Shown here: in pieces, positions 1-64,000 of the stretch
Layout of the letters: every line of letters begins with the position of its first letter
Position numbering within the stretch: the stretch's first letter is position 1
Assembly (NCBI GenBank): GCA_016203445.1
Contig: JACQMS010000019.1
Coordinates: 7,473 to 71,472 of the forward strand
Reading direction: 5' to 3'
DNA length: 64,000 bases
DNA from: Candidatus Woesearchaeota archaeon
GTDB taxonomy: Archaea > Nanobdellota > Nanobdellia > Woesearchaeales > ARS49
The notes under the pieces: generated by a model
The model's input: the letters and a program-made list of their open reading frames with translations, nothing else
Told to the model about the DNA's origin: nothing
Database searches by the model: none
Position numbers and translations under genes: made by a program

Positions 1-2
1 GG

Positions 3-167
3 AGTAGCGCTAAAGATTTTGTTTCTTGGATTCCTTTTTTCAAAAAGAGTGATGAAGAAAAGAAAGGTCTTAATGGTGATAGGGGTGCTGCCGAAAAACT
101 TGCAGTAAAATCTTCTTGGATTTTGTACAAGAATTTTAAGAAGGCTCACAGGATGATTACTTGGTAG
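3..167 (+). CDS. C-terminal fragment of an upstream gene (open from the window edge to TAG at 165-167), hypothetical
   Basis: Frame 3 is open from position 3 to the stop at 165-167 (…FVSWIPFFKKSDEEKKGLNGDRGAAEKLAVKSSWILYKNFKKAHRMITW). No recognisable domain. Confidence 0.25.
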   Translation, partial: SSAKDFVSWIPFFKKSDEEKKGLNGDRGAAEKLAVKSSWILYKNFKKAHRMITW

Positions 168-260
168 TTGAACGCAAACTTTCAGAACAAATTCCCAAGA
201 TTTATATATGATTAGTTTTTTCCCTAAAAAAAATCGTGGAAAAATTACGCGGGGTGTTTT

Positions 261-1034
261 ATGGCTGATGAACAACAAAATTTGGGTTCTCATACTGGTT
301 CTCATGAGAAGAAGGATGAATTGGTTTCTTTTACTCTTAAAGCTACAACTTTGTGGAAGTCTGTTTCCGGAATCCTTTTAGTGTTACTTGTTGCGAGCGT
401 TCTTACCGGAGGGTTTTCTATTTGGGGCGGTAACGCTCCTACGGGCGCGGCCATTGCTCCAACGGGTGGGCAGCCTTCAGGCAATAATTTTCCTAGCGCT
501 CCTTCGGGCAACCCTGTTATAAGTTTTGATGGCGTTTACTCTTTGGGCGATGATAACGCTCCTGTTACGATTGTTGAGTATTCTGATTATCAGTGTCCTT
601 TTTGTGGAAGGTTTCACGATGAAACTTTTGGGCAGATTAAGACTAACTATATAGATACTGGCAAGGTTAAGTTTTACTACAAGCACTTTCCTTTAGAGAG
701 TATTCACCCTATGGCGGCTCCCGCGGCTTTGGCTGTCGAGTGTGCTGGTGAGGAAGGAAAATTTTGGGAGTATCACTATAAACTTTTCGAGAATCAACAG
801 TCTTTAAGCTTGTTGAACCTGCAAAAGTGGGCTGAAGATGTTGGTGTTGATGGTGCTAAATTCAAGACCTGCTTTAATAATGAGAAATATTCTTCGAAAG
901 TTCAGGAACAACTTAGGGAGGGCGCTAATAATGGCGTTCAGGGAACTCCTGCATTCTTTGTTAACGGCAGAGAAATTTCTGGGGCTCAGCCTTTCTCTGT
1001 TTTTGAGCAATTGATAGAAGCTGAACTAGCATAG
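261..1034 (+). CDS. DsbA-family thiol:disulfide oxidoreductase with an N-terminal TM anchor and a Gly/Pro-rich linker
   Basis: Has the active-site motif 'DYQCPFCGRF' (CxxC in a thioredoxin fold) and the DsbA-like C-terminal 'GTPAFFVNG'. The N-terminal hydrophobic stretch is 'ILLVLLVASVLTGGF'. A TATA-like 'ttatatat' lies about 50 nt upstream. Confidence 0.8.
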   Translation: MADEQQNLGSHTGSHEKKDELVSFTLKATTLWKSVSGILLVLLVASVLTGGFSIWGGNAPTGAAIAPTGGQPSGNNFPSAPSGNPVISFDGVYSLGDDNAPVTIVEYSDYQCPFCGRFHDETFGQIKTNYIDTGKVKFYYKHFPLESIHPMAAPAALAVECAGEEGKFWEYHYKLFENQQSLSLLNLQKWAEDVGVDGAKFKTCFNNEKYSSKVQEQLREGANNGVQGTPAFFVNGREISGAQPFSVFEQLIEAELA

Positions 1035-1058
1035 AAAGATAGAAAGCTTTAAATATTT

Positions 1059-1424
1059 GTGTGTATTTATACACATAGAATGTTTGAAAAATATGATACA
1101 AAGGACGTTGTAAGAATTAACCAGGAATTTGATGCCGGAAAAATTATCAATTCTGGAAGCTTGTCTTTTGCGATTTCAGAAGCGAACATATCCAAAAGCT
1201 GGCTAAAATCTTGTGCAATACTTGTTAGAGCAGTGTTGATAGATCACGTTTTTGAAGAAGGCAACAAAAGAACCGCTGCCGGGATAATCGTGGCATTCTT
1301 AGAAGAAAATAGATTGAAGTACGATCCTGAAAAAATTTCAAGAGTTATCGCAAAAATGCTCATGAAAAATGTAACAAGTATAAAAATTATTGAATTGGAG
1401 GTAAAAAATGTCATCATTTCTTGA
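1059..1424 (+). CDS. doc: Doc (death-on-curing) / Fic-family toxin
   Basis: 121 aa. Carries the Fic/Doc catalytic motif 'HVFEEGNKRTAAG' (HxFx[DE]GNKR). The size fits Doc rather than full-length Fic. Confidence 0.7.
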   Translation: MCIYTHRMFEKYDTKDVVRINQEFDAGKIINSGSLSFAISEANISKSWLKSCAILVRAVLIDHVFEEGNKRTAAGIIVAFLEENRLKYDPEKISRVIAKMLMKNVTSIKIIELEVKNVIIS

Positions 1425-1647
1425 TAGCGCTTTGAAGGGAATAAAAAAGCATCCCGAAATTTTTAGTGCGTTGGAAGAGTTTGAGCGTACAAAAAAAATT
1501 CCGAAATTTTCTTACAGAAAAAGGCTGGATGTAACCATCAATGATAACATCTTGCGAGAATTTAAGGAGCATTGCTCAAAAAATGGTTTGAACATGAGCA
1601 GGATTGTTGAGAAGTTCATGATTGAAGAGTTGAGGAAAAAATATTAA
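1408..1647 (+). CDS. Ribbon-helix-helix (CopG/Arc-like) protein, putative antitoxin partner of Doc
   Basis: 79 aa. The RHH-like segment is 'RLDVTINDNILREFKEHCSKNGLNMSRIVEKFMIEEL' (beta strand followed by two helices). Overlaps doc by 17 nt. Confidence 0.5.
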   Translation: MSSFLDSALKGIKKHPEIFSALEEFERTKKIPKFSYRKRLDVTINDNILREFKEHCSKNGLNMSRIVEKFMIEELRKKY

Positions 1648-1970
1648 ATTTCTATAATTATTCTTCCTTTCTCTGAATGTATGAATGCTTCCTTCCCTTC
1701 TTTTATTCCTGTGAACTCTGCAATTCCTTTGGGTATTCTTACCGCGAGAGAATTTCCTGTTCTTGCGATAACAGTTTTTTTGCCGAGTCCCCATATTCCT
1801 TTTTGTTTCGCAACTTCCTCGATTTTTTTAATATCTGATGAGTCTGTGAATACTTCCCCGCATGAAGAACATTTTTCTCCCGGATACATTCCAAAGTCTA
1901 CTCCGTAAAGATAGTGTTTTTCCATTACTTTCTTTAATGCTCCTTTTTCGCATATTGGGCACTTTATCAT
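1644..1970 (-). CDS. Zn-ribbon plus AbrB/MazE/SpoVT (swapped-hairpin) DNA-binding protein
   Basis: N-terminal 'CPICEKG…CSSCGE' is a four-Cys ribbon. 'GNSLAVRIPKGIAEF' is the typical AbrB/SpoVT core. Confidence 0.55.
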   Translation of the reverse strand: MIKCPICEKGALKKVMEKHYLYGVDFGMYPGEKCSSCGEVFTDSSDIKKIEEVAKQKGIWGLGKKTVIARTGNSLAVRIPKGIAEFTGIKEGKEAFIHSEKGRIIIEI

Positions 1971-2095
1971 TTTTTACCACTTTGGCTGAACTGTTAACAT
2001 GTAGTATCACTCGTGATTATCTGTAATCACTAATAATATTTAACTCTTCCAAAACATTTATAAATAACCACTGTTCTGAGATTGTTCAGAAAGAG

Positions 2096-2632
2096 GTGTT
2101 CGTCGTGAGTCGTAAACTTTGCCGCAAAGCTTCGCTTGATTTGTCTGTTAATTCTATAGTCGTCATGGTCATCGCGTTCGTGGTTCTTGGATTAATACTA
2201 ACTTTTACTAGGGGCATTTTTAGTTTTGGGCAGGGGCAGCTGGCTCAGATTACTAATGTTGTTGATCTCGCCGAAAAGCCAACTTCTGAGAATCCTATAG
2301 TTCCTAGATCTTTCATATTATCTCCAGGAGATACTGCTGGAAGGAAAGTTTCAATGGGTTTGTACAACACTGGGCAGTCTAAAATAACTGGCGTGTCAAT
2401 TTCTTTTGATAAATGCATAGGTAACACTGCTGCTTCTAATAATAAACCAACCATCAAGATGATACCAACTGGAGATATAGAACCAAGTAAATCTGTTGGT
2501 ATTACCGCGCTCGTTGTGAACAATGCCGGTAGTGGAGGGCTCGCATCCGGACAGTATGTTTGCTCTCTAAAGACTGATAAAAATGTTGGAACCAGTCCGT
2601 TAGTTGTACAGGTATCTGTTACTGTAGAATAA
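2096..2632 (+). CDS. Secreted pilin-like protein with a class III (type IV pilin-like) signal peptide; GTG start
   Basis: N-terminus 'SRKLCRKAS/LDLSVNSIVVMVIAFVVLGLIL' has basic residues, a small residue, then a hydrophobic stretch. It is paralogous to the N-terminus of the 2883 protein ('ELSVNFLVILIITLVLFG'). Confidence 0.45.
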   Translation: MFVVSRKLCRKASLDLSVNSIVVMVIAFVVLGLILTFTRGIFSFGQGQLAQITNVVDLAEKPTSENPIVPRSFILSPGDTAGRKVSMGLYNTGQSKITGVSISFDKCIGNTAASNNKPTIKMIPTGDIEPSKSVGITALVVNNAGSGGLASGQYVCSLKTDKNVGTSPLVVQVSVTVE

Positions 2633-2660
2633 AAAGTTATTGTGTATAAAGGTGATTTTC

Positions 2661-2876
2661 ATGACTAAAAATCTTCGTCGATTGTCTTCGTCTGAAGAGT
2701 TCGAAATTATGCGAGCTGTTCTTGACAAGTTTTTATGGCTCGGCGTTTTCTTTGTTGGCTTGGGTTTGTGGAAGCTTTTAGATGGTCAGGACGCGTTGTG
2801 GTCTTTGATTGTTGGAGCCGTTGTTCTAGTTTTGTTCGCTTGGATTATTGTTAGAGAATTTGAAAGATTAAGGTAG
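2661..2876 (+). CDS. Small membrane protein (hypothetical)
   Basis: Internal ATG at 2661 in the 2640 ORF. Two predicted TM helices ('WLGVFFVGLGLW', 'LIVGAVVLVLFAWIIV'). Confidence 0.3.
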   Translation: MTKNLRRLSSSEEFEIMRAVLDKFLWLGVFFVGLGLWKLLDGQDALWSLIVGAVVLVLFAWIIVREFERLR

Positions 2877-2882
2877 TTAATC

Positions 2883-3464
2883 ATGGGTTCTAAGAAAGGT
2901 ATTGAGTTGTCAGTGAATTTTCTAGTTATTTTGATTATCACTCTAGTTCTTTTCGGTATGAGCTTGTACTTTATTAACAAGTTTAGAGATGTTGGCGCCG
3001 GTTATGAGCGAGAGCTTGACAAGTATTCTGTTGAGCAATTGAGAGCTTTGTCTAGAGATCAGTCTTTTGCTCTGTTTCCTAACTCTGTAAAACTGGGTGT
3101 TGGAGAGTCTGAGGTTGTTGGTGTTGGTGTTACTAATAATGAGGCCGCTGGACCGTTTGCTTTGAAGGTTGATGTTGCTGGAGCTTACAATTTGGATGGC
3201 AGTGTTTTAGATACTCCTCCTAATCGTGATGATTGGATTTCTTATCTTGGTCAGGCAGAGAATATTCAATCTGGCGATTTTAAACAGTTCTTGATCGTTG
3301 TTAACCCTAAGAGTTCTGGAACTGTTCCTCCGGGTATTTACGAGTTTAACGTTTGCATAACTAGAGGATTCCAACCACCAAAGTGTGCAGATTTATCATC
3401 TTCTGGTGGACAAAAACTTTATCCAAAAGGTATTGTTAAGGGTTTGAGTGTTAGGATTGAATGA
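2883..3464 (+). CDS. Archaeal type IV pilin-like protein (class III signal peptide)
   Basis: 'MGSKKG/IELSVNFLVILIITLVLFGMSLYF' fits the prepilin-peptidase substrate pattern [KR]G followed by a hydrophobic helix. The remainder is a Gly/Val-rich beta-domain. Confidence 0.5.
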   Translation: MGSKKGIELSVNFLVILIITLVLFGMSLYFINKFRDVGAGYERELDKYSVEQLRALSRDQSFALFPNSVKLGVGESEVVGVGVTNNEAAGPFALKVDVAGAYNLDGSVLDTPPNRDDWISYLGQAENIQSGDFKQFLIVVNPKSSGTVPPGIYEFNVCITRGFQPPKCADLSSSGGQKLYPKGIVKGLSVRIE

Positions 3465-3483
3465 TTTGTAAAAAAACTCTGGT

Positions 3484-3816
3484 TCACGCTGTTGGCTTTC
3501 TTGCAGCTATTTCTTCCATCTTTTTTTTTAATTCTTCTTCTGGCAAGTATCCTGTGAACCTGTCTATTTCTTGCCCTCCTCTGAATAGTATTATTGTTGG
3601 TATTCCTCTGACGTTGTTATTTTGCGCTATTACTGGGTTGTCGTCGACGTTTAGTTTTGTTAGTTTTGCCTTGCCTTTGAAGTATTTCTCCAATTTTTCA
3701 TATACTGGCGCTAGCATTCTGCACGGCCCGCACCAGTCTGCGTAGTGGTCTACGAATACAGGTATCTTGCTGTTTTTAACTTCCTCTTGATAATTTTCCT
3801 CGTTTAGATATATCAT
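3484..3816 (-). CDS. trxA: Thioredoxin
   Basis: 110 aa with the canonical 'WCGPC' active site and 'GIPTIILF'. Confidence 0.9.
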   Translation of the reverse strand: MIYLNEENYQEEVKNSKIPVFVDHYADWCGPCRMLAPVYEKLEKYFKGKAKLTKLNVDDNPVIAQNNNVRGIPTIILFRGGQEIDRFTGYLPEEELKKKMEEIAARKPTA

Positions 3817-3857
3817 TTTTTCACCTTCTTAACGTTATTTCCTTCTTTTTTTAATTG

Positions 3858-4376
3858 TTATGATTTTCTCGCGGCTCTTTCCATTAAATAGTGTGATTCT
3901 TTGTCCATGTCTATGAAATGATCTGCTGCTTCTATTAGTTTTGCGCTCGTGCTTTTTCCGAAGCTCATAACTTCTACTCTGCACCCCATGGCTTTTTGCA
4001 GGTGTTCTACTAGAGGCACATAGTCTCCGTCACCTGATGCTAGTATTATGGTGTCGACTTTTGGCGCCAGCTGTATAGCATCTACGGCCAACCCAACATC
4101 CCAATCCCCTTTTTTTGCTCCTCCTCCAAATATTTGTAAGTCTTTGCTTTTTATTTCGAATCCTATGTTTGCTATTGCTTCGAAAAATGCTTCTTTGTCA
4201 ACTTCTTCAGTCCTTATAACGTATGACAAAGCTCTCACCAGTATTCTTCCATCGACTGCTTTTCGTAATAGCGTACTGTAGTTTACGTGTTTTCCGTAAA
4301 TATTTCTTGCCGTGTAGTACAAGTTTTGTACATCTACAAATACTGCAACTCTCTGCCCTTTGTGAATGTTAGCCAT
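3858..4376 (-). CDS. NYN-domain (LabA-like) protein, predicted RNase
   Basis: 'VAVFVDVQNLYY…' together with 'ILASGDGDYVPLV' is the NYN/LabA acidic-residue signature. Confidence 0.75.
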   Translation of the reverse strand: MANIHKGQRVAVFVDVQNLYYTARNIYGKHVNYSTLLRKAVDGRILVRALSYVIRTEEVDKEAFFEAIANIGFEIKSKDLQIFGGGAKKGDWDVGLAVDAIQLAPKVDTIILASGDGDYVPLVEHLQKAMGCRVEVMSFGKSTSAKLIEAADHFIDMDKESHYLMERAARKS

Positions 4377-4403
4377 TTTCTCACCTTTTTTTTTTGTTAA
4401 ATA

Positions 4404-4522
4404 AAAATGTCAAGAACCGCCGGGCTAAAGCTCGGGACGTGAGGTTATTGATCATGATCAGAAACCGCCTTCTTATTCCGAGCTGAAGCACGGATATTGC
4501 GAATGGCGGTTTCTGACATTTT
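4404..4522. repeat. Hairpin repeat element, copy A (terminal inverted repeat AAAATGTCA(A)GAAACCGCC … GGCGGTTTCTGACATTTT)
   Basis: 18-nt inverted termini. An internal GGGCUAAAGCUC hairpin and the motif 'GATCATGATCAGAAACCGCC' are shared with loci 36911-36967 and 47447-47755. Confidence 0.5.
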
Positions 4523-4622
4523 AATAAACCTCAAAATTTGCTTTGTACCCGCAATCAGTGCACAAAAATCCTTCTTGTTTTTCTTCTAGCGCTTTCTTTC
4601 CGCATTTTGGACAAATCTTCAT
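4521..4622 (-). CDS. Small zinc-ribbon protein (33 aa), below the ORF-track size cut-off
   Basis: Hand translation gives MKICPKCGKKALEEKQEGFLCTDCGYKANFEVY (CxxC…CxxC). Paralogous to the N-terminus of the 30302-30487 ORF (MRKCPKCGKK…CENCGY). Confidence 0.35.
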   Translation of the reverse strand: MKICPKCGKKALEEKQEGFLCTDCGYKANFEVY

Positions 4623-4623
4623 T

Positions 4624-4905
4624 TCATTTTGCCTGTATTGCTTTGCCTTTAATTCTTAGTTTGTAAATGTTTTCTATAAAGTCTGTTCCTGCATACCCCG
4701 CAAGTATTGCCAGCGGAAAGCTTGTAGATATTACTAGCGCCGCAAATATTCCTATTATTCCTGAGCCTAACAGCGATATTAGCATGTATAATGGTTTTAC
4801 TTCCCCTCTTTTTTTGGGAGTGTACAATTTTAGCAGTCCTATTACTGCTCTTGTGAACCCTCCTAGGAATCCGAATCCTGCATATATGAATATTTGCTCT
4901 GCCAA
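4624..4905 (-). CDS. Small membrane protein (hypothetical)
   Basis: 93 aa with three hydrophobic helices and a basic C-terminus. Confidence 0.4.
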   Translation of the reverse strand: MAEQIFIYAGFGFLGGFTRAVIGLLKLYTPKKRGEVKPLYMLISLLGSGIIGIFAALVISTSFPLAILAGYAGTDFIENIYKLRIKGKAIQAK

Positions 4906-5115
4906 TTTCTCACCTCTTTAGGGTTGTTTATTCATGAAAGGTTTATTAATTCTTTGGTATTGATGTACTCTGTTCACATTTAGAGACTACAAAAATCTTG
5001 GATTATTGCATTAGAGACTACACTTGCGCCCGTTCAGTTCACATATCAAAGCTAAGAGTTAAATACTGCCTCAACAATTTCCATCAGGTAACTCATAATT
5101 TAAAAAGGGCGCTTT

Positions 5116-5188
5116 GGGGTTGTAGTCTAACTTGGTAGGACTCGCGGTTCGGGGCCGTGCAATCCGGGTTCAAATCCTGGCAACCCCA
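5116..5188 (+). tRNA. tRNA-Pro (anticodon CGG)
   Basis: Hand-folded cloverleaf. Acceptor GGGGTTG/CAACCCC, D-arm GTCT-AACTTGGTA-GGAC, anticodon stem CGCGG/CCGTG with loop TTCGGGG, T-arm CCGGG-TTCAAAT-CCTGG, discriminator A. No encoded CCA. Confidence 0.75.
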
Positions 5189-5352
5189 TAAACATGTCAC
5201 ATGCAGAATTTATTATTGTAAGAAAAAGTTCTTGCATTCTGTCTTTAAGAATCTTCATAAAATTAATCCATTTCTTTTGGCAACGGTCAGCGTTATTTTC
5301 TTTCCAAAAATATAATATAGTTTTTTGTTCAAAAATTTTGAAGCGCTATTTT

Positions 5353-6156
5353 TTAAGTAGTTGTCTTTTCATCTTTTTTCCACTCTTTCAAACCACTATT
5401 GATTGATTCTTGTTCAATTCTTTTCTCATATGCTTCTTTGAAGATTTGCCTTTTGAGCTCTGCTCTTCTTCCTTCATGATCATATACTCTGTCGAGTTCC
5501 TCGAGGAGAATTTCTAAGTCTCTAATAACTTCTGGTCCAAGTGCTCCAAGCATTTTTCGTACGTAAAGAATAAGTGGCAGTGCAAAGTCTGTAGATGCAA
5601 AATATAATCCATCCCCTCTCCACTTGAGGAGTGGTTTTGTGATACCGTCACTTTGCTCTTCAAGCAGATATCTGTGAAGAAGATCGTAGATGACACGTCT
5701 TGTCCTATGGTGAAGCTCTTCATTCAATTGAATGAATTTGAGGTTTGACGTTGCTGAGATTCTTCCTGGCTCTGCATGGAATATATATTCGACTTTGAAT
5801 CCAATCGCGAATTGTTCTTTTTCTTGGAAGAGCGCATAGGGAGGTGTACTAACCAAAACTTGTTTTTTATCCCCATACGTCGCAAACGACCTTGTTGCCT
5901 GTATTCCTGAAGGTTCAAAGTATGGGTTTATGATACTAAGAAAAAGTGTTGAGAGTTGTTCTTCTAGGAGCTGTCTTTCTTTGATGTTCTGCCCTTGATA
6001 AAATCTAAGATCTTGTTTAATCTTGTCATGTTCTCTAAGAAAAAGCTCATACTCTCTTTGTTCTTCTTGTTCTAGATGGAAAAATGTTGTTGGAAATGAT
6101 TCTTTGTTTCCAACAAATAATTCTTCCTCTACAATACGCACTGCCTGAACATTCAC
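5353..6156 (-). CDS. Hypothetical protein (267 aa), no recognisable domain
   Basis: Long ORF immediately downstream of tRNA-Pro. Codon usage looks less T3-biased than its neighbours. Confidence 0.4.
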   Translation of the reverse strand: MNVQAVRIVEEELFVGNKESFPTTFFHLEQEEQREYELFLREHDKIKQDLRFYQGQNIKERQLLEEQLSTLFLSIINPYFEPSGIQATRSFATYGDKKQVLVSTPPYALFQEKEQFAIGFKVEYIFHAEPGRISATSNLKFIQLNEELHHRTRRVIYDLLHRYLLEEQSDGITKPLLKWRGDGLYFASTDFALPLILYVRKMLGALGPEVIRDLEILLEELDRVYDHEGRRAELKRQIFKEAYEKRIEQESINSGLKEWKKDEKTTT

Positions 6157-6389
6157 AGTTCAACCCCAAAACACCTCAATAGAAGAGTTGGATTAATAAT
6201 TCTTTTTAATACTTTCGCAATGTTAAGCTCAATACTTCTCCGTTTTTGATTGCGTCGAGGCGTTATACCTTAGCGCACCAGCTCGGGAAGCAGTTGCGCT
6301 CAAGTACTGAACAACCTCTGCTTTGGCTTTTAGTAATAGTAAATTGCATTAATTTTGTAACACCAGTCTATGGAAAGTTTCCGACATTT

Positions 6390-7265
6390 CTAAATCTCTT
6401 CTTTCATTACTATATCAAACTTTTCTTTGAAATCTTTTTTGTATTGTTCTACGCTTTTTCCTTTGAAGCACATTTCGTTGTAGTCGCAATAGTTGCATAG
6501 TTTGCTTAACTGTTTTGGGTAGTCTGTGTAGTTGTTGCTTTTCGTTTTTGAGTGTATTTCTTTTAAGTTTCTTATCGCGTATTGTACCAGTTCTTCGTTT
6601 ACTTCCAAGTGTTCTGGCGTTCCTCTAAGAAAGTATATTCCTGTTTTGTCCGGTAATTTCCCGTGTTTTTCTTTGTACAATAATGCGTATATTGCTAGTT
6701 GTAATCTGTGATCTTCTATGTCTTGGCTTTTGTTCGTTTTGTAATCCATTATTTTTACTCCTTGAGGTGTTTCTTCTATCATATCTATGAAACCTCTGAC
6801 TCCATGTTTTTCGCTTTTATATTCTTGTTCTCTTCTTGGTGTGAACGTTTTGAATACTTCTTGAACTGTTCCTGAATCTTTGTATTTTTGTAATTCGTGA
6901 GATTTTTGTATAGTCCAGTTTACTATCATGTGTAATGTTTCTTCGAAATATTGGACTGTTTCTTCTTCTGTTAGTCGTAATCTTGCTAGTTCTATATTGT
7001 TGTTTTTCCACTCTTTTATAAGTAATTGTTGTGCAGTCATTAATAGTTGTGGCTCCATAGTTTCCCATGACAGGTCTTCAGTGTTTTGATCATAAAAATT
7101 TTCTAGAACGCTGTGAACCATTTTTCCTCTAACTAGGTGTATGCTTGGTCTTGTTGGAAGTTCTTCTATGTAGTTGTAATAATATTTTCTTGGGCACTGC
7201 TTGAACGTTTTTACACTGCTGGGGCTTTCTGTTCTTCTTCCTAAAATTATTTGTTCAGTCATCAC
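6390..7265 (-). CDS. Cas4-like PD-(D/E)XK nuclease with an Fe-S cluster (DUF83/RecB-family exonuclease), stand-alone
   Basis: N-terminal 'SPSSVKTFKQCPRKYYYNYI' matches the Cas4/AddB N-terminal motif including the first Cys. C-terminal 'CNYCDYNEMC' is the C-x2-C-x5-C triad. No cas1/cas2 genes or CRISPR array nearby. Confidence 0.6.
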   Translation of the reverse strand: MMTEQIILGRRTESPSSVKTFKQCPRKYYYNYIEELPTRPSIHLVRGKMVHSVLENFYDQNTEDLSWETMEPQLLMTAQQLLIKEWKNNNIELARLRLTEEETVQYFEETLHMIVNWTIQKSHELQKYKDSGTVQEVFKTFTPRREQEYKSEKHGVRGFIDMIEETPQGVKIMDYKTNKSQDIEDHRLQLAIYALLYKEKHGKLPDKTGIYFLRGTPEHLEVNEELVQYAIRNLKEIHSKTKSNNYTDYPKQLSKLCNYCDYNEMCFKGKSVEQYKKDFKEKFDIVMKEEI

Positions 7266-7315
7266 TTTTTCATTTTTTTATGACTCTTGTTTCTTTATAT
7301 GTCTTTTGGTTGTTT

Positions 7316-7358
7316 TTCCGGAAATTTTCCGGTTTTCTCGGAAGATTTCCGGTTTTTT
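7316..7358. promoter_or_regulatory. Palindromic CCGGAAATTTTCCGG / CGGAAGATTTCCGG operator-like motif pair
   Basis: 'ttccggaaattttccggttttctcggaagatttccggtttttt'. The same motif recurs at 8166-8275. Confidence 0.35.
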
Positions 7359-7399
7359 CACCGCAACACACTTAAATAATTTTTTTTAATTGTTGTTTT

Positions 7400-7645
7400 G
7401 TGGATAATCGCTCTCTCGCAATTCTTGCCCTCGTGCTTTTGTTCTTAGGTATTTTGCTTTCTCTTTTCGTCAGCGTTAATCCTTCTGTTGCTCTTAGGGG
7501 TGTTGTCATCTCAGTTTTTAATGGCGGGATGACTGTTGTTGATGGTTCTCGTGTTAATGTAATTCTTGATAATTCTTCTTTTCATGTTGGTCAGAGTGTT
7601 CGGCTTAACGGGTATTATGATGGTAAAAATTTTGTTGTGAGATGA
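7400..7645 (+). CDS. Small secreted/membrane protein (hypothetical, GTG start)
   Basis: N-terminal signal-like 'LAILALVLLFLGILLSLFVSV'. Confidence 0.3.
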   Translation: MDNRSLAILALVLLFLGILLSLFVSVNPSVALRGVVISVFNGGMTVVDGSRVNVILDNSSFHVGQSVRLNGYYDGKNFVVR

Positions 7646-7648
7646 TTC

Positions 7649-8122
7649 TTAATCTCTTCCTCCTCTAGGTCTTCTGGTGTACTCTGTTAGTGTAAACTCT
7701 TCATATTCTGTGATTTTTGCTTTCGTCCATTCTTGTTCTTCAAATCTTGGGAAGTACGCGTCTCCTTCGTATTCTTGTTTTACCCATGATAGGTGTAGTT
7801 CTCTTGCGAATATTAGTGCTTCTGTGAATATTCTTTCTCCTCCTATAAACCATACTTCTCTTGTTGCTGCCGCAATAGCATCTTCCAGACTTCTCACAAC
7901 AATTATTCCTTGAGTTTCTGGCATAGTCCTGCTTACTACTATGTTTTCTCTGTTAGGCAATGGCTTGCTTCCCATGCTTTCATACGTTAATCTCCCCATC
8001 ACTACAGTTTTTCCTGCAGTTTTCTGCTTGAATATAGGAAGATCTCCTTTTAGTCTAGGCCACGGCAGTTTTCCTTCGTTTCCTATCACGTAGTTTTGTG
8101 TTAGCGCCGCTATTATGTTCAT
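7649..8122 (-). CDS. folA: Dihydrofolate reductase
   Basis: 'MNIIAALTQNYVIGNEGKLPWPRLKGDLPIFKQKTAGKTVVMGRLTYESMG…PLPNRENIVVSR' is the classic DHFR N-terminal signature. I placed the start at the internal Met. The annotated K/R-rich N-terminal extension runs through the repeat-rich intergenic region. Confidence 0.85.
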   Translation of the reverse strand: MNIIAALTQNYVIGNEGKLPWPRLKGDLPIFKQKTAGKTVVMGRLTYESMGSKPLPNRENIVVSRTMPETQGIIVVRSLEDAIAAATREVWFIGGERIFTEALIFARELHLSWVKQEYEGDAYFPRFEEQEWTKAKITEYEEFTLTEYTRRPRGGRD

Positions 8123-8165
8123 ATTTTTTTGTATATTTTGAACGGTTAATATATCTTGCGTTTTT

Positions 8166-8275
8166 TTCCGCTTTTTCCGGAAGATTTCCGGTTTTCTTTT
8201 AAGCCTCTCGTGATTCTTCCGGTTTTTTCGTTTGTTTTTCTGTTTTTTTACCCTTATTTTTCCGGTTTTTTCATC
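8166..8275. promoter_or_regulatory. Cluster of at least 5 TTTCCGG(A/T) motifs including the palindrome CCGGAAGATTTCCGG, in the folA / DUF1016 divergent intergenic region
   Basis: 'ttttccgctttttccggaagatttccggttttc…ttcttccggttttttcg…tttttccggttttttc'. Confidence 0.35.
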
Positions 8276-8313
8276 GATAGTTTTATCTTTTTTCGTTTTC
8301 ATATATTATTCTT

Positions 8314-9330
8314 GTGATGTACATGTTAGAGAAAAAGAGGAATAGTCCTTTGAACAATCAATTTGTTGAAGTACTATTATTGATACAAAAATCAAGAAAT
8401 AGCGCTTTGAAGACCGTAAATACTGAATTGATTGGTCTTTATTGGAAGATTGGTGAATATATTAGTAGTAAAATCAAAACTGCAGAATGGGGTGAAGGTA
8501 CAGTAGATAAACTTGCAGAATATATTCAAAGAAAGTACCCGGAACTAAAGGGGTATTCAAATAAAAATCTTTGGAGGATGAAACAATTTTATGAAATCTA
8601 TAACAAGGATATAAAACTCTCACCACTGGTGAGACAATTAAGCTGGACACACAATCTGTTTATACTATCAAAAACAAAATCTAAACAAGAAAGAGAATTT
8701 TACTTGCGTTTGAGCATACAAGAACAATATTCTAAAAGGGAACTTGAAAGACAAATAAATTCAGGATATTTTGAGAGAACTGTTCTTTCTCGAGAGAAAC
8801 TTTCGGCATTGCCGGGGCAATTGAAATATGGAATTTCAAAAGTGTTCAGAGACACATATATATTGGACTTTCTTAATCTGCCAAAGAGTCATTCTGAAAC
8901 TGATTTAAGAAACGCATTAGTGAATAGTTTCAAATCTTTTGTTCTTGAGTTCGGAAGAGATTTTGCTTTTGTTGGTGAAGAATACAAAATATCCGTTGGG
9001 AAGAATGATTATTTTATAGATTTACTTTTTTATCACAGAGAACTTCAATGTCTTGTCGCTTTTGAGTTAAAAATAAATGATTTCAAGCCAGAATACATTG
9101 GACAAATAAATTTTTATCTTGAAGCTTTAGATAGAACTGTGAAGAAAAAGCACGAAAATCCGTCCGTTGGTGTTATACTGTGCAAGAGCAAAGACACTGA
9201 AGTGGTAGAATATGCATTGAGCAGAAATGCTTCACCAACTCTCATATCTGAATACAAGACAAAACTTATACCGAAGAGGGTGCTTCGAGAAAAACTACGC
9301 GAATTGTTTTTTCGAGAAGAGGAAAAATGA
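8314..9330 (+). CDS. DUF1016 / YhcG-like PD-(D/E)XK nuclease family protein
   Basis: N-terminal 'VEVLLLIQKSRNSALKTVNTELIGLYWKIGEYI' resembles the YhcG N-terminal domain. The C-terminal 'IDLLFYHRELQCLVAFELK' is a restriction-endonuclease-like core. Confidence 0.55.
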   Translation: MMYMLEKKRNSPLNNQFVEVLLLIQKSRNSALKTVNTELIGLYWKIGEYISSKIKTAEWGEGTVDKLAEYIQRKYPELKGYSNKNLWRMKQFYEIYNKDIKLSPLVRQLSWTHNLFILSKTKSKQEREFYLRLSIQEQYSKRELERQINSGYFERTVLSREKLSALPGQLKYGISKVFRDTYILDFLNLPKSHSETDLRNALVNSFKSFVLEFGRDFAFVGEEYKISVGKNDYFIDLLFYHRELQCLVAFELKINDFKPEYIGQINFYLEALDRTVKKKHENPSVGVILCKSKDTEVVEYALSRNASPTLISEYKTKLIPKRVLREKLRELFFREEEK

Positions 9331-10481
9331 TTATTATCTCTTTTCTCCTCGCTGTCGTGTGTGGCGTCGTCGTTGGTTCTTTTACCGGCGTTACTCCTGG
9401 GCTACATATGAATCTTGTTGCGTCCCTGATTGTTTCTTTGCATTTTCCAGGAAATATTTTTGTTCTCCTTTTTCTTGTTTCTTTGTCTGTAACTCATACT
9501 TTTCTTGACGCAATTCCTGCCGTTTTTTTAGGGTTTCCTAGTAGCGATACTATTGCTTCTTTTCTTCCAGCCCATCGTTTTTTGTTGAATGGCAGGGGTT
9601 TTGATGCTGTTGCGCTTCTTACTTTTGGCTCTTTTCTCGGCCTTTTGTTCTCTCTTATTTTTTCTCCTGTCGTTTTTTTTGTCACTCCTTTTCTTTTTTC
9701 TTTTCTGCGCCCTTACACTTTTTGGATTGTTTTTTTCATTTTGTTTTTTCTTGTTCTTCGTGACTATTTTCCTTTGCGTGCTTTCATAGTTGTCTTACTT
9801 TCTGGAGTTCTTGGATTTTACGTTTTGCGTTTTTCTAACGTTTCTGAGCCTTTGCTTCCTTTGCTTTCTGGATTGTTTGGCGTTTCTTCTATTATTTCTG
9901 GTCTTGGCGTTTCAAAAATTCCTTTGCAGTTTTCTACCCGCTTGAATTTTTCTTTTTTTTCTTCTTTGAAAGGTTGTATTCTTGGTTTTTTTTCTGGTTT
10001 TCTTCCAGGAGTTGGTTCTGCACAAATGGCTTTTTTTTCTCGTTCCAAGTCTGATGACGATTATCTTCTTTCTGTTGGGGCGTTGAATACTTCTTCTCTT
10101 ATTTTTACTATTATTTTTGCTTCTGTTCTGAGCCGTTCTCGCAGCGGTACCGGCGAGGCGCTTCTTTCTCTGGCAAGTATTGATTCTTTTGTCCTTTTGG
10201 CTTTGCTTCTTGCAGTTCTTATTTCTGGTTGTGCGGCATTTTTTTCTTCTTTGTTGACTGCAAAGTTTTTTTCTTTGTACATTTCAAGCGTTCCTTTTAG
10301 AATTATTTCTTTTGTAGTTCTTTTTCTTATATTCTCTGCTGTTTTTTTAGTCAGCGGTATCCCTGGAATTTCTGTTCTTCTTCTTAGTTCTGGCGTCGGA
10401 ATTTTTTCAATTATTCTTGGATGTTCCAGGTCTCACGCGATGGCGTGTATTATTGTTCCTGTCCTTTTTTTGTTGTGGTGA
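9327..10481 (+). CDS. Polytopic membrane protein, TctA/DUF112-like
   Basis: Two copies of the G-x-x-PG-[LV]-[GH] motif ('VGSFTGVTPGLH', 'GFFSGFLPGVGSAQ') as in TctA-family permeases. Extremely Phe/Leu-rich with at least 10 TM helices. Confidence 0.45.
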   Translation: MIIISFLLAVVCGVVVGSFTGVTPGLHMNLVASLIVSLHFPGNIFVLLFLVSLSVTHTFLDAIPAVFLGFPSSDTIASFLPAHRFLLNGRGFDAVALLTFGSFLGLLFSLIFSPVVFFVTPFLFSFLRPYTFWIVFFILFFLVLRDYFPLRAFIVVLLSGVLGFYVLRFSNVSEPLLPLLSGLFGVSSIISGLGVSKIPLQFSTRLNFSFFSSLKGCILGFFSGFLPGVGSAQMAFFSRSKSDDDYLLSVGALNTSSLIFTIIFASVLSRSRSGTGEALLSLASIDSFVLLALLLAVLISGCAAFFSSLLTAKFFSLYISSVPFRIISFVVLFLIFSAVFLVSGIPGISVLLLSSGVGIFSIILGCSRSHAMACIIVPVLFLLW

Positions 10482-10533
10482 GTAGCGTCTTTCTTAAGAA
10501 AGTTTTTTATACTTGCGCATTGCATGGTGATGT

Positions 10534-11025
10534 ATGAACATCGCTTTTCGTGAGAATGCAGTCAACGTAGTGTTTGGCGTTCTTCAAACGTTATCAACTC
10601 AGCTTCAGTCAACGTCTCGTGGGAAAAGAGATTCTCTTCTTCCGATGATTGGTCTTGTTCGCAGTGCGCGATCACAATTGAATGCTCATTTGAAGAATAT
10701 AATATCTGAGTACAAGTATGAATCTCCGAATGCTTCAACGACGAGAAAACTTTCAAATGCAGCAGTTGCAAAAAAGGTTATTGGAAAGGATGATGCGGAG
10801 TTTCTTGTGAATTTGACGACGGAGCTTGTGAAATCTTTTGATAGTTTTGTTTCTTCTTTTGAAAGAACAGGGTATTCTCTTCCCGCGTTCATCACTGAAT
10901 GTTCCAAGAAATTGTACGAGCCTTTTATTCGAAAACTTCAAAAATATCCTGAATGGCAAACAAAGAGGGTTACTCTTGCAGGATTTGTTGCATTTGCTGA
11001 AGAGTATGTAATTAAAGCTAGTTAG
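10534..11025 (+). CDS. Hypothetical protein (163 aa)
   Basis: ORF only. Its stop overlaps the convergent 11022-11909 gene by 4 nt. Confidence 0.35.
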   Translation: MNIAFRENAVNVVFGVLQTLSTQLQSTSRGKRDSLLPMIGLVRSARSQLNAHLKNIISEYKYESPNASTTRKLSNAAVAKKVIGKDDAEFLVNLTTELVKSFDSFVSSFERTGYSLPAFITECSKKLYEPFIRKLQKYPEWQTKRVTLAGFVAFAEEYVIKAS

Positions 11026-11909
11026 GTTATCGTAAAGGTTTTGAGCAAGTCTTTGAATTCCTCGCATTCTACATCTCCAGTAATATACGCAAAAGAAAGT
11101 GTTGAAACTGGAATCCAGAGTGTTTGTTCCTCGTCAAGAGCTGTTTCAAAATGCTGAAATGGTTCTACACCCCAAAGAAGTATATCTGTTCCCGTCTCTT
11201 TTGTTTTGAAAAAATATTCTCTGATATTTTTTCGTATTTGTTCTATTCTTTTTTCTTCGAATGCTGGATGATCGAATGTGCCGTGTGTCATGAAGTGTTG
11301 AATCATTTCATACAACTCTTCACCGTTGGGAGATCTTTGTGGCTCGAATGGGTTTATGGTGTCAAGGACAGAAAATTGTTCTCGTATTCTTTCTCGAATG
11401 CTACAGAATTCTTTTGTGTCAAAGCATCCGTTGTGTCTTCGCATGTATGCTATGAGACATGAATCAATAGTTTGCACAAGTCGTAAATATGGATTGTTTC
11501 CTTCAATAATACGAAGTGTTCTTAAGAGTGTTCCGCATGCATTTCCGAAAGATTCTTTTTGTATTGGCATATCTTTGTATCTGATAGCACTTTCTGGAAC
11601 GTACTGTATTGTTCCGAGGGAAACTTCGAGTGATGTCGTAGAAATAATTGGTGTCACCCCTTTTGTACTATTATACCATTCTATTCTTCCTGTTTCACTG
11701 CTTCCATGCCATAAATTTGCTCGTATTCTTCTTCCTACCTCTCCAGAACTCATCCTATCAAGAGCTTTCGCCGCTTCAGATATGTTTCCCTCTCCTGCTT
11801 CGTTTCCAAAACCCATGGAATACACCCATTCGAGAGTATCGCTCCCGCCCCCATTCATGAAATCCCCGTTTGGGGGTGAAGCTCTTAGAGTTCTTAAACC
11901 TTCCGACAC
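11022..11909 (-). CDS. Hypothetical protein (295 aa)
   Basis: Long ORF with no recognisable motif. Confidence 0.4.
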   Translation of the reverse strand: MSEGLRTLRASPPNGDFMNGGGSDTLEWVYSMGFGNEAGEGNISEAAKALDRMSSGEVGRRIRANLWHGSSETGRIEWYNSTKGVTPIISTTSLEVSLGTIQYVPESAIRYKDMPIQKESFGNACGTLLRTLRIIEGNNPYLRLVQTIDSCLIAYMRRHNGCFDTKEFCSIRERIREQFSVLDTINPFEPQRSPNGEELYEMIQHFMTHGTFDHPAFEEKRIEQIRKNIREYFFKTKETGTDILLWGVEPFQHFETALDEEQTLWIPVSTLSFAYITGDVECEEFKDLLKTFTIT

Positions 11910-11929
11910 AAATTTGAAGAAATTGCATT

Positions 11930-12331
11930 TTAATTCGACAGTTTTGCTCTCAGCCCGCTTATTTTTCTCGCAATGTTTTTCGTTTTTTCTCTGTGCTTTC
12001 CTGTTCCTTTTATAGTGTTTAATTGTTCTTTCAATTGTTCTAATCTTTTTTTCAAATATGCTTTCTGTTGCTCTTTGGTTAGTGTTTGCTGGTCGACTCT
12101 TTCTTGGACTTCTATGGCTCTTGATTTTTGTTCTGGAGCGTGCTGTAAGTATTGTTGTAATCTTATTTCTAAATTGTGCATTTTTTCCTGTAATACTTTT
12201 GTGAATTGTTCTTGCGTTTGTAGTTTGTGGTGAAGCTCGAACACGTTTTCTTTACCTTCATTTTTCGTGTTTGAATATGCTTGTGATAAGTGGTGCAACA
12301 AAAAAACAGTTTTATCTTTTTCTGTATTCAT
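11930..12331 (-). CDS. Coiled-coil protein (hypothetical)
   Basis: 133 aa with Q/E/K-rich heptad-like sequence. Downstream of srp54 on the same strand. Confidence 0.4.
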   Translation of the reverse strand: MNTEKDKTVFLLHHLSQAYSNTKNEGKENVFELHHKLQTQEQFTKVLQEKMHNLEIRLQQYLQHAPEQKSRAIEVQERVDQQTLTKEQQKAYLKKRLEQLKEQLNTIKGTGKHREKTKNIARKISGLRAKLSN

Positions 12332-12387
12332 CAGGTCCTCTTGATGCTTTCCAATTTAATTCATTTTTTTGTGCATGGATTGCTCAT

Positions 12388-12855
12388 TCACTGTTTTCTC
12401 GGCGGTAGTGGCGGCGGTGTTCTGCTAGGTTGAGGTGTTGGGCTTGGCGCTTGGAATTCTTCTCCAAAGCTTGGCACTGGTCTCGGCATTTGTGGTGGCA
12501 CTTGTTGGGGTGTTGCAGAGAATTGTTGTCTTGGCGCGTTTTGTTGCTTCAAACTTGTTACTATATCTGCTAGTTCTATCATTCCTCTGGCTATTTCCTG
12601 TTGTTGTTCCATTAGAGTGTCTATCTTGGAGCTTATTGGTTTTAACCTCTCTTGGACGCTTAATCCTCCTTCTGATTGCACGTCGTGGAGTGCTTCCTCG
12701 AATATTTTTGTTATTTTGTCGAGTTTTTGTGATACTTCGCTTAGAGATATTTGCAATCTCGCCGCGGGTCCTGCCGGGAACTCTCTTAATTTTTGCAGTT
12801 CTTCCTTCAACTCTTGAATCTCTTTGTGCGGAACCAGGTCGTATTCATCATCCAT
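12388..12855 (-). CDS. Hypothetical protein with a coiled-coil N-terminus and a Pro/Gln-rich C-terminus
   Basis: 155 aa. Immediately downstream of srp54, so probably co-transcribed. Confidence 0.4.
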   Translation of the reverse strand: MDDEYDLVPHKEIQELKEELQKLREFPAGPAARLQISLSEVSQKLDKITKIFEEALHDVQSEGGLSVQERLKPISSKIDTLMEQQQEIARGMIELADIVTSLKQQNAPRQQFSATPQQVPPQMPRPVPSFGEEFQAPSPTPQPSRTPPPLPPRKQ

Positions 12856-12895
12856 TCAATCATCCTCTTTTTAGTATCTTTTACACATTCTGCAT

Positions 12896-14236
12896 TCACG
12901 TTTTAAAAACCTTTCGCTGAAGCTTCTTCATCATCCCCTCCATGTTCGATCCTCCTTTGAGCATTTTCATCATTTTTTTACCCTGCCTGTGCTGTTTTAT
13001 TAGCTCTCTTATTGTTCCTTCACTTATTCCTGAGCCCTTTGTTATCCTTTGAACTCTTTCTCCATCTATTATTTCTGGCTCTTCTAACTCTTTTTTCGTC
13101 ATGCTATTCATTGCATGCTTCCACTCTTCCAACTTTTCTTGTTGCACGTTTAATACTTCTTTTGGTATTTGCAATTGTCCGAACCCAGGAATCATTTCTA
13201 CTATTTTTGTTAAAGGCCCCATTTTTTTCATAGCGTTCATCTGGTTGTAAAGATCTATCAGAGTGAATTCTCCTTTTAGCAGTCTTTTTTGTATGTCCTC
13301 TGCTTCTTCTTGAGTTACTGCTTGTTGTGCTTTTTCCAGCAATGCTTCTAAATCTCCCATTCCTAATAGTCTTCCCACGAACCCTTGAGGGTTGTAAGTT
13401 TCTAAATCGTCTATTTTTTCTCCTATTCCTATGAATAATACTTTTGCTCCCGTGCTCGCGCATGCTGTCAGTGCTCCTCCTCCTTTGGCTGTTCCGTCGA
13501 GCTTTGTTACTATAACTCCTGATAATTCGCATGCTTCGTGAAATGCTTGGGCTTGCTTTTGTGCTGTTTGCCCTATGTCCGCGCTTATAACCAGTATTGT
13601 GTAGTCTGGCTTTAAGTGTTCTTTAACATTTTTTAATTCTTTTATCAGCTCATCACTTAATGCATCCCTGCCCGCAGTGTCGACTATTACTATATCTTTT
13701 TCTGTCGCTGAATCTTTGAATTGTTTTATTAGTGCTACCGGGCTTTTTTGCGTGTTGTCCACGAAAGCGGTAACTCCTGCCTGCTCTGCCACCGTTTCTA
13801 ACTGCTTCATTGCTGCAGGCCTGTGAACGTCTAGACCTATTACTGCTATGCTCTTCCCTCTTTTCTTGAAATATTTTGCCAGTTTTCCTATAGTTGTAGT
13901 CTTTCCTGAACCGTACAGTCCTACAAGCATGATAATTGTCGGCTTTTTTTCTATTTTCAGTTCTGTTTTTTCTCCTCCTAATATTTTTGTTAATTCTTCG
14001 TAAACTATTGTTATTATTTGTTCTTTTTGAGTTAGTGTTCCTGCAGGTTTTTCTTTTTTTGCTCTTTCCTTTATTTTTTGTGTAAGCTCATATACTAATT
14101 TTACGTTTACGTCAGCTTGCAACAGAGCTCTTTGCAAGTCTTTCACTAACTCGTTTAGTAGCGTGTCATCCACGAATATTGCGTTGGCTATCTTTTTCAG
14201 TGTTTCCTTCAGTGATTCTCCTAGTTTTTCGAGCAT
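12896..14236 (-). CDS. srp54: Signal recognition particle protein SRP54
   Basis: N-domain, G-domain P-loop '[15 protein letters not shown]', 'DTAGR', and a Met-rich M-domain 'MMKKMGPL…MMKMLKGG'. Confidence 0.9.
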
Positions 14237-14354
14237 GTTGCAGTCATAGAAGCAGTATTTTTAAATGGTATGGTTGTTGAATTATATTCTAATGATTCGA
14301 GGCACGGCACCTCAAACCGAAAGTTTTATATAATATTAAGTTATATTTAATGTA

Positions 14355-14561
14355 ATGGAGAGTATAACTGTATTGCGGAAGGTTGGCGGATCTTTGGTTA
14401 CTACTATTCCTAGAAAAATTGTTGATCTTGAGCAACTATCATCAGGACAGGCAGTGCGTATTGTTGTTGAGCCTGTTAGGAAGAGTTTTTTTGGGGCTGT
14501 GAAGGGTATAGGTTCTTTTACCAAAAATGACGAAAGATGGGCAGAGGGAAGGGATGAATAA
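14355..14561 (+). CDS. vapB: VapB-type antitoxin (AbrB/SpoVT fold)
   Basis: 'VLRKVGGSLVTTIPRKIVDLEQL' is a swapped-hairpin motif. Overlaps vapC by 8 nt. Confidence 0.65.
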   Translation: MESITVLRKVGGSLVTTIPRKIVDLEQLSSGQAVRIVVEPVRKSFFGAVKGIGSFTKNDERWAEGRDE

Positions 14562-14940
14562 GTTTGTTTTGGATGCGTATGCATGGATTGAATATTTGAA
14601 TGGTTCTGAACGTGGAAACGCCATCGTTTCTATTGTTGATAATAAAAATAATGAAATTTTTACTTCGGCTGCAACTCTTTCAGAGGTATTAAGTAAATTC
14701 TTAAGGACTGGTAAAAGTGAATTTATAGCTATTAACTCAATTCATTCTTTATCAAGTGTTGTGCCAGTCAGTTCTGATATTGCTGTAGGAACTGCGCGCA
14801 TTCATCATGATCAAAAGAAGAAAAATAAAAATTTTGGTATGCTTGATTCATTTGTTGTTGCAACTGCTCAAAATGTTGATGCTAAAATTATCACTGGTGA
14901 TGACGATTTTAAGGGTTTAAAAAATGTTATTTTTATATAA
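14554..14940 (+). CDS. vapC: PIN-domain ribonuclease VapC toxin
   Basis: 'MNKFVLDAYAWIEYL…DSFVVATAQNVDAKIITGDDDF' is the PIN acidic quartet pattern. Confidence 0.75.
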   Translation: MNKFVLDAYAWIEYLNGSERGNAIVSIVDNKNNEIFTSAATLSEVLSKFLRTGKSEFIAINSIHSLSSVVPVSSDIAVGTARIHHDQKKKNKNFGMLDSFVVATAQNVDAKIITGDDDFKGLKNVIFI

Positions 14941-14994
14941 TGTCGGACATAATTATAATGTTGGCAATTAATTTTTAATTGCATATTTTTGCAA

Positions 14995-15085
14995 CTGCCA
15001 ACGTATATAGTGAGGTTTTCCTATTAATTAGTGCCCTCACTATAACTCATAAAATTTGTTATGTCCAACGTATAGTAGTGAGCGA
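14995..15085. repeat. Short direct/inverted repeats (CCAACGTATA-TAGTGAG twice, CCTCACTATA inverted) downstream of vapC
   Basis: 'ctgccaacgtatatagtgagg' … 'ccctcactata' … 'tgtccaacgtatagtagtgagcg'. Confidence 0.3.
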
Positions 15086-15133
15086 TTTATTCTATAAATT
15101 ACTTTTGTCGCTTACTAATATAATTTTGTGCTT

Positions 15134-15358
15134 CTACCCTCTTCTCGCTTCCATTTCTCCTTCTAACTGGTCTATCTCTTCTAGTATGTCTTGAGCTCCT
15201 CTGCTCGTGTCTAGTTGCACACTTCCTTTGGTTCCGCAGTAAGGGCACAATTCTGGTTTGAAATAACTGTTGAACTTCCACCCGCACCTGTGGGCCGTGC
15301 ACGCAAACCTCTGTTTTTGCTTCATATTTTTAGGGGTATTATTGAGATATTTAAACAA
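15134..15358 (-). CDS. Small zinc-ribbon protein
   Basis: 'CTAHRCGWKF…CPYCG' (C-x4-C…C-x2-C). The start may be the internal Met (MKQKQRF). Confidence 0.4.
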   Translation of the reverse strand: MFKYLNNTPKNMKQKQRFACTAHRCGWKFNSYFKPELCPYCGTKGSVQLDTSRGAQDILEEIDQLEGEMEARRG

Positions 15359-15381
15359 TTCGGTTTTGCAGTAGTAGTTTT

Positions 15382-15438
15382 AATTATTAGAATCTAATTA
15401 TTAGAATCTGTGATAACCATTAGAAACCATTAGAATCT
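15382..15438. repeat. Tandem repeat (AATTATTAGAATCT twice, then CCATTAGAA-ACCATTAGAATCT)
   Basis: Direct reading of the intergenic sequence between the Zn-ribbon gene and the lipoprotein gene. Confidence 0.4.
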
Positions 15439-15851
15439 GCTATATTTCTTAGTATTCCTTCAACTTCTTCTTGTTCCCTCAATCTTAAAAATCTGTCAAC
15501 CCCTCTGACTTCTACACCGTCAATTCTATATCTCACCATTATTATCATTCCTTTTTCGTCCAGTTCGTATATCGTTGCATCTTGCGCTCTTGCTGAAGGC
15601 CATACTTCTAATCTTCTAATTATTGAATCGTACATTACATATTTTCCTTCATTTATAGCTTTGATCCCTTCATCACTTACTATAAAGAATATTGGTCCTT
15701 CATAATTTCTAGCGTTCATCCATTCTGGTCTTACTTGTTCGTGGCCTATTTCAGCAGTATTTCTAGTAATATCTGCAGGCTTTTCGTATAATTCTGTGCC
15801 TGCACAACCTCCTAAGAGTGCTATTATTGCCGCCCCAAGTGTCTTCCTCAT
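15420..15851 (-). CDS. Putative lipoprotein (lipobox LLGGC)
   Basis: 'MRKTLGAAIIALLGGCAG' is a signal peptide with a lipobox-like Cys. The rest has no recognisable domain. Confidence 0.45.
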   Translation of the reverse strand: MRKTLGAAIIALLGGCAGTELYEKPADITRNTAEIGHEQVRPEWMNARNYEGPIFFIVSDEGIKAINEGKYVMYDSIIRRLEVWPSARAQDATIYELDEKGMIIMVRYRIDGVEVRGVDRFLRLREQEEVEGILRNIADSNGF

Positions 15852-16030
15852 ATTTTTATACTTGTTCTTATTCTTTTTAAGTTTTGCTGTGGTCTAGTTA
15901 TTGTGTTCCGTAAGGACGTATAACTCTACGGAACACAGTCATTATTTTGTAGGAAGGTTTTTAAATGCTGGGACGAATTTCTTTGTAAAAATGCTCCTTT
16001 TCGGGGCTTGGGAAAAAGTGGTGTTTTATA

Positions 16031-18232
16031 TTGGTTAAAGCTCAAATTTCGTTGTTCATAATAATCGCTCTCGCAATTTCTGCGATTGTTGGAGGTGTTG
16101 TTTACACCGTTCAATCTCAAAAGGTTTCTATTACAGAAGCAGAAATTTTGCAGGTTTCCAGAGCTCCTGTTGAAGCTAGACCTGTTGAGGATTTTGTTCG
16201 AGCGTGTATGGATGAAGCTTTGCTGCGAGGCGTTATTTCTGTCGGTGATCGCGGCGGTTATTCTCCCAGCGATTCTTTTTCTGTTAACCCTTCGGACCCA
16301 ACCGATTCTGAGGCCATTCCTCTGGCCGAAGGTGTTATTGATGGTTCTATACCTTACTGGCGTTTTATGTCTTCAAAAAATAAGGATTGCCCGAGTAGTT
16401 CCTGCGTTTTATCATCTAAAATGCCTTACTTGTTGAAGAGTGATGGTTCTCCATCAGTTGAGGGGGCCGTTGAAAAAGTTTCTAAACAATTCTTGCTTGA
16501 TTGTATTGCTGATTTTTCTCAGCTTAAAAATTCCGGCTTTACTGTCGTTCCTAAAAGTTCTCCATCTTTTTCTGCAACGATTAATGACCGAGGCGTTGTT
16601 GGAGTTTTAAAATACCCCATTATAGTTACTCGTGATGATAAATCCTATAATATTGAAACTTTTTATTCCAATGTTGAAGTTCCTATAAAAGATTTGTACG
16701 AGCTTTCTAGCGCTATTACCAAGGAAGCTGGTGATTCTAACTTTTTGGAATACTCTGTTATTAATTATCTTGATATGTTCACAGGTCTTGATGATGATTC
16801 TTTGCCTCCGATTTCTGATTTGGATTTGAGCCTTTCTCCAAAGTCTTGGAACGTTCTTGATGTTAAGGAAAAGGTTTCTTCATCAATTATTCCTCAAGCA
16901 ATACTTTTCTTGCAAGTTTTTCCTTCCAAAAATTATAAAGCTTTAGAATCCCCTTTTCCTTTGAGTGAGGAGAGGGAAGCCGTTTTCAGCATGCTTTACA
17001 ACAGGGATTTTAGGACTTCACTAATTAATAAAACTTCCAAGCCCATAATTGTTAACGTAAATTTTGAGCCCGTTACAGATTTTTCATTAACTCCATATTT
17101 TAAGATGAATTGTGAAGGTGTTTGTTCTGCTGAATCTTTGAACATTCTTGGAGTTCTTCCTTTAGGCATTCAAAAGTATAATTTTGCTTACGATATTTCT
17201 TACCCAGTCATTGTGAGGTTGGAGGATCCTGATGCTCTTAACGGTCTTGGATACTCTTTCCAGTTTGGCTTGGAGGGCAATATTAGGAGTAATGAGCCTG
17301 TTAAGGGTTCTTCGAGTATTGTTCAAAATTCTGATTTTTCTTCTACTATTTCTTTGTTTTCTCAGAAAGAGCATTGGACTTCCGGCGATGTCAAAATTGT
17401 TATTTCAGATCTCGTGAATCATGATAATAACGCCGCGGTTGTTTTCGAGTGCGGTACTAAAGCGGCATCTTTGGGTATTGTTAATAATTCTATTACTACA
17501 AAACTTCCCAGGTGTACTGATGGTCATCTTAGAGCTGTAAAGCAGGATTATTCTTCTTCTAACCCTAGAATTTCTACTTTTACCAGCGATCCTCAAATTG
17601 TTGGTATTGACATATCTCCCATAGTCCCTGTTTTCTTCACTGTAAAAAAGGTTCCCTTGACGAAGAATTCTGATAATAATTGGAATTTGCTTTCTGACCG
17701 CAGAGAGTCTCTTGATAACGGCGAGAGCGTTCTTGTAGTTCTTGACAAAATAGGCGGTGGTGATTCTATTACTGCTGTTAGCCAATTGTTTGGCGGCTCT
17801 GCTAAAACTTCCAGCACCAAGAATTCTAGCATTAGTGCCGGTGATTACTCTGTAAGCATGTTTTTAACAAGGAAATCCCCTAAAGGTGAGGAGGTCATAA
17901 TAATGCCTCAAGAGCGTTGTTATGGCCCTGGTGATCTAGGCGATGTAATTACTGGTGACGAGGAGTGTGCTATGGTTCCTGCAAAGCCCGAAGTTTTTAA
18001 TGAAACTAAACCTTTGCTTCTTGGCCAGTCAGAGTTTAACATGACTATAACTTCTGGAATGATTTCTGCTAAGGGTGTTAATATTAATTTGTTAGTTCCT
18101 TATGCTGATTTGAAAAGCGCCTGCGATTCTGGTATTTGCGTTATTGAAGATTTGTCAGTTCCTTCAACTGCTGGTGATTATGTTTCATTATACCCTGATG
18201 TTTTCAATCCTGTGGTGGTGCCTAAAAGATGA
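16031..18232 (+). CDS. Membrane-anchored 733-aa protein, first gene of giant surface-protein cassette 1 (paralogue of 44502-46508)
   Basis: N-terminal TM 'SLFIIIALAISAIVGGVVYTV'. Shared blocks with the 668-aa protein: 'RPVEDFVRACMDE…GDRGGY' versus 'RPVYDFVKSCAEQ…GLQGGF', and 'IPYWRF' versus 'TPLWYH'. Its stop overlaps the next start (ATGA). Confidence 0.55.
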   Translation: MVKAQISLFIIIALAISAIVGGVVYTVQSQKVSITEAEILQVSRAPVEARPVEDFVRACMDEALLRGVISVGDRGGYSPSDSFSVNPSDPTDSEAIPLAEGVIDGSIPYWRFMSSKNKDCPSSSCVLSSKMPYLLKSDGSPSVEGAVEKVSKQFLLDCIADFSQLKNSGFTVVPKSSPSFSATINDRGVVGVLKYPIIVTRDDKSYNIETFYSNVEVPIKDLYELSSAITKEAGDSNFLEYSVINYLDMFTGLDDDSLPPISDLDLSLSPKSWNVLDVKEKVSSSIIPQAILFLQVFPSKNYKALESPFPLSEEREAVFSMLYNRDFRTSLINKTSKPIIVNVNFEPVTDFSLTPYFKMNCEGVCSAESLNILGVLPLGIQKYNFAYDISYPVIVRLEDPDALNGLGYSFQFGLEGNIRSNEPVKGSSSIVQNSDFSSTISLFSQKEHWTSGDVKIVISDLVNHDNNAAVVFECGTKAASLGIVNNSITTKLPRCTDGHLRAVKQDYSSSNPRISTFTSDPQIVGIDISPIVPVFFTVKKVPLTKNSDNNWNLLSDRRESLDNGESVLVVLDKIGGGDSITAVSQLFGGSAKTSSTKNSSISAGDYSVSMFLTRKSPKGEEVIIMPQERCYGPGDLGDVITGDEECAMVPAKPEVFNETKPLLLGQSEFNMTITSGMISAKGVNINLLVPYADLKSACDSGICVIEDLSVPSTAGDYVSLYPDVFNPVVVPKR

Positions 18233-21200
18233 TTAATAATATTATCAACAAAACGGTTAGTGAGATAATTGATAAGAGCATTATTAACAAATTGTTTTTT
18301 CGCGGAGTATTATTGTTTTTGTCGCTGGCTCTTTACTCCGCAATAGTTCTCGGAGCTACTGCTTCGCTTGATGTTTCTTATACTGGCGCTCTAGGAATTA
18401 CTAATGTTGCTACTGCTAATGATAATATTACTTTCAATGTTCGCGTTAACCTTCCTGCAAGTCTTGACTCTTCACTTGATACAGGCCAGGTTCAATACTC
18501 TTTTGGTGGCAGAAGTGTTCCCATACCTTGCGCCGGTGTTAGCCTCGGTGTTTACGAGTGTTCTTTCTTGTTCAGTCTCAGAAATCAGCGTTCTAATCTT
18601 AACATTAACGTTTTGCTTTTCAAGGATGGTTTTATTGGCGACGTTAACAGGATTCACGCTTCAAAGTCTGTAACCATTTTTGTTGATTATACTTCGCCGG
18701 TTGTTGACAGGCTTATTCCCTCAAGGAAGGGTTCTCAAATAAACATTTCTTTTAGGGCTGTTGACGGCGGCGGTGATTGTTCAACTATTAAGAGTAGCGG
18801 TGTTAAGAGTGTTGAGTTTCGTTTGGGAACTCCTGATGGCGCGATTATTGATACCGTTCCGGGGCTTGAAGGTATTTGTTCTTTGAGTTCTGAATTTCTG
18901 TACACTCCGAATAGTCAAGGTGATTTAAGGATTTGCGCTATTGCCGAAGATTTTGCCGGCTTGAGGAGCGCTCCTAAATGCGCGCCTGTTGCTTTTGACA
19001 GCACTCCTCCTATCATTGGAGATTTTAACCTCGTAAAATTTTCTGATGATTCTTCATTATTGCAGTACGTTCGCTCTAGAGATAAGACTAGCGCGATAAT
19101 CAAGGGTTTTGTTATAGGTTCTGACACTAGTATTATAAAGATTGACGCTACAAAAATTATTGGTTCCGGCAGTCCTTTGATTGTTATGAGTAATTTGCGT
19201 CCTAACTCTAACAATATTACTAATATTAGCAGTACCGTTCAGGTTTCTCCGGGGACTATTAATGATTGTTCTTTTATTGTTACTGCTATTGATTCTTCAG
19301 GCAATGAACAGTCTCAAACTTTTTCTTGCGGCCCTCTAAATGTTGATGATCAAGGTCCCACAGTTTCAAATCTCCCCCAATCCGGAAGAGCTTTCAAAAT
19401 TTTTGATTCCTTCACTGCAGACTTTGCAGATCCTTCAAGTGTTAATGTTGGATCCATTGTTGCTTTTATTGGTTCTGTTGAAACTCCTAAAACTCGTTGT
19501 GATAATGAGCTCGCTGGAGTTACTCGCTGTTATTGGGATAATGTTATGTTTTCTAGGGGTGCTTCGAAGATTACTATTCCTAGAACTGTTTCTGACGGGT
19601 ACGACAACACTTTAGACTCTGATGTTATAATTGATATAGAAGTTGTTGGCGGCTCTCCCGGAATTTCTTCAACGTCTTTACAGTTTGAAGATTCCGGCGA
19701 TAATATTATTCCTGACAGAGAACTGGTTAGGGGCGGAAGGGCTAGATTTACTTTCCGTGTTGAAAACATTTCTGGAATTCCTAAAGCTAACTTTTCTATT
19801 ATTGGTATTAGCAGTCTTGTTGATGCTAACGTGTGCATTGATGATGTTGACGGCTTCAAGAATTGCACTTTTATTCCTACTATTGAGAGGGACGGCCCTT
19901 ATTCTGGTGTTGTTCAATTCATTTTTTCTGACAGGGCTGGAAACACAGTTATTAACAACAGAACTCTTGCAGTTTCTGGAGTGCACTCTGGAGTTTCTGA
20001 CTTTTGGAAGGTTAGCAGTGTTACTTGCACTCCATCAATTATCGACAGGTTTTCAGCATCCATTAAAGAATACCCAGTTCGTTGCAAAGTTGATCTTTCC
20101 CCAAAAATTTCTGGCAGTTTCACAACTTCAACCATTAGACTACACCCCGATTACGCTTCCAAGTGTTCCAACATTAATATTGTTGACGATTCAGATATTG
20201 ATGTTATGAATGGTATTACAGGAACTACGACCCCGTTCTTGAGGTTTAACCTCGCTAAGAGCGTTACTGGAGAGCCTCAGAAGAATTTAACTTGCCCGAT
20301 ACAAATATTTTCTGTAGTTACTAATTCTTCAGGAAAATATTTCTCTGAAATTCCTGAAGAAGAAAACGTGACAATGGTTTTGCGCTTTGGGGGCGGTACT
20401 GTTGATGACAAATTCTCAAAATATTACGGTGAGATGGATGACGCTATTGACGATGCTGAAAAGATTAATAGTTGGATTGGTGATACTAAGAAGTGGTTGG
20501 GAACTGTTGAAAGCATTTGCGGTTTTAAACAGCAATTGACTAATACCAAAATAGTTTTGGAAACTGCTACCGGGCTTATTGGAGGTATTGCAGAAACTAT
20601 AAGACCTATTGATGGCGGTAGTCTTGATTCATTTTATGATTTTGGAGCGTGTCCTACAACTGAAAGTTCCACTAAACTTTTGGAAAAGTTAGGAATTGGT
20701 GGAGGCGGTGATGGTAAAGGGTTGCTGTCAGAAATTGGCAGTTATGTTGACAAGGCTTGCGCCGTAGTGACTTGCAAAGGTTCTGCTGAAAATCTTCCTT
20801 GGTATTATGGCGGTGGAACTGCAGATATTGGCGGGATAGCGAGCGGGATGGATAGTGTACGAAATCGTGCTCAAAGTATTGCAGAAATATTTTCTCCCAA
20901 AGATCCTAATAAAAAGTTTGACACTTTTGGCACTGATGCGGATATTAAGAATTCTATAATATTGAGTGCTGTAAGACTTTGCATTCCCGGAATAATTCAC
21001 AATCTTGATAAGTATAATCAGATACAGTGCGAGTATGCTAGATGTCTTGTTGAGGACGTTCCTAGAAAGAACCAGCCTTCGAGGGTTTGCAGGATGGCTA
21101 AACAGTCAGCAACTTGCAGTCTTGTGATTGGTGAAGCTTACAGTATTCTTCCATTAAGAGTTTGGGATGATTTGATGAACAAGATTACAAAACTTTTTTA

Positions 21201-21453
21201 CGCTCCCGGACCAGTATTCATACAGCAAGCTGTAGGAAAGCTTTGCAGTACTTCTTGCGAGCAGGCGAAAACCGGCCCCGGGTGGAATTTTGTGAGGTTT
21301 TCTTGCGCCAGCGTTAGCTTGTGGTCAGAATCAAAAAACGTAATTGAAGAGTGGAGTTCTAAAAACAAATTCAAAGATTGGTGGTCTTCAGGCTCTAGCT
21401 CTTGTGATAATTTAGACGAGGTGAAGAAAAAATTAGCAGTACTAAAATCTTGA
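18229..21453 (+). CDS. Giant secreted/surface protein (1074 aa) with an N-terminal TM/signal and a Cys-rich C-terminal region
   Basis: N-terminal 'LFFRGVLLFLSLALYSAIVLGATASL'. Beta-rich S/T/N/G/D composition. C-terminal cluster of about 14 Cys. ATGA overlap on both ends. Confidence 0.55.
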   Translation: MINNIINKTVSEIIDKSIINKLFFRGVLLFLSLALYSAIVLGATASLDVSYTGALGITNVATANDNITFNVRVNLPASLDSSLDTGQVQYSFGGRSVPIPCAGVSLGVYECSFLFSLRNQRSNLNINVLLFKDGFIGDVNRIHASKSVTIFVDYTSPVVDRLIPSRKGSQINISFRAVDGGGDCSTIKSSGVKSVEFRLGTPDGAIIDTVPGLEGICSLSSEFLYTPNSQGDLRICAIAEDFAGLRSAPKCAPVAFDSTPPIIGDFNLVKFSDDSSLLQYVRSRDKTSAIIKGFVIGSDTSIIKIDATKIIGSGSPLIVMSNLRPNSNNITNISSTVQVSPGTINDCSFIVTAIDSSGNEQSQTFSCGPLNVDDQGPTVSNLPQSGRAFKIFDSFTADFADPSSVNVGSIVAFIGSVETPKTRCDNELAGVTRCYWDNVMFSRGASKITIPRTVSDGYDNTLDSDVIIDIEVVGGSPGISSTSLQFEDSGDNIIPDRELVRGGRARFTFRVENISGIPKANFSIIGISSLVDANVCIDDVDGFKNCTFIPTIERDGPYSGVVQFIFSDRAGNTVINNRTLAVSGVHSGVSDFWKVSSVTCTPSIIDRFSASIKEYPVRCKVDLSPKISGSFTTSTIRLHPDYASKCSNINIVDDSDIDVMNGITGTTTPFLRFNLAKSVTGEPQKNLTCPIQIFSVVTNSSGKYFSEIPEEENVTMVLRFGGGTVDDKFSKYYGEMDDAIDDAEKINSWIGDTKKWLGTVESICGFKQQLTNTKIVLETATGLIGGIAETIRPIDGGSLDSFYDFGACPTTESSTKLLEKLGIGGGGDGKGLLSEIGSYVDKACAVVTCKGSAENLPWYYGGGTADIGGIASGMDSVRNRAQSIAEIFSPKDPNKKFDTFGTDADIKNSIILSAVRLCIPGIIHNLDKYNQIQCEYARCLVEDVPRKNQPSRVCRMAKQSATCSLVIGEAYSILPLRVWDDLMNKITKLFYAPGPVFIQQAVGKLCSTSCEQAKTGPGWNFVRFSCASVSLWSESKNVIEEWSSKNKFKDWWSSGSSSCDNLDEVKKKLAVLKS

Positions 21454-24400
21454 GGAGTATTGTATTGATGGTTGTGATAATGAATATTTTCGTTGCAACC
21501 CTAGGAGTTATCCAGGATACTGATTCTATCAGCATCGGTGATGATACTTCTTGGATTGGTGAAAGGTATCCTATATTGGTAAACGGGCAAGAAACGGGGT
21601 TTTACCTCTCAAGTCGATCTAACAATAATTTCTACTTGATGAAAGATTCTTTTGGTCCTGACAAACAAGCAGGGATATTGCCGGTTCCAGAATCTGCTGA
21701 TAAACCACTGACTCTTCTTGGTGCTGGATCTTCTGTTGATGCTGATGCTCGAACAGAATATTTTTCATTGTTTGGAAGTAATACCAGAACAGCATCTGCT
21801 CTTCGTGATAGTATTAGAATATTTAATACACAATATAAATCATCATCAATAAATTCTCGAGACACTTCTGTAATTGTAAGCTCTTCGAGAACTTTGCAGG
21901 ATGCAGATAGTCAGGCACGGCAAGATTTGTTAGCTCGCTACTCAACTCCTAGAGAAGTAATAACCACTGGCGCTCAGCTTCCCGGGGAGTCTGCGTATGA
22001 TACATTGTTAAGAGAGGTTGAAGAAGCATTATCTTCAGGTGTAGAATTTACGACTTTAGTGCGTGATGATTTAATAAATGATATTGATATTATTAGAAAT
22101 TCTGCAGAGCCCGGATCTGCATTATCTGTAAGAGCATTAGAAGTTAGTGATAGACTGCAAGAAGTAACTCCTATTGATGCTTCAGCCATTGATGCTGCGC
22201 GTGCAGAAAGCTCTTATAACTTGCTTGTGGATGCGTCTGCTGGAGCCGTTCCTGACACTGGTCTGGGGAGTGGCGCTGACGAAAGTCCTGCAATAGCTTC
22301 AGCAACTAGCGCTAATGGAGGAACTCCTGTCACTGGAGTTTTTAATGCTGGTAGTGGAACTTCTCAAAATAGTGTAGATTTAAAACCCAATTCTGCTCTT
22401 TCTAAAACTGAAAAAGATACTGTTATTTCTAGATCTCAAGAGTTTTTCAGTCAAGATCCTAGTGAACAACTTTCTCGTCGTGCTGGAAAACTTAATAGTA
22501 TAGCAGTTCCCGGAACAACCCTTTACATTGTTGATAATTCTGGAGGTATGATTCCTTATATTGTAAAATCAAATGCGGGTAAGGGTGGTACTACTAATTC
22601 TGTTGTTTTAATAGGTTCTAATGGTATAGAACGTACAGTTACTGCTCAAGGGCTTAATGGTTATGATGTACAATTTGATCCTTCTCTAAGAGTTAGAGGT
22701 GCTGATGTTCAAAGAGCTATTAATTTTATTAAAGGAACTAGCGCGTCAACAACTACTACTCCTGCAGCTCTAACTCTAAATGATAGAATACTAAGTATTA
22801 GTTCAACAATAGTTGTTGATGGCGTAACTGTTGAGAATGAAAATGGTTATGAGTATTATACTTCCAAACCGACTCTTACAACTATTAGTTCTGGTTCTGG
22901 ATCTCAAGAGGTTTATGTTTATGATGTTAAAATTAATGATCGCACTTTTAGAAGTGATAGTGTTGTTGATAGGGTTTATGTTGATAAAAATGGAAATTTG
23001 GTAAGGGATACTTCTGGAAATGTTCTTACAAGTTCTAATATCGCGGGGGGTGGTAATATTGATTCTTCATTGCGTGATGAATGGCGTCAATTTGTTAATA
23101 AAGCTTTTACTGGTGATCAAAACAATGGCGGGGGTGTTGAATCGTTCATCGTAGGTCTTGGAAATATTCAAAGTAGAGTTTCTGTTACTGCTACTCGCGC
23201 TCCCGAACAAACTACTGATGGTACCGATAATGGTATAAGCACAGAAGCGGCGTTGGCACAAGAGCTTAGTAGACAAAGCACGGCTCATTTTGGTGCAGTA
23301 ACTGAAGGAGATTTTACTTCAACGGATTCTACAAACTCTCCTACTATTCTTAATGATATTCAAGATATTAATGAAGTATTATTGTCTGCAACGAATAATA
23401 ATAGAAAGCTTTCTCAATCAGAGGAAACTGCCGTTTTGAATGTTTTAAACGATGTTACTAATCAACTTCGCGCAACAACTAATGGAGGAACTTTGAAGGA
23501 TGCGAGTTCTACAGAACTTAACAGGATAAGAACTGCTTTACAACTTATGAATATGAGAATAAAAATAGTTACTAATGATGACTCTCAAGCGCGATCGGCT
23601 GTTATTTCAACGAAAAACTCTGTTCAGGATGTTTTGTATGAAAGAACTGCAATTACTATATCAGAAAATGCTGATGCAGATAATGCTGATGATGCATATT
23701 CCGACACACAATCACCTGTTACTTCTAGAGCTGTTTCGTTAACTTCTAGAAACGCTCCTACTGATGGTGTTAACATTGTTGTTAACGGAAGAACTGCTCA
23801 AAGTTTGAACGGTAACAATTTATACCTTTATACTAGTGACGGTGTTAATTTTGAGATTCGAGAAGATGTTAGAGCTTCATTGAACCCTTTAACTTGGTTT
23901 ACTAGTAAAGATCCTGTTATTGCGTCCGTAACTCTTGATGCGTCTAATAACTTGCGCGTCTCAACTCCTCAACCTCCAATAACCAATAATGGTGAGCAGA
24001 TGATTGGTAGTTTAACTAATGGTTTGAGAGTTTCAGATATTGAGAATAATAATATTTGGGGCGGTATTCTTGCAAGTGTTAAAAACGCGGTGAAAAATCC
24101 TTCATCGCCCGCAAGACCGACACCAGCACTAATACTTAGCCAAAAAGTTGAGGAAGTTAACCCTATTGTTACCGCCCCCACCCAACAGATTCAAGAATCC
24201 ACTCCCTCGATAAATACTTTACCAATTGTTAAGCATGATGCTATTACAACTCCCCTTACTGATTCTGAAGTTAGAGATACTGCCACTTCAATTTTGGAAT
24301 TGGTTAAAGCTGATGGCGTAAATGTTGATAGAGTTGCATTTGTTGAAAATTTTATATCTGATGTACAATCATCCAATACCATATTGTTAGGCAGGGATGC

Positions 24401-27400
24401 AAAAAATTTAATTGATGCTTTAAATAATCCTGCTAGAAAGTTTTCAGATGCCGAAAAAGTGCGTATTCAAGCAATGCTTCCAACATTAGAGAATTGGCGT
24501 GATACCAGATTTTATCCTCCTGACGGCTCTTCCGCAATTTCTAATGTAAACGTTCCACAAGGTAACATGGTTGTTCCTACGCCTTCTAAAATATCTATCA
24601 TTCTTCAGGACAGGGGTATTTTTAGCGACGGTTCTAACATACAGGTTGATGGTAATGTATTGAGTAATTCTGCTGGGCAAGAGTATTATGTTTCAGAACC
24701 TTCATCTGAAGTTCGCAATATTAATGGCGCTGATGAAACTGTTTACACTTATGAAGTCAGAGTTAATGACGGAGTGTTTTCTGATTCTGTTGTAGAACGT
24801 ATTATTATTGGTAGTGATGGTCGCATTATTAACAGGTTCACGAGCGGTCTTGATAGATCTAAGGTTAATGAATGGAATAATAATGTTAATATTGCTGTTG
24901 GAAAAGTTACGAAAAATTCTCAGACTGACGGCTCTCTAATATTTGCTAGATACATAGGGGTGCAGACTCTTGCAAATAATGCAGAATTTGGCAGTGATAC
25001 TGTTGTTGAAATTCCTTCAGATAAATCAGCAAGTAGCTCTCCTACAGTCACTTTTTCTTCTAGGGGTCTTGGTGATGGTGTCGCTTTAATAGTTAATGGT
25101 GTTACTGCCACTAGCGCTAATGGTAATCCATTATATCTTACCACCCGCGATAAAGGCAATACTTTTGAGGTTAGAGAAAGCGTTGGTTTTGGCACTGGTG
25201 GAATAACTAATATTTTCTCTACAGAATTTTGGGGTGCTGACAGAACTGTTACTGTTGCTACAGCAAATCCAGGAAGTGTAGCTAGCTCCAGCAATTCAAT
25301 TGCTCCATCAGTGACTGTTGCTAATGGTGATCTGAATATCGGTGGTGGCGTTAAATTAAGTGATGCACTTAATAATCCAATCATTGTTGCCGCTCTTAAC
25401 AATATAAAGGCGAAGCCTAAAGATGAAAATTTTAATCCTACAAACGCTTTGAGAAGTGCATTAGGTGATGTAAGTGTTCAAGTAGACACTGCAAATATTG
25501 AAGTTAAATCTGTACAAGTTCCCGCTACTACACCAGAACTCGATACTAATACTCCGGGAGTTCCTGAAAGTACTGCGCCCTCCCTTGCCGTTACCGCAAA
25601 CGCACCCTCTGAAGACGCTAGTGCTTTCGTCGCTAGTGATTCTACTAAACTAGATTCCTTTTTGGCAGATTCTTCTATACCTGGTGGATTTAAGAATAAA
25701 ATAAGAGATCTTACTAGAGGAGTGAGTGGTAATACTATTGGAAGTGCGAGTATAAATCCTGCCGCCAGAACTATAACTTATGCTGGTGGTTTAGTGTTAA
25801 CATTTGATAGTGATGGGAATTTATTATCTGGAGCTGATACTCCCGCCGCCCCTCAACCAGTCCTATCTCCAGAACTTTCCGCAACCGGTGATTCTGGTAG
25901 TGATGATAAATCTGCTGGATCTGGCTCGCCGCTCATGATTGGTGGTTTGCCTTTGACTCTTTTATCTCAAATTGCTGTTGATCATTTGACTGCGGTTGTT
26001 GATGTGCAGAGAAAGTTAAATCAGATATCAAGTGACATCCAAAATTCTCCTTCTACTGTCAGAGATTTTGTTATAAGTTCTATTACTAATCTTCGAGGAA
26101 TAAAATCTTACGATAAATCCAAGAATACTATTACGATGTCCGACGGTACTACTGTTTACTTTTCTGATGCTGGTAGAGTTGAGGTGAGAGATCATAACAT
26201 TAATATTTATCTAGGCTCATCAAGAAGTAGTTCTGTTACTCTTCAGGGTATTACTGATTATCCTGACCTTTCCAAACTTCCGGGAATTGTTAATGCACTT
26301 AAAAATGCGGGTGTTGAAGATAATGATTTGGTTGATGCAATAGAAAATAATGGTGTGGAATTCGATTTAGATACAGCATTTAATGGACTTACTGGCGGCG
26401 CTACTTCTGAGAAAATTACAATAAACCCTGATGGAACTGTCACAAGCATGCTTATCGATAATACTGGTAAAGAGTTCGGTTCTTACTCTGTTAGTGCTGA
26501 TGGTAATACTCTTAGTTACACCGTTAATGGCAAGCCAAGATTCTCAACCGATGTTGATGAGCATGGTAGTATTAATTCTTTCAGAACTTCTGAAAGAGAT
26601 ACTAATGGTGATGTCGTGCTTGGCAGTCCTGTCAATGTCATTCAATTTAATGATCGTAATGCTGGAAAGGTTGGAACTGTTGGCACCGGTTCTGATACTC
26701 GTGATGTTGTTGCTGATGCTAGCGGTAATTTATGGAAGGTCGAACCCGGTAGAGATGCTGTGGCGGAGTCCGGTAGTACTACCGATTCTCCTGCAGTTCC
26801 TGAAAGACTTGTTCCGCTAGATGATACGATAGAAGATGCTAGTGGTAAAACTGAGAAGGACAGATTTATGGAATCTCTCGGTAATGCTGCTGATGAAAAA
26901 ATTGGTGCCGCTTCTGATGCTACTAGAAGGCTAAATTCTCAGAAGTCTCTGAGTGATTGGTGGTCTGAGGATGTTCGTGGTTCTTCGTTGACTGATTGGG
27001 GTAACACAGCTTTTGTTACTCTTTTTGGTGCTACTAATACTAAGTATGATAATATTGCTGATGCTATTATGGATTCTTGGAATTCTGATTCTTGGAAGAG
27101 AAAGAGTGAGGAGTCTGTTAAAAAGTTGTGTGACAAATATGGTCTTGGAACTTTTAAAGAGTGCTATGCTTCTAAGATTTGTACTAGCAATTTCGTTACT
27201 ACTACTGGTCGTGGTGCTAGCGTTACTGTAGGTTCTCCTGCTGGAGGTTCTGCTGTTACTTTGGAAGCGTCTCGTTCTTTGCCTATTAATGATTCTTCAG
27301 GTACTTCTTACGTTTACACTGTAGAGTTTTACGTTCAGAATCCTTTGAAAGAAAATCTTTCTGTAAGCGTTGAACTTAGGGGTTCTACAACCAAGACTGG

Positions 27401-27683
27401 AAAGTTTATTTTTGTTGCTCCTGGAGCATCTTTGAACTCTGTTGGTAGTTCTGCTAACATTTGGGAGTACTCTGAATCTTTCTCAGAGGTTTGTTTGAGG
27501 TTTAGTCCTAAGATTGAGGATTTCAAGAATGGCGGTGTTAACATTGTTTGCTCGCCCATCATCGAAGCGGTTTCTGTAGCTACTGGCACTATAGCTCAAC
27601 AATCTCCTACAAGCGCCAATACTGCTGTTACTGCTCAGCTAGCTACTGGTCAAGCAAGAAATATTGCTGATATGAAGCCTTGA
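21450..27683 (+). CDS. Giant secreted repeat protein (2077 aa)
   Basis: N-terminal signal 'MRSIVLMVVIMNIFVATLGV'. Internal repeats are visible, for example 'VDGVTVENENGYEYYTSKPT…VYVYDVKINDRTFRSDSVVDRVYVDKNGN' versus 'VDGNVLSNSAGQEYYVSEPS…VYTYEVRVNDGVFSDSVVERIIIGSDGR', and 'NIVVNGRTAQSLNGNNLYLYTSDGVNFEIRE' versus 'ALIVNGVTATSANGNPLYLTTRDKGNTFEVRE'. Cys-rich tail. Confidence 0.6.
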   Translation: MRSIVLMVVIMNIFVATLGVIQDTDSISIGDDTSWIGERYPILVNGQETGFYLSSRSNNNFYLMKDSFGPDKQAGILPVPESADKPLTLLGAGSSVDADARTEYFSLFGSNTRTASALRDSIRIFNTQYKSSSINSRDTSVIVSSSRTLQDADSQARQDLLARYSTPREVITTGAQLPGESAYDTLLREVEEALSSGVEFTTLVRDDLINDIDIIRNSAEPGSALSVRALEVSDRLQEVTPIDASAIDAARAESSYNLLVDASAGAVPDTGLGSGADESPAIASATSANGGTPVTGVFNAGSGTSQNSVDLKPNSALSKTEKDTVISRSQEFFSQDPSEQLSRRAGKLNSIAVPGTTLYIVDNSGGMIPYIVKSNAGKGGTTNSVVLIGSNGIERTVTAQGLNGYDVQFDPSLRVRGADVQRAINFIKGTSASTTTTPAALTLNDRILSISSTIVVDGVTVENENGYEYYTSKPTLTTISSGSGSQEVYVYDVKINDRTFRSDSVVDRVYVDKNGNLVRDTSGNVLTSSNIAGGGNIDSSLRDEWRQFVNKAFTGDQNNGGGVESFIVGLGNIQSRVSVTATRAPEQTTDGTDNGISTEAALAQELSRQSTAHFGAVTEGDFTSTDSTNSPTILNDIQDINEVLLSATNNNRKLSQSEETAVLNVLNDVTNQLRATTNGGTLKDASSTELNRIRTALQLMNMRIKIVTNDDSQARSAVISTKNSVQDVLYERTAITISENADADNADDAYSDTQSPVTSRAVSLTSRNAPTDGVNIVVNGRTAQSLNGNNLYLYTSDGVNFEIREDVRASLNPLTWFTSKDPVIASVTLDASNNLRVSTPQPPITNNGEQMIGSLTNGLRVSDIENNNIWGGILASVKNAVKNPSSPARPTPALILSQKVEEVNPIVTAPTQQIQESTPSINTLPIVKHDAITTPLTDSEVRDTATSILELVKADGVNVDRVAFVENFISDVQSSNTILLGRDAKNLIDALNNPARKFSDAEKVRIQAMLPTLENWRDTRFYPPDGSSAISNVNVPQGNMVVPTPSKISIILQDRGIFSDGSNIQVDGNVLSNSAGQEYYVSEPSSEVRNINGADETVYTYEVRVNDGVFSDSVVERIIIGSDGRIINRFTSGLDRSKVNEWNNNVNIAVGKVTKNSQTDGSLIFARYIGVQTLANNAEFGSDTVVEIPSDKSASSSPTVTFSSRGLGDGVALIVNGVTATSANGNPLYLTTRDKGNTFEVRESVGFGTGGITNIFSTEFWGADRTVTVATANPGSVASSSNSIAPSVTVANGDLNIGGGVKLSDALNNPIIVAALNNIKAKPKDENFNPTNALRSALGDVSVQVDTANIEVKSVQVPATTPELDTNTPGVPESTAPSLAVTANAPSEDASAFVASDSTKLDSFLADSSIPGGFKNKIRDLTRGVSGNTIGSASINPAARTITYAGGLVLTFDSDGNLLSGADTPAAPQPVLSPELSATGDSGSDDKSAGSGSPLMIGGLPLTLLSQIAVDHLTAVVDVQRKLNQISSDIQNSPSTVRDFVISSITNLRGIKSYDKSKNTITMSDGTTVYFSDAGRVEVRDHNINIYLGSSRSSSVTLQGITDYPDLSKLPGIVNALKNAGVEDNDLVDAIENNGVEFDLDTAFNGLTGGATSEKITINPDGTVTSMLIDNTGKEFGSYSVSADGNTLSYTVNGKPRFSTDVDEHGSINSFRTSERDTNGDVVLGSPVNVIQFNDRNAGKVGTVGTGSDTRDVVADASGNLWKVEPGRDAVAESGSTTDSPAVPERLVPLDDTIEDASGKTEKDRFMESLGNAADEKIGAASDATRRLNSQKSLSDWWSEDVRGSSLTDWGNTAFVTLFGATNTKYDNIADAIMDSWNSDSWKRKSEESVKKLCDKYGLGTFKECYASKICTSNFVTTTGRGASVTVGSPAGGSAVTLEASRSLPINDSSGTSYVYTVEFYVQNPLKENLSVSVELRGSTTKTGKFIFVAPGASLNSVGSSANIWEYSESFSEVCLRFSPKIEDFKNGGVNIVCSPIIEAVSVATGTIAQQSPTSANTAVTAQLATGQARNIADMKP

Positions 27684-27733
27684 ATTTCTGGAGAAAATCG
27701 TGACATTTATAAAACGTGCACGTTCATCTCTCT

Positions 27734-27822
27734 AGTAATATTGCCGCGATCGCATACACAAAATCTACGGATTTTGGTCGCGATCGTGTAATAATACAAT
27801 TTTGTTATGCCGCGATCGCATA
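27734..27822. repeat. Three spaced copies of the tRNA-Ser 5' end (GCCGCGATCGCATA / GTCGCGATCGTGTA / GCCGCGATCGCATA) with 36-37 bp periodicity; the third copy is the tRNA 5' end
   Basis: Direct sequence comparison. Each copy contains the 8-bp palindrome GCGATCGC/T. Confidence 0.4.
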
Positions 27823-27891
27823 ATCTGGTATTGCACAAGCCTGGAAAGCTTGACCCGCAAGGGTATCCCGGTTCAAATCCGGGTCGCGGCG
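27809..27891 (+). tRNA. tRNA-Ser (anticodon GGA), class II with a long variable arm
   Basis: Acceptor GCCGCGA/TCGCGGC, discriminator G. 3-bp D-stem GCA/TGC. Anticodon stem CAAGC/GCTTG with loop CTGGAAA. Variable arm ACCCGCAAGGGTATC. T-arm CCCGG-TTCAAAT-CCGGG. Confidence 0.8.
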
Positions 27892-28009
27892 CTAAACTTC
27901 TTTTTGGTAATTATTGTATTGTGTTGACATATATCGCTAGAATCTTGAATCTGAGGTGTTAACTCTTAGAGTTAAAAACATTTAAATAAACCATTATTAT
28001 CGTTACGGT

Positions 28010-28306
28010 ATGAATGAAGTTTATGTGACTGAAACATTTTCTAAAATTTATGATGCTTCTGAGAAGTCTGAACGAGAATGGATCAAAAAGATGAAAGATC
28101 AGATTTCTGAGAATTTATGTGTTGGTAAACCTTTACGTTTTGATTGGTTTCGTGAGAAAAAGCTTGGTGGTAAGAGACTTTATTTTTTGATTAATGAAAC
28201 TACTCATAGAGCAGTTCTTGTGGCTTTTGGTGATAAGAAGGAACAACAAAAAATAATTAATCACATATGGTTGAATAAAGAGAAATATTTGGAATTTGTA
28301 AATTAG
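28010..28306 (+). CDS. YoeB/RelE-like toxin, orphan (no adjacent antitoxin ORF)
   Basis: '…CVGKPLRFDWFREKKLGGKRLYFLINETTHRAVLVAFGDKKEQ…' resembles the RelE/YoeB core (GKPL…R…HR.V). Confidence 0.4.
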   Translation: MNEVYVTETFSKIYDASEKSEREWIKKMKDQISENLCVGKPLRFDWFREKKLGGKRLYFLINETTHRAVLVAFGDKKEQQKIINHIWLNKEKYLEFVN

Positions 28307-28504
28307 CGAACTCTTCTTAATTTTCCCTTACCTAAATCTTCCAAACTTGATTCTAGCTGTAAGAGAACATCATTCGCAACCACTTCTTTCCTTTTTAACA
28401 AAATGTACTCTTCTCTTGGAATACACACCGTTTCAGTATCCATGCATCGGAAGTGTTGTTTGTTTTATTTAAATCTATCTTTTTCAAAAAATACCGTATT
28501 TCGT

Positions 28505-29122
28505 TCACTCTCTCCCACCATTTCTCAACATAGTCATCGCTTCTTCGTATGTTGCTTCTTTAACATTTATTTCTGTTAATAACTTTTTTACTATTTTTGC
28601 TCTTTCTTTGTCAAATGTTGCGCACAGTTCTGGTATATACATTAGTTCTTCACCGTTTCTTCTGTAATAGTGATTGTGAAATGATATAGTGTTTGCTAGG
28701 CATGCTTCAAGCGCACCTCCAATAAATATTGATAATTCTGCTGTTCCTACTGCTTCTGCCAGTGCTGATTGTGTTGCGTAAACTTCTTTAAGATTTTTCC
28801 ATTTCTCTTCATCAATTCCTTCAGGTTTCTCATCGGGCAGAGGACAACCTCTAAGTGTTGTTACCACTGTGCGAACTCTTTCGTCTAACAAAAATTCTAA
28901 TGCCGGACATGTTTTTAATGCTATATTTTGAAGCATTCCTTGAATCGATTGTCCGTGATCTGACCTGTAATGAAGTATTCTTCCTCCAGTATCAAGAACT
29001 GTTCTTCCCAACGTTCCTATATTTTTGTCTCTTTTAGAATGTTCCTTAATTGCTCCAACAACCAAACTTTTGCCAACAAGATTCCACGTGTAAGGATGAA
29101 CGATGTGCAATAATGTGTTCAT
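28505..29122 (-). CDS. Hypothetical protein (206 aa from the internal Met 'MNTLLHIVHPYTW')
   Basis: The ORF-track upstream extension would overlap the divergent NTase gene, so I chose the internal Met. No confident domain call. Confidence 0.35.
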   Translation of the reverse strand: MNTLLHIVHPYTWNLVGKSLVVGAIKEHSKRDKNIGTLGRTVLDTGGRILHYRSDHGQSIQGMLQNIALKTCPALEFLLDERVRTVVTTLRGCPLPDEKPEGIDEEKWKNLKEVYATQSALAEAVGTAELSIFIGGALEACLANTISFHNHYYRRNGEELMYIPELCATFDKERAKIVKKLLTEINVKEATYEEAMTMLRNGGRE

Positions 29123-29210
29123 GAACCACCGACACCCCCTAAATTTTTGTGATAATATAGTTCGGAATAACGAAAGGTTTATATATTTATTGTATGTTAG
29201 GAACATACAT

Positions 29211-29819
29211 ATGAATGTTAGAAACATACAATTTACAAAAATCGAAATCAGAATAGCAAAGTATCTATTCAAGCACTTCAAAGATAGATATAATTCTCGC
29301 AAGCTTGCTAATATTATAGATATTAATCATGCACATGCCGGCAAGCTTTGCAATGATTTAGTTAGTAAATCTGTTTTGATAAAAGACTTTATTGGAAATG
29401 CTGTTTATTTTTCTTTTGATTATAGAAATAAAATGGCGATAAAATTTATCGAGTATTTACTATCTTTGGAGGAGAACCAGCCTCCAAAATGGCTTGCAGT
29501 AGTTTCGCACAATTTGAACGGGCTTAATGATTATGTTATATTCAGAACTATATTTGGTTCGTCAGTAAAAAGTCAAGAGTTTAATGACGTGGATGTTTTG
29601 CTTGTCTATGATAAAAAGATGAGAAAAAAAATAAATAAAGTTAAGGAAGAAATAAGAAAATCTGTGCTCGTAGATAAAACAATAAGATATGTTGACGTTT
29701 CAGAGGAAGATATATACAAAAATATGAATGACAAAATATTTTACTCTATTCTTTCAGAATGTATTGTTTCATTCAATGCCGAAAAGTATGTTAGGGTGAT
29801 TTTAAAATGTCTCAAGTAG
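29211..29819 (+). CDS. Winged-HTH + minimal nucleotidyltransferase (Pol-beta superfamily) fusion, MntA-like
   Basis: 'RKLANIIDINHAHAGKLCNDLVSKSVL' is the wHTH. 'FGSSVKSQEFNDVDVLLVY' is the GS…D.D NTase motif. TATA-like 'tttatatattta' lies about 25 nt upstream of the chosen ATG. Confidence 0.6.
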   Translation: MNVRNIQFTKIEIRIAKYLFKHFKDRYNSRKLANIIDINHAHAGKLCNDLVSKSVLIKDFIGNAVYFSFDYRNKMAIKFIEYLLSLEENQPPKWLAVVSHNLNGLNDYVIFRTIFGSSVKSQEFNDVDVLLVYDKKMRKKINKVKEEIRKSVLVDKTIRYVDVSEEDIYKNMNDKIFYSILSECIVSFNAEKYVRVILKCLK

Positions 29820-30289
29820 AAAATCATCTGAAATGGTGCTTGCGCGACAAGTCTAGACTTATAAAAGTAAATCCAGATATTACTTTGGCTAAGAGACACT
29901 TAAAAAAATCCGAGTATAATTATGGTGTTCTCCAGCATCTTGAAAAAACAAGAAATTATGATTGGGCTTTGAACGTGGGATTTTATTCTATTTATCATTG
30001 TTTTCTGGCTATCTTGTCGAAATTTGGGTACGAGTCTAGAAATCAGTCTTGCACTCTTGGTGTGATTCTTAGTTTGATTGATAATGGAAATATTTCTCTT
30101 GATAAGGATATTGTCTTGCAATTTGACACTTTGGATGTTGAGAAGCGCGCGATTAGTTCAACTATAAGAATGGATCGTGAAATTGCTACGTATGGAGTAG
30201 ATACAAGTATAGATTTGAAAGAATTAAACAATGTTAAAGACTTAATAATTAAATTACAGAGGGAAACCATAAAAATATTGGCTGATTAA
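29807..30289 (+). CDS. HEPN-domain protein, partner of the upstream NTase
   Basis: HEPN-like helical core 'AKRHLKKSEYNYGVLQHLEKTRNYDWALNVGFYSIYHCFLAILSKFG'. Overlaps the NTase gene by 13 nt. Confidence 0.55.
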   Translation: MSQVENHLKWCLRDKSRLIKVNPDITLAKRHLKKSEYNYGVLQHLEKTRNYDWALNVGFYSIYHCFLAILSKFGYESRNQSCTLGVILSLIDNGNISLDKDIVLQFDTLDVEKRAISSTIRMDREIATYGVDTSIDLKELNNVKDLIIKLQRETIKILAD

Positions 30290-30301
30290 ACTACTTTACT
30301 T

Positions 30302-30487
30302 CTACTTTCTAGTTCTCGTGCTTCCTCCTGTTTTGTATGCTTGTCTGTGTTTTGTTTGTGTTTTTTCTGTTGGCAACTCTTCATACTTTTCGCTTTCGTC
30401 ATAACCGCAATTTTCGCATTCCGATAGCTTTATTCCTTCATAATTGTATTCTTCTGTTTTCTTTCCGCATTTTGGGCATTTTCTCAT
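30302..30487 (-). CDS. Small zinc-ribbon protein
   Basis: 'MRKCPKCGKK…CENCGY' is a CxxC…CxxC ribbon with a basic C-terminal tail. Confidence 0.4.
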   Translation of the reverse strand: MRKCPKCGKKTEEYNYEGIKLSECENCGYDESEKYEELPTEKTQTKHRQAYKTGGSTRTRK

Positions 30488-31329
30488 TACATCATTTTCG
30501 GCACTTCTAGTGCTATTCCTCCAGTTATTAATATTATTCCTCCAATCATGATTTTTATTGTTGGTATTTCTCCGAATGCTCCGTATGCTATTAGTACTGC
30601 TCCAAGCGGTATTATTATTGTTTGAAGTATTATTGTTGTTCCCGCAGTTTCTTCACGCAGTATTAGTGTTGTTGCTATATAGCTTAGTGCTGTACTTATT
30701 ATTCCTAGTGTTAGTATCCATGGCAGCGCGCTTATTATTCCAGCACTTCCGAAATATAGTAGTGGCGTGCTGAATATTGTTGCGAATGTAAAATACCAAA
30801 AGTTTGCTCCCGCTCCTGTTATTGCTTCTTTTTTTAGTAGTGTGAACATTACTCCGAATGTTGCTCCCGATAATAGCGCAAGTATGTTTCCCGTCATGTT
30901 GGAGTTTTGTAATGGGTTCATTATTGTGAGTCCTATTAGTGTTAGCATTAGTGCGATCAATTTTGCTTGAGTTACTTTTTCTTTGAGGTACATTGTTGAT
31001 AATAATATTACAACTGCCGGGCTTATGCTTGCTAGAAGGTAAACGTTTGCTATTGGCGCTATCGTGTTAGCTATGTTGAACATTGTTAAGTTTAGCGCTA
31101 TAAGAAATCCTATTATTGAGTACATCTTCAAATTTTTCTTTGAAGGCTTGAATGTTTTTTTGTCTATGAATGGCAGTATTATCGCCAATGCTATTGCCGC
31201 CGTTAGAAATCTATAAAAGTTTATTGTGAACATGTTTGCTGTCGTTGCTGCTTCTCTTACTATGTATCCTATGAATGATATTGGTATACTTGCTATTATG
31301 AATAACAGTGCATATTTAATCTTGTTCAT
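30487..31329 (-). CDS. DMT-superfamily (EamA-like) transporter
   Basis: About 10 TM helices with a tandem 5-TM repeat pattern typical of EamA. Confidence 0.55.
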   Translation of the reverse strand: MNKIKYALLFIIASIPISFIGYIVREAATTANMFTINFYRFLTAAIALAIILPFIDKKTFKPSKKNLKMYSIIGFLIALNLTMFNIANTIAPIANVYLLASISPAVVILLSTMYLKEKVTQAKLIALMLTLIGLTIMNPLQNSNMTGNILALLSGATFGVMFTLLKKEAITGAGANFWYFTFATIFSTPLLYFGSAGIISALPWILTLGIISTALSYIATTLILREETAGTTIILQTIIIPLGAVLIAYGAFGEIPTIKIMIGGIILITGGIALEVPKMM

Positions 31330-31406
31330 GAATCCTCTTTTTTTCTGGGGGTTCTACTCTCGTAAGATTTATAAGCTTTATCTTTAATTATCGCTTCATA
31401 AAGAGG

Positions 31407-31721
31407 TTGATTGTTTTGTCTAAGAGCATTGATTCTTTGCGTTCTAGGGAGGCTGAATTGTCTAACAAGGTTGATAGACTGAGAACAGTTTCTGATACTC
31501 TTAATGAGAGTATTCAACTGCTTGATTCTGCTGTTAATAATTCTTCAGGCAGGGTTATCCGCGTTGGTGCGTGGCTTGGTTTTTTTGGCGGTACTAGAAT
31601 GACTGTTGATTCTGCTAAGGAGCATTTGAGGAAGATGAAGATTGATCGTGCTCGCGTTCATCTGGAAATTTCCGGTCTTGAGCATGAATTGTTAATCCTT
31701 AGGAGAGATATTGATAATTGA
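31407..31721 (+). CDS. Hypothetical coiled-coil protein
   Basis: ORF only. Confidence 0.3.
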   Translation: MIVLSKSIDSLRSREAELSNKVDRLRTVSDTLNESIQLLDSAVNNSSGRVIRVGAWLGFFGGTRMTVDSAKEHLRKMKIDRARVHLEISGLEHELLILRRDIDN

Positions 31722-31854
31722 TATTGATAATTCGGAAAAAATCTTCTCATAATAAAAATCGTTTTTCTGGCAGGAGCATTGCATAATTTTTCGCAAGATT
31801 TATAATCTTGTGTTTTAAGGCTACCAAATAATAGTTTTTAGAGAGGTATTTTGT

Positions 31855-32007
31855 ATGGTTTGTGGCTATAGCATGATGGGCGGCGGTATGATGGGTTACA
31901 CTGGCGGTCTTTTCGGCCTTTTTGCTTGGCTTCTAATTTTAGGTCTCGTGGTTCTCGTGTGGCTTCACGTTTTCAGGTTGTGGGGCGCACGCGGAAAAAG
32001 AAGGTAA
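31855..32007 (+). CDS. Small Gly/Met-rich membrane peptide (50 aa), below the ORF cut-off
   Basis: Hand translation gives MVCGYSMMGGGMMGYTGGLFGLFAWLLILGLVVLVWLHVFRLWGARGKRR. Confidence 0.25.
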   Translation: MVCGYSMMGGGMMGYTGGLFGLFAWLLILGLVVLVWLHVFRLWGARGKRR

Positions 32008-32029
32008 TAAAATTTTTTGAGGTGGTAGG

Positions 32030-32371
32030 ATGGTTGTAAAGAATGTTCCTTTGCGTGGCTCTGTTGTAGAACCTCAAGTTCCTAAAGTTGAGTTTTCTTC
32101 GCTTGTTTCTTCCATTAGGGATTCTTTTTCTAAGCGTTTTAATCTTCCTTTGATTGTTGATTATGTTAATTCTATTACTACTGATACCGCAAAAATATTT
32201 TTTCTTAATGATATGAACGAGCACGTACCGGTTCTAGAATTATCAAAATTTAATAATAGGGTTATAGCGTACTATTCCTCTAAAAGGTTCAAAACTGATG
32301 ACTCCTCGCTGTTAAGATTGTTGATTAATGATTCTGGTTTTGTGTGCGCCGGACTTCAGCCATTGAGATGA
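32030..32371 (+). CDS. Hypothetical protein (113 aa)
   Basis: ORF only. Confidence 0.3.
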   Translation: MVVKNVPLRGSVVEPQVPKVEFSSLVSSIRDSFSKRFNLPLIVDYVNSITTDTAKIFFLNDMNEHVPVLELSKFNNRVIAYYSSKRFKTDDSSLLRLLINDSGFVCAGLQPLR

Positions 32372-32390
32372 TTATTTTTTCATAATTCTT

Positions 32391-35027
32391 CTAGCAATTT
32401 TTCTCTTTCCAGTATTCTTCATAACTGAAATCTTTTTTGTCTTGTGCAGTCATATTCTGTCCTATTTTTGCCATTATGTATTGGTGCATTCTTTTCAGGA
32501 ATTCATGCTTGTCTTCTATTTTCATAGTGTCTAGAGTTCCTTGATATGCTATGCTGAATGCGAATGGTGATGGAATTTGCGCATCAATGGTTGTCACTTT
32601 TGTTTTTTCTTCTTTTATCAAATCTAATACTTTTTTTGTATTGTTTATGTCCATCAGGTCTTCTAATACTTCTCTTCTTGCCTCTTTTAGTATTGGAAAA
32701 TTGTTGTCTATTCTTCTTACCGCATTCAGCAATATCATCGAGCTTACTTGTTGTCTTCCAACTCTTTTTTGGTGCCCTTTGTAATTTCTCAGTATCATTA
32801 GCGCCCTTGTAGCACAGTGCCTAAATCTTCTCTTGAAAACTTCTGAGTTTTCTATAGCGTTGTTCATTACTATTTCTAATTTTTCGCTGTTTAGTATTTT
32901 TAGTGCTTCCATAGCATAGCTTTTTTGTGCTCCATTTATGCTGAACCCATTGTCATTTATACTTATTTCTACTTCTTTAGCATACTTTTTTCCTATTACG
33001 AATGCTATTGCTCTTGACAGGCAATCATTAACTCTTCTTCCGTACAGCGCGTGAAATATTATTTTTTTTTCTTCAGGTATGTATTCTAATATTATGTTTC
33101 TGTCGTTAGGTATATTGTTTGAGTATTTGTACTGTTCGTAGAAATAGTTGTAAAGTATTTCTGAAGTTTCAATGTTTAATCCTAGATATTCTTGTATAAA
33201 TCTTTTTATTTCTTCGCTTTTTTTCTTTCCAGTGAATTGTTCAAGAATAAACCTTCTCAATTTTCCTATACTTACTGCCAGTTCATAGCTTAGCGGGAGT
33301 TGTTCCGAGAACCATGATGGTACTGTTGGCGGCCTGTTGGTTGTTGCCGTTACTTGAGCTACTAATCCTTTTGCGTACTTGAATGAATATGTTTGTCCTC
33401 CAAGCAGGAATACGTCGCCTGTTTTTAATCTCTCTAGGAATCCTTCATCTATTGTTCCTATCATCTGGCTTCCTATTTTTACTGTTACAAAACTTTCGTC
33501 AGGTATTGTTCCTATGTTTGTCATGAACAACATTCTTGTTAATGCTCCTCTTCTGTAAACTTTTTTGTTTTCTAAATCTCTTGTTATGCGTGCATATATG
33601 TGTCTGTCTTCTAATGTTGTGAACTCTCCCGCGAGATAGCTTAGTATTTCGTCAAAATCTTTTCTCGAAAAATTTTTGTAGCAATAACTTCTCTTTATAG
33701 TCTCGTACAACTCGTTTTCGTTCCATTCTTTTTCTATTATCATTCCTAATAATTGTTGTGCCAGCACGTCGTGGCAGTTTCTTGGTATGTGTATATTATC
33801 TATATGTCTTTCAACCGCGTTTTTTACTAGAACAGAACATTCTACAAGGTCGTCCCTGTCCATCACTATAACTCTGCTTTTTATAGTGTCGTGCAATTTG
33901 TGACCAGATCTTCCTGAGCGTTGTAAAAATCTCGCTATAGATTTTGGACTTCCCAAGCATATTACTAAGTCTATGTATCCTATGTCTATTCCTAGCTCTA
34001 ATGATGTTGATGATACTACAACCTTCAATTTTCCTTCACGGAGATTTTTTTCCAGCTGTCTGCGATGCTCTTTTGATAAGCTTCCGTGGTGCGCCCCTAT
34101 GTTTTCCGCGTAGTGTTTTGGGTACTTGTTTTTTAGGTGGTCTACTACTCTTTCTGTTGCACTTCTAGTATTCGTGAATATTAGTGTTGTCTTGTGCTGT
34201 TCTATAAGCTCGTGCAATAAATCATACATTCCCTTGTGCAATAGTGCATGTTCTGTTTCTGCAAGGTTTTTTGTTGGTGTTAAAACTTTGAATTCTGATT
34301 GTTTTATGTATTGTACATCTATCATGTTGCAATTTCTTTCATTACCTACTAAATATTTTGCTACTTCTTCCAGCGGGGCTACTGTTGCCGACAGCCCAAC
34401 TCTCGTCATTGCTTCATTTTTGTTTTGTAGTCTTTCTAGCGATAAACTTAGGTGTACTCCCCTCTTGTTTTCTGCTAGCGCGTGAATTTCGTCTATTATG
34501 CACCATTGAACTGTGTTTAAGTGTTCTTTGAATTTTGTACTTGTAAGCATTAGTGCTAGTGATTCCGGTGTTGTTATCAATATGTGCGGGGGCGTTTTGA
34601 GCATTTTGCTTTTTTCTGTGGCAGTAGTGTCACCAGTTCTTACTCCAACTCTTATTCCTAATTTTTTCTCATAAATTTCTTCTATTTCTTTTAGCGGCGT
34701 TAATAGGTTTACTTCTATGTCATAATTTAACGCTTTTAGCGGCGATACATAAACGCAGTATATCTTGTTTTCTAGTATTCCTTTAAGGGCGCTATCTATC
34801 AGCTCGTTAAGTATGGCAATGAATGCAGTTAATGTTTTTCCAGATCCTGTTGGCGCGGATACTAGCGTGTTTTCTCTGGAGTGTATTTTTAGTATTGCTC
34901 TTCTTTGAGGTTCTGAGAATGTTCCGAACTTTTTCTTGAACCATTTTGATACTAAAAAGTTTAATATGTTATATAATTCTTCATCACTGTTTCCTTTATC
35001 GATTATTTTTACGATTTCTTCAGTCAT
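32391..35027 (-). CDS. lhr: Lhr-type ATP-dependent helicase (superfamily 2)
   Basis: 'LVSAPTGSGKT' (motif I), 'CIIDEIHAL' (DExH), 'VSSTSLELGIDIG' and 'QRSGRSGH' (motif VI), plus a long Lhr C-terminal domain. I chose the start at 'MTEEIV'. The longer annotated N-terminus would place start codons head-to-head with the divergent NTase gene. Confidence 0.75.
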   Translation of the reverse strand: MTEEIVKIIDKGNSDEELYNILNFLVSKWFKKKFGTFSEPQRRAILKIHSRENTLVSAPTGSGKTLTAFIAILNELIDSALKGILENKIYCVYVSPLKALNYDIEVNLLTPLKEIEEIYEKKLGIRVGVRTGDTTATEKSKMLKTPPHILITTPESLALMLTSTKFKEHLNTVQWCIIDEIHALAENKRGVHLSLSLERLQNKNEAMTRVGLSATVAPLEEVAKYLVGNERNCNMIDVQYIKQSEFKVLTPTKNLAETEHALLHKGMYDLLHELIEQHKTTLIFTNTRSATERVVDHLKNKYPKHYAENIGAHHGSLSKEHRRQLEKNLREGKLKVVVSSTSLELGIDIGYIDLVICLGSPKSIARFLQRSGRSGHKLHDTIKSRVIVMDRDDLVECSVLVKNAVERHIDNIHIPRNCHDVLAQQLLGMIIEKEWNENELYETIKRSYCYKNFSRKDFDEILSYLAGEFTTLEDRHIYARITRDLENKKVYRRGALTRMLFMTNIGTIPDESFVTVKIGSQMIGTIDEGFLERLKTGDVFLLGGQTYSFKYAKGLVAQVTATTNRPPTVPSWFSEQLPLSYELAVSIGKLRRFILEQFTGKKKSEEIKRFIQEYLGLNIETSEILYNYFYEQYKYSNNIPNDRNIILEYIPEEKKIIFHALYGRRVNDCLSRAIAFVIGKKYAKEVEISINDNGFSINGAQKSYAMEALKILNSEKLEIVMNNAIENSEVFKRRFRHCATRALMILRNYKGHQKRVGRQQVSSMILLNAVRRIDNNFPILKEARREVLEDLMDINNTKKVLDLIKEEKTKVTTIDAQIPSPFAFSIAYQGTLDTMKIEDKHEFLKRMHQYIMAKIGQNMTAQDKKDFSYEEYWKEKNC

Positions 35028-35100
35028 TTTTTTGTTAGTTGTAGTTTGGCTTATAAATTTCACCAAAAACCTTATAAGTTTGCTCATAAATTTTGTTATC

Positions 35101-35862
35101 ATGTCGTCGCTTTCTGAACGCTTGGGTGTTTTGGAGTCTTTGATAATTCGTTGTGCTACTAATTCTTTGTTGCGTGATGATCTTCTGAACCTTTCTGAAT
35201 CTATTAAGGCGAGCGTTCTTTCTAGAATTCCTGCTGATGATGTTAGAGCGTCTTTTGAGTCTTTTATTACTTGTGTCAAGAATTGTTCTGTTAAGTATGA
35301 TGAGTTTGCGGTCTTTATTTCTCGCTTGAAAAATATTATTTCTTCACTAGACTCTTTAATTCCTCTGGGGTTGAAGTCTCGCAGTGATTTGGTAATTATT
35401 CGTAGAGAAATTCTTGATTCTTTGAGTGTTGCTTCTGAAAGGTTTAAGCAAAGCTTTCCGGGAGAATCATTATTTGACACCACTGATACTCATATTTTCA
35501 TTGTTGGAAGCAGGGCTAGAGGTTTTTCTCGTGATGGAAAATGGCTTTTTTCTCCAGGCAGAGATGTTGACTTATTGGTTGTTGGTGAAGGTATTTTTTT
35601 CTCAGAACTTTCATACATGCATCTGAAGGGGTTGAATGATGTTGCTAGAAAAGCTGAGCGTCGAGGGTATGTTGAAGGTTTTGACAGAAGGTTTATACCT
35701 CCAGGAATGAGGCGTGCCGCGGAGAAAATTCGTGAGCTATTTGACCGCAATACTTCTTTTTCAGTTGGAGGTTCTCCGGGAGTTGTTGTAAACATTCATA
35801 TAGGCAGAATATCTAGTGAGAAGGTTCAAAAGGAGATTCCTTTTGCTATTGAGTGCGTGTAA
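35101..35862 (+). CDS. Pol-beta-superfamily nucleotidyltransferase with a 130-aa N-terminal domain of unknown function
   Basis: 'IVGSRARGFSRDGKWLFSPGRDVDLLVVG' is the GS-x(n)-D-x-D motif. Arg-rich composition atypical for this window. Confidence 0.5.
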   Translation: MSSLSERLGVLESLIIRCATNSLLRDDLLNLSESIKASVLSRIPADDVRASFESFITCVKNCSVKYDEFAVFISRLKNIISSLDSLIPLGLKSRSDLVIIRREILDSLSVASERFKQSFPGESLFDTTDTHIFIVGSRARGFSRDGKWLFSPGRDVDLLVVGEGIFFSELSYMHLKGLNDVARKAERRGYVEGFDRRFIPPGMRRAAEKIRELFDRNTSFSVGGSPGVVVNIHIGRISSEKVQKEIPFAIECV

Positions 35863-36853
35863 GAAGTATATCTTTTTCCAGTACTGGATCCAATTCAATG
35901 CATCTTTTCTCGTGATGTTCTGCTCTGCTATTTTTTCCTAGAGCTCTTAATACATAGCTCAAGAATAGGTGTGTTGTTGCGTGTGCCTCATGGTAAAGCA
36001 GTGATTCTTCGAATGATTTTATTGCATGTGTGTAATCTTCTGATTTCATTAGCGTAATTCCTTGAAGGTATGCAACAAGGTATCCTTTACGTTCTATTAC
36101 TGCTTTTTGAAATAATGACTTTGCTTTCGTGAAATCTGCGTCCATAAGCGCTTTATATCCTTGGACCAGTAATCTTATGTATTTTGTGTCACTTATAGAT
36201 TCCTCTACGTGCTGTGATTCATACTCTATTCCTAAACGTCCATTCAAGTTCATTGCCAGGATTTGCTCTATCATTAATTCTTCTCTAATCGTTATTGGTA
36301 TATGCTGTTGCACTAACATTCCTTTTTCTTCTATAATCCCTGAAATGTGAATACTTCTAATATTATTAGAATTATTTAGTATTATTTCTAAGCACGCAAG
36401 CGTTTCGAGATGCGCAGTATCAAGGTCCATCGCTATTCCAGTTGATGTTATTTCTTCTGGTTTGAGCACTCTTCTTTTTCCTCCAAATGTTTCTATAACT
36501 GGTGTTACCCCTGTTTCTTGCGCGTATAATTCTATGAATCTTAAAGTTTTTACTTGTTCTCTTAATCTCTCGTTCTCATCGCCTTGCACTTTGTGAGGGT
36601 GTAAAATAATTTCTTGCAATCCTAGAGTGCGTGCAATTCTTGCCGCTTGGTAGTGCTGTTTTTTGAATCTTTCTTGTAGCGGTAGTCTTGGCCCATGCAT
36701 TGCTTTTACTCTTTCATTATTCACTAGACCTATTTCACACGCTTTTCCGTGAAGATCATATAACGCCAGTTCTACTAATTCTTCTGATTTTCCTAATTCT
36801 CTTTGGAATGATTCATAATCTATAAACGGTATAGTGTAAGTAACTATCATCAT
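35846..36853 (-). CDS. Xylose-isomerase-like TIM-barrel (sugar-phosphate isomerase/epimerase / AP-endonuclease-2 family) protein with C-terminal TPR repeats
   Basis: 'HGP…LHPH…MDLDTAHL' resembles the metal-ligand pattern of this TIM-barrel family. The C-terminal approximately 100 aa has TPR-like helices. Confidence 0.4.
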   Translation of the reverse strand: MMIVTYTIPFIDYESFQRELGKSEELVELALYDLHGKACEIGLVNNERVKAMHGPRLPLQERFKKQHYQAARIARTLGLQEIILHPHKVQGDENERLREQVKTLRFIELYAQETGVTPVIETFGGKRRVLKPEEITSTGIAMDLDTAHLETLACLEIILNNSNNIRSIHISGIIEEKGMLVQQHIPITIREELMIEQILAMNLNGRLGIEYESQHVEESISDTKYIRLLVQGYKALMDADFTKAKSLFQKAVIERKGYLVAYLQGITLMKSEDYTHAIKSFEESLLYHEAHATTHLFLSYVLRALGKNSRAEHHEKRCIELDPVLEKDILLTRTQ

Positions 36854-36910
36854 TAATGCCCCCGTATGAAGGGTTCCAACATTCTTTATAAATATTACCT
36901 TTTTAATTAC

Positions 36911-36967
36911 TCTCTGGGGATGTCAAGAATTGTCGGGCTAAAGCCCAGAGCGCGAGGTTGTTGATCT
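36911..36967. repeat. Hairpin repeat element, copy C
   Basis: 'GGATGTCAAGAATTGTCGGGCTAAAGCCCAGAGCGCGAGGTTGTTGATC' is about 80% identical to the 5' half of copy A, including the GGGCUAAAGCCC hairpin. Confidence 0.45.
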
Positions 36968-37010
36968 TCCTTCAATTTCATGCAAATGCTTTTATACTAT
37001 TCTTGTTTTT

Positions 37011-38048
37011 TTGACTTTCATGAATTGGGATGCTAGTATTAAAAGCGCGGGTCTTGTTGCATTTCTTGGCTGGTTTTTGTCGTGCCATCACCCTCATAAA
37101 GATTTTCACATTGTTGATTCTATTGATAACAGTGTTAATTTTACAGTATTAAAAGAGCCAGTTCCTTGCGACATTCCAATACTTGATAATAATAGCGTTA
37201 TATCTGTTGGTATAAATTTTCTTCGTAATAAAGAGTGGTCTAAGGCTTATGATGTTTTCTCGTATATGGATACTTCTTTAATGAACTCTTATGACGGAGC
37301 TTTTGTTTCTTGGGCTGTTGATTGGTGTTCTTTCAAAAAATTTTCTGGCACTTCTTTCGATATGGGTGATAGAACTCTTTCACTTGTTCAACATTTAAGG
37401 CCTCCTTCTACCGGTGATGGTGATTTTGAACATTTGGATATGTGTACTGTTCTTTTGGAGTCTCTTGTTGACGTTTTTCCAATGAATTATGTTTATCATG
37501 CCGACTTGGGCAAGTGTTATGCTATGCGTGAAGATTTTATTGGTGCTTCTAGCGAGTTTGTTAAGGCTGTTGATTTGTGGCCTACTGACGGGTTGGGTTT
37601 GTACGAGAGAGTTGTTAAGTCTTATATTGGTGCTGGAAGGATTCACAAAATTTTGGAGGTTTCATCAATGCTTGAGTGCGCAGATCCTACAATAGTTTCT
37701 GGACAAATTCTTGACCGTGTTGACTCTGTTTTATGGTCTGGTGTTTCTATAACTCATGATTCTTCGAATGTTGATGTTTGCAGGGATTTTGCAATTCTTT
37801 TTGATGCTCTTGGTGACAGGATGCTTTATCATGCGCGCGCGGCTCAGGCATTGAAGTACTATTGCCTTTCTGCAAGCAATAGGAATGTTCTTGGTGAAGA
37901 TGCTGTTTCTTACATTCGTGAAAAGTATAATGTTGTTAACGAGTCTTGTAATAGCGAGTTGAAACCTTTGCATGTCGTCTTCAAAAATTCTATGCGCGAT
38001 TTTCACGTGTCTCGTTCTGATGAACTATGCAAACTTTTAGGAGAGTGA
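37011..38048 (+). CDS. Hypothetical protein (345 aa), possible lipoprotein/secreted
   Basis: N-terminal hydrophobic 'LVAFLGWFLSC'. No confident domain. Confidence 0.35.
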   Translation: MTFMNWDASIKSAGLVAFLGWFLSCHHPHKDFHIVDSIDNSVNFTVLKEPVPCDIPILDNNSVISVGINFLRNKEWSKAYDVFSYMDTSLMNSYDGAFVSWAVDWCSFKKFSGTSFDMGDRTLSLVQHLRPPSTGDGDFEHLDMCTVLLESLVDVFPMNYVYHADLGKCYAMREDFIGASSEFVKAVDLWPTDGLGLYERVVKSYIGAGRIHKILEVSSMLECADPTIVSGQILDRVDSVLWSGVSITHDSSNVDVCRDFAILFDALGDRMLYHARAAQALKYYCLSASNRNVLGEDAVSYIREKYNVVNESCNSELKPLHVVFKNSMRDFHVSRSDELCKLLGE

Positions 38049-38098
38049 TTTTTTATGATTTGTGAAGATAGTAATAGTGTGAAAAATTAATAAGTGTC

Positions 38099-38356
38099 TT
38101 ATAGATATACATTTTCTCTGTTGTCAAAAGAAACTATTATTATTGTTTTTGTATCATAATTAATTCTGTAAAGTGCTCTGTATTTTCCTATTCTTATTCT
38201 GAATGTTGGTAATTCATAACCAGTAATTCTTTTTGAGTCGTGTGGAACTGGGTTTGTTTTCAGTAATTCTAACTTTCCAACAATTCTTCCGAATAGAATG
38301 TTCTCACATTTTTTCAAGAACTTTTCTGGTTGCTTATCTAACTTTATTTCGAACAT
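38099..38356 (-). CDS. relE: RelE/ParE-family toxin
   Basis: '…LKTNPVPHDSKRITGYELPTFRIRIGKYRALYRINYDTKTIIIVSFDNRENVY' is the classic RelE/ParE C-terminal pattern. Confidence 0.7.
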   Translation of the reverse strand: MFEIKLDKQPEKFLKKCENILFGRIVGKLELLKTNPVPHDSKRITGYELPTFRIRIGKYRALYRINYDTKTIIIVSFDNRENVYL

Positions 38357-38546
38357 TCTTCAAAACCTCTAAAGAAACCAGTTTCCCTTGTTTTTCATTC
38401 TTTAAACTTTCTTCAAGCAGAACTCTCTCTTCAGAACTAAGAATGGTATCCGCATCAACCATATGTTCCTTAATAACTTCTATCTCTCTGCTTAGAAAAT
38501 CTAATTTCTCCAGTATCTTGTTCTCTGCAACGCTGTCGGTGCTCAT
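38334..38546 (-). CDS. Putative antitoxin for the downstream RelE
   Basis: 70 aa, acidic and helical. Overlaps the toxin gene by 23 nt in the canonical antitoxin-first order. Confidence 0.45.
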   Translation of the reverse strand: MSTDSVAENKILEKLDFLSREIEVIKEHMVDADTILSSEERVLLEESLKNEKQGKLVSLEVLKNVRNKVR

Positions 38547-38634
38547 AGCGGTGGTATTGTTGCAAGTCTATTTAAACATTATCTTTTTTTCTAGTTAGGT
38601 ATTTGTGCCTGTCTCGGCTCGTTTCTGTGGTTGT

Positions 38635-41600
38635 TTAAGATGTGAAACTCACTCTTAATTTGTATGTCTTAGTGAACTCTCTATCTCCGCTTTGCAATTT
38701 CAGCACTAAATCTTGTTCACCTGCAATTGTTGGCGTGTATTTTGCTTCTATTGTTGTTGTGCCATCACCATTGTTTATTGCAGTTGATTGCGGTTGTATT
38801 GCCGTTGCAGAGCTTCCTATTGGACCGTTCACTGTTGAGCGCAAATTAATATTTTGTAAAGTAATTATTTTTGTTTTTATTTTAACCTCTTTGTTAATTG
38901 ATACTTCATAGATATTACTGTTCGCGGGATTTTGTTCGGGAATATTTTCGTCAACTAATAATTGTGGTTGTTCTATTATTGCTAATTCTGTGCTAGCAAC
39001 GCACTCTCTCAAATCTTCATTTGCAATATTATATCCGCACACCGTTCCAACATTGTTTACTCCTGTACCACAATTTTCTGTTTTTGTAATGCTCGAAGTA
39101 TCTCCACACCAGCATGGAGCGCTGTTTTGCCCTATGGCGCAATCTCTTATTGTGCTTCCTGATTGTTGCCCCGCATAATTTTGCGAGCATACCGCTTTGA
39201 ATAGCACCGTTTTTTCTTGTTCTTCATCAGTTACAGGGTCCAGAGTTCTTTGATGGTAGTTTGGCACATAGCCCCCTCCAGCGTTTGTTGCTATACTATC
39301 ATATATTTCGAACACTGCCTTCCACTGGGCTGGAGTTGTTTCGTACTGCTCGCACGCGTTTGCTACCGCTGTTGGTGGTATTACTCTTATGAATATGCTC
39401 CTGCTTGCTGGTATTTCTGTTAGTAATTGTTGAGGAAATGTTATTTTTATTCCTTTGAATGTTATTTGATTACTTACCAATTGTGATGTTCCTGTTGTTG
39501 GCTGTAATTGTCCTCCAATTGTCCAAAAGTCCGGAGCGTTATCTTCATCATCATCGTATGATCTCTTGTTTCCACCAGTTATACTATATATTGAGTACTT
39601 TAGATTTACTGCAGCATTCTTTATTTTTATCAAGAATTCTTCATTTGTTTGTATACTTCCTCCAACTATTTCTATCGTTCCTTGAGTATCCATTAATGCT
39701 CTTCTTTGAGCATTCAAGTTGTTGAACTCTACTTGTATGTTAGAGCTTCTAGTCCTGAAGTGCACATCTTTGTCCAGTGTTATTTCTTGACTTGTTCCTT
39801 CACTGTTAAGGTTATACTCTTGAAGTCCTCCTTCGTGGTTTACTTGTATAGGCATTAATGGTGCCTGCTTGTTCTTGTTAGTCTGCACAATATTATTGTT
39901 ATGATCATATATTGTGTATATCAACCATTTTGTGTCTTGAGTGAATAATCTTGAGCTGTCTTGTTGTGTTCCTCTAGATAATTGTACTGGTATGTTGAAA
40001 TTTATTTTTTGTCCCAGAGTAAACACTCCTTGAACAGCATTTTTTAGTGTTATATCCCCTCCAAATCTTGCTCCGTTGTAATCATCTATTCCTGAGTCGC
40101 ACCTGAACACTCCCGCGAATATGTCGAACTTGCATTGTATTGGCGCGTCAGTTGCTCCAGTTATTATTCCTCTTACTACATTGTCGCTTCTCGCCTCTCC
40201 AGTCCTCTCGTCAACCCATTGCCAGCTTAATACTGCCTTGTCATACCTGTAATTGCTTCCTCCTTCACCAGCTTGAATTGTGTGAATTATCTCGTCAGCG
40301 GCAGTAGTTCCTAACTGTTCGCCCTTTCTCAAACTTGTTTTTGATAATGGTACTCCTACTTTTTTCTCTCCAATAGCATAGCAATCACACTTTCCTCCGG
40401 GATACCCTTGTGATGGATCGCATTGAATACTATCAGAGCATACTAGTTCTAATTGAACAGTTATATCTCTGCCTGCAGTTAGTAATGGCGCGGTTCTGTA
40501 AGTCCACGTTGTCAACCCTTTAGGCTTTGTTGTTGGATCGAAGCTTATAAATTCTTTTCTTACGAATGGCAAGAATCCTATGGTTTTTGCGGGTTTAGAG
40601 TCTAGTTTTGCGTTTATTAATCCTTCCATATTGAAGTCCCACTCGCCGGTAAAAGCATACAAGCATGCCGCGTTCTGCAATTTCTTGTCTAAAAACATTG
40701 CTTTAAACACTTCATCCTGACCATCTTCAGATATTATATCTCTTTGTGTTTCTCTAAACCCTTCAATTACCGAACCTATGCCAGCCCCTGCATAATCAAG
40801 AAGTCCAGGTTCTGAATCAACAGGACTTCCTCCTTTACCAGGAACTGTTTTTGTTGGAACCCCGCACCGTACTAGCTCCCATAATAAATTGCACGCCGTT
40901 TCTGTTATTACTTCTTTGCATATTCCAGGGTCTGCGTCACCTGTTAGCTGGACGCTTTTCAAACAATCTCTAACTGCAGTCATCGTTCTTTTTACGGTGT
41001 TAACGTTTGAATATATTCCTGTAACGTACCCGCATTGCAGTGATGTTATTATCCCGTCATCAGGCCTTATTATGAATGTTGTATCCTTGTTACCTATTCT
41101 TTGTTTTACCTGGTCGTATATCGCTGTTGCGACTTCTTTATTACACCCTCCATCTTTTACTGTATCACAAAATTTGCTACTTTGATCAATAGTTCGGGCA
41201 ATCGAGAAATGATTGTATATTGCATTTATGCTAGCATCTCTTTTCTCTCCGAACATTTCTGTTGGTATTACTACTAGCGGTACATATTGAAGCTCGCTAT
41301 TTATGTTTGACGCTTCACCAGCATTAGCAGTTGTTCCTGTGAAACCCCCGCGCGCCGCCCCTCCAAGGGTTATCTCAAACTCTTTGGCAGTTTCATCGGT
41401 TGCAAAACTTGACAATATTCCAGAATTTGCTCCTATAGGCACTATCCTCCCTATTATTTCTGGCATGTCTTGAATCGTTGGCTCTTTAAGTCTTAACCCA
41501 GTAAAGGATGGAGTGAAATATTCAGGAGTAGCACTTAGAGCTCCTTCATCACACAACCCTTTGTTTTTGTATGATGCTCTGCAACTAAGCCCCAACCCGC

Positions 41601-44505
41601 TACTTGTAGAGCCATCTTTAGCATTCGTAACTTTTTCCAAATTTCCAGAGTTTTGCGCTCCTAAACATAAACTATGGTCCAGCTCGTTGAACCAGTCAGC
41701 GCCTTTAGAAAACCACCTGCATACAGGTCCGTACAATCTGTCATATTCTGCAGCGCAACATTTCGGATCTGCAGGGTGCAATCCCTTGCAATAAGTCTCA
41801 CCATTTGTTTCGTACAACTTGCTTATAGATTCATAATCAGTATCAGTTTTAATCGCTATTGGTTGAATTCCGTCAACCCCTTTAGCACCGCTGATTTTTT
41901 GAGTGTTAACCAAATTGTTAGTTCCGAAACTGCAACTGCTTCCAGTAAGATATTTTCCGTCTTTAACTGCCACTTCTTTTAACGCTTTCCCACTATTAGC
42001 TCTTATGTATGTTTGAAATGTTGGAGCGCTGGGCCCCGTAACTCTATAACATATGTTTCTCCTGTAATCTTTAACGCTCTCTCTATGTTCTAAAACGTCT
42101 TGGCATGATTTGCACGAATTAAGTTTTTTATCATCACCGCCTTGCCCGCCGAACGCTTCATCACACTTTCCTATACTAGCTATATCTTTAACGCTTGTCT
42201 TGGTTCCTGACAAACTTTTCAAAACATCTTTCAATCCCGGAGAGAACTCGCAAGCATACTTTTCTCTAATATTATCTACCAGTTCCCAAGCTCTAGTAGC
42301 GAAGCACGCGTAATAACCTACTTCTGTGGCCGTTTGCAATTGTTCTTCAGCGTGTTCTAAACCCTCTATTGCATGATCAAGATTTGTTACTGTTCTTTTA
42401 AGGAAGCTGTCGCTTATTATGCCGGGATCTATTTGATGATCTATCTCTACTTCGTACTCAAAGCATTCCGTTTGCTTTTCTCTAGGTAACGCCCTTCTGT
42501 CAGGCAGTTGTGCGTCCAACGTGGGATCTGTGGTCGTTATTTCTTGAGTTTGTTGATATTCTATGTCCAAAAATACTATTCCTTTGAAGCACCCACCGGC
42601 GCCCTTGCATTCTCCCTTTCTATTTTCTGATAATGCTCTTTCTTTTTCTGAAGTTGTTGCTCCATCTATTTTTGCGGGATCTGGAGCATTAATATTTAGT
42701 GTTATGCTCGCGGCTCCTTTGTCAGGCCTTCTTAATTTTACGTTGCCTACATCAAACCATTCCTGATCGTAATCTTTAAGCACGTCATCCGATAAACCTG
42801 TTGGCTTGAATGCTTTAACACTTAATATTTTTATGTTCTTGTTTATAGTTTCGAATGTTACCGTTTGAGTTATTTTTGGTATACCCTTCATTATCAATCT
42901 TGGTAGTAATATGTTTGGCATCACGTTGGATCTTTTAACAATTATCGTTCCTCCGCCGCATAAAGTTCTTACTACTTCTTGTTTTGGTGTTGTTGCAGTA
43001 TACCCCGCGCTGTCAGCAGCATATAATTCTACATCATTTTTCAGCCCGGTGTTTAGCTGCGCGCTCGCAGTGTTACCAGCAACATCAACTCTTGTTTTAC
43101 CTGTTAATGGTACAGTCATTGAAAATTCTCCGTTATCATTGGTGCCCGCAGTCTTCTCAACTTTTCCATTAATTTTAGCGCTTACTGATGCTTTCTTGTT
43201 CAACTTTCCTATTATTTTTATTTCAGGATTGTACGCGTACCTTAGATTGTTAAGGTTTGTTTTCTCAAATCTTAATGGTGTATTGTCATAAGTTATAATT
43301 CTTTCCTCAGCGTACTCGTTGCCTCCAGCATCCTTTAATTCTATTTTTATCTTGTTTTCTCCAGGTTGTAAGTTTATTATTTTGTCGAATGTTGTTGCTT
43401 CACCAATTGTCTCATTATTTATTTTTATCATTGTCTTTTCACTAATAGTTCCATTAACTCTTATTTTTGTTTCCTTGGTTATGCTTACGTCAGGAGTCCA
43501 TGATATGTTGGCTCCCGGAGGTGTAGAATCATATAGCGTAACAAATGTTTTTTTCTGTTTGAAAGAGTCAGCTGTTTCCAATATAATAGTGTTCACTCCC
43601 TCAACCAAGTTTATGTTGTTTATGCTGAATCTTCCGTCACTGTCAACCTTTTTTGCAGTCTTAAACTCTCCGTTTACAAACACATTTAATGTTATTCCTG
43701 CTCTAGTACTGCCCGTTATGGTTATAGTATTAGTGTTAACCCCTGCAGGTATTGTTGCATTAATTGTTGGACTTCCCGTAGAATAGCTTGAGAATGTTTT
43801 TTCCTGCGTAGTAATACAAGTATTGCTCGAGGCGCATGCAGTTATTGTGTACTTGTAAACCTTTTCGTTATTCGTGTTTAGAGTTATCGTGTGAGTTTTT
43901 GCTGGCGTCGCGCTTACTAGTATGTTCGTTGTTAGAGCTCCTATTCCATAAGTTATATTTGTAATACTTTCTATTGTTGTTTGAAAAGTTATTATAGTCT
44001 TCCCATCCTGAATTTGTTCGTTCTGGCCTGTTGCCTGTAAATCAACACCATTTGTTTGTGATTGCGTGCCTGCATTTGCAGTGCTTCTCGTTCCTGTTGT
44101 CGTAAAACTATAATACTGCCCGTTATTGTCTGAAACTTCCGCCCTCCCCCTTTGTGATCCTTCGGTTATTATAGTGAACATTCTGTAGTAATATTTTGTT
44201 CCAGACTGCAAATCTTTTAGTACCAGTTTGTGCTGTTTTGTTAATGTTGTTCCTGATAAAGTTTTGTAATTCCTATTGCTAAAGTCTTCTCTTGACTGCG
44301 CGTAATATATTGTTGAGCTCGATTTTTCTTGAGTTATAAATTCTATCGTCGCATTGTTGTCGCCTATTGCTGTTACGTAATCATTTTTCTGCTCTATATT
44401 AACACCCATTACTGCTCCAATAATTCCTATTGATAGTATTAATGATAGTGCTAAAATTATGGTAATAATGGACATATTCCGCGATTTGTTGAAGTTATTG
44501 CTCAT
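38635..44505 (-). CDS. Giant secreted/surface protein (1956 aa) with FN3/Ig-like modules and a Cys-rich central region; second gene of cassette 2
   Basis: N-terminal TM/signal 'MSIITIILALSLILSIGIIGAVMG'. FN3-like 'STIYYAQS…GTKYYYRM'. Big/Ig-like modules such as 'ITITGSTRAGITLNVFVNGEFKTAKKVDSDGRFSI'. More than 40 Cys in the middle third. ATGA overlap with the upstream gene. Confidence 0.6.
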   Translation of the reverse strand: MSNNFNKSRNMSIITIILALSLILSIGIIGAVMGVNIEQKNDYVTAIGDNNATIEFITQEKSSSTIYYAQSREDFSNRNYKTLSGTTLTKQHKLVLKDLQSGTKYYYRMFTIITEGSQRGRAEVSDNNGQYYSFTTTGTRSTANAGTQSQTNGVDLQATGQNEQIQDGKTIITFQTTIESITNITYGIGALTTNILVSATPAKTHTITLNTNNEKVYKYTITACASSNTCITTQEKTFSSYSTGSPTINATIPAGVNTNTITITGSTRAGITLNVFVNGEFKTAKKVDSDGRFSINNINLVEGVNTIILETADSFKQKKTFVTLYDSTPPGANISWTPDVSITKETKIRVNGTISEKTMIKINNETIGEATTFDKIINLQPGENKIKIELKDAGGNEYAEERIITYDNTPLRFEKTNLNNLRYAYNPEIKIIGKLNKKASVSAKINGKVEKTAGTNDNGEFSMTVPLTGKTRVDVAGNTASAQLNTGLKNDVELYAADSAGYTATTPKQEVVRTLCGGGTIIVKRSNVMPNILLPRLIMKGIPKITQTVTFETINKNIKILSVKAFKPTGLSDDVLKDYDQEWFDVGNVKLRRPDKGAASITLNINAPDPAKIDGATTSEKERALSENRKGECKGAGGCFKGIVFLDIEYQQTQEITTTDPTLDAQLPDRRALPREKQTECFEYEVEIDHQIDPGIISDSFLKRTVTNLDHAIEGLEHAEEQLQTATEVGYYACFATRAWELVDNIREKYACEFSPGLKDVLKSLSGTKTSVKDIASIGKCDEAFGGQGGDDKKLNSCKSCQDVLEHRESVKDYRRNICYRVTGPSAPTFQTYIRANSGKALKEVAVKDGKYLTGSSCSFGTNNLVNTQKISGAKGVDGIQPIAIKTDTDYESISKLYETNGETYCKGLHPADPKCCAAEYDRLYGPVCRWFSKGADWFNELDHSLCLGAQNSGNLEKVTNAKDGSTSSGLGLSCRASYKNKGLCDEGALSATPEYFTPSFTGLRLKEPTIQDMPEIIGRIVPIGANSGILSSFATDETAKEFEITLGGAARGGFTGTTANAGEASNINSELQYVPLVVIPTEMFGEKRDASINAIYNHFSIARTIDQSSKFCDTVKDGGCNKEVATAIYDQVKQRIGNKDTTFIIRPDDGIITSLQCGYVTGIYSNVNTVKRTMTAVRDCLKSVQLTGDADPGICKEVITETACNLLWELVRCGVPTKTVPGKGGSPVDSEPGLLDYAGAGIGSVIEGFRETQRDIISEDGQDEVFKAMFLDKKLQNAACLYAFTGEWDFNMEGLINAKLDSKPAKTIGFLPFVRKEFISFDPTTKPKGLTTWTYRTAPLLTAGRDITVQLELVCSDSIQCDPSQGYPGGKCDCYAIGEKKVGVPLSKTSLRKGEQLGTTAADEIIHTIQAGEGGSNYRYDKAVLSWQWVDERTGEARSDNVVRGIITGATDAPIQCKFDIFAGVFRCDSGIDDYNGARFGGDITLKNAVQGVFTLGQKINFNIPVQLSRGTQQDSSRLFTQDTKWLIYTIYDHNNNIVQTNKNKQAPLMPIQVNHEGGLQEYNLNSEGTSQEITLDKDVHFRTRSSNIQVEFNNLNAQRRALMDTQGTIEIVGGSIQTNEEFLIKIKNAAVNLKYSIYSITGGNKRSYDDDEDNAPDFWTIGGQLQPTTGTSQLVSNQITFKGIKITFPQQLLTEIPASRSIFIRVIPPTAVANACEQYETTPAQWKAVFEIYDSIATNAGGGYVPNYHQRTLDPVTDEEQEKTVLFKAVCSQNYAGQQSGSTIRDCAIGQNSAPCWCGDTSSITKTENCGTGVNNVGTVCGYNIANEDLRECVASTELAIIEQPQLLVDENIPEQNPANSNIYEVSINKEVKIKTKIITLQNINLRSTVNGPIGSSATAIQPQSTAINNGDGTTTIEAKYTPTIAGEQDLVLKLQSGDREFTKTYKLRVSFTS

Positions 44506-46508
44506 TCTATCACCGGCTTGTTAGTTTGAGTTATTGTTCCTTCATTAAGGAGCTTTGCCATTCCTTCATCATCATCTGCAGGGTAGTATTCTACCAGCGT
44601 TAATTTTATCGTGTCTTTGCCTTCAATTTCTGAACTTTTTATTTTCCATTCTTGGTTCACGAACCCTCCTCTTAATTTTCCGAAAGTTGTTAAGTATGAT
44701 TCTATTTCGTAAGTGTGGGTTCCTTCAGCTATACTTATTGTGTTGTCTCTTGGATAATTTATGTATTGTGAGTATTCTGGGTGGTGCAACGCTATAGTTG
44801 CATTGTTTGTTCTTCCCAACTCTTCTTCAGGACCCCATCTGAACTCTTCACTTCTGTCTGAAAAATAAGATTTTTTCACTATTTTCAAATTCATTACTCT
44901 TATTGCCTGCATTGGCAATAACAATTCTTTCTGGTCTGTATCTAACTGCTCGCTTGCGGGAAGATATCCCTCTTTTTCTAGAGTTATTGTTGGATTGCTG
45001 CACGCTGACGGTAGGTATGTTACAAGCTGATATGTTCCACTACCGTCGCTCTTCGTGCTCCCCAGATTGCATGTTCTTCCAAAGCACTCGTACGATACGT
45101 TCACATCTTTTATGGGCGTTTTTATTGGAAGTCCTTCCTCGCTTCCCAATCCTTGGACCGTTATTATTTCGTCACCAGTTTCTCTGCAGAATTCTTCGTC
45201 TTCAACATATCCCTGAAAGTTTTTCCACGGTTTTGGATCTCTGAATCCTTCGTTATTTCTTATAAGTATAGGTGTTGCAAAACTGAAAGTGAACCCTTCA
45301 CCCAAAAATGCTTTTTCGTCCTGCAAAGTTATAAGTACAGGTATTCTCATCGTGTATGCAAAGTGATAAGTGTTAAGGCATAAAAAGTTCAGTTTTGGTA
45401 TAGCACTTTTTTTCTGGCTCGTTAATTTTCCTCCATCGCTAGGATTTATTGTTATATCCATATCCCATTCGGGGTAGTATTGTATTGAAACTCCTACTGG
45501 CTGTGATGATTTAACCCCCATATCTAAGTATAAGTGCGCATAATCATAAAAATCTTCAGGGAGATTTTCAGGAATTCTTCCTTCACCAACGTCGTTGAAT
45601 GCCGCCCTGAAACCTTCAATTCCTTCAGCATCATCACTTGTGTACATGTTAGATACTTTTTTGTACTCTTTCTCAGAATTCTCGAAAGGTGTTGTCAAAG
45701 TGTTTTTTATTCTTATTCTTGGCAAAAGCGTTTGCATCATCGTTTTTATCTCGTTCTCTACATCTTTAACTCTCCAAGTTTTAGTGTCACAACTGAAGTC
45801 TAAGCCATTAACAGGAGTGTTAGGGTTTGCGCTCAACAACCCTATTACTGCTTTTTCCAACTTGTTGTTTTCATTTTCTGATTTTTGTATAACTCTTGCA
45901 GTTTCCAATATACTTTTCAGTTTTACTGGCATTGTTGTTTCGAATACTTCTATTTTTGGCACTCCTTCAACAAGGTCTAGTGTTGTTGGCATAAATATTT
46001 TTATTATTACGTTTTCTTCACCAAGTATTGCAGCCACGCTTACGTTGCCTTCTTGCCTGGCTCCATAATTTTCGAAGCCTTCAAAATTGTTTATGCATTC
46101 CGGAAGGTTGTTTTCTATTACTCTTTCGAGTTCCGCCTGAACTTCTTCAATAGTTGGAGCTCTGTCTTCACCTTTGTGGTACCATAGTGGTGTTCTTATA
46201 AGTTTTCCGGGATCTTGAAAAACATATGCTGAAGGGTCCCTCTCTATATTTCTAGGAATGTTTATGAATCCTCCCTGCAACCCTATATCTATCAACGCGT
46301 CCTTTCCTACCTGTTCCGCACAGCTTTTCACAAAGTCGTAAACTGGCCTCACATTTGACGGTATTGACTGTACTGCTATCATCTGCTGTTTTGTCACTAT
46401 ATAGAATGTTGCTCCCATAACCATCAGCACTGCCAAGCCAATTATTATGAAGAATGATGTTTGCCCTTTTCCTGAATTCCTGAAAAAACTTTTTTCTTTT
46501 TTCATCAT
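44502..46508 (-). CDS. Membrane-anchored 668-aa protein, paralogue of the 16031-18232 product
   Basis: N-terminal TM 'SFFIIIGLAVLMVMGATFYIV'. Conserved blocks shared with the 733-aa protein. Confidence 0.55.
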   Translation of the reverse strand: MMKKEKSFFRNSGKGQTSFFIIIGLAVLMVMGATFYIVTKQQMIAVQSIPSNVRPVYDFVKSCAEQVGKDALIDIGLQGGFINIPRNIERDPSAYVFQDPGKLIRTPLWYHKGEDRAPTIEEVQAELERVIENNLPECINNFEGFENYGARQEGNVSVAAILGEENVIIKIFMPTTLDLVEGVPKIEVFETTMPVKLKSILETARVIQKSENENNKLEKAVIGLLSANPNTPVNGLDFSCDTKTWRVKDVENEIKTMMQTLLPRIRIKNTLTTPFENSEKEYKKVSNMYTSDDAEGIEGFRAAFNDVGEGRIPENLPEDFYDYAHLYLDMGVKSSQPVGVSIQYYPEWDMDITINPSDGGKLTSQKKSAIPKLNFLCLNTYHFAYTMRIPVLITLQDEKAFLGEGFTFSFATPILIRNNEGFRDPKPWKNFQGYVEDEEFCRETGDEIITVQGLGSEEGLPIKTPIKDVNVSYECFGRTCNLGSTKSDGSGTYQLVTYLPSACSNPTITLEKEGYLPASEQLDTDQKELLLPMQAIRVMNLKIVKKSYFSDRSEEFRWGPEEELGRTNNATIALHHPEYSQYINYPRDNTISIAEGTHTYEIESYLTTFGKLRGGFVNQEWKIKSSEIEGKDTIKLTLVEYYPADDDEGMAKLLNEGTITQTNKPVIE

Positions 46509-46558
46509 TTTTTTACGCTGTCATATTTTTTTTACAGTTTTATATTTACATTTTATAT

Positions 46559-47380
46559 TTATAATACATTATTTTCTTTAATCGCTCTTGCATGAACTCT
46601 TATCGCTGAGAGCCACGGGGATATCAATATTGCGAATGTGAGAATCCATTGAGTTGATTCACTGCCTTTTTGGACGTAAGGCGCGAGCAGTGATAACAGT
46701 GCTATAAGTATTAATGCTGCTGTGTATGATGGAAGCATTTTGTAAATTTTAGCAGTGCTTTTTACAACTTCTCTGAATGCTTCATTGATTTTTTGGTGTT
46801 CTGAAAACCCTTCGTGAAGCCATATAGTCAAATGTAAGTATGCCGCTAGCGGTGCGAGCATGATTATGTAATAAATAATCGTTCCTATAATATAATTTAT
46901 TGAGTATATTACTCCTATTATTGGTATAATCGCGGGCAGTATTGCATATATGTGAATTGCGCCAATGATAAGCCACGCTATAGTCCACAACGTGTTAAGC
47001 CAGAAGAATCTTCCGTAATCAATTTTTTTACTCGTTATAATTCTTAGTATTATCCCTCTTGTGAAAGTGTATGATACCAAGTATGCTATAATTAGCGCGA
47101 TTAGCAATATTCCTGCTCTTATGAAGAACGATTGTAGCGCCACATTAGCTATCGATGCCTGACCCAAATCTCCTCCGGATACTGCATCACTTACTTGCAC
47201 TAGTTTTGATAATGCTTCGTTAATATTAGAGCTGAACAAGTTTAAAGCGTATAGAACTACCGTGAAATGTACCGCATCAAAAATCCATGATGCCAAGAAT
47301 TCTCTGTACTTTTTTCCTGTGTCCATTAACGATTTTAACAGTTTTTTGACGTAATGACCACCCGAGTGTTCATGCTTCAT
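46559..47380 (-). CDS. Polytopic membrane protein (hypothetical), first gene of cassette 2
   Basis: 273 aa with about 6 TM helices. Confidence 0.45.
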   Translation of the reverse strand: MKHEHSGGHYVKKLLKSLMDTGKKYREFLASWIFDAVHFTVVLYALNLFSSNINEALSKLVQVSDAVSGGDLGQASIANVALQSFFIRAGILLIALIIAYLVSYTFTRGIILRIITSKKIDYGRFFWLNTLWTIAWLIIGAIHIYAILPAIIPIIGVIYSINYIIGTIIYYIIMLAPLAAYLHLTIWLHEGFSEHQKINEAFREVVKSTAKIYKMLPSYTAALILIALLSLLAPYVQKGSESTQWILTFAILISPWLSAIRVHARAIKENNVL

Positions 47381-47446
47381 ATTAACCCCTTTTTATTGAC
47401 GAAATTTCGTCGTTGAGTATATAAATATTGCGCATGTTTTGGCTTA

Positions 47447-47755
47447 AAATGTCAGAAACCGCCATTCATAACATTCTCGCTTAAGTTTGAAGTGAGAAAG
47501 CGGTTTCTGAGCATGATCAAGAACCGCAGTTCTTGACATCCTAAAAATGTCGGAAACTTTCCATCGGTTTGTAACTGGTAGCTGAAGCAAACCATGCAGT
47601 GAATATGGAAAGTTTCTGAGCATGATCAAGAACCACTGTGCGCTATTGCGTTAAGCAACATACCGCTGGTCTTTGACTAGTGGTTCTTGACATCCGCGAA
47701 TCAGAAAGCGTCTGATCAAACTCCACACTTTAGTGTGGAGTAGGACGCTTTCCGC
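47447..47755. repeat. Hairpin repeat cluster (copies B1 and B2 plus a terminal hairpin); candidate structured non-coding RNA
   Basis: Two units, each built from AAAATGTC(A/G)GAAAC…GTTTCTGAGCATGATCAAGAACC…GGTTCTTGACATCC inverted-repeat pairs. A final GAAAGCGTC…CCACACTTTAGTGTGG…GACGCTTTC hairpin follows. Motifs are shared with copies A and C. Confidence 0.45.
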
Positions 47756-47789
47756 AGATTTTTATGATTAGTAATTGAATCGCTAACCA

Positions 47790-48797
47790 TTACTCCGTGC
47801 CTTCCCAACTGCCTGTTTTAGGATCATATAATTCTTCGTACGCTATGTGCGTAAATTTTGAGTTTCTTAATAGATCTTCTGATTTCTTCTTTAGTATAAT
47901 TTTTATATCTATAATTTCCCCTTTTTCTGCCGCGGTGAGCAATTGTTCGGTTTTTGATGGTTCTACCTGCGCCACGTTTAGAAATCCTTCGCGAGTCTTG
48001 TAAACCTTTAGCATAGTAGTGTTTTTGTAAAGTTCGTTTGCGCAAAGTTTTTTTGTGGTTATATAATAATAATCTCTGTCGTTGTTGTAAGGTAAATATT
48101 CTACTCTTGTTTCTATTATTAGCGGTTGTAGTGATGTCATTGTTCTTCTTATGGCGTGAATTCCCTGCTGATCCGTTAATACTTTTGGGCAATAATGCTT
48201 CAAATTTTTTCCTACTTTTTCTTTGAACCTTTTCCATACATGTTGCGCGTTTGTTGCCCTGTTTTTGTATTCAAAAATGCAGGGAATTATTAAAGGATTT
48301 TTTTTTAAAGTTTTTAATTGTGTCAGCGCCTCGCACTTTTTGAAGTGTTCTTCTATTTCCTTGTCATAATCTTTTTCTGAAGCAGTTCCATCAAAATTGT
48401 ATATTGTTTTTCCTGTTGTTAAAAAATTCATTTTTTTGTCTCTGTATGGCAGTAGTATAGTGTTTAGTTGCTTTCCGCTTTTGTAATCATGGAGTTTTAC
48501 TGAGTATGTACACCATTTTTTTAGGTTTTGTGGCAGCTCTCCCCAGCATTGGTGAGCCGTTAGTCCTATTGCTTCGTAGTAAAATGCCGGAAAGTAAAAA
48601 AATTGAGGTCTCTGTTCCGGGTTTGGTCCTTTGAGGGTGTTCATCCAGTGCTGTATTGTTTTCACGCTTACTTTCTCATCGTAGACTTTTATGCTTTTTG
48701 ATATTTCTCTGTAGCTTAATACTCTTGGTTGTTGTGTTAATTGTTGTATGAAATTTATTAGTTTTGGGTGCGTTTCTGTGAGAGTCATCTTTCTCAT
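47790..48797 (-). CDS. Hypothetical Lys-rich protein (335 aa), possible N-terminal HTH
   Basis: ORF only. Confidence 0.4.
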   Translation of the reverse strand: MRKMTLTETHPKLINFIQQLTQQPRVLSYREISKSIKVYDEKVSVKTIQHWMNTLKGPNPEQRPQFFYFPAFYYEAIGLTAHQCWGELPQNLKKWCTYSVKLHDYKSGKQLNTILLPYRDKKMNFLTTGKTIYNFDGTASEKDYDKEIEEHFKKCEALTQLKTLKKNPLIIPCIFEYKNRATNAQHVWKRFKEKVGKNLKHYCPKVLTDQQGIHAIRRTMTSLQPLIIETRVEYLPYNNDRDYYYITTKKLCANELYKNTTMLKVYKTREGFLNVAQVEPSKTEQLLTAAEKGEIIDIKIILKKKSEDLLRNSKFTHIAYEELYDPKTGSWEGTE

Positions 48798-48907
48798 TGC
48801 AGTAATAACAACTATTTAAATGTTTACTTTTTCGTCAATAAAGGTTAACAGATTTATTTATATTCCATTACTATATTTCTTCAATAAAAGGTATTAAAGG
48901 TGCCATT

Positions 48908-49150
48908 ATGCTATTAAAAAGCTCAAGAATAGTAATAATTTGTTGTGCAGTGCTCCTTGCAGTCTTCATTTTGTTGTCACTTGCAACCAATCAGAATATA
49001 ACTGGTAGCGCTTCAGGAATTCCTAAGGATTGCACTGCTTCGTGCAGAGAGAGGTCTTTAACTATTGAAGATTTTGAGAGGTGCATTAACGAGTCTTGTT
49101 CGGTGATAAACAGCGAACCCCCAAGCAGTATAACAACGTACGTGAAATGA
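48908..49150 (+). CDS. Small secreted Cys-containing protein (hypothetical)
   Basis: Signal-like 'IVIICCAVLLAVFILLSLA' and four Cys in the mature part. Confidence 0.3.
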   Translation: MLLKSSRIVIICCAVLLAVFILLSLATNQNITGSASGIPKDCTASCRERSLTIEDFERCINESCSVINSEPPSSITTYVK

Positions 49151-49185
49151 TGATAAGAAGAAAAACTTCATTGCAGTCAAATCAT

Positions 49186-49635
49186 TCACAATTTTTCTGT
49201 TTCATTCAACATTTCTTTTATAAGTTTTATTGCTTGTTCGGATTTTTTGAGTATGTGTATTCCTTCCTCAAAATTTATCGTTTTTCCATAATAATTCAAA
49301 CCATTGCGTATAAGTCTTAATTCATCGAATCTATCGCCCATGTTTGAATTCTTCATTACTTCTTTTAAGAACGCGGTGTAACACTCATGATTATATATTT
49401 TATATCCTTTTCGCAAAGCTATGCACTCTAATATTTCTCGTAGTACATCATAGAAAAGTGTGATCTTTCCATAATACCTTTCATCAGCCATTGAGTTGGC
49501 ATCGTCAAGTTTTCTTTCTGCAACATCCAGTATAGATTTAACTTTATTCTCATCACTCGACGTTTCTTTAACCAATCTTGATAATTTACAAGATGTCCAA
49601 TCCATGCTACCATCTCCCAAAAAGTATGCATCCAT
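49186..49635 (-). CDS. HEPN-domain protein
   Basis: 'DELRLIRNGLNYYG' is a HEPN R-x4-6-[HY] region. Overlaps the upstream NTase gene by 29 nt. Confidence 0.6.
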   Translation of the reverse strand: MDAYFLGDGSMDWTSCKLSRLVKETSSDENKVKSILDVAERKLDDANSMADERYYGKITLFYDVLREILECIALRKGYKIYNHECYTAFLKEVMKNSNMGDRFDELRLIRNGLNYYGKTINFEEGIHILKKSEQAIKLIKEMLNETEKL

Positions 49636-50119
49636 TTAATATATTTTTGAGTAAGTTTTCATTTTTACAGTCCTGCATACTTGAAAATTTTATTAAGTGT
49701 ATTTTTCTGTTTATCTTCTTTTCATATTTTTGAAGAGGCAATTCATTTTCTGAAGGAGTGAAAACTGCGATGTCTATATCCGAATTTTTGCTTATTTCTG
49801 CCTTGGCAAAAGAACCATAAAGAATGATGATTGGGCTTATTAACTTTTCATTCAAAAAATTTATTGTTCCTGTCTTCTCAATTTTTTGCCTCCAGTATAT
49901 TCTTTGTAGGTGTACAAATTCCGCATTATCTCTATTCGCATAGTATAATACATGGCCTTTATCTATTTCTTTATTTAAAATTTTTTCTTTTCTTAAATTC
50001 TTAAGCAGTTTTGATGCAGATGGCGGGCTTATGTTTCTTAATCTTGCATATTCTCTTATATGAATTCTGCGATAGTTATCTTCAAAAAAAAGCTTCAAAT
50101 CGTTAAATAATTTTAACAT
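49607..50119 (-). CDS. Winged-HTH + minimal nucleotidyltransferase fusion (second copy)
   Basis: 'IREYARLRNISPPSASKLLKNLRKEKIL' is the wHTH. 'LYGSFAKAEISKNSDIDIAVF' is the NTase motif. Confidence 0.65.
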   Translation of the reverse strand: MLKLFNDLKLFFEDNYRRIHIREYARLRNISPPSASKLLKNLRKEKILNKEIDKGHVLYYANRDNAEFVHLQRIYWRQKIEKTGTINFLNEKLISPIIILYGSFAKAEISKNSDIDIAVFTPSENELPLQKYEKKINRKIHLIKFSSMQDCKNENLLKNILNGCILFGRW

Positions 50120-50224
50120 GTGTTAATAATAATTAACAACTGTTTATAAATCTTCCTTCCTTTATATGCCCGCCCCTTAGTATTACTCCATCAATGCTTC
50201 TTGCCATTTTTTTGCCTCCATAAT

Positions 50225-51475
50225 CTAAATAGTAAACACTGGCGGCCTGTTCTTGTTCTTAACGGTTACGCTCAGCTTCTTTACAACGTTATTTTGTCCG
50301 TCGCTGCCATTTATTACAACTTCGTAAGTTCCTGCATCGTCATAATTCGTTTCCTTAGTATTAGTAGTCATCCATCCAGAGTATATCAGTGTTACTTTGT
50401 CACCTTCAGGGTCTGTAATCGTTGGGTTTATAGTAACCGTTTCTCCTTCTTCAACAACAATATCCGCCACTTCTATTGTTGGCGGGTTGTTTTTCTTCTT
50501 AACTGTTAGAACGAATGTTGCAGTGTTGCTTAACACGCCATCACTAACATTAACTTCTACATTGTAAACTCCCGCATCACCCATTTTTGTTTCCCATAAC
50601 CCATCAGTTCCTAAAGGCTTTCCAAAGTTTAGTTTTATAGCATCCCCGTCAGGGTCCTGAGCATTGGGCGTTACTAAAACCTTTTCTCCTTCAGTAACAA
50701 TTATATTTTGTAATGCACCTATTACTGGAGGCCTGTTAACATTCATAATTTGTACAGTAACATTTTTTGAGCTTGTTGTTTCCCCGTCACTTGCAGTTAT
50801 CGTCACTGTGTACGTTCCCGCATCGTCATAATCTGTTGTTTGAGAGTTTGTAGTCATCCACCCATTGAATGTTATAGTAACACTTTTATTTTCCGGGTCT
50901 ATTGCCGTTGCATCCAATCGAACTGCTTCGCCCTCTCTTACTGTTATAATTTCTGGAGCGGTTATTACTGGTACCATGTTTGATTGTGTTATCGTTAGAG
51001 TTATCGTTTTATTTACAACATTTGTTCCATCGCTTACAGTTATCAAGACGTTATAATTTCCAGCATCACCTATTTTAGTCTTCCAGCCTCCAGTGCTGTT
51101 TAGTGGACTGCTGAATGATACTGTCAGCTTGTCACCGTCAGGATCAGTTACTGTTGGTGTTATCTGAACTAGCTCTCCTTCCTTGAAAGTGTGCAATTGT
51201 TGTGTTTGCCCTACTGGTTGTTGAACTATTAGCGGAGTTTCTATAGCTTCTATCGCTGGTGTTTCAGTTGTTTCGTTTTCAATGATCTCTATAACTTGCG
51301 GAGTTTCTTCAGTAGAATTTTCTTCGATGACCGCGCCTCCCGTTATTGGAGCCAGTTCCCCGCTGTCGAAATTTATCGGAGTGCTGTCGGGGCAGACTAT
51401 TTTCTGCGCCTGGACGCAAGATGTCAGAAATATTAAAACCACTAATAGTGATGTAATCACCAATGCTTTTTTCAT
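50225..51475 (-). CDS. Secreted adhesin-like lipoprotein with four cadherin/Ig-like repeats (DPxxD Ca-binding-like motifs)
   Basis: Signal plus lipobox 'LIFLTSC'. Roughly 90-aa repeats of the form 'PVITAP…VREGE…DPENK…GTYTVTITASDG'. The motifs 'DPDGD' and 'DPEGD' recur. Confidence 0.6.
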   Translation of the reverse strand: MKKALVITSLLVVLIFLTSCVQAQKIVCPDSTPINFDSGELAPITGGAVIEENSTEETPQVIEIIENETTETPAIEAIETPLIVQQPVGQTQQLHTFKEGELVQITPTVTDPDGDKLTVSFSSPLNSTGGWKTKIGDAGNYNVLITVSDGTNVVNKTITLTITQSNMVPVITAPEIITVREGEAVRLDATAIDPENKSVTITFNGWMTTNSQTTDYDDAGTYTVTITASDGETTSSKNVTVQIMNVNRPPVIGALQNIIVTEGEKVLVTPNAQDPDGDAIKLNFGKPLGTDGLWETKMGDAGVYNVEVNVSDGVLSNTATFVLTVKKKNNPPTIEVADIVVEEGETVTINPTITDPEGDKVTLIYSGWMTTNTKETNYDDAGTYEVVINGSDGQNNVVKKLSVTVKNKNRPPVFTI

Positions 51476-51846
51476 TTTTAACAGCCCCCTAAAGGTATTT
51501 ATTTGTTGGGTATCCGTTGTGCTTTTTTAAGCATTATTGTACTCTGGGAGTAGCTTTCTCGCGGCGGGTTTTCTGGTGTAGAAGTCCTAGTATTAACCAG
51601 CCGGCAAGTATAGTTATTAAAGTTGTTGCTATAGTTATTATGCTTCCTCCAACTGGAGTTATTAGCAATGATTGAGGCATGAGCACGCTTCAACTCGCGG
51701 ATTTATAAAACTTGTCTAGTTTTGGTGCATAATTCTTGGTTGAATTGTCTGTGTTGACAATCTTAACACTTTTTCTTGACAAATTGCAGTCTTTCACAGC
51801 TATATTTAAAAACTCTATGCTGAATTTTCTTTGTTTGTCGGGGGTT

Positions 51847-53205
51847 ATGATGAAATTTCTTGAAATTATCAGGAATCGTAGAAGTGTTAGAAGGTTTTCT
51901 GATAAAAAAGTCCCGCCATTTCTAGTTAAGAAAATAATCGAGGCAGGAACTTTTGCTCCCACTAATTGTAATCAGCAATTGTGGAATTTTGTTGTTATTA
52001 CTGATGGCGCGATAAAAGAAAGGCTGGTTAGAGACGCGGCATCTTCTACTATTATACTTAGAGCTCCTGTCGTTATAGCTGTTTTGTATGATGGATGGAA
52101 TTATAAGGAGGCCATTCAGGGCGGTAGCCTTGCTCTTCAGAACATGTTGTTGGCATCTACTTATTATGGTGTTGGTTGTTTATCGATGAACAGTTATGGC
52201 GCGGATACCGTTATCAAAAAAATTTTAAAAATTCCTGATAATCAAACTATTTGTTGTTTTATGCTTCTAGGATACCCCGATAAAATTTACAAAAATACTT
52301 CCGCAGTTCCCAGGAGAGAAATTGTGGAAGTTCTTCATAATAATTATTTTGTTGAAAGAGCCGGTTATCAGACGTTTAATTCTTATAATCCTGAAAATTG
52401 GTCTCTTAAATCTTTAAGGGAATTTCAAAAGTACTATTGCAGAAAAACTTTTTTGGGCAAGGAGATGGATATACTTCATAGTGTTGAAAAGAGTGTTGTT
52501 CAGAATAGTATTAAAATACTTAATGGCAGGGTTCTTGATTTTTTTTCTTATGATGGAACTTATGTTGATTTATTTCCTGCAAATGCTCTAGTAACAACGA
52601 CCGATTTGTGTTCTGAGACTGCAGAATATACTAAAACTGCGGTTAAGGGAAAGAATTGTTTTGCAAAATTTGAAAATTTTAATGTTTATGATGAATCCGT
52701 CGATTCATTTGGTATTTATGACTCGTCCACACTTATATACAAGGCGGAAAGGCTTCCAAGAACTGTGTTGAAGAGGGTTTTACTTCAATCATATAATTCT
52801 TTGCGTGGTGGCGGGGAAATTCTTATTATTTCTAGGAGGAATAACATTTTGTTCATGATTTTTTATCATTTGATAAAATTATTATTTGGTGATGATACTA
52901 GAAAGACAGGCATTTACGCTTTTTTTGGTCCTTACAAACCTTTAGATAGTTTTTTAGTAAGGAAATATCTGATGATTGCAGGATTTTCAAAAGTAAAAAT
53001 GACTAATTATTGTTTTATTCCTCCATTTTTTGAACAGGCATATCAAATGTTCTTGCAATTCAGAAAAAGTGAAGGGTCAACGTACCTTCATAGAGTTCCA
53101 ATAGTTACTCCTGTAACAAGATTTTTGTCGTGGATTATTAGAATTCAGGGGTTGAGAAAGAGCATTTTTGGCAGTATTATTGTAATTCGTGCCGTGAAAA
53201 AGTGA
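51847..53205 (+). CDS. Nitroreductase-family domain fused to a class-I SAM-methyltransferase-like domain
   Basis: N-terminal 'RRSVRRFSDKKVP…IIEAGTFAPTNCNQQLWNFVVI' (nitroreductase). C-terminal 'VLDFFSYDGTYVDLF' (motif-I-like) and 'LRGGGEILII'. Confidence 0.55.
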   Translation: MMKFLEIIRNRRSVRRFSDKKVPPFLVKKIIEAGTFAPTNCNQQLWNFVVITDGAIKERLVRDAASSTIILRAPVVIAVLYDGWNYKEAIQGGSLALQNMLLASTYYGVGCLSMNSYGADTVIKKILKIPDNQTICCFMLLGYPDKIYKNTSAVPRREIVEVLHNNYFVERAGYQTFNSYNPENWSLKSLREFQKYYCRKTFLGKEMDILHSVEKSVVQNSIKILNGRVLDFFSYDGTYVDLFPANALVTTTDLCSETAEYTKTAVKGKNCFAKFENFNVYDESVDSFGIYDSSTLIYKAERLPRTVLKRVLLQSYNSLRGGGEILIISRRNNILFMIFYHLIKLLFGDDTRKTGIYAFFGPYKPLDSFLVRKYLMIAGFSKVKMTNYCFIPPFFEQAYQMFLQFRKSEGSTYLHRVPIVTPVTRFLSWIIRIQGLRKSIFGSIIVIRAVKK

Positions 53206-53222
53206 TAGTGGATTTTGCGAAT

Positions 53223-54812
53223 TTACTTATATGTTCTATCTAAACAGAATTTTTTGGTTCCTAATAATTTATACACTTTTGCATCAGGGTTCTTTATCAT
53301 TTGCTCCTGAAAAAGTCTTGATGATGGAACAAATATGTCTGAATACTTTTCTCCGAGCCTAACTTCAAGTAGAGGAATTTTGGATATCAAAGAGTCGGCT
53401 ATTTCAATATGATCTTCTTCTATTTTGAACTCTCTGCGGTATTTTATTCTTGATATTTTATTTTTGGTAATTAATACATCTCTAAGTTTCTCTCTTAAAT
53501 ATCTGCCAAAGATAGGTATTTTTGCGATGTTTGAGATAATTATTCTGAAAATAATTAATTTGGTTGTAGTCATTATAGAGTTTTTGCACAGTATTAGTTT
53601 TCCTTCTATATTAATTTCTGAATTATTTTTTAGAATATTCGGTTCTTGTAGATATGATGATGTGTTCATTCCTTCTCGTGTTTTGACAAGTATTCCAGAA
53701 TCATAATTGTGTAATAAAGACTTTTTATTTATGTATTGGAATGATCCTCCTTTTTTCAAATTTGCAACAAAATAATATTTTGAATTGTTCTTCACGAGAA
53801 GCCCTGTTGTTGGGAAATATATTTGAAAATCTTTATTAAATTCTTCTTTTGTTTTAACAATCTCCTTCTTTCCATTAATATAGGATTCGAAGTATGTGGC
53901 TCCAAGGTATAATAAATATCTGTCATCAATTTCTCGCAGGCTTAAACTTTTTCTATTAACGAGCCCTTTTCGTATGAAAACCGCTATGTTTGCGGCATCT
54001 TTAACTTCTCTGGAGATTATTTCAAATCCTGCTGGAATCAAATATTCAGTATTTCTGCTGGCGTACTCGCCGCCGCTCGTGTAATCTGGGTGAATAAAAT
54101 ATTTTATGAATGAGCACGCTTTTGCAATGATTTTCAGGGCATCTTGACTTCCTGTTTTTTGATAGTATAGTGACAGATAATAAATTGTAAGGGAGAGATA
54201 TCCCACATCTGCGCCTCCATACTCAAGAAACCACCCGTCTTCACTCTGCAATTTTTTAAGATTATTCAGAGATCCTTCTGACTTTTTTTTATACTTTTCT
54301 TTATTTGTAAGCAAATAAGTATTGTATAATCCTATTGGTAGAGAAGAATACTGATTTTGAACTCTTGTTTCTTTTAATGAGGATAATTTCGTTGCTATTT
54401 TCTCTATTGCTGTCAAAATTTTTCTATTTGGTGTTTCGCCAATAACAATATATGTTTGTGTTATCGCGTACAAATTGAATGCATTACACACAAAACTATC
54501 TTCTCCAGGATACCACTCGCTTAATTCCTTGACTGCTTTTACGCTCCAATAATTCAGCGCGGCATTAATAAATTCTTTAATTTGCGGTGATTTATAATAA
54601 GGATTTTCTTTGTGATTTGTTGCGAAAGCATAAGCGATTGTTAATACTGCTTCTTGTTTTCTCATAGATGGAAAGTCGCTCATCTTGTAATGCCAGTACT
54701 CCCTATCAAAACAACCGTAAGTTTTAGATGATGCGGATCTATCTAGTTGCGTTAAAATTCTCGGGACGCTTTCAATTATTACTCTTATGTATTCTTCATT
54801 TGTTGGATTCAT
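53223..54812 (-). CDS. Hypothetical protein (529 aa), possibly glycan-related given its context
   Basis: No signal peptide or confident domain. Sits between the nitroreductase-methyltransferase fusion and the glycosyltransferase. Confidence 0.4.
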   Translation of the reverse strand: MNPTNEEYIRVIIESVPRILTQLDRSASSKTYGCFDREYWHYKMSDFPSMRKQEAVLTIAYAFATNHKENPYYKSPQIKEFINAALNYWSVKAVKELSEWYPGEDSFVCNAFNLYAITQTYIVIGETPNRKILTAIEKIATKLSSLKETRVQNQYSSLPIGLYNTYLLTNKEKYKKKSEGSLNNLKKLQSEDGWFLEYGGADVGYLSLTIYYLSLYYQKTGSQDALKIIAKACSFIKYFIHPDYTSGGEYASRNTEYLIPAGFEIISREVKDAANIAVFIRKGLVNRKSLSLREIDDRYLLYLGATYFESYINGKKEIVKTKEEFNKDFQIYFPTTGLLVKNNSKYYFVANLKKGGSFQYINKKSLLHNYDSGILVKTREGMNTSSYLQEPNILKNNSEINIEGKLILCKNSIMTTTKLIIFRIIISNIAKIPIFGRYLREKLRDVLITKNKISRIKYRREFKIEEDHIEIADSLISKIPLLEVRLGEKYSDIFVPSSRLFQEQMIKNPDAKVYKLLGTKKFCLDRTYK

Positions 54813-54832
54813 AAAAACTTCTTCCTTTAAAA

Positions 54833-55768
54833 CTATCTTCTAGGTTTTTTCCTTAACACAAAAGTTTTCTCTTTTCTTTGTGAAGTTATGAGCTCTCCTA
54901 ATAATCCTGTGCAGAAAATTTGAACGCTTAATAGTATAAGTAATATTCCTAGAAGAAGTGCCGGCAAATGTTCTCCGAAGAGTTCTCCCATTATTATTCT
55001 ATAATACAATACGTATAATTCTAAGAAAAAACCTGAAAAGAATAGTGCCAGTCCGAGGGTTCCGAAAAGATGCAAAGGTCTTTGTACATACTCATTAAGG
55101 AATTTTATTGCTATAAGGTCAAAAGGTCCGGTGAATATTCTTTTCAATCCATATTTGCTTTTTCCGTGAATTCTTTCATGGTGTCTAACTATTACTTCTC
55201 CAACAGAGTATCCTTGGCTTTTCACTATGGCAGGCATGTAGCGAAAATTATCTCCGTATAGAATTAAATTTTTTGCAACTTCTGATTTCATCGCTCTAAA
55301 TCCGCAGTCAGAATCGTGTAGGCATAAATGAAACATTTTTCTGTTGAGCCAGTTAAATATTTTTGAAGGAATTTTTTTTGTTATTAATGGGTCTTTTCTA
55401 TCTTTTTTCCAGCCTATAACAAGATCTTGTCTTTTTAGTTCTTCCAAAAATTTAGGTATTTCTAATGGATCATCTTGAAGATCTGCATCCATGGTGATTA
55501 TTATGTTCCCTTTCGAATTTTCAAATCCTGCCGTGTAAACTGCCGCCTTTCCAAAATTTCTCTGAAAGTAAATTGGTTTAACATGCGGATCTTTGTATTC
55601 TAATTCTGTTAGTTCATCATAAGTTCCATCTGTGCTTCCATCATCAATCCAGAGTATTTCGTAATAGTAAGGAATATTTTTTAATATTCCAGTTAGCGAT
55701 TCATATAGCGGTTTTATGTTCTCTTCCTCGTTGTATGCCGGTATTATAACACTTATTTTTTGCTTCAT
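54833..55768 (-). CDS. Family-2 glycosyltransferase (dolichyl-phosphate hexose synthase-like) with a C-terminal TM
   Basis: 'VIIPAYNEEENI…WIDDGSTDGT…ITMDADLQDDP' are the GT2 DxD/DAD motifs. Confidence 0.8.
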   Translation of the reverse strand: MKQKISVIIPAYNEEENIKPLYESLTGILKNIPYYYEILWIDDGSTDGTYDELTELEYKDPHVKPIYFQRNFGKAAVYTAGFENSKGNIIITMDADLQDDPLEIPKFLEELKRQDLVIGWKKDRKDPLITKKIPSKIFNWLNRKMFHLCLHDSDCGFRAMKSEVAKNLILYGDNFRYMPAIVKSQGYSVGEVIVRHHERIHGKSKYGLKRIFTGPFDLIAIKFLNEYVQRPLHLFGTLGLALFFSGFFLELYVLYYRIIMGELFGEHLPALLLGILLILLSVQIFCTGLLGELITSQRKEKTFVLRKKPRR

Positions 55769-55806
55769 GGTAGAATTAGTACTGGAATATAACTAACATT
55801 TTAAAT

Positions 55807-56214
55807 CTATCTTTTCTTCTTTTCAAGTAGTCTTCTCAAATCTTTTTGTATTTGTTTTACCTCTTTTTCTGCTTTCTTGTTGACTTTGTAGTCTTGTTCC
55901 GCTTTCCACCTGTCTCTTTCTGCTGTTCTGTTTTGTGACATTAGTATCATTGGTGCTTGGAGCGCGGCCAGTGTTGATAGTAATAGGTTGAATAGTATGA
56001 ATGGGTATGGGTCCCATTTGTAATTCCACGCCATCGTGTTAATTATTATCCATAATATTAATATCCCAATTAGCGTCAATATGAATGTCCAGCTTCCTGC
56101 GTGGTGTGTTATCCAATCTGCCGACTTTTGCCCTATAGTTCTTTTTGGGTGTTGCCAATGCTTTTTGGGATCAAATATTTCCATAGCGCCTCTTTTTTTG
56201 TATTGCAGTCTCAC
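55807..56214 (-). CDS. DUF1003-family membrane protein
   Basis: 'SADWITHHAGSWTFIL…WDPYPFILFNLLLSTLAALQAPMILMSQNR' matches the DUF1003 signature. Confidence 0.55.
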   Translation of the reverse strand: MRLQYKKRGAMEIFDPKKHWQHPKRTIGQKSADWITHHAGSWTFILTLIGILILWIIINTMAWNYKWDPYPFILFNLLLSTLAALQAPMILMSQNRTAERDRWKAEQDYKVNKKAEKEVKQIQKDLRRLLEKKKR

Positions 56215-56229
56215 TCGTAAACTCTGTTT

Positions 56230-57432
56230 TTAAAGCTTTCTTATAATTTTTTCTATTGAGAATATCGGTTCATAGATTATCCCGTCTCTTTTTGCTGAAA
56301 GCTTTTCGGAAAGAATAATGCTTTTTTTTGGTCTGTATTTTTCTAGAAAGCTTTGGAATGATTTTGTCGTTTGAGGGGCGGTCAATGTTGACTTTATTTC
56401 AAGTGGCACTGCTTGTTCAATAATGAAATCCACTTCCGCTTTTGATTTTGTTCTCCAATACTGAACTTTTCTTTCTTGTTTTATGAGTTCGGATGCTATG
56501 AAGTTTTCATAGAGTGCTCCTTTGTCTGTTCTTGTTTCTATTGTTTGGAAATTTTTTATGACGGTATTTCTGAATCCATTATCATAAAAGAATATCTTTG
56601 GTGATTTCACAAGTTCTGTTCTTGGATTTGTGTGAAATGGTGTTGCGCGGAGGCAGATAAAAGTTTTTTCGAGGACATTCATGTTATCAAGAAGTTCTAA
56701 GTGGTGAAGTGCGGATATAACTCCCAGTTCATCATAATTTATAATATTGCCAGTCTGTAGTGCAAGGGCGTGGAGGAGTTTTTCAATTTTGTAATCTTCT
56801 TTTATATTGAGTATTTCCTTTATTTCTTTGAGAAAGTATGTGTTGTAAATATTTTTGAGTACTATTTCTTTTTCTTCTTTTGTTGCTCCGAGAATAACTC
56901 GAGGATACCCTCCATAGATGCAGAATTGTTGAAAAAGTGGAAATATCTTTTTGATGATTGGTAGTGTGAGTTTTCTCTTTGAATAGATATTGTAAAGTAC
57001 TGGCTCTTTATACAGGAGAAATTCTTCAAATGAGCAGGGATAAAGGTGGAAAACAAAGATTCTTCCCACGAGATATTTTATACTGTGGATTGTAAGGTCT
57101 ATAACAGAAGATCCAGAAATAATAATTTTTGTTTTTTGTGTGTCATAAATATACTTGAGTTGTTTTCCTCCTTCTCTTGCATACTGAAACTCGTCAATGA
57201 AAAGGTATGTATATGGTTTCACGTGAATATCTATGAATGATTGTATATCTTCATTGAAGAGTTCGAGAGTTTCTCTGTCTTCAAACGTGAGAAAGTTTGC
57301 CTTCTGGAGTTGTTTGAATATATTTTGCAACAAAGTTGTTTTCCCGGACTGTCTTGGACCAACAACTGCAATAATTTCTTTTGTTGAGAGATACTTGTTT
57401 AACGTTCTTTCTAATGCTCGTCGTATGTACAT
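56230..57432 (-). CDS. AAA-family ATPase with a DUF4143-like C-terminal domain
   Basis: Walker A 'VVGPRQSGKTTL' and Walker B 'LFIDEF'. Start placed at the internal Met 'MYIRR'. Confidence 0.6.
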   Translation of the reverse strand: MYIRRALERTLNKYLSTKEIIAVVGPRQSGKTTLLQNIFKQLQKANFLTFEDRETLELFNEDIQSFIDIHVKPYTYLFIDEFQYAREGGKQLKYIYDTQKTKIIISGSSVIDLTIHSIKYLVGRIFVFHLYPCSFEEFLLYKEPVLYNIYSKRKLTLPIIKKIFPLFQQFCIYGGYPRVILGATKEEKEIVLKNIYNTYFLKEIKEILNIKEDYKIEKLLHALALQTGNIINYDELGVISALHHLELLDNMNVLEKTFICLRATPFHTNPRTELVKSPKIFFYDNGFRNTVIKNFQTIETRTDKGALYENFIASELIKQERKVQYWRTKSKAEVDFIIEQAVPLEIKSTLTAPQTTKSFQSFLEKYRPKKSIILSEKLSAKRDGIIYEPIFSIEKIIRKL

Positions 57433-57596
57433 TTTGTGCCTGCCAAAATAGATACTTCTCAAACTTTAGCAGGGTACTATTTAAAGGTTCCTATTTTGTA
57501 TGTTCTTGCTTCTTACAATAGGGCGAGCCATCAATTAATTGACGGGTTTTTGTTATCGTTGCCACCAGCCATACATCCTCTTACTGCCCGTATTCT

Positions 57597-57866
57597 TTAC
57601 ACTCCGAACGCTTTTTGGAACTCGTTTAATTCCCGTAATTTTTGCAGGAATGTACTACCTTTGTCTGTTATTATCAGGTATTCATAACCTTTGTTGTCCA
57701 TTTTTGTTACCATTTCATTGTTTATTAATTCTTCTAGGTATGACTGCATTTGTCCGTGTGACAGGTTTGCTTTGTACATTAGATGTGTTGGCTTTAGTTT
57801 TCCTCTTTCTTGAAGTGTTTTCAGCATGTCGCTTACTATTTCTATCTTATTGCGTTTTTTTGCCAT
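57597..57866 (-). CDS. Small winged-helix DNA-binding protein
   Basis: 89 aa with helix-turn-helix-like 'HGQMQSYLEELINNEMV'. Overlaps the upstream membrane-protein gene. Confidence 0.4.
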   Translation of the reverse strand: MAKKRNKIEIVSDMLKTLQERGKLKPTHLMYKANLSHGQMQSYLEELINNEMVTKMDNKGYEYLIITDKGSTFLQKLRELNEFQKAFGV

Positions 57867-58548
57867 GGTATAGTATAAGTGCTAATGTCCACAGGAGCAT
57901 TGCGCTTCCTATGAGTTGTACTAGTTCTCCCAGAACGTATAATACCGGGAACATTCCCGTAAACATGAATAGTATTTGGCTTGCTGTTATTATGCTGAAA
58001 CTTGTTGCTAGACTTAGCGCTGTTTGTGACCTGTTATTTTTAGCGCTGTTATTCCATAATTTTTTTGTTATCAATGCTAAAAATATTGCGTTAGTCATGA
58101 AGAATACATAGTATGAGAATTGTGTAAAGTATAGTGCTACGAATAGAAAGTATGCTTGAAGTGCTATGCTTAACCTGTCAGTTCTATCACCGTAATAAAC
58201 TAAGTATAATAGGTATAATCCTAGGAATGTTAGTGCTCTGTACCCTATGAATCCTATAAAAAATGGTATGTTTGATGCTTTAACTATACTGTGAGAGAAT
58301 GTTATTAATCCTTGGTTTTGAGTTTCAAATGTGCTGTAGTAAAGTTCGAAATTTGTGAATATTTTGAATGTGAATGATACTGCTAGCGACAAGAACCCTA
58401 TTGTGAATAGCGCGCTTTTCTGTTCTTTTGATACTTTGTATAATTTGTAGCTGAATGCAGTTATTATAAGCAGTGTTATAATGCTTACTGCGTCTATTCC
58501 TATGTCTTTCCCGTAGAACCAGTTCGGGCTGAATACGAGTTCAACCAT
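57847..58548 (-). CDS. Polytopic membrane protein (hypothetical)
   Basis: 233 aa with about 7 TM helices. Confidence 0.4.
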   Translation of the reverse strand: MVELVFSPNWFYGKDIGIDAVSIITLLIITAFSYKLYKVSKEQKSALFTIGFLSLAVSFTFKIFTNFELYYSTFETQNQGLITFSHSIVKASNIPFFIGFIGYRALTFLGLYLLYLVYYGDRTDRLSIALQAYFLFVALYFTQFSYYVFFMTNAIFLALITKKLWNNSAKNNRSQTALSLATSFSIITASQILFMFTGMFPVLYVLGELVQLIGSAMLLWTLALILYHGKKTQ

Positions 58549-58732
58549 TGATGAAAACCCCCTGAATTTGTTTTTAAAGCTTATGCTTTTATTTTCTCGA
58601 TTAGTATGTCAAAGGTATTAATAAACCCTGCGATTTAATGCTAAAAATAAGGTGATTAAAGGTTCTATTCTTGACACACCCTGCCTGCTTCCGTCACCGC
58701 GAATGCGGAAGCGGGAGATTTTTATTATGATC

Positions 58733-58966
58733 TCATGCACACTTTGTTCCGCTAGGACATTTTGTTGGTATTTCTGATTCTAATGTTTCTCCTATATCTA
58801 CATCGCCAGCCTCGTCAGCGAACTGTTCGTCGATATCGCTTATTAGTTGTTCATCACTTGCTTCTTGTTGTCCATTCTGCGTGCTTGGCGGTGTTTGTTT
58901 TGAACACCCCGCAAATATTATTAGTATCACTAATGTTATTGTTGCAATTGTCATGATTTTTTTCAT
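58733..58966 (-). CDS. Small lipoprotein (lipobox FAGC), acidic
   Basis: 'MKKIMTIATITLVILIIFAGCSK'. Confidence 0.4.
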   Translation of the reverse strand: MKKIMTIATITLVILIIFAGCSKQTPPSTQNGQQEASDEQLISDIDEQFADEAGDVDIGETLESEIPTKCPSGTKCA

Positions 58967-58972
58967 TTTTTA

Positions 58973-60013
58973 TCACCTCGATTTCGCTCTTTGAACTCCT
59001 TCATTGGAATCTACTTTTGGTTCGGTGTTTTTTGATTCAGCCTTCTCAATTTTTTCTTGAGCTTTTTCTTCAACCGTAGATATTTTTTGTGATGCCCTTG
59101 TTCTTGCAGTATCTATTTTCTGTTGAATTTTGCTGTTCGTTCTTTCCTGAACTTTTGCCTTGACATCTGGAGGCGCATTTTTGGCTATATTTGCACTTCT
59201 GGCATCAAGCCTTTCTTTTTGTCTGGACTCGAATTTTTCTAGTGAATTGTTTATTTTTTGTTCTCTTTTATTAGCTCTTTCCTGCACTTCTCTTTTTATT
59301 TCTACAATCTTGTCACCTTTTTTCTGTTCTCTCAACTCTTTTACTTTTTCTTCGGCTTTAGTTCTTGCTTCTGATGCAGTCAATTCTCCATTTTTCACTT
59401 TTTCTATTATTGTCGCGTCAACGTTTCCATTCTCAGAGCTTTCTAATACTTTTTTTAGGTGCTCTGCGTTGTGCTCTCTAACTTTTTGTTTTGCACTTTC
59501 TCGAACGCTTTTCAGAGTGTTTGATTCAAATTTTTCTGTTTTTATTTTCGCTATGTCTTGCGCGTCAAGCAATGTTTTCGCTTTTTCGCGGAAATCTTTT
59601 ACTAGTTCTATAGCATCGTGTTTTGCATCAACGAATTCTTGAACTTTATGGTCTTCAGGTGTTGGCTCTATTAGTGATACTTCTTCTTTCAGCGCTTTTG
59701 CTTCTTCCAGCAACGCTTCGAGTTCTGCAGTGCTTGCATTTTTAGTTTTTGCCAGCTCTATAATTCTTGTCGCTTTGAGTATGTGTTCTTCCAGTTTTGC
59801 CTCTAATTGTAACAACCTTACTTCTGCTCCGAATGGTGTCGTCATTATTTTTGTTTCAGTTTCTGTTATTATACTTATTGCTTTGCTTGTTTCTTCATTG
59901 CTTGCGGAAGCATTTGTTGAATTATTTTCAGTATCATTTTCTACCGCAACCACTGCTTGAACCGCGACAACAAACAATAATAGAATTATAAACAACGAAA
60001 AAATATTTTTCAT
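58973..60013 (-). CDS. Secreted Glu/Lys-rich coiled-coil protein
   Basis: Signal 'LFIILLLFVVAVQAVVA' followed by a long charged helical region. Confidence 0.45.
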   Translation of the reverse strand: MKNIFSLFIILLLFVVAVQAVVAVENDTENNSTNASASNEETSKAISIITETETKIMTTPFGAEVRLLQLEAKLEEHILKATRIIELAKTKNASTAELEALLEEAKALKEEVSLIEPTPEDHKVQEFVDAKHDAIELVKDFREKAKTLLDAQDIAKIKTEKFESNTLKSVRESAKQKVREHNAEHLKKVLESSENGNVDATIIEKVKNGELTASEARTKAEEKVKELREQKKGDKIVEIKREVQERANKREQKINNSLEKFESRQKERLDARSANIAKNAPPDVKAKVQERTNSKIQQKIDTARTRASQKISTVEEKAQEKIEKAESKNTEPKVDSNEGVQRAKSR

Positions 60014-60234
60014 TTTTTCACCTCAACCAAATTCTCAAGAATGCAGAAGTGTATAAGGAAGTATATAAATTTGACTGAAAACTCTGCATTCACTTCACCG
60101 TTATGAGCAACAGTATGAACAGGAATGATACTATACTTGTAAGCAACAACAGTTTCGGTTTTCGGAGTATGAACGGTATACTGTTTAGAATTATCACTCC
60201 GCCTCCAACCACTGCATTTATTGGTTCTATCATT

Positions 60235-60408
60235 TTACCACCCTTGCTGGAAGAGTATTTTTATGGCTTCTATTAAAAGACCTAGTCCTCCAAGAAACGC
60301 TCCAAGATTCGCATAACCCAAAATAACTGTCAAGCCTCCGACTATAAGGCAACAACCTGCTACAACATCTATAGGGTTTATCAACAATGTTCCTTTCTTT
60401 GATGTCAT
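60235..60408 (-). CDS. Small membrane peptide (57 aa), below the ORF cut-off
   Basis: Hand translation gives MTSKKGTLLINPIDVVAGCCLIVGGLTVILGYANLGAFLGGLGLLIEAIKILFQQGW. Confidence 0.25.
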   Translation of the reverse strand: MTSKKGTLLINPIDVVAGCCLIVGGLTVILGYANLGAFLGGLGLLIEAIKILFQQGW

Positions 60409-60461
60409 GTTGTTAACTCTGAATTTTTATGTATTTAATTGTTTCGGAAAAATGTGATTTT

Positions 60462-61538
60462 TTACTTCTTCTTCACTTCTATTTTTCCTTTTTTCGCGTT
60501 TATTATTATTTCTTCACCTTCTTTTATTTTTGATAGTGTTGTTGCCAGCTTTGGCAGCAGTATTCTTTCTCCTCTGAAATCTATTGTTGTTATTAATTCT
60601 TTTTCTGGCTGGTTTTCTTCAGGTATTAATTCTTTTAATTCTTCTGTTACTGTTTTCGTTTTTATTCCTTTGAACTCTCTTGTTTTCTTGTATAGATAGC
60701 TTGCTATTTTTTCTGCGATGTTTATTTTTGTTGCTTTTGTTATTCCTTGCAATCCTGGTGATATGTTTATTTCTATTACTAATGGCCCTTTAGGCCCTTT
60801 GAGCATGTCTACTCCGCATATTTCTGCCTGCATCGCTTGGGCGGCTTGTATAGCTATTTTTCTTTCCGGATCCTCTAAAAATATTGGTGTTCCTTCACCT
60901 CCAGAGTGCAGGTTCGCTCTTTTGTCACCTTTACCAGCGCTTCTTTGCATTGCTGCTACAACTTTTTCCCCTACTACGAATGCTCTTATATCTTTGCCTT
61001 CTGTTTCCACGTACTCTTGTATTAAGAATGGTTGTTTTAATAGTGCTAAAGTGTCTATCATTGTTATGGCACTTTCTGAGCTGTCTGCAAACATTACTCC
61101 CTTGCCGTGAGTTCCTGAAGGCATTTTTATTATTATTGGGTATGTTACTTTTTTTAGCAATTTTTTCGCGGATTCTGCTGATGGTACTATGTACGTTTTC
61201 GGCATTGGCACTCCGTGTTCTTGCAATTTCAAGTGTGTTAGCAATTTGTCATGAGCTCTTGTGAATGCTTGTTCTTCCGTTGGCATATACGTTGTTTTTT
61301 TCAATTGAGTTGTTATCGCTCTTAGTAATGTTGAGTATCTGAAGCTTCCTTTTGCGTATACGCAATCGTATTGTTTTAATGGCTTTCCTTTGTATAATAC
61401 TCCTTTGCCTGTTTGGGCTCCTATCTCTATTTCTATATCTTTTAGGCTTAAATTTTCTACTTCATCAAAGCATCGTTTTAGTGCTTCTGCTATCCATTGT
61501 GATGATGTGCTTCCCAGGCTTATTATTGCGGCTTTCAT
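60462..61538 (-). CDS. rimK: RimK-family ATP-grasp ligase (alpha-L-glutamate ligase-like) with a C-terminal extension
   Basis: ATP-grasp motifs 'YPIIIKMPSGTHGKGVMF', 'FLIQEYVE', 'DIRAFVVG' and 'GVDMLKGPKGPLVIEIN'. Confidence 0.8.
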   Translation of the reverse strand: MKAAIISLGSTSSQWIAEALKRCFDEVENLSLKDIEIEIGAQTGKGVLYKGKPLKQYDCVYAKGSFRYSTLLRAITTQLKKTTYMPTEEQAFTRAHDKLLTHLKLQEHGVPMPKTYIVPSAESAKKLLKKVTYPIIIKMPSGTHGKGVMFADSSESAITMIDTLALLKQPFLIQEYVETEGKDIRAFVVGEKVVAAMQRSAGKGDKRANLHSGGEGTPIFLEDPERKIAIQAAQAMQAEICGVDMLKGPKGPLVIEINISPGLQGITKATKINIAEKIASYLYKKTREFKGIKTKTVTEELKELIPEENQPEKELITTIDFRGERILLPKLATTLSKIKEGEEIIINAKKGKIEVKKK

Positions 61539-61596
61539 TTTTCACCAATATTACTCTACATTATCTTGTTCTATTTTTATTATTTCTGATTTTTTC

Positions 61597-61956
61597 TCAC
61601 TCCGTTTTCTTGTTAGGATCTATTATGAACCCTCCTTTTATTAGAACGTTTTGTCCTATTAAAACTTTGTACTTCATATGGCTTCTGTTTATCGTTGTGA
61701 AATCAACAATCATTTTTTTGTCATCCAGCCTTATTTCCGCTCTTACTACTGGTCTTGTTGTTTGTCCTGATGCGGATTTTATTACTGTTTTGCCTATTGC
61801 GGGTCCCAATCCTAATTCTTCTGAAAGTTTTGTGTCAATACTGCTTTTTGTTGCTCCAGTATCTACTCTAGCTTTTACTCTTTTTACTGTTTGCCCGTAA
61901 ATCAGTATGTCTTCAGTTAGTCCTATAACTTTTTTGTCTGATTTGTAAACATTCAT
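61597..61956 (-). CDS. Retropepsin-like aspartic protease (RimK-associated, DUF785-like)
   Basis: Catalytic 'VDTGATKSSI'. Its position immediately downstream of rimK is a known conserved pairing. Confidence 0.65.
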   Translation of the reverse strand: MNVYKSDKKVIGLTEDILIYGQTVKRVKARVDTGATKSSIDTKLSEELGLGPAIGKTVIKSASGQTTRPVVRAEIRLDDKKMIVDFTTINRSHMKYKVLIGQNVLIKGGFIIDPNKKTE

Positions 61957-63482
61957 TTATTTTTCCTCTTTTCATCATTTTTTTTTGGTTTTGTTTTGCC
62001 ATTTACAATTTCTTGAACTGTTTTCATAAATGGGAATAGTATTACGTCTCTGATGCTTTTATTGTTAGTCATCAGCATAGTAAGCCTGTCTATTCCTATA
62101 CCTACACCTCCTGTTGGAGGCATTCCGTACTCTATTGCTTGAACGAAATCTTCGTCCATTGGGTGTGCTTCTTCATCGCCTCCTCTTAACTGTTTTGCTT
62201 GTTCTTCTAATAATTTTCTTTGTAGTATTGGATCATTTAATTCTGAGTATGCGTTTGAGAATTCCATTCCCGCTATGAATAATTCGAATCTTTCCACTAA
62301 CTCTTTTGTGATTCTTGATGATTTGGCTAGCGGTGTTGTTTCTATGGGGTGTTCTATCACAAATGTTGGCTGCACCAATTTATCTTCTACTAGTTCTTCA
62401 AATAATTGTTGTATCATTAGCCCTCTTGTTATGTCTCCTTCCACATCTATATTATAGGTTATTCTTAGGTCGAATAATTCTTCGTCTGAGTATTTATCAA
62501 CGTCTATGTTTACATGTTCTTTCAATAAATCTTTCATGGTGGCCCGTCTCCAAGGAGTCCCCAAATTAATAGTGTGATCTCCAAAAGGTATTTTAAGGGT
62601 TCCGTAAAGTTTTCTCGCACAGTTGGTGAATATTTCTTCGACCCTTTCCATCATTATATGGTAGTCTGCATATGCCTCGTAAAATTCTATTTGCGTAAAT
62701 TCTGGGTTGTGTGAAGTGTCTATGTCTTCGTTTCTGAAATCTTTTGCGAATTCGTAAACTTTTTCGAATCCTCCGACGAGTAATCTTTTTAGCGCCAGCT
62801 CGTTTGCAATTCTTAAATAGATAGTCATGTTGAGAGCGTTTAGATGGCTTTTGAATGGTTTTGCGCTCGCTCCTCCGTATATTGGTTGTAATATTGGTGT
62901 TTCAACTTCCAGATATCCATGGCTGTTTAGTGTTTCTCTTATGGTATCAATTATTAATCTTCTTTTCTTGAATGTTTCTTTTATTTCTGGATTCATAACT
63001 AGGTCTAAATATCTTTGCCTGTATCTTGATTCCACATCTTTTAGCCCGTGCCATTTTTCTGGGAGTGGAAGTATTGTTTTACACAACATTTCTACACTTT
63101 TTGCGTAAACAGTTATCTCTCCGCTTCTAGTCTTGAAAACTCCTCCCTCAATTCCTGCAAAATCTCCCACATCATATAATTTTAGTTCTTCATAATTTTT
63201 TAGTGATTCTTCTTTTGCGCAAACCTGCATTTTTCCGAACTCGTCTTGGATGTGGAAAAATGTTAGTTTTCCTAAACGCCTCATGCTTATTATTCTTCCA
63301 GCAATTCTTGTGTTTCCTTGAGGTGTTTCTGAAGCGTTGTGATATTTTGATGTTATAACATTCGAGTGTTCTGTCCCTGCAAAAGTGTACGGATATGGAT
63401 TTATTTTTCTATCTCTTAGCTCGTTAAGCTTTTTTATTCTTTCACTGATTATCTGCTCTTCTCTGGACATGTTGACGTTCAC
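61953..63482 (-). CDS. lysS: Lysyl-tRNA synthetase, class II
   Basis: Class II motifs 'FHIQDEFGKMQV' (OB-fold region), 'LRIANELALKRLLVGGFEKVYEFAKDFRNE' (motif 2) and 'GGVGIGIDRLTMLMT' (motif 3). Confidence 0.9.
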   Translation of the reverse strand: MNVNMSREEQIISERIKKLNELRDRKINPYPYTFAGTEHSNVITSKYHNASETPQGNTRIAGRIISMRRLGKLTFFHIQDEFGKMQVCAKEESLKNYEELKLYDVGDFAGIEGGVFKTRSGEITVYAKSVEMLCKTILPLPEKWHGLKDVESRYRQRYLDLVMNPEIKETFKKRRLIIDTIRETLNSHGYLEVETPILQPIYGGASAKPFKSHLNALNMTIYLRIANELALKRLLVGGFEKVYEFAKDFRNEDIDTSHNPEFTQIEFYEAYADYHIMMERVEEIFTNCARKLYGTLKIPFGDHTINLGTPWRRATMKDLLKEHVNIDVDKYSDEELFDLRITYNIDVEGDITRGLMIQQLFEELVEDKLVQPTFVIEHPIETTPLAKSSRITKELVERFELFIAGMEFSNAYSELNDPILQRKLLEEQAKQLRGGDEEAHPMDEDFVQAIEYGMPPTGGVGIGIDRLTMLMTNNKSIRDVILFPFMKTVQEIVNGKTKPKKNDEKRKNK

Positions 63483-63535
63483 TTGAGTGTCATTTAAAAA
63501 GGTTTTTATAGTTCCGTTTTCTTTACGAAGAAATT

Positions 63536-63690
63536 AAAGAAATTGCCTGAAAGTTCGCTATCCACACGGCAAGCCGATGTGGTATTACGCGAACTTTCTC
63601 GCTTCGCGACCGGCAATTTCTAATTTCAAAATTGGGTTACAGAAAATCGTGGCAAGCCACGGGACATTAAACCCAATTTTGAAATAAAAC
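63536..63690. promoter_or_regulatory. Nested-hairpin element in the lysS/trpS divergent intergenic region; candidate structured RNA
   Basis: Stems AGAAATTGCC/GGCAATTTCT and TGAAAGTTCGC/GCGAACTTTC enclose CCACAC-GGCAAGCC-GATGTGG. A second stem-loop follows, TTCAAAATTGGGTT…CGTGGCAAGCCACG…AACCCAATTTTGAA. Both hairpin tips display GGCAAGCC. Confidence 0.35.
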
Positions 63691-63707
63691 AAAAAAGGTG
63701 TTTGTGA

Positions 63708-64000
63708 ATGAATGATAATATTACGGGTATTGACGTGGACAAAGAAAGTGATTTCCATGGCACTGCCGGCTCTATTATCGATCCTTGGGGGTCTTCTCTT
63801 CCGGAATCTTATGAAAAAATGGTTAAAGATTTTGGGCTTGAGGTTTTTAACAAAGAATTATTTCCAAATCCTAACAGATTAATGAGAAGAGGAGTTGTTT
63901 TTGCAGGCAGAGACCTAAACGTTATTTCTAAATGTATAAGAGGGAAAAAACCTTATTATGTGTTAAGCGGTATAATGCCAACTTCTGAGAATATACATTT
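63708..64000 (+). CDS. trpS: Tryptophanyl-tRNA synthetase, N-terminal part (runs off the window end)
   Basis: 'IDPWGSSLPESYEKMVKDFGLEVFNKELF…LMRRGVVFAGRDLNVISKCIRGKKPYYVLSGIMPTSENIH' aligns with eukaryote/archaeal-type TrpRS ('VTPW…DYDKLIVRFG…RGIFFSHRD…KPFYLYTGRGPSSEAMH'). Confidence 0.7.
   Translation, partial: MNDNITGIDVDKESDFHGTAGSIIDPWGSSLPESYEKMVKDFGLEVFNKELFPNPNRLMRRGVVFAGRDLNVISKCIRGKKPYYVLSGIMPTSENIH

Follow-up and report, generated by a model that had tools for sequence, protein, structure and literature searches.

Three intergenic loci in a 64-kb stretch of DNA (the window, by which the whole of the stretch analysed is meant) are, with a probability of about two in three, occupied by non-autonomous mobile palindromic DNA repeats of Woesearchaeota-type (DPANN) archaea, for which the bacterial REP/BIME elements provide the closest analogy. 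The repeat family is previously undescribed and its motifs are not in the searchable literature in this context; the exact motif strings gave only unrelated primer or sequence matches. The loci, at 4404-4522, 36911-36967 and 47447-47755, had been picked out in an original prediction, made without database searches, as sharing the same modules in both orientations, and both the sequence and a repeat search bear out the common modules on the two strands.

The window has a G+C content of 37% and carries cellular genes, amongst them those for SRP54, class II LysRS, Lhr helicase and thioredoxin/DsbA-like proteins, together with two tRNAs. The cellular genes SRP54, LysRS and Lhr, the tRNAs and the lack of any match to phage DNA rule out a phage origin. 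The NYN-domain protein encoded at 3858-4376 on the minus strand matches, at 100% identity, a protein in NCBI from Candidatus Woesearchaeota archaeon, and its many homologues at 60-70% identity are again from Woesearchaeota. The Logan assemblies SRR12113383-85 also contain the organism. Its short-read contigs start or stop within the repeat elements, as would be expected from repeated palindromes. Avoidance of the tetranucleotides GATC and CATG was considered as well, and their observed/expected ratios, 0.72 and 0.76, are unremarkable.

A palindromic unit that occurs singly and in doublets

When all of the copies are read together, the repeat unit is an imperfect palindrome with the form 5′ RTG-TCARRAAY-(variable stem extension and loop)-RTTYYTGA-N-CAY 3′. 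It is made up of a foot of 2-3 bp (TG/CA, often ATG/CAT), one extrahelical base, which is T in 31 copies and G in 17, and a conserved 8-bp box, TCARRAAY/RTTYYTGA. The interior, consisting of the stem extension and the loop and referred to here as the cargo, is 3-6 nt long in 13 copies and 11-55 nt in 35, and the minimal units have a length of ~19-25 nt. Each unit fits the consensus reading on one strand. Most commonly two units are arranged as a tail-to-tail doublet around a common CATG centre (...TGA-K-CATG-M-TCA...), one unit having the box TCAGAAAC (‘S’) and its partner the box TCAAGAAC (‘L’). Since the S and L boxes differ, the arms pair inside their own hairpin and not across the doublet. 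The extrahelical base lies in the 3′ arm of one hairpin and in the 5′ arm of its partner, so that the pair is inverted. Units also occur alone (L017 423-479), in arrays (L016 1839-2085) and, in L009, with one unit inside the loop of another. The inner foot CAT is kept in 45 of 48 units and the outer foot ATG in 32 of 48.

The sequence of the 8-bp box is highly conserved across genomes ranging from 26 to 51% G+C. Parts of some of the cargos are also conserved in sequence, for example the unpaired ATTCGCAAT...TAAGA with a covarying apical hairpin, which is seen across genomes of 37-49% G+C. To judge from their sequences, these conserved parts look like more than hitch-hiking and could have a function as RNA or in protein binding. 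The original prediction saw no open reading frame in the loci and this was upheld, with no coding potential being found in the elements. A small peptide starting from the ATG of the element is ruled out, as the loops do not have lengths divisible by three and neither the frame nor the stop is constant among copies.

A covariance model of one hairpin unit (R1), built from 17 natural short-loop copies, identifies exactly six units in the window with E values of 6e-7 to 1e-4, the next best match having E = 0.1. Two of these significant units are at 4407-4519 and four at 47449-47693; in addition there are one decayed unit and one lone arm. The first locus, copy A (4407-4519, minus strand), is one complete doublet, in which the S hairpin (4519-4453) is followed in minus-strand order by the L hairpin (4456-4407). 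Laid out on the plus strand, the L half comprises ATG (4407-4409), TCAAGAAC (4410-4417), a cargo with a GGGCTAAAGCTC hairpin (4418-4443), GTTATTGA (4444-4451) and an extrahelical T (4452). The CATG centre (4453-4456) leads through A4457 into the S half, with TCAGAAAC (4458-4465), its cargo (4466-4508), GTTTCTGA (4509-4516) and CAT (4517-4519). The S and L cargos have apical hairpins that repeat one another in inverted form, so that the doublet resembles an inverted duplication of a single ancestral unit. R1 matches copy A at 4403-4458(+) with 33.3 bits and at 4451-4523(-) with 40.2 bits, and relative to shuffled sequence the folding z is -4.5 and -5.4 for the two strands. Copy A had been thought to be bounded by an 18-nt perfect inverted repeat. 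The arms concerned, TCAAGAAC and TCAGAAAC, agree at only 16 of 18 positions, and the perfect repeat in copy A is instead a 12-nt pair (4458-4469/4505-4516) inside one hairpin. The doublet lies in the 144-nt spacer between a Zn-ribbon ORF (4521-4622, -) and the NYN gene (3858-4376, -).

Copy C consists of two doublets in tandem on the plus strand. In the first (47449-47539) the S hairpin (47449-47514) and a minimal L hairpin meet at the CATG centre (47512-47515). This S hairpin has TCAGAAAC at 47452-47459, a 43-nt cargo related to the S cargo of copy A, GTTTCTGA at 47503-47510 and an extrahelical G at 47511, while its L partner has TCAAGAAC (47517-47524) joined by the loop CGCA to GTTCTTGA (47529-47536), with CAT at 47537-47539. 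The corresponding matches to R1 are 47445-47517(+) with 38.8 bits and 47510-47543(-) with 38.0 bits, and the folding z is -6.9 and -6.3. The second doublet (47547-47693) is centred on G-CATG-A (47620-47625). Its S hairpin has TCGGAAAC (47550-47557), a 54-nt cargo in which the stem is extended by TTTCCAT/ATGGAAA, and GTTTCTGA (47612-47619), and its L hairpin TCAAGAAC (47626-47633), a 49-nt cargo, GTTCTTGA (47683-47690) and CAT (47691-47693); here R1 gives 34.7 bits for 47543-47626(+) and 30.8 bits for 47619-47697(-), with folding z of -5.7 and -6.2. On inspection a TATA-like sequence, TATAAATA, is present ~26 nt upstream of the first base of copy C, and a hairpin and T run follow the copy. Two tandem units had been proposed for this locus up to 47755. 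There are indeed two tandem doublets, but the repeat units end at 47693, and 47694-47758 (+) is a separate nested hairpin, GAAAGCGTC...GACGCTTTC around CTCCACAC-TTTA-GTGTGGAG and then a T run. It starts with TCAGAAAG and includes CTGATCAAAC, on the strength of which it may be a decayed member of the family; it matches neither R1 nor any Rfam model.

The locus at 36911-36967, copy B, belongs to the family to the extent that 36920-36966 shares 81% identity with the L hairpin of copy A (4407-4453) across 47 nt, but it is a single degenerate unit that R1 does not detect even at E≤10. It is a solitary decayed L-type hairpin (36920-36966, plus strand) with ATG (36920-36922), TCAAGAAT (36923-36930), a cargo containing a GGGCTAAAGCCC hairpin, a 3′ arm GTTGTTGA (36957-36964) and T36965, the CAT foot having been lost. 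It folds on the plus strand only (z = -1.9 versus +0.6) and is located between the divergent genes 35846-36853(-) and 37011-38048(+). A fourth site, absent from the original prediction, is a lone left arm at 6370-6387 on the minus strand, which reads ATG-TCGGAAAC-TTTCCAT immediately after the stop codon of a gene for a Cas4-like PD-(D/E)XK nuclease (6390-7265, -). It matches the left arm and flank at 47542-47564 in 22 of 23 positions (96%), inverted. An arm search found no partner nearby, and the lone arm is probably what remains of a unit that was rearranged or deleted.

Between copies A and C the repeat search aligned 4440-4524 with 47444-47528 in inverted orientation, 85 nt at 81% identity, and it showed a 28-nt junction that occurs three times in the window. 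The small hairpin with the UAAA loop (GGGCUAAAGCYC), which the original prediction had assigned to a similarity of about 50 nt at roughly 80% between copies A and C, is common to 4404-4522 and 36911-36967 (47 nt, 81%) and not to 47447-47755.

Constraint on the hairpins

Applied to 215 kb of fetched loci, R1 gave 43 matches, all of them in archaeal contigs (~17), and it found none in the bacterial pattern matches, which sit within ORFs, and none in a chance match from a virus. With the window and 17 archaeal loci taken together there are 49 R1 matches, representing 48 distinct units. In the 49 aligned matches 96.5% of the pair cells are standard pairs, and shifting the 3′ partners cuts the pairing to 32-49%. 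Two-sided changes are present in 65 pair cells, compared with 20.6 +/- 6.8 in shuffles, a value that none of 500 shuffles reached. The covariation of the stems is strong.

The covariation is not restricted to the box. In the variable extension the pairs beside the box are Watson-Crick in 41/45, 29/35 and 26/35 copies, where permutation gave means of 18.6, 10.0 and 11.3 and maxima of 27, 21 and 23. Within a hairpin the S and L variants of the box always agree (pairs 11/102 and 12/101), and the difference between them is compensatory, with GC/AU in place of AU/GC at two adjacent pairs. For copies A and C folding is far better than that of shuffled sequence whichever strand is taken, z lying between -4.5 and -6.9.

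These hairpins do not correspond to a known RNA family. With Rfam 15 only the two tRNAs reach the gathering score in the window, and apart from unrelated chance rows nothing overlaps the repeat loci at E≤1 when the whole window is searched, or at E≤10 when the loci are searched alone. Inspection also ruled out C/D box and H/ACA RNAs, k-turns, a hammerhead core and bulge-helix-bulge motifs, the boxes being plain Watson-Crick helices with a single 1-nt bulge. Thus UCAG:CUGA forms a regular Watson-Crick helix and not a k-turn, the junction CUGAGCA or CUGAUCA has C at the position of the essential G of the hammerhead, and there is no two-sided pocket of the H/ACA kind.

Distribution and insertion without target duplication

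Scanning for the junction pattern, with one scan of each collection, provided 11 loci from a genome collection and 15 from a metagenome collection. The true loci belong to Woesearchaeota or to MAGs classified no further than ‘archaeon’, and to metagenome contigs, with G+C contents of 24-51%. Two are titled ‘Methanosarcinales’. One of these is L009, and since the named relatives of its ribosomal protein L3 are only from Woesearchaeota and Nanoarchaeota, the label is probably wrong. In viral contigs the sole match to the pattern falls in a coding sequence and is not a true element, and no match was found in plasmid and phage collections.

The density of the repeats varies widely. In L017 a stretch of 10.9 kb contains 9 units, and in L015 one of 10.7 kb contains 4, to be set beside the six significant units, one decayed unit and one lone arm in the 64 kb of the window. 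One further unit lies at a contig end of the window's own organism, ~1.4 kb beyond the start of the window (L027). Of the Woesearchaeota relatives, L032, L041 and L043 have no unit in 14-20 kb each, and L035 and L036 have one unit each in ~20 kb, that of L035 being weak (24 bits). Related types of cargo are found at non-syntenic sites in different genomes (copy A of the window, L003, L005, L015 and L027). An automated census from 2024 counted ~105 MITEs/Mb in one ‘Woesearchaea’ genome, amongst the most MITE-dense archaea, without describing the families (PMC11602168).

Nearly all of the copies are intergenic, whether the genes on the two sides are in tandem, divergent or convergent; they are found in either orientation, and across the copies there is no preference for 3′ ends or promoters. 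Their neighbours are housekeeping genes, including those for LysRS, CTP synthase, SecD/F, HD hydrolases, RsmI and rpl3. At L011 one ORF reads into the element and terminates at the TGA of the element. Terminators, which were amongst the possibilities originally offered, and mRNA elements find no support in view of this mixture of divergent, tandem and convergent regions and of orientations.

The position of copy A can be compared with that in relatives. In L032, L035 and L036 the Zn-ribbon ORF abuts the start of the NYN gene (0-1 nt) or overlaps it, and the spacer is absent; in the window the spacer is 144 nt long, of which copy A makes up 113. At the nucleotide level one pair of filled and empty sites was compared. 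Relative to L047, the doublet at 4748-4866 of L009 is a precise insertion of 119 nt, in a setting where the rpl3 proteins are 88% identical and the RsmI-rpl3 stretches ~93% identical over common positions. The insertion point is ...TTTATTTTATA^TCAGRGGTGG..., with a positional ambiguity of at most 1 nt and no duplication of the target, and the inserted piece spans CG-TCAGAAAT to GTTTTAGA-CA. These boundaries make the TG/CA feet part of the element, and the target can supply the outer A and T of ‘ATG...CAT’. Elsewhere, 21 doublets have no flanking direct repeats beyond the palindromic AT. On the S side the flank follows the motif T-W-R-A-A (T in 16/25, T/A in 21/25, G/A in 22/25 and A in 23/25), and on the L side there is no comparable motif, only a weak preference for A-T. 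The repeats have thus been dispersed and inserted without target duplication. Nested, tandem and decayed copies are all present and look like the products of selfish spread and decay. The suggestion that the loci are MITE-like mobile elements is supported as far as mobility is concerned, the copies being multiple, dispersed and patchy, with a clean insertion against an empty site, but a classical MITE is not what they are, given the lack of target-site duplication and minimal units of ~19-25 nt.

Discussion

A family of small structured RNAs is an unlikely explanation for the loci. The conserved double stem would in that case give all of the RNAs the same handle, for processing or for the binding of proteins, and the loop cargo would be functional, the RNAs having their own transcription or being processed from longer transcripts. 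The strong covariation of the stems and the stable folds would suit such RNAs, as would the cargos that keep conserved unpaired sequence and a covarying apical hairpin across genomes, and copy C has the TATA-like TATAAATA upstream and a hairpin with a T run downstream. Nor is the mixed orientation decisive, because the pseudo-palindromic core of the doublet would fold alike from either strand. However, inspection of the flanks gave no consistent TATA/BRE-like motif before the other copies: a TATA-like box is located at ~-26 before copy C and L001 and is absent before most copies. Rfam gives no match for the loci alone, even with E≤10 as the limit, the excess of G-U over A-C (17 versus 8) is not a significant asymmetry on either strand, and the minimal copies, with loops of 3-6 nt, have no cargo at all. 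Two weak negatives, both concerning guide-like cargo, go in the same direction: none of the 20-22-mers taken from the cargo is matched exactly in viral contigs, and a search of 346 kb of DNA gave no targets complementary to the cargos. The clean pair of filled and empty sites and the patchiness of the repeats point to mobile DNA, though mobile DNA can be transcribed.

It seems quite unlikely, too, that the elements are sites for a tyrosine-type recombinase, attC-like or dif-like, where the 22-26 bp junction GTTYYTGA-K-CATG-M-TCARRAAC would be the full site, with two inverted 8-bp arms and a 6-bp core, and the outer ends would be hybrid half-sites resulting from integration. The geometry of the junction is that of a recombinase core site, and no other part of the element is as well conserved, as seen in the better retention of the inner feet (CAT 45/48) than of the outer feet (ATG 32/48). 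The T-T-G-A-A flank on the S side looks like an arm tail, the target is not duplicated on insertion and, like integron attC, the unit has an extrahelical base. The arms, however, covary across the loop and not across the junction, which argues for hairpins rather than duplex sites; moreover the boxes do not match the attC consensus RYYYAAC/GTTRRRY and neither an integrase gene nor gene cassettes were found beside any copy. We regard as very unlikely the idea that these are cis-acting DNA or RNA structures of the host, such as sites for chromatin, topology or regulatory proteins or bidirectional terminators, that were spread by ordinary duplication and recombination. The conservation of the 8-bp box across genomes and the intergenic location would agree with this, and bacterial REP/BIME elements are known to serve as protein-binding, regulatory or terminator-type structures of their hosts, but the repeats are missing from close relatives that retain the same genes, they have no preference for 3′ ends or promoters, and the nested, tandem and decayed copies look like selfish spread.

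For the preferred reading of the loci as non-autonomous mobile repeats, we infer both a single-stranded intermediate and the class of the enzyme. The conserved box, the extrahelical base and the covariation within each hairpin suggest that the folded single strand is the form that is recognised, and recognition of a hairpin together with insertion beside a short motif without duplication favours a trans-acting mover of whole doublets. Insertion without duplication beside a short motif is a signature of HUH-type single-strand transposition, as in IS200/IS605 and REP-RAYT, or of site-specific recombination, and not of a DDE transposase. By analogy with IS200/IS605 and REP-RAYT, our best guess is that the mobilising enzyme would be a single-strand transposase of the HUH/Y1 type. 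In the mechanism we propose, the unit would fold into a bulged hairpin on single-stranded DNA, either on the lagging-strand template or during repair, and an enzyme encoded elsewhere in the genome would recognise the box, the extrahelical base and the foot in trans. Whole doublets would then be copied or moved by this enzyme to other intergenic positions, with no duplication of the target and with a preference for sites adjoining the T-W-R-A-A motif on the S side. The cargo in the loop would hitch-hike, and decay would come later, as may have happened to copy B and the lone arm.

No transposase or recombinase domain was found among the ~50 ORFs of the window that were scanned. A search by tblastn of 346 kb for Y1/RAYT proteins also gave no match, a weak negative in that the query sequences (IS200, IS608 and E. 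coli RayT) were approximate. The third locus is adjoined by a gene for a 335-aa orphan protein (47790-48797) with an N-terminus that looks helix-turn-helix-like by eye. It was rejected as a transposase, since among 5.8 billion proteins just 4 are homologous to it and nothing marks it as multi-copy. In complete genomes, a survey of Y1 HUH proteins places RAYT/REP systems in Bacteria only and reports just the IS200-type TnpA from Archaea (PMC6006769). A bolder reading, less likely than not, is that the elements are substrates of a transposition or recombination system new to DPANN archaea, which would be either the equivalent of REP-RAYT in Archaea or the work of a new class of enzyme. The substrates of this system would be single-stranded hairpins with a bulge, its doublets would go in with no duplication of the target, and structured cargo in the loops would be tolerated or even exploited; part of this cargo may be expressed as small RNAs.

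DPANN genomes are very small and streamlined, and a repeat at about one unit per 1-10 kb, as in some of the lineages, is unexpected baggage; such a density points to an active mobilising enzyme. An archaeal analogue of REP/RAYT, if that is what this is, would mean that DNA mobility of the single-strand, hairpin-guided kind reaches into a new domain, and it would offer a handle for the discovery of the enzyme. On a practical level the elements break short-read assemblies of these genomes and can extend the ends of genes, as with the ORF of L011, and they should be useful as markers for strain typing and for assigning contigs to Woesearchaeota bins.

Relationship to known repeats and mobile elements

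The repeats resemble IS200/IS605 elements and PATEs in that what is recognised is likely to be a hairpin with an extrahelical base and also, as far as one empty site and a conserved 5-nt flank on one side can show, in an insertion that has polarity and takes place next to a short motif with no target duplication. IS200-type TnpA, moreover, occurs in Archaea (PMC6006769). In IS200/IS605, however, the LE and RE hairpins are direct, on one strand, and the cargo lies between them, whereas here the hairpins are inverted and adjacent and the cargo is in the loops; neither tnpA nor tnpB was found nearby. Classical MITEs such as Correia, ERIC and the Sulfolobus SM elements are likewise non-coding, intergenic and multi-copy with terminal inverted repeats, and ERIC also has size variants that arise from internal insertions. 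They differ in that the present repeats have no target-site duplication (21 doublets, and at most 1 nt in the filled/empty pair) and minimal units that are far shorter. In addition, the DNA searched contained no parent insertion sequence with these ends and no pairs of arms enclosing an ORF.

The attC sites of integrons are also folded imperfect palindromes, with outer boxes ending in AAC/GTT, extrahelical base and a terminal structure that varies from 3 nt to long. The boxes here, TCARRAAC/GTTYYTGA, have purines where RYYYAAC/GTTRRRY needs pyrimidines, and between one unit and the next lie 6 nt or else housekeeping genes, with no cassette ORFs and no IntI found.

The elements of the REP/BIME/REPIN group, which are associated with RAYT (TnpA-REP, an HUH Y1 protein), are short imperfect palindromes with an unpaired base, high in copy number and extragenic, as are the repeats described here. 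In clusters of both, sequence variants alternate in inverted orientation, in the present case as S/L doublets, as the tandem doublets at 47449-47693 and as the arrays of L016, and in both there is no target duplication and a short conserved flank lies by the foot of the hairpin. They can be distinguished in several respects. The host here is a DPANN archaeon, RAYT/REP having been reported in Bacteria only (PMC6006769), and no RAYT was found in the ORFs of the window or, by the weak tblastn search, in 346 kb. The bacterial elements have a GTAG/CGTC tag on every unit, while T-W-R-A-A is found on the S side of the doublet only, and the loops here carry up to 55 nt of structured cargo. A REPIN forms one long hairpin, whereas here a tail-to-tail pair with a CATG centre has arms that pair locally. 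The family lacks at least one of the features that define classical MITEs, PATEs and attC sites, respectively, and REP/BIME is its closest analogue.

Hairpin elements at the ends of short-read contigs

Assemblies of the window's genome are fragmented by the hairpin repeats, short palindromic units that are usually paired as S and L doublets (the two box variants) with a CATG centre. Several of the short-read contigs from the same organism (Logan contigs L027-L031, L039 and L040) start or end within these elements. The first base of L027 lies in the S cargo, the variable stem extension and loop inside the unit, of copy A (the doublet at 4407-4519(-)) and its last base in another A-type unit. 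The third locus is made up of two tandem doublets (47449-47693(+)), and it is within its first unit that both L030 and L031 begin.

Two other contigs compared with the window, L006 and L009, carry the record title 'uncultured Methanosarcinales archaeon'. This bin label is probably wrong. The G+C content of L009 is 36%, and its ribosomal protein L3 has 60-66% identity to its named relatives, every one of which is from Woesearchaeota or Nanoarchaeota.

Surroundings of copy A

The distance from copy A to tRNA-Pro(CGG) (5115-5189) is ~600 nt; tRNA-Ser(GGA) is found at 27809-27892. After tRNA-Pro come an orphan gene, a lone left arm of a hairpin unit with no partner arm nearby (6370-6387(-)), a Cas4-like nuclease, DHFR and a YhcG-type PD-(D/E)XK nuclease, and this stretch might be an integrated element. 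Between the gene at 5353-6156(-) and the lone arm are 213 nt free of ORFs (6157-6369), within which there is a hairpin, AGCGCA…TGCGCT. These 213 nt had no match in Rfam and no similarity to the other contigs collected for the analysis, and could be left over from a larger element or else be an unknown RNA.

Clusters of a repeat built on the palindrome TTCCGGAA (7289-7359 and 8148-8292) flank the DHFR-like gene (7649-8302(-)), an example from the repeat search of the window being TTTTCCGGAAATTTTCCGGTTTTCTC. This repeat is different from the hairpin elements. The clusters may be operator-like sites or a further repeat family.

The same search gave a direct repeat of 59 nt with 75% identity, one arm of which (4569-4627) spans the start of the small ORF for a Zn-ribbon protein that lies upstream of copy A. 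The other (30434-30492) corresponds to the start of a second small ORF of the CPKCG type (30302-30487(-)). The two are paralogous Zn-ribbon genes.

Other features of the window

A weak Rfam match to dinG RNA at 55121-55215(-) is sub-threshold (30.2 bits, with the gathering score at 46.9, and E = 0.38). It is located within a glycosyltransferase gene and is most likely due to chance. Several toxin-antitoxin-like genes are dispersed in the window (1644-1970, 14527-14940 and 38099-38356) and also occur on L030 (9138-9395), the set comprising a MazE-like antitoxin, a PIN domain protein and a ParE-like toxin. Finally, 16031-27683 and 38635-46508 hold a series of very large ORFs (733, 1074, 2077, 1956 and 668 aa) for which family matches are nearly absent, the sole ones being weak and either Ig-like or glucodextranase-B. 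These ORFs are similar to the giant surface proteins that are common in DPANN archaea.

Follow-up and report, generated by a model that had tools for sequence, protein, structure and literature searches.

Introduction

Short extragenic palindromes dispersed over intergenic spacers are known from the REP/BIME sequences of Enterobacteria and Pseudomonas and from the REPIN-RAYT systems. They are non-coding, leave no target duplication, are patchily distributed between genomes, and combine two alternating hairpin subtypes with conserved linkers into tandem clusters. All these properties recur in the palindromic DNA analyzed in this work, whose two hairpin subtypes, A and B, succeed one another as A2-TCATGC-B2-CATTTTTAGGATG-A1-TCATGC-B1. 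A second term of comparison is represented by the PATEs derived from IS200/IS605, in which two similar subterminal hairpins in a fixed order are the sole cis requirements; like the DNA described here, they lack terminal inverted repeats of the kind found in DDE elements, they produce no target duplication, and the recognition of hairpins on a single strand would account for the conservation of the stem foot and of a few flanking bases. The hairpin MITEs, i.e., Correia/NEMIS of Neisseria, BOX and RUP of Streptococcus, and ERIC, are near-palindromic and modular (as in boxA-B-C) elements of 50-300 bp, which lie in intergenic regions, beside promoters and stop codons, and are present or absent at syntenic sites. 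The family analyzed here is similar to them in all these respects, and also in its terminal inverted repeats, (A)TGTCARRAAC ... GTTYYTGACA(T). Finally, in the attC sites of integrons and of cassette-less CALINs, as in our modules, the inverted repeats are imperfect, their outer part (..AAC / GTT..) is conserved, and the terminal structure varies; attC sites work as folded single strands, which would be a further likeness. The hallmarks of attC sites are the R''/R' boxes (RYYYAAC ... GTTRRRY), the extrahelical bases, an unpaired central spacer, and the cassette ORFs lying between sites.

DPANN archaea have tiny, gene-dense genomes that are thought to carry very few mobile elements. In this work, we analyzed a stretch of 64,000 nucleotides (hereinafter, the window) belonging to a Woesearchaeota MAG, in which the hairpin-rich region 47447-47759 is the largest local array of an apparently undescribed palindromic repeat family of DPANN archaea. 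Indeed, we found no description of this palindromic family in the literature searched, and Rfam was also without a match.

Anatomy of the Array

The region 47447-47759 is made up of five hairpins lying side by side (Table 1) and represents the spacer between the minus-strand ORFs 46559-47380 and 47790-48797, i.e., the two same-strand genes that the first-pass annotation had placed on its sides. On the minus strand, the modules follow one another in the order C, A2-TCATGC-B2, the spacer CATTTTTAGGATG, and A1-TCATGC-B1; hence, in this frame orientation, B1 is the final module of the array, and CATTTTAAG comes after it. The A hairpins have the arms TCAAGAAC/GTTCTTGA and the B hairpins the arms TCAGAAAC/GTTTCTGA, each doublet being preceded by TG and followed by CA. 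The interiors are 4 to 41 nt long, and the sites are 6-13 nt apart. Both arm words exceed the 3.7 occurrences expected in the window, TCAGAAAC being found 11 times and TCAAGAAC 14 times.

The annotation had described this region as hairpin-rich and consisting almost entirely of inverted repeats, each of which, as quoted there, was found in the sequence. The folding analysis agrees with that description: the two strands of the array reach -122.9 and -122.0 kcal/mol, whereas dinucleotide-shuffled sequences reach -79 +/- 5 (z = -8.5 and -7.8), and none of the 100 shuffles equalled them. The region was also said to be non-coding, and the only ORF called in it to be spurious. This 61-aa ORF was compared with 5.8 billion proteins, none of which had as many as three 5-residue words in common with it, in agreement with that view.

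As for the loop contents (hereinafter, cargo), the interior of B1 is homologous to that of the B hairpin at 4458-4516 in the window and to those of the loci L038 and L060 from other genomes. The interior of B2 resembles the type I cargo in flipped orientation and represents a type II, common to B2 and to locus L032.

Table 1. Coordinates of the palindromic modules and of the associated features in the window (L123 is a separate locus).
Feature	Coordinates	Strand	Description
Further type I copy	L123 1-70		just beyond the window start
Second locus, one A-B doublet	4407-4519	+	A 4410-4451; linker TCATGA 4452-4457; B 4458-4516
Solo half copy	6369-6391	+	ATGGAAAGTTTCCGACATTTCTA; 22/23 bases correspond to the B2 right arm plus 3' flank (minus-strand orientation)
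Spurious ORF, 61 aa	47444-47629	-	TTG start; reads through the hairpins
Hairpin B1	47452-47510	-	arms TCAGAAACCGC / GCGGTTTCTGA; stem 11-12 bp; loop 35-37 nt (type I cargo)
Linker A1/B1	47511-47516	-	6 nt, TCATGC on the minus strand
Hairpin A1	47517-47536	-	minimal form TCAAGAAC-CGCA-GTTCTTGA; stem 8 bp, loop 4 nt
Spacer between the two A-B doublets	47537-47549	-	CATTTTTAGGATG on the minus strand
Hairpin B2	47550-47619	-	15-bp stem TCGGAAACTTTCCAT / ATGGAAAGTTTCTGA (+ strand), one G-T on the + strand; 40-nt interior
Second linker copy	47620-47625	-	TCATGC on the minus strand
Hairpin A2	47626-47690	-	arms TCAAGAACCACT / AGTGGTTCTTGA; stem 12 bp; 41-nt interior
Hairpin C	47692-47759	-	degenerate family member; outer stem ATCCGCG/CGCAGAT
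Hairpin C, canonical arm	47701-47712	+	TCAGAAAGCGTC
Hairpin C, partner arm	47744-47752		GACGCTTTC
Hairpin C, inner hairpin			CTCCACAC-TTTA-GTGTGGAG
Variant cluster, three hairpins	63538-63685	.	divergent intergenic region

Other Copies in the Same Genome

The same repeats had been reported to recur elsewhere in the window, with their largest cluster in the region described above. Both statements are borne out by the presence of three smaller sites, represented by two hairpins (4407-4519), a half copy (6369-6391), and three variant hairpins (63538-63685). The doublet at 4407-4519, bordered by AAAATG and CATTTT, sits between the stop codon of a Zn-ribbon ORF (4521-4523, minus strand) and a NYN gene (3858-4376, minus strand); since it lies on the plus strand and its neighbours on the minus strand, it is inverted relative to the neighbouring genes in comparison with the main array. 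The half copy adjoins the stop codon of the ORF 6390-7265. In the third site, the hairpin AGAAATTGCC...GGCAATTTCT encloses GAAAGTTCGC...GCGAACTTTC, the third hairpin is ATTTCAAAATTGGGTT...AACCCAATTTTGAAAT, and the interiors bear GGCAAGCC tips similar to those of the A-type cargo; the similarity of arms and tips suggests that this cluster also belongs to the family. On the whole, at least five family sites, all of them intergenic, are present in about 66 kb of this genome, and the copy density seen is low to moderate, with approximately one cluster per 15-30 kb.

The genes of the window include those coding for SRP54, a class II aminoacyl-tRNA synthetase, DHFR, and an Lhr helicase, in addition to two tRNAs. 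The organism is also represented in the sequencing runs SRR12113383 and SRR12113384. A phage origin of this DNA was considered and discarded: the phage collection gave no megablast or tblastn match, almost no PHROG matches were obtained, and the SRP54, aminoacyl-tRNA synthetase, DHFR, and Lhr genes also rule it out, the window being part of a Woesearchaeota MAG.

The Repeat Family in Other Genomes

The comparison of the copies allowed us to define the family frame TG-TCAAGAAC-x-GTTCTTGA-TCATGM-TCAGAAAC-y-GTTTCTGA-CA, where the lengths of x and y vary between 3 nt and over 50 nt. What is kept is the foot of the palindrome (TG-TCARRAAC ... GTTYYTGA-CA), whereas the distal part is specific to each copy, yet self-complementary. 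Indeed, the stem extensions beyond the conserved 8-mer (CCGC, TTTCCAT, CACT, and others) differ in every copy and still pair.

A search of the species-representative genome collection with the A-B junction pattern (17 specified bases) retrieved 98 matching stretches. The full two-hairpin frame was present in 11 of them, all archaeal: four Woesearchaeota, one Nanoarchaeota, two entries labelled only "archaeon", and four contigs from three low-GC MAGs labelled Methanosarcinales. The others (about 87) are single chance matches in bacterial contigs, because a 17-base pattern is too short. With a longer pattern, all nine metagenome matches (seven distinct) showed the frame. Carriage by viruses was rejected, since both matches in the viral collection occurred by chance and neither had the frame. 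In total, the frame was found in 18 loci from other DPANN-type contigs, with a GC content of 32-54%. Hairpins with exact arms numbered 33 in 102 kb of family loci vs. 2 in 672 kb of control loci with chance matches. The linker TCATGM occurred in each of the 18 related loci; however, both the linker and the B arms were included in the search patterns, so that their seeming invariance is partly due to ascertainment.

The loops may contain as few as 3 nt, as in L026, L048, and L066, or about 55 nt, as in other loci, and doublets may be repeated in tandem or nested within one another's loops; in L089, six smaller hairpins of the same family are strung inside the loop of hairpin A. In some cases, the loops of non-syntenic loci in different genomes show an identity of about 80-85%. 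Indeed, the loop content of the doublet 4407-4519 is homologous to those of L038 and L060 (z up to 19 vs. shuffles), and the three sites have no flanking gene in common. B2 and L032 align with the type I cargo only when flipped, a weak signal obtained on short sequences (z 4.7-5.5), and in L104 a tip that elsewhere belongs to hairpin A is found in hairpin B, so that the cargo modules are swapped.

The genes adjacent to the copies code for ribosomal proteins, aminoacyl-tRNA synthetases, TGT, CTP synthase, and similar housekeeping functions, and no Pfam family is enriched among the 74 flanking ORFs, i.e., no neighbour gene is shared. The gene lying between the two copies of L104 codes for the CTP synthase and not for a transposase. 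The copies are located between tandem, convergent, and divergent gene pairs and exhibit every orientation relative to their neighbours.

Insertion at the Zn-Ribbon/NYN Junction

The NYN protein encoded beside the second locus has thousands of homologues, and seven contexts were compared. The order Zn-ribbon, NYN, and thioredoxin or triose-phosphate isomerase is kept in five relatives (L116, L117/L118, L119/L120, L121, and L122), in which the Zn-ribbon stop and the NYN start are separated by -4 to +16 nt, that is, the two genes overlap or are nearly in contact. In the window, the gap between the same two genes is 144 nt long (4377-4520) and is mostly filled by the 113-bp doublet, one base off the stop codon. 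Since the five relatives are devoid of the element and only the window carries it, the doublet at 4407-4519 is an insertion that occurred in the lineage of the window, a comparison that concerns this one site only.

The copy density also differs strongly between related genomes. Indeed, about 100 kb of sequence from the relatives contain a single doublet, with variant arms TCGGAAWT (L119 6509-6557), while no fewer than five sites occur within about 66 kb of the genome analyzed here. The conservation in related genomes, which had been indicated as a check of the structured RNA idea, thus gave a mixed outcome: the position is not conserved (none of the five relatives has the element at the syntenic site), whereas the sequence is, with the frame and some loop contents recurring at non-syntenic sites.

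A Proposed Mobile Palindromic Element

The array is a set of modules of a dispersed palindromic family, and, on the basis of these data, we are slightly inclined to consider this family as non-autonomous mobile DNA of the REP/BIME, PATE, or MITE kind. According to this idea, its copies would have entered, in whatever orientation, the spacers between housekeeping genes that are unrelated to one another, and would have left behind decayed half copies. The patchy distribution, the diverged copies within a genome, the half copies, and the nesting are what is expected of non-autonomous mobile DNA.

As for the route of mobilization, we infer that the most likely one would begin when the DNA is single-stranded and the two hairpins form. 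Their conserved foot might then be recognized by an enzyme acting in trans and specific for hairpins, for instance a Y1 (HUH) transposase of the IS200/IS605-RAYT type, with hairpins A and B serving as the left and right ends, respectively, of a cargo-less element. Such a route would explain why conservation is restricted to the stem foot and to the flanking dinucleotides, as well as the lack of consistent target duplications and the insertion beside or inside existing copies. Moreover, these features, together with the presence of two similar hairpins in a fixed order, with a fixed 6-nt linker, argue against a DDE MITE and for the recognition of a folded single strand. An enzyme of this type would be available in this phylum, since a preprint including 208 complete Nanobdellota genomes (bioRxiv 10.64898/2026.05.13.725050) reports that, in 256 proteomes of Nanobdellota, strict hits were obtained for a single transposase KO, K07491 (REP-associated tyrosine transposase). 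No transposase of any kind was detected among the window ORFs scanned, and a tblastn search of 20 collected loci with an approximate IS200 TnpA query gave no match; no Y1-type gene thus accompanies the copies in these sequences, and the enzyme of the proposed route is a hypothetical one. The palindromic nature of the modules implies that hairpins would form in any read-through RNA, on either strand, and it is possible that they act secondarily as RNA stabilizers, processing sites, or terminators.

The comparison with the known systems reveals differences as well. The archaeal family lacks the GTAG or CGTC tag borne by most bacterial REPs, the flanks being TG...CA and the arms starting with TCARRAAC. 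This tetranucleotide, conserved at one palindrome end, is used as a REP criterion in at least one published account (PMC3733652). Differently from REP/BIME sequences, only the foot of the stem is conserved here, the distal stem and loop, which may hold further hairpins, have variable lengths (3 to over 50 nt), and the copy density is low to moderate. Differently from REPIN-RAYT systems, none of the copies had a RAYT gene beside it, and the host is an archaeon. Since the features of REPs are only partly present, we do not file the element as a REP; rather, we describe it as working like one. In comparison with PATEs, the hairpins are a constant 6 nt apart and the variable material is in the loops, whereas in the IS200/IS605 derivatives it lies between the hairpins; in addition, the 5' side of the element shows no evident conserved target of 4-5 nt, and neither TnpA nor TnpB was detected in the collected loci. 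Lastly, and differently from MITEs, the copies within one genome have no common internal sequence, and a candidate target duplication accompanies one copy only, with 8 of 9 positions identical. This candidate, TTTATT(T)AA at 4407-4519, lies in AT-rich sequence and would rather point to a MITE of the DDE type; in about 18 other copies, no consistent duplication was seen. No parent or autonomous IS with matching ends was found in the approximately 270 kb of archaeal sequence examined.

The occurrence of a nearly identical frame in genomes with a GC content of 32-54%, together with loop contents that are about 80-85% identical, may be accounted for by horizontal spread or, equally, by purifying selection on a host function. 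In this context, a more speculative proposal, to which we assign a low probability, is that the two-hairpin frame acts in cis as the partner of a domesticated enzyme of DPANN archaea that is specific for hairpins and inherited vertically, i.e., the archaeal counterpart of a REPIN-RAYT system, with exchangeable loop cargo. The domesticated enzyme may shuffle, flip, and nest the cargo modules (type I and type II tips, CCGGGCTAAAGCCCGG, and CCATCGGTC..GACCGATGG). In an even bolder version, the frame may represent a processing scaffold from which the loop hairpins are released as small RNAs.

Structured RNA Gene or Palindromic DNA

A different explanation is that the modules are small hairpin RNA genes or RNA processing units, in which a protein that binds or cleaves RNA would recognize the basal helix UCARRAAC/GUUYYUGA and its flanks. 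The functional cargo would then reside in the variable upper stems and loops, and the 300-bp region would represent a polycistronic cluster of such modules. We regard this as unlikely, even though several observations speak in its favor. Pairing is kept in spite of the different stem extensions of each copy; the frame is maintained over the whole GC range of the host genomes; the type I cargo is conserved in four genomes; the homologous cargoes, read on the frame strand, have C-UNAA-G apical tetraloops in common; and the 3' flank CA-TTT(T/C) is more frequent than any 5' flank.

The resemblance to a structured RNA gene proposed in the first-pass annotation is not supported, the region being composed of tandem, self-contained modules of a dispersed repeat, both strands of which fold alike. 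The Infernal/Rfam scan suggested there as a check found no family. At the gathering score, only the two tRNAs were detected in the whole window; even at E <= 10, no match was retrieved for 47300-47900, and only a chance snoRNA match (E = 9.8) for 4300-4650. ARAGORN detected no tRNA or tmRNA in the region. An RNA under selection should have more G-U than A-C pairs; this excess is absent from the 411 stem pairs, which include 389 Watson-Crick, 13 G-T, and 9 A-C pairs, and this argues against an RNA gene. Over 15 elements, the two strands differ in folding energy by a mean of 0.65 kcal/mol, and the frame strand is the better one in 9 of the 15, so that no folding strand preference appears. In the RNAalifold analysis of six type I B hairpins, 5 of the 21 pairs are changed on both sides, a point in favor of an RNA, but the covariation term is unfavorable (+2.03). 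As for compensatory substitutions at orthologous sites, which had also been indicated as a check, the element is missing from the Zn-ribbon/NYN junction of the five relatives, and homologous cargo was seen at non-syntenic sites only.

Further points against the RNA explanation are the occurrence of the copies in both orientations relative to the genes, the flipped cargo of two copies, the many copies with loops of 3-4 nt, which are hence cargo-free, and the syntenic site without the element in five relatives. In addition, inspection by eye of the 5' flanks of 20 copies revealed no TATA-like box at a constant distance. These symmetric properties fit a palindromic double-strand DNA that is moved and rearranged rather than a strand-specific RNA.

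Other assignments of the conserved words were considered and rejected. In H/ACA guide RNAs, the lower stem plus the 3' pocket measure 14-16 nt. An H/ACA-like guide RNA, prompted by the ACA that follows hairpin B, does not fit: this ACA is within the extended stem, no K-turn or K-loop is present, and, by inspection, the lower stem plus the 3' pocket measure about 22 nt and the lower stems are invariant. Similarly, C/D box, hammerhead, bulge-helix-bulge, and K-turn readings gave no fit on inspection. A replication origin, suggested by ORB-like GAAAC words, was discarded in view of the several loci within 64 kb, with no AT-rich unwinding element and no orc1/cdc6 gene nearby. The avoidance of restriction sites was discarded as well, GATC and CATG being only mildly depleted (0.72 and 0.76 of expectation, respectively) and TGATCA and TCATGA not under-represented. 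As for a CRISPR array, TRF found no tandem array, the repeats are of the inverted rather than the direct type, and the distance between them is variable (3 to 54 nt).

Host Cis-Elements or Recombination Sites as Possible Alternatives

It might also be supposed that the modules are cis-elements of the host, acting in DNA or in read-through RNA as bidirectional terminators or insulators, as protectors of mRNA 3' ends, or as sites for chromatin or topology proteins, with clusters arising by local duplication. We consider this rather improbable; it would be compatible with a mobile origin. The strictly intergenic location of the modules, which fill whole spacers, would agree with such a role, and so would their frequent position a few nucleotides from a stop codon (4519 vs. 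4521-4523, L068, and 6369-6391), the A runs and T runs that lengthen the palindrome in several copies (AAAATG...CATTTT), and the maintenance of the frame across divergent genomes. On the other hand, about four copies lie between divergent gene starts, where a terminator is needless, and five relatives have no such element where their Zn-ribbon and NYN genes adjoin or overlap. The strongly unequal copy density of related genomes also speaks against this role. A promoter/terminator scan flagged none of the modules, which is weak evidence, the scan being of the bacterial type.

Very improbable, in our opinion, is the idea that the modules are single-strand recombination sites, either of the attC kind (as in a cassette-less CALIN) or for another recombinase, with the flipped cargo resulting from site-specific inversion: their length of 19-70 nt, the ...AAC / GTT... 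core inside the arms, the highly variable center, and the apparent flip/flop of the cargo recall such sites, but the arms have the consensus GTTYYTGA and not GTTRRRY, pairing is complete along the stems, which have neither extrahelical bases nor an unpaired spacer at their center, the sites are not separated by ORF cassettes, neither an integrase nor a recombinase was detected among the window ORFs scanned, and the evidence of flipping is the weak one reported above.

Implications for DPANN Genomes

Returning to the interpretation of the array as mobile palindromic DNA, the family keeps its frame over a GC range of 32-54%, can split translationally coupled genes, and appears to break short-read assemblies. 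This would have a bearing on the annotation of DPANN genomes, in which spurious ORFs such as 47444-47629 may be called, on the quality of MAG assembly, and on the evolution of intergenic DNA in this group. If a cognate Y1 enzyme exists, then the REP/RAYT type of biology would be extended to Archaea, and a compact hairpin-recognition module would become available for study.

With regard to the genes surrounding the main locus, the 273-aa protein encoded downstream has a single homologue, located on a 1.6-kb contig that begins just past the expected position of the element.

Nesting, composition and possible exchange of hairpin modules

The analysis of other carriers of this family of dispersed palindromic repeats revealed that its units may be nested and extended, and suggested that hairpin tips may be exchanged (see the table below for coordinates). 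In a Woesearchaeota contig, the interior of a hairpin A, about 190 nt long, consists of six smaller hairpins with like arms (TCAGAAGC, TCGGAAAC, TCAGGAAC, TCAAAAAT, among others); the family is nested within its own loop. In one MAG labelled Methanosarcinales, the core of a longer unit present in two copies is the minimal doublet (hairpin A, the linker TCATGM and hairpin B) with 3-nt loops, to which a small upstream hairpin and a closing stem enclosing the doublet (CGGG(TGA)AATGTCA / TGACATTCCCG) are added. Because of the low GC content of this MAG (32-33%), the question arises whether the two contigs are possibly mis-binned DPANN DNA.

The hairpin module CCATCGGTC-NNN(N)-GACCGATGGCAT was found in two unrelated metagenome contigs, free-standing beside a doublet in one of them and as the loop interior ("cargo") of a hairpin A in the other, a recurrence suggesting that hairpin tips may be drawn from a shared, exchangeable pool. 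A further hairpin B, whose interior belongs to the shared type I class, lies outside the window in the same genome, upstream of a 491-aa ORF, and its loop is nearer to that of L060, another family carrier, than to those of the in-window copies.

Positions of the repeat units, contig ends and genes discussed in this section
Feature	Sequence	Position	Details
Type I hairpin B	L123	1-70	TCAGAAACCGTCATCTTACTCCGGAAGCATGGAGATTGCGAATGGCGGTTTCCGA, then CATTTCAG; ~1.5 kb before window position 1
Nested hairpin A	L089	4180-4405	Arms TGTCAAAACCAC / GTGGTTTTGATCA
Longer repeat unit	L026	95-200	~110 bp
Longer repeat unit	L048	5490-5600	~110 bp
Hairpin module	L101	~4020-4050	Reverse strand
Hairpin module	L104	~4400-4450	
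Contig end at element	L110	1-60	
Contig end at element	L112	1150-1208	
Contig ends at elements	L123	1-20, 5880-5912	
Contig end at element	L113	1-20	
Very large ORFs	Window	16031-27683 (+)	733, 1074, 2077 aa
Very large ORFs	Window	38635-46508 (-)	1956, 668 aa
GC-skew maximum	Window	~36000-40000	Near 38 kb
Two small overlapping ORFs	Window	49186-50119	
MazE-like antitoxin domain	Window	1644-1970	
Zn-ribbon, NYN, thioredoxin genes	Window	3484-4621	
Sigma-70 protein	L114	10437-12146	569 aa

Assembly breaks at the hairpin elements

In the short-read unitig assemblies from the window's organism or from a sister organism (Logan contigs), the contigs always end inside or directly beside hairpin elements, that is, in the loop of B1 and in hairpin C of the main five-hairpin array, at the A-B junction of a copy outside the window, and, for the copy at 4407-4519, in the loop of its hairpin B. 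These breaks suggest either that the elements vary within the population or that the palindromes are hard to assemble or sequence.

Genes surrounding the repeats

The order Zn-ribbon protein (30-60 aa), NYN-domain protein and thioredoxin is strongly conserved between the window and its synteny relatives (L116-L122), where the three genes either overlap or directly adjoin one another. For the NYN protein, 7374 homologues were found at E <= 1e-20, many sharing 60-70% identity with it, and the closest one (71%) is encoded on a 14.5-kb contig, L114. The same contig encodes a protein with sigma-70 regions 2, 3 and 4, which are unexpected in an archaeon; L114 may be a bacterial contig (e.g., CPR), or the sigma-70 gene may have been transferred.

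For the runs of very large ORFs in the window, hardly any hits to Pfam or PHROG were obtained, the sole ones being Glucodextran_B and, in the 1956-aa protein, a purple acid phosphatase N-terminal domain (below the Pfam gathering cut-off). These ORFs probably encode giant surface proteins of a type common in DPANN archaea.

The cumulative GC skew climbs from the window start to its maximum and then drops; the maximum coincides with a change of coding strand, the long ORFs lying on the plus strand at 16031-27683 and on the minus strand at 38635-51475. This strand switch could be replication-related or purely transcription-related. Upstream of the main array, one of the two small overlapping ORFs carries a nucleotidyltransferase (Polbeta/NTP_transf_2) domain, and the two could form a toxin-antitoxin pair of the MNT type; near the window start, a MazE-like antitoxin domain is also encoded.
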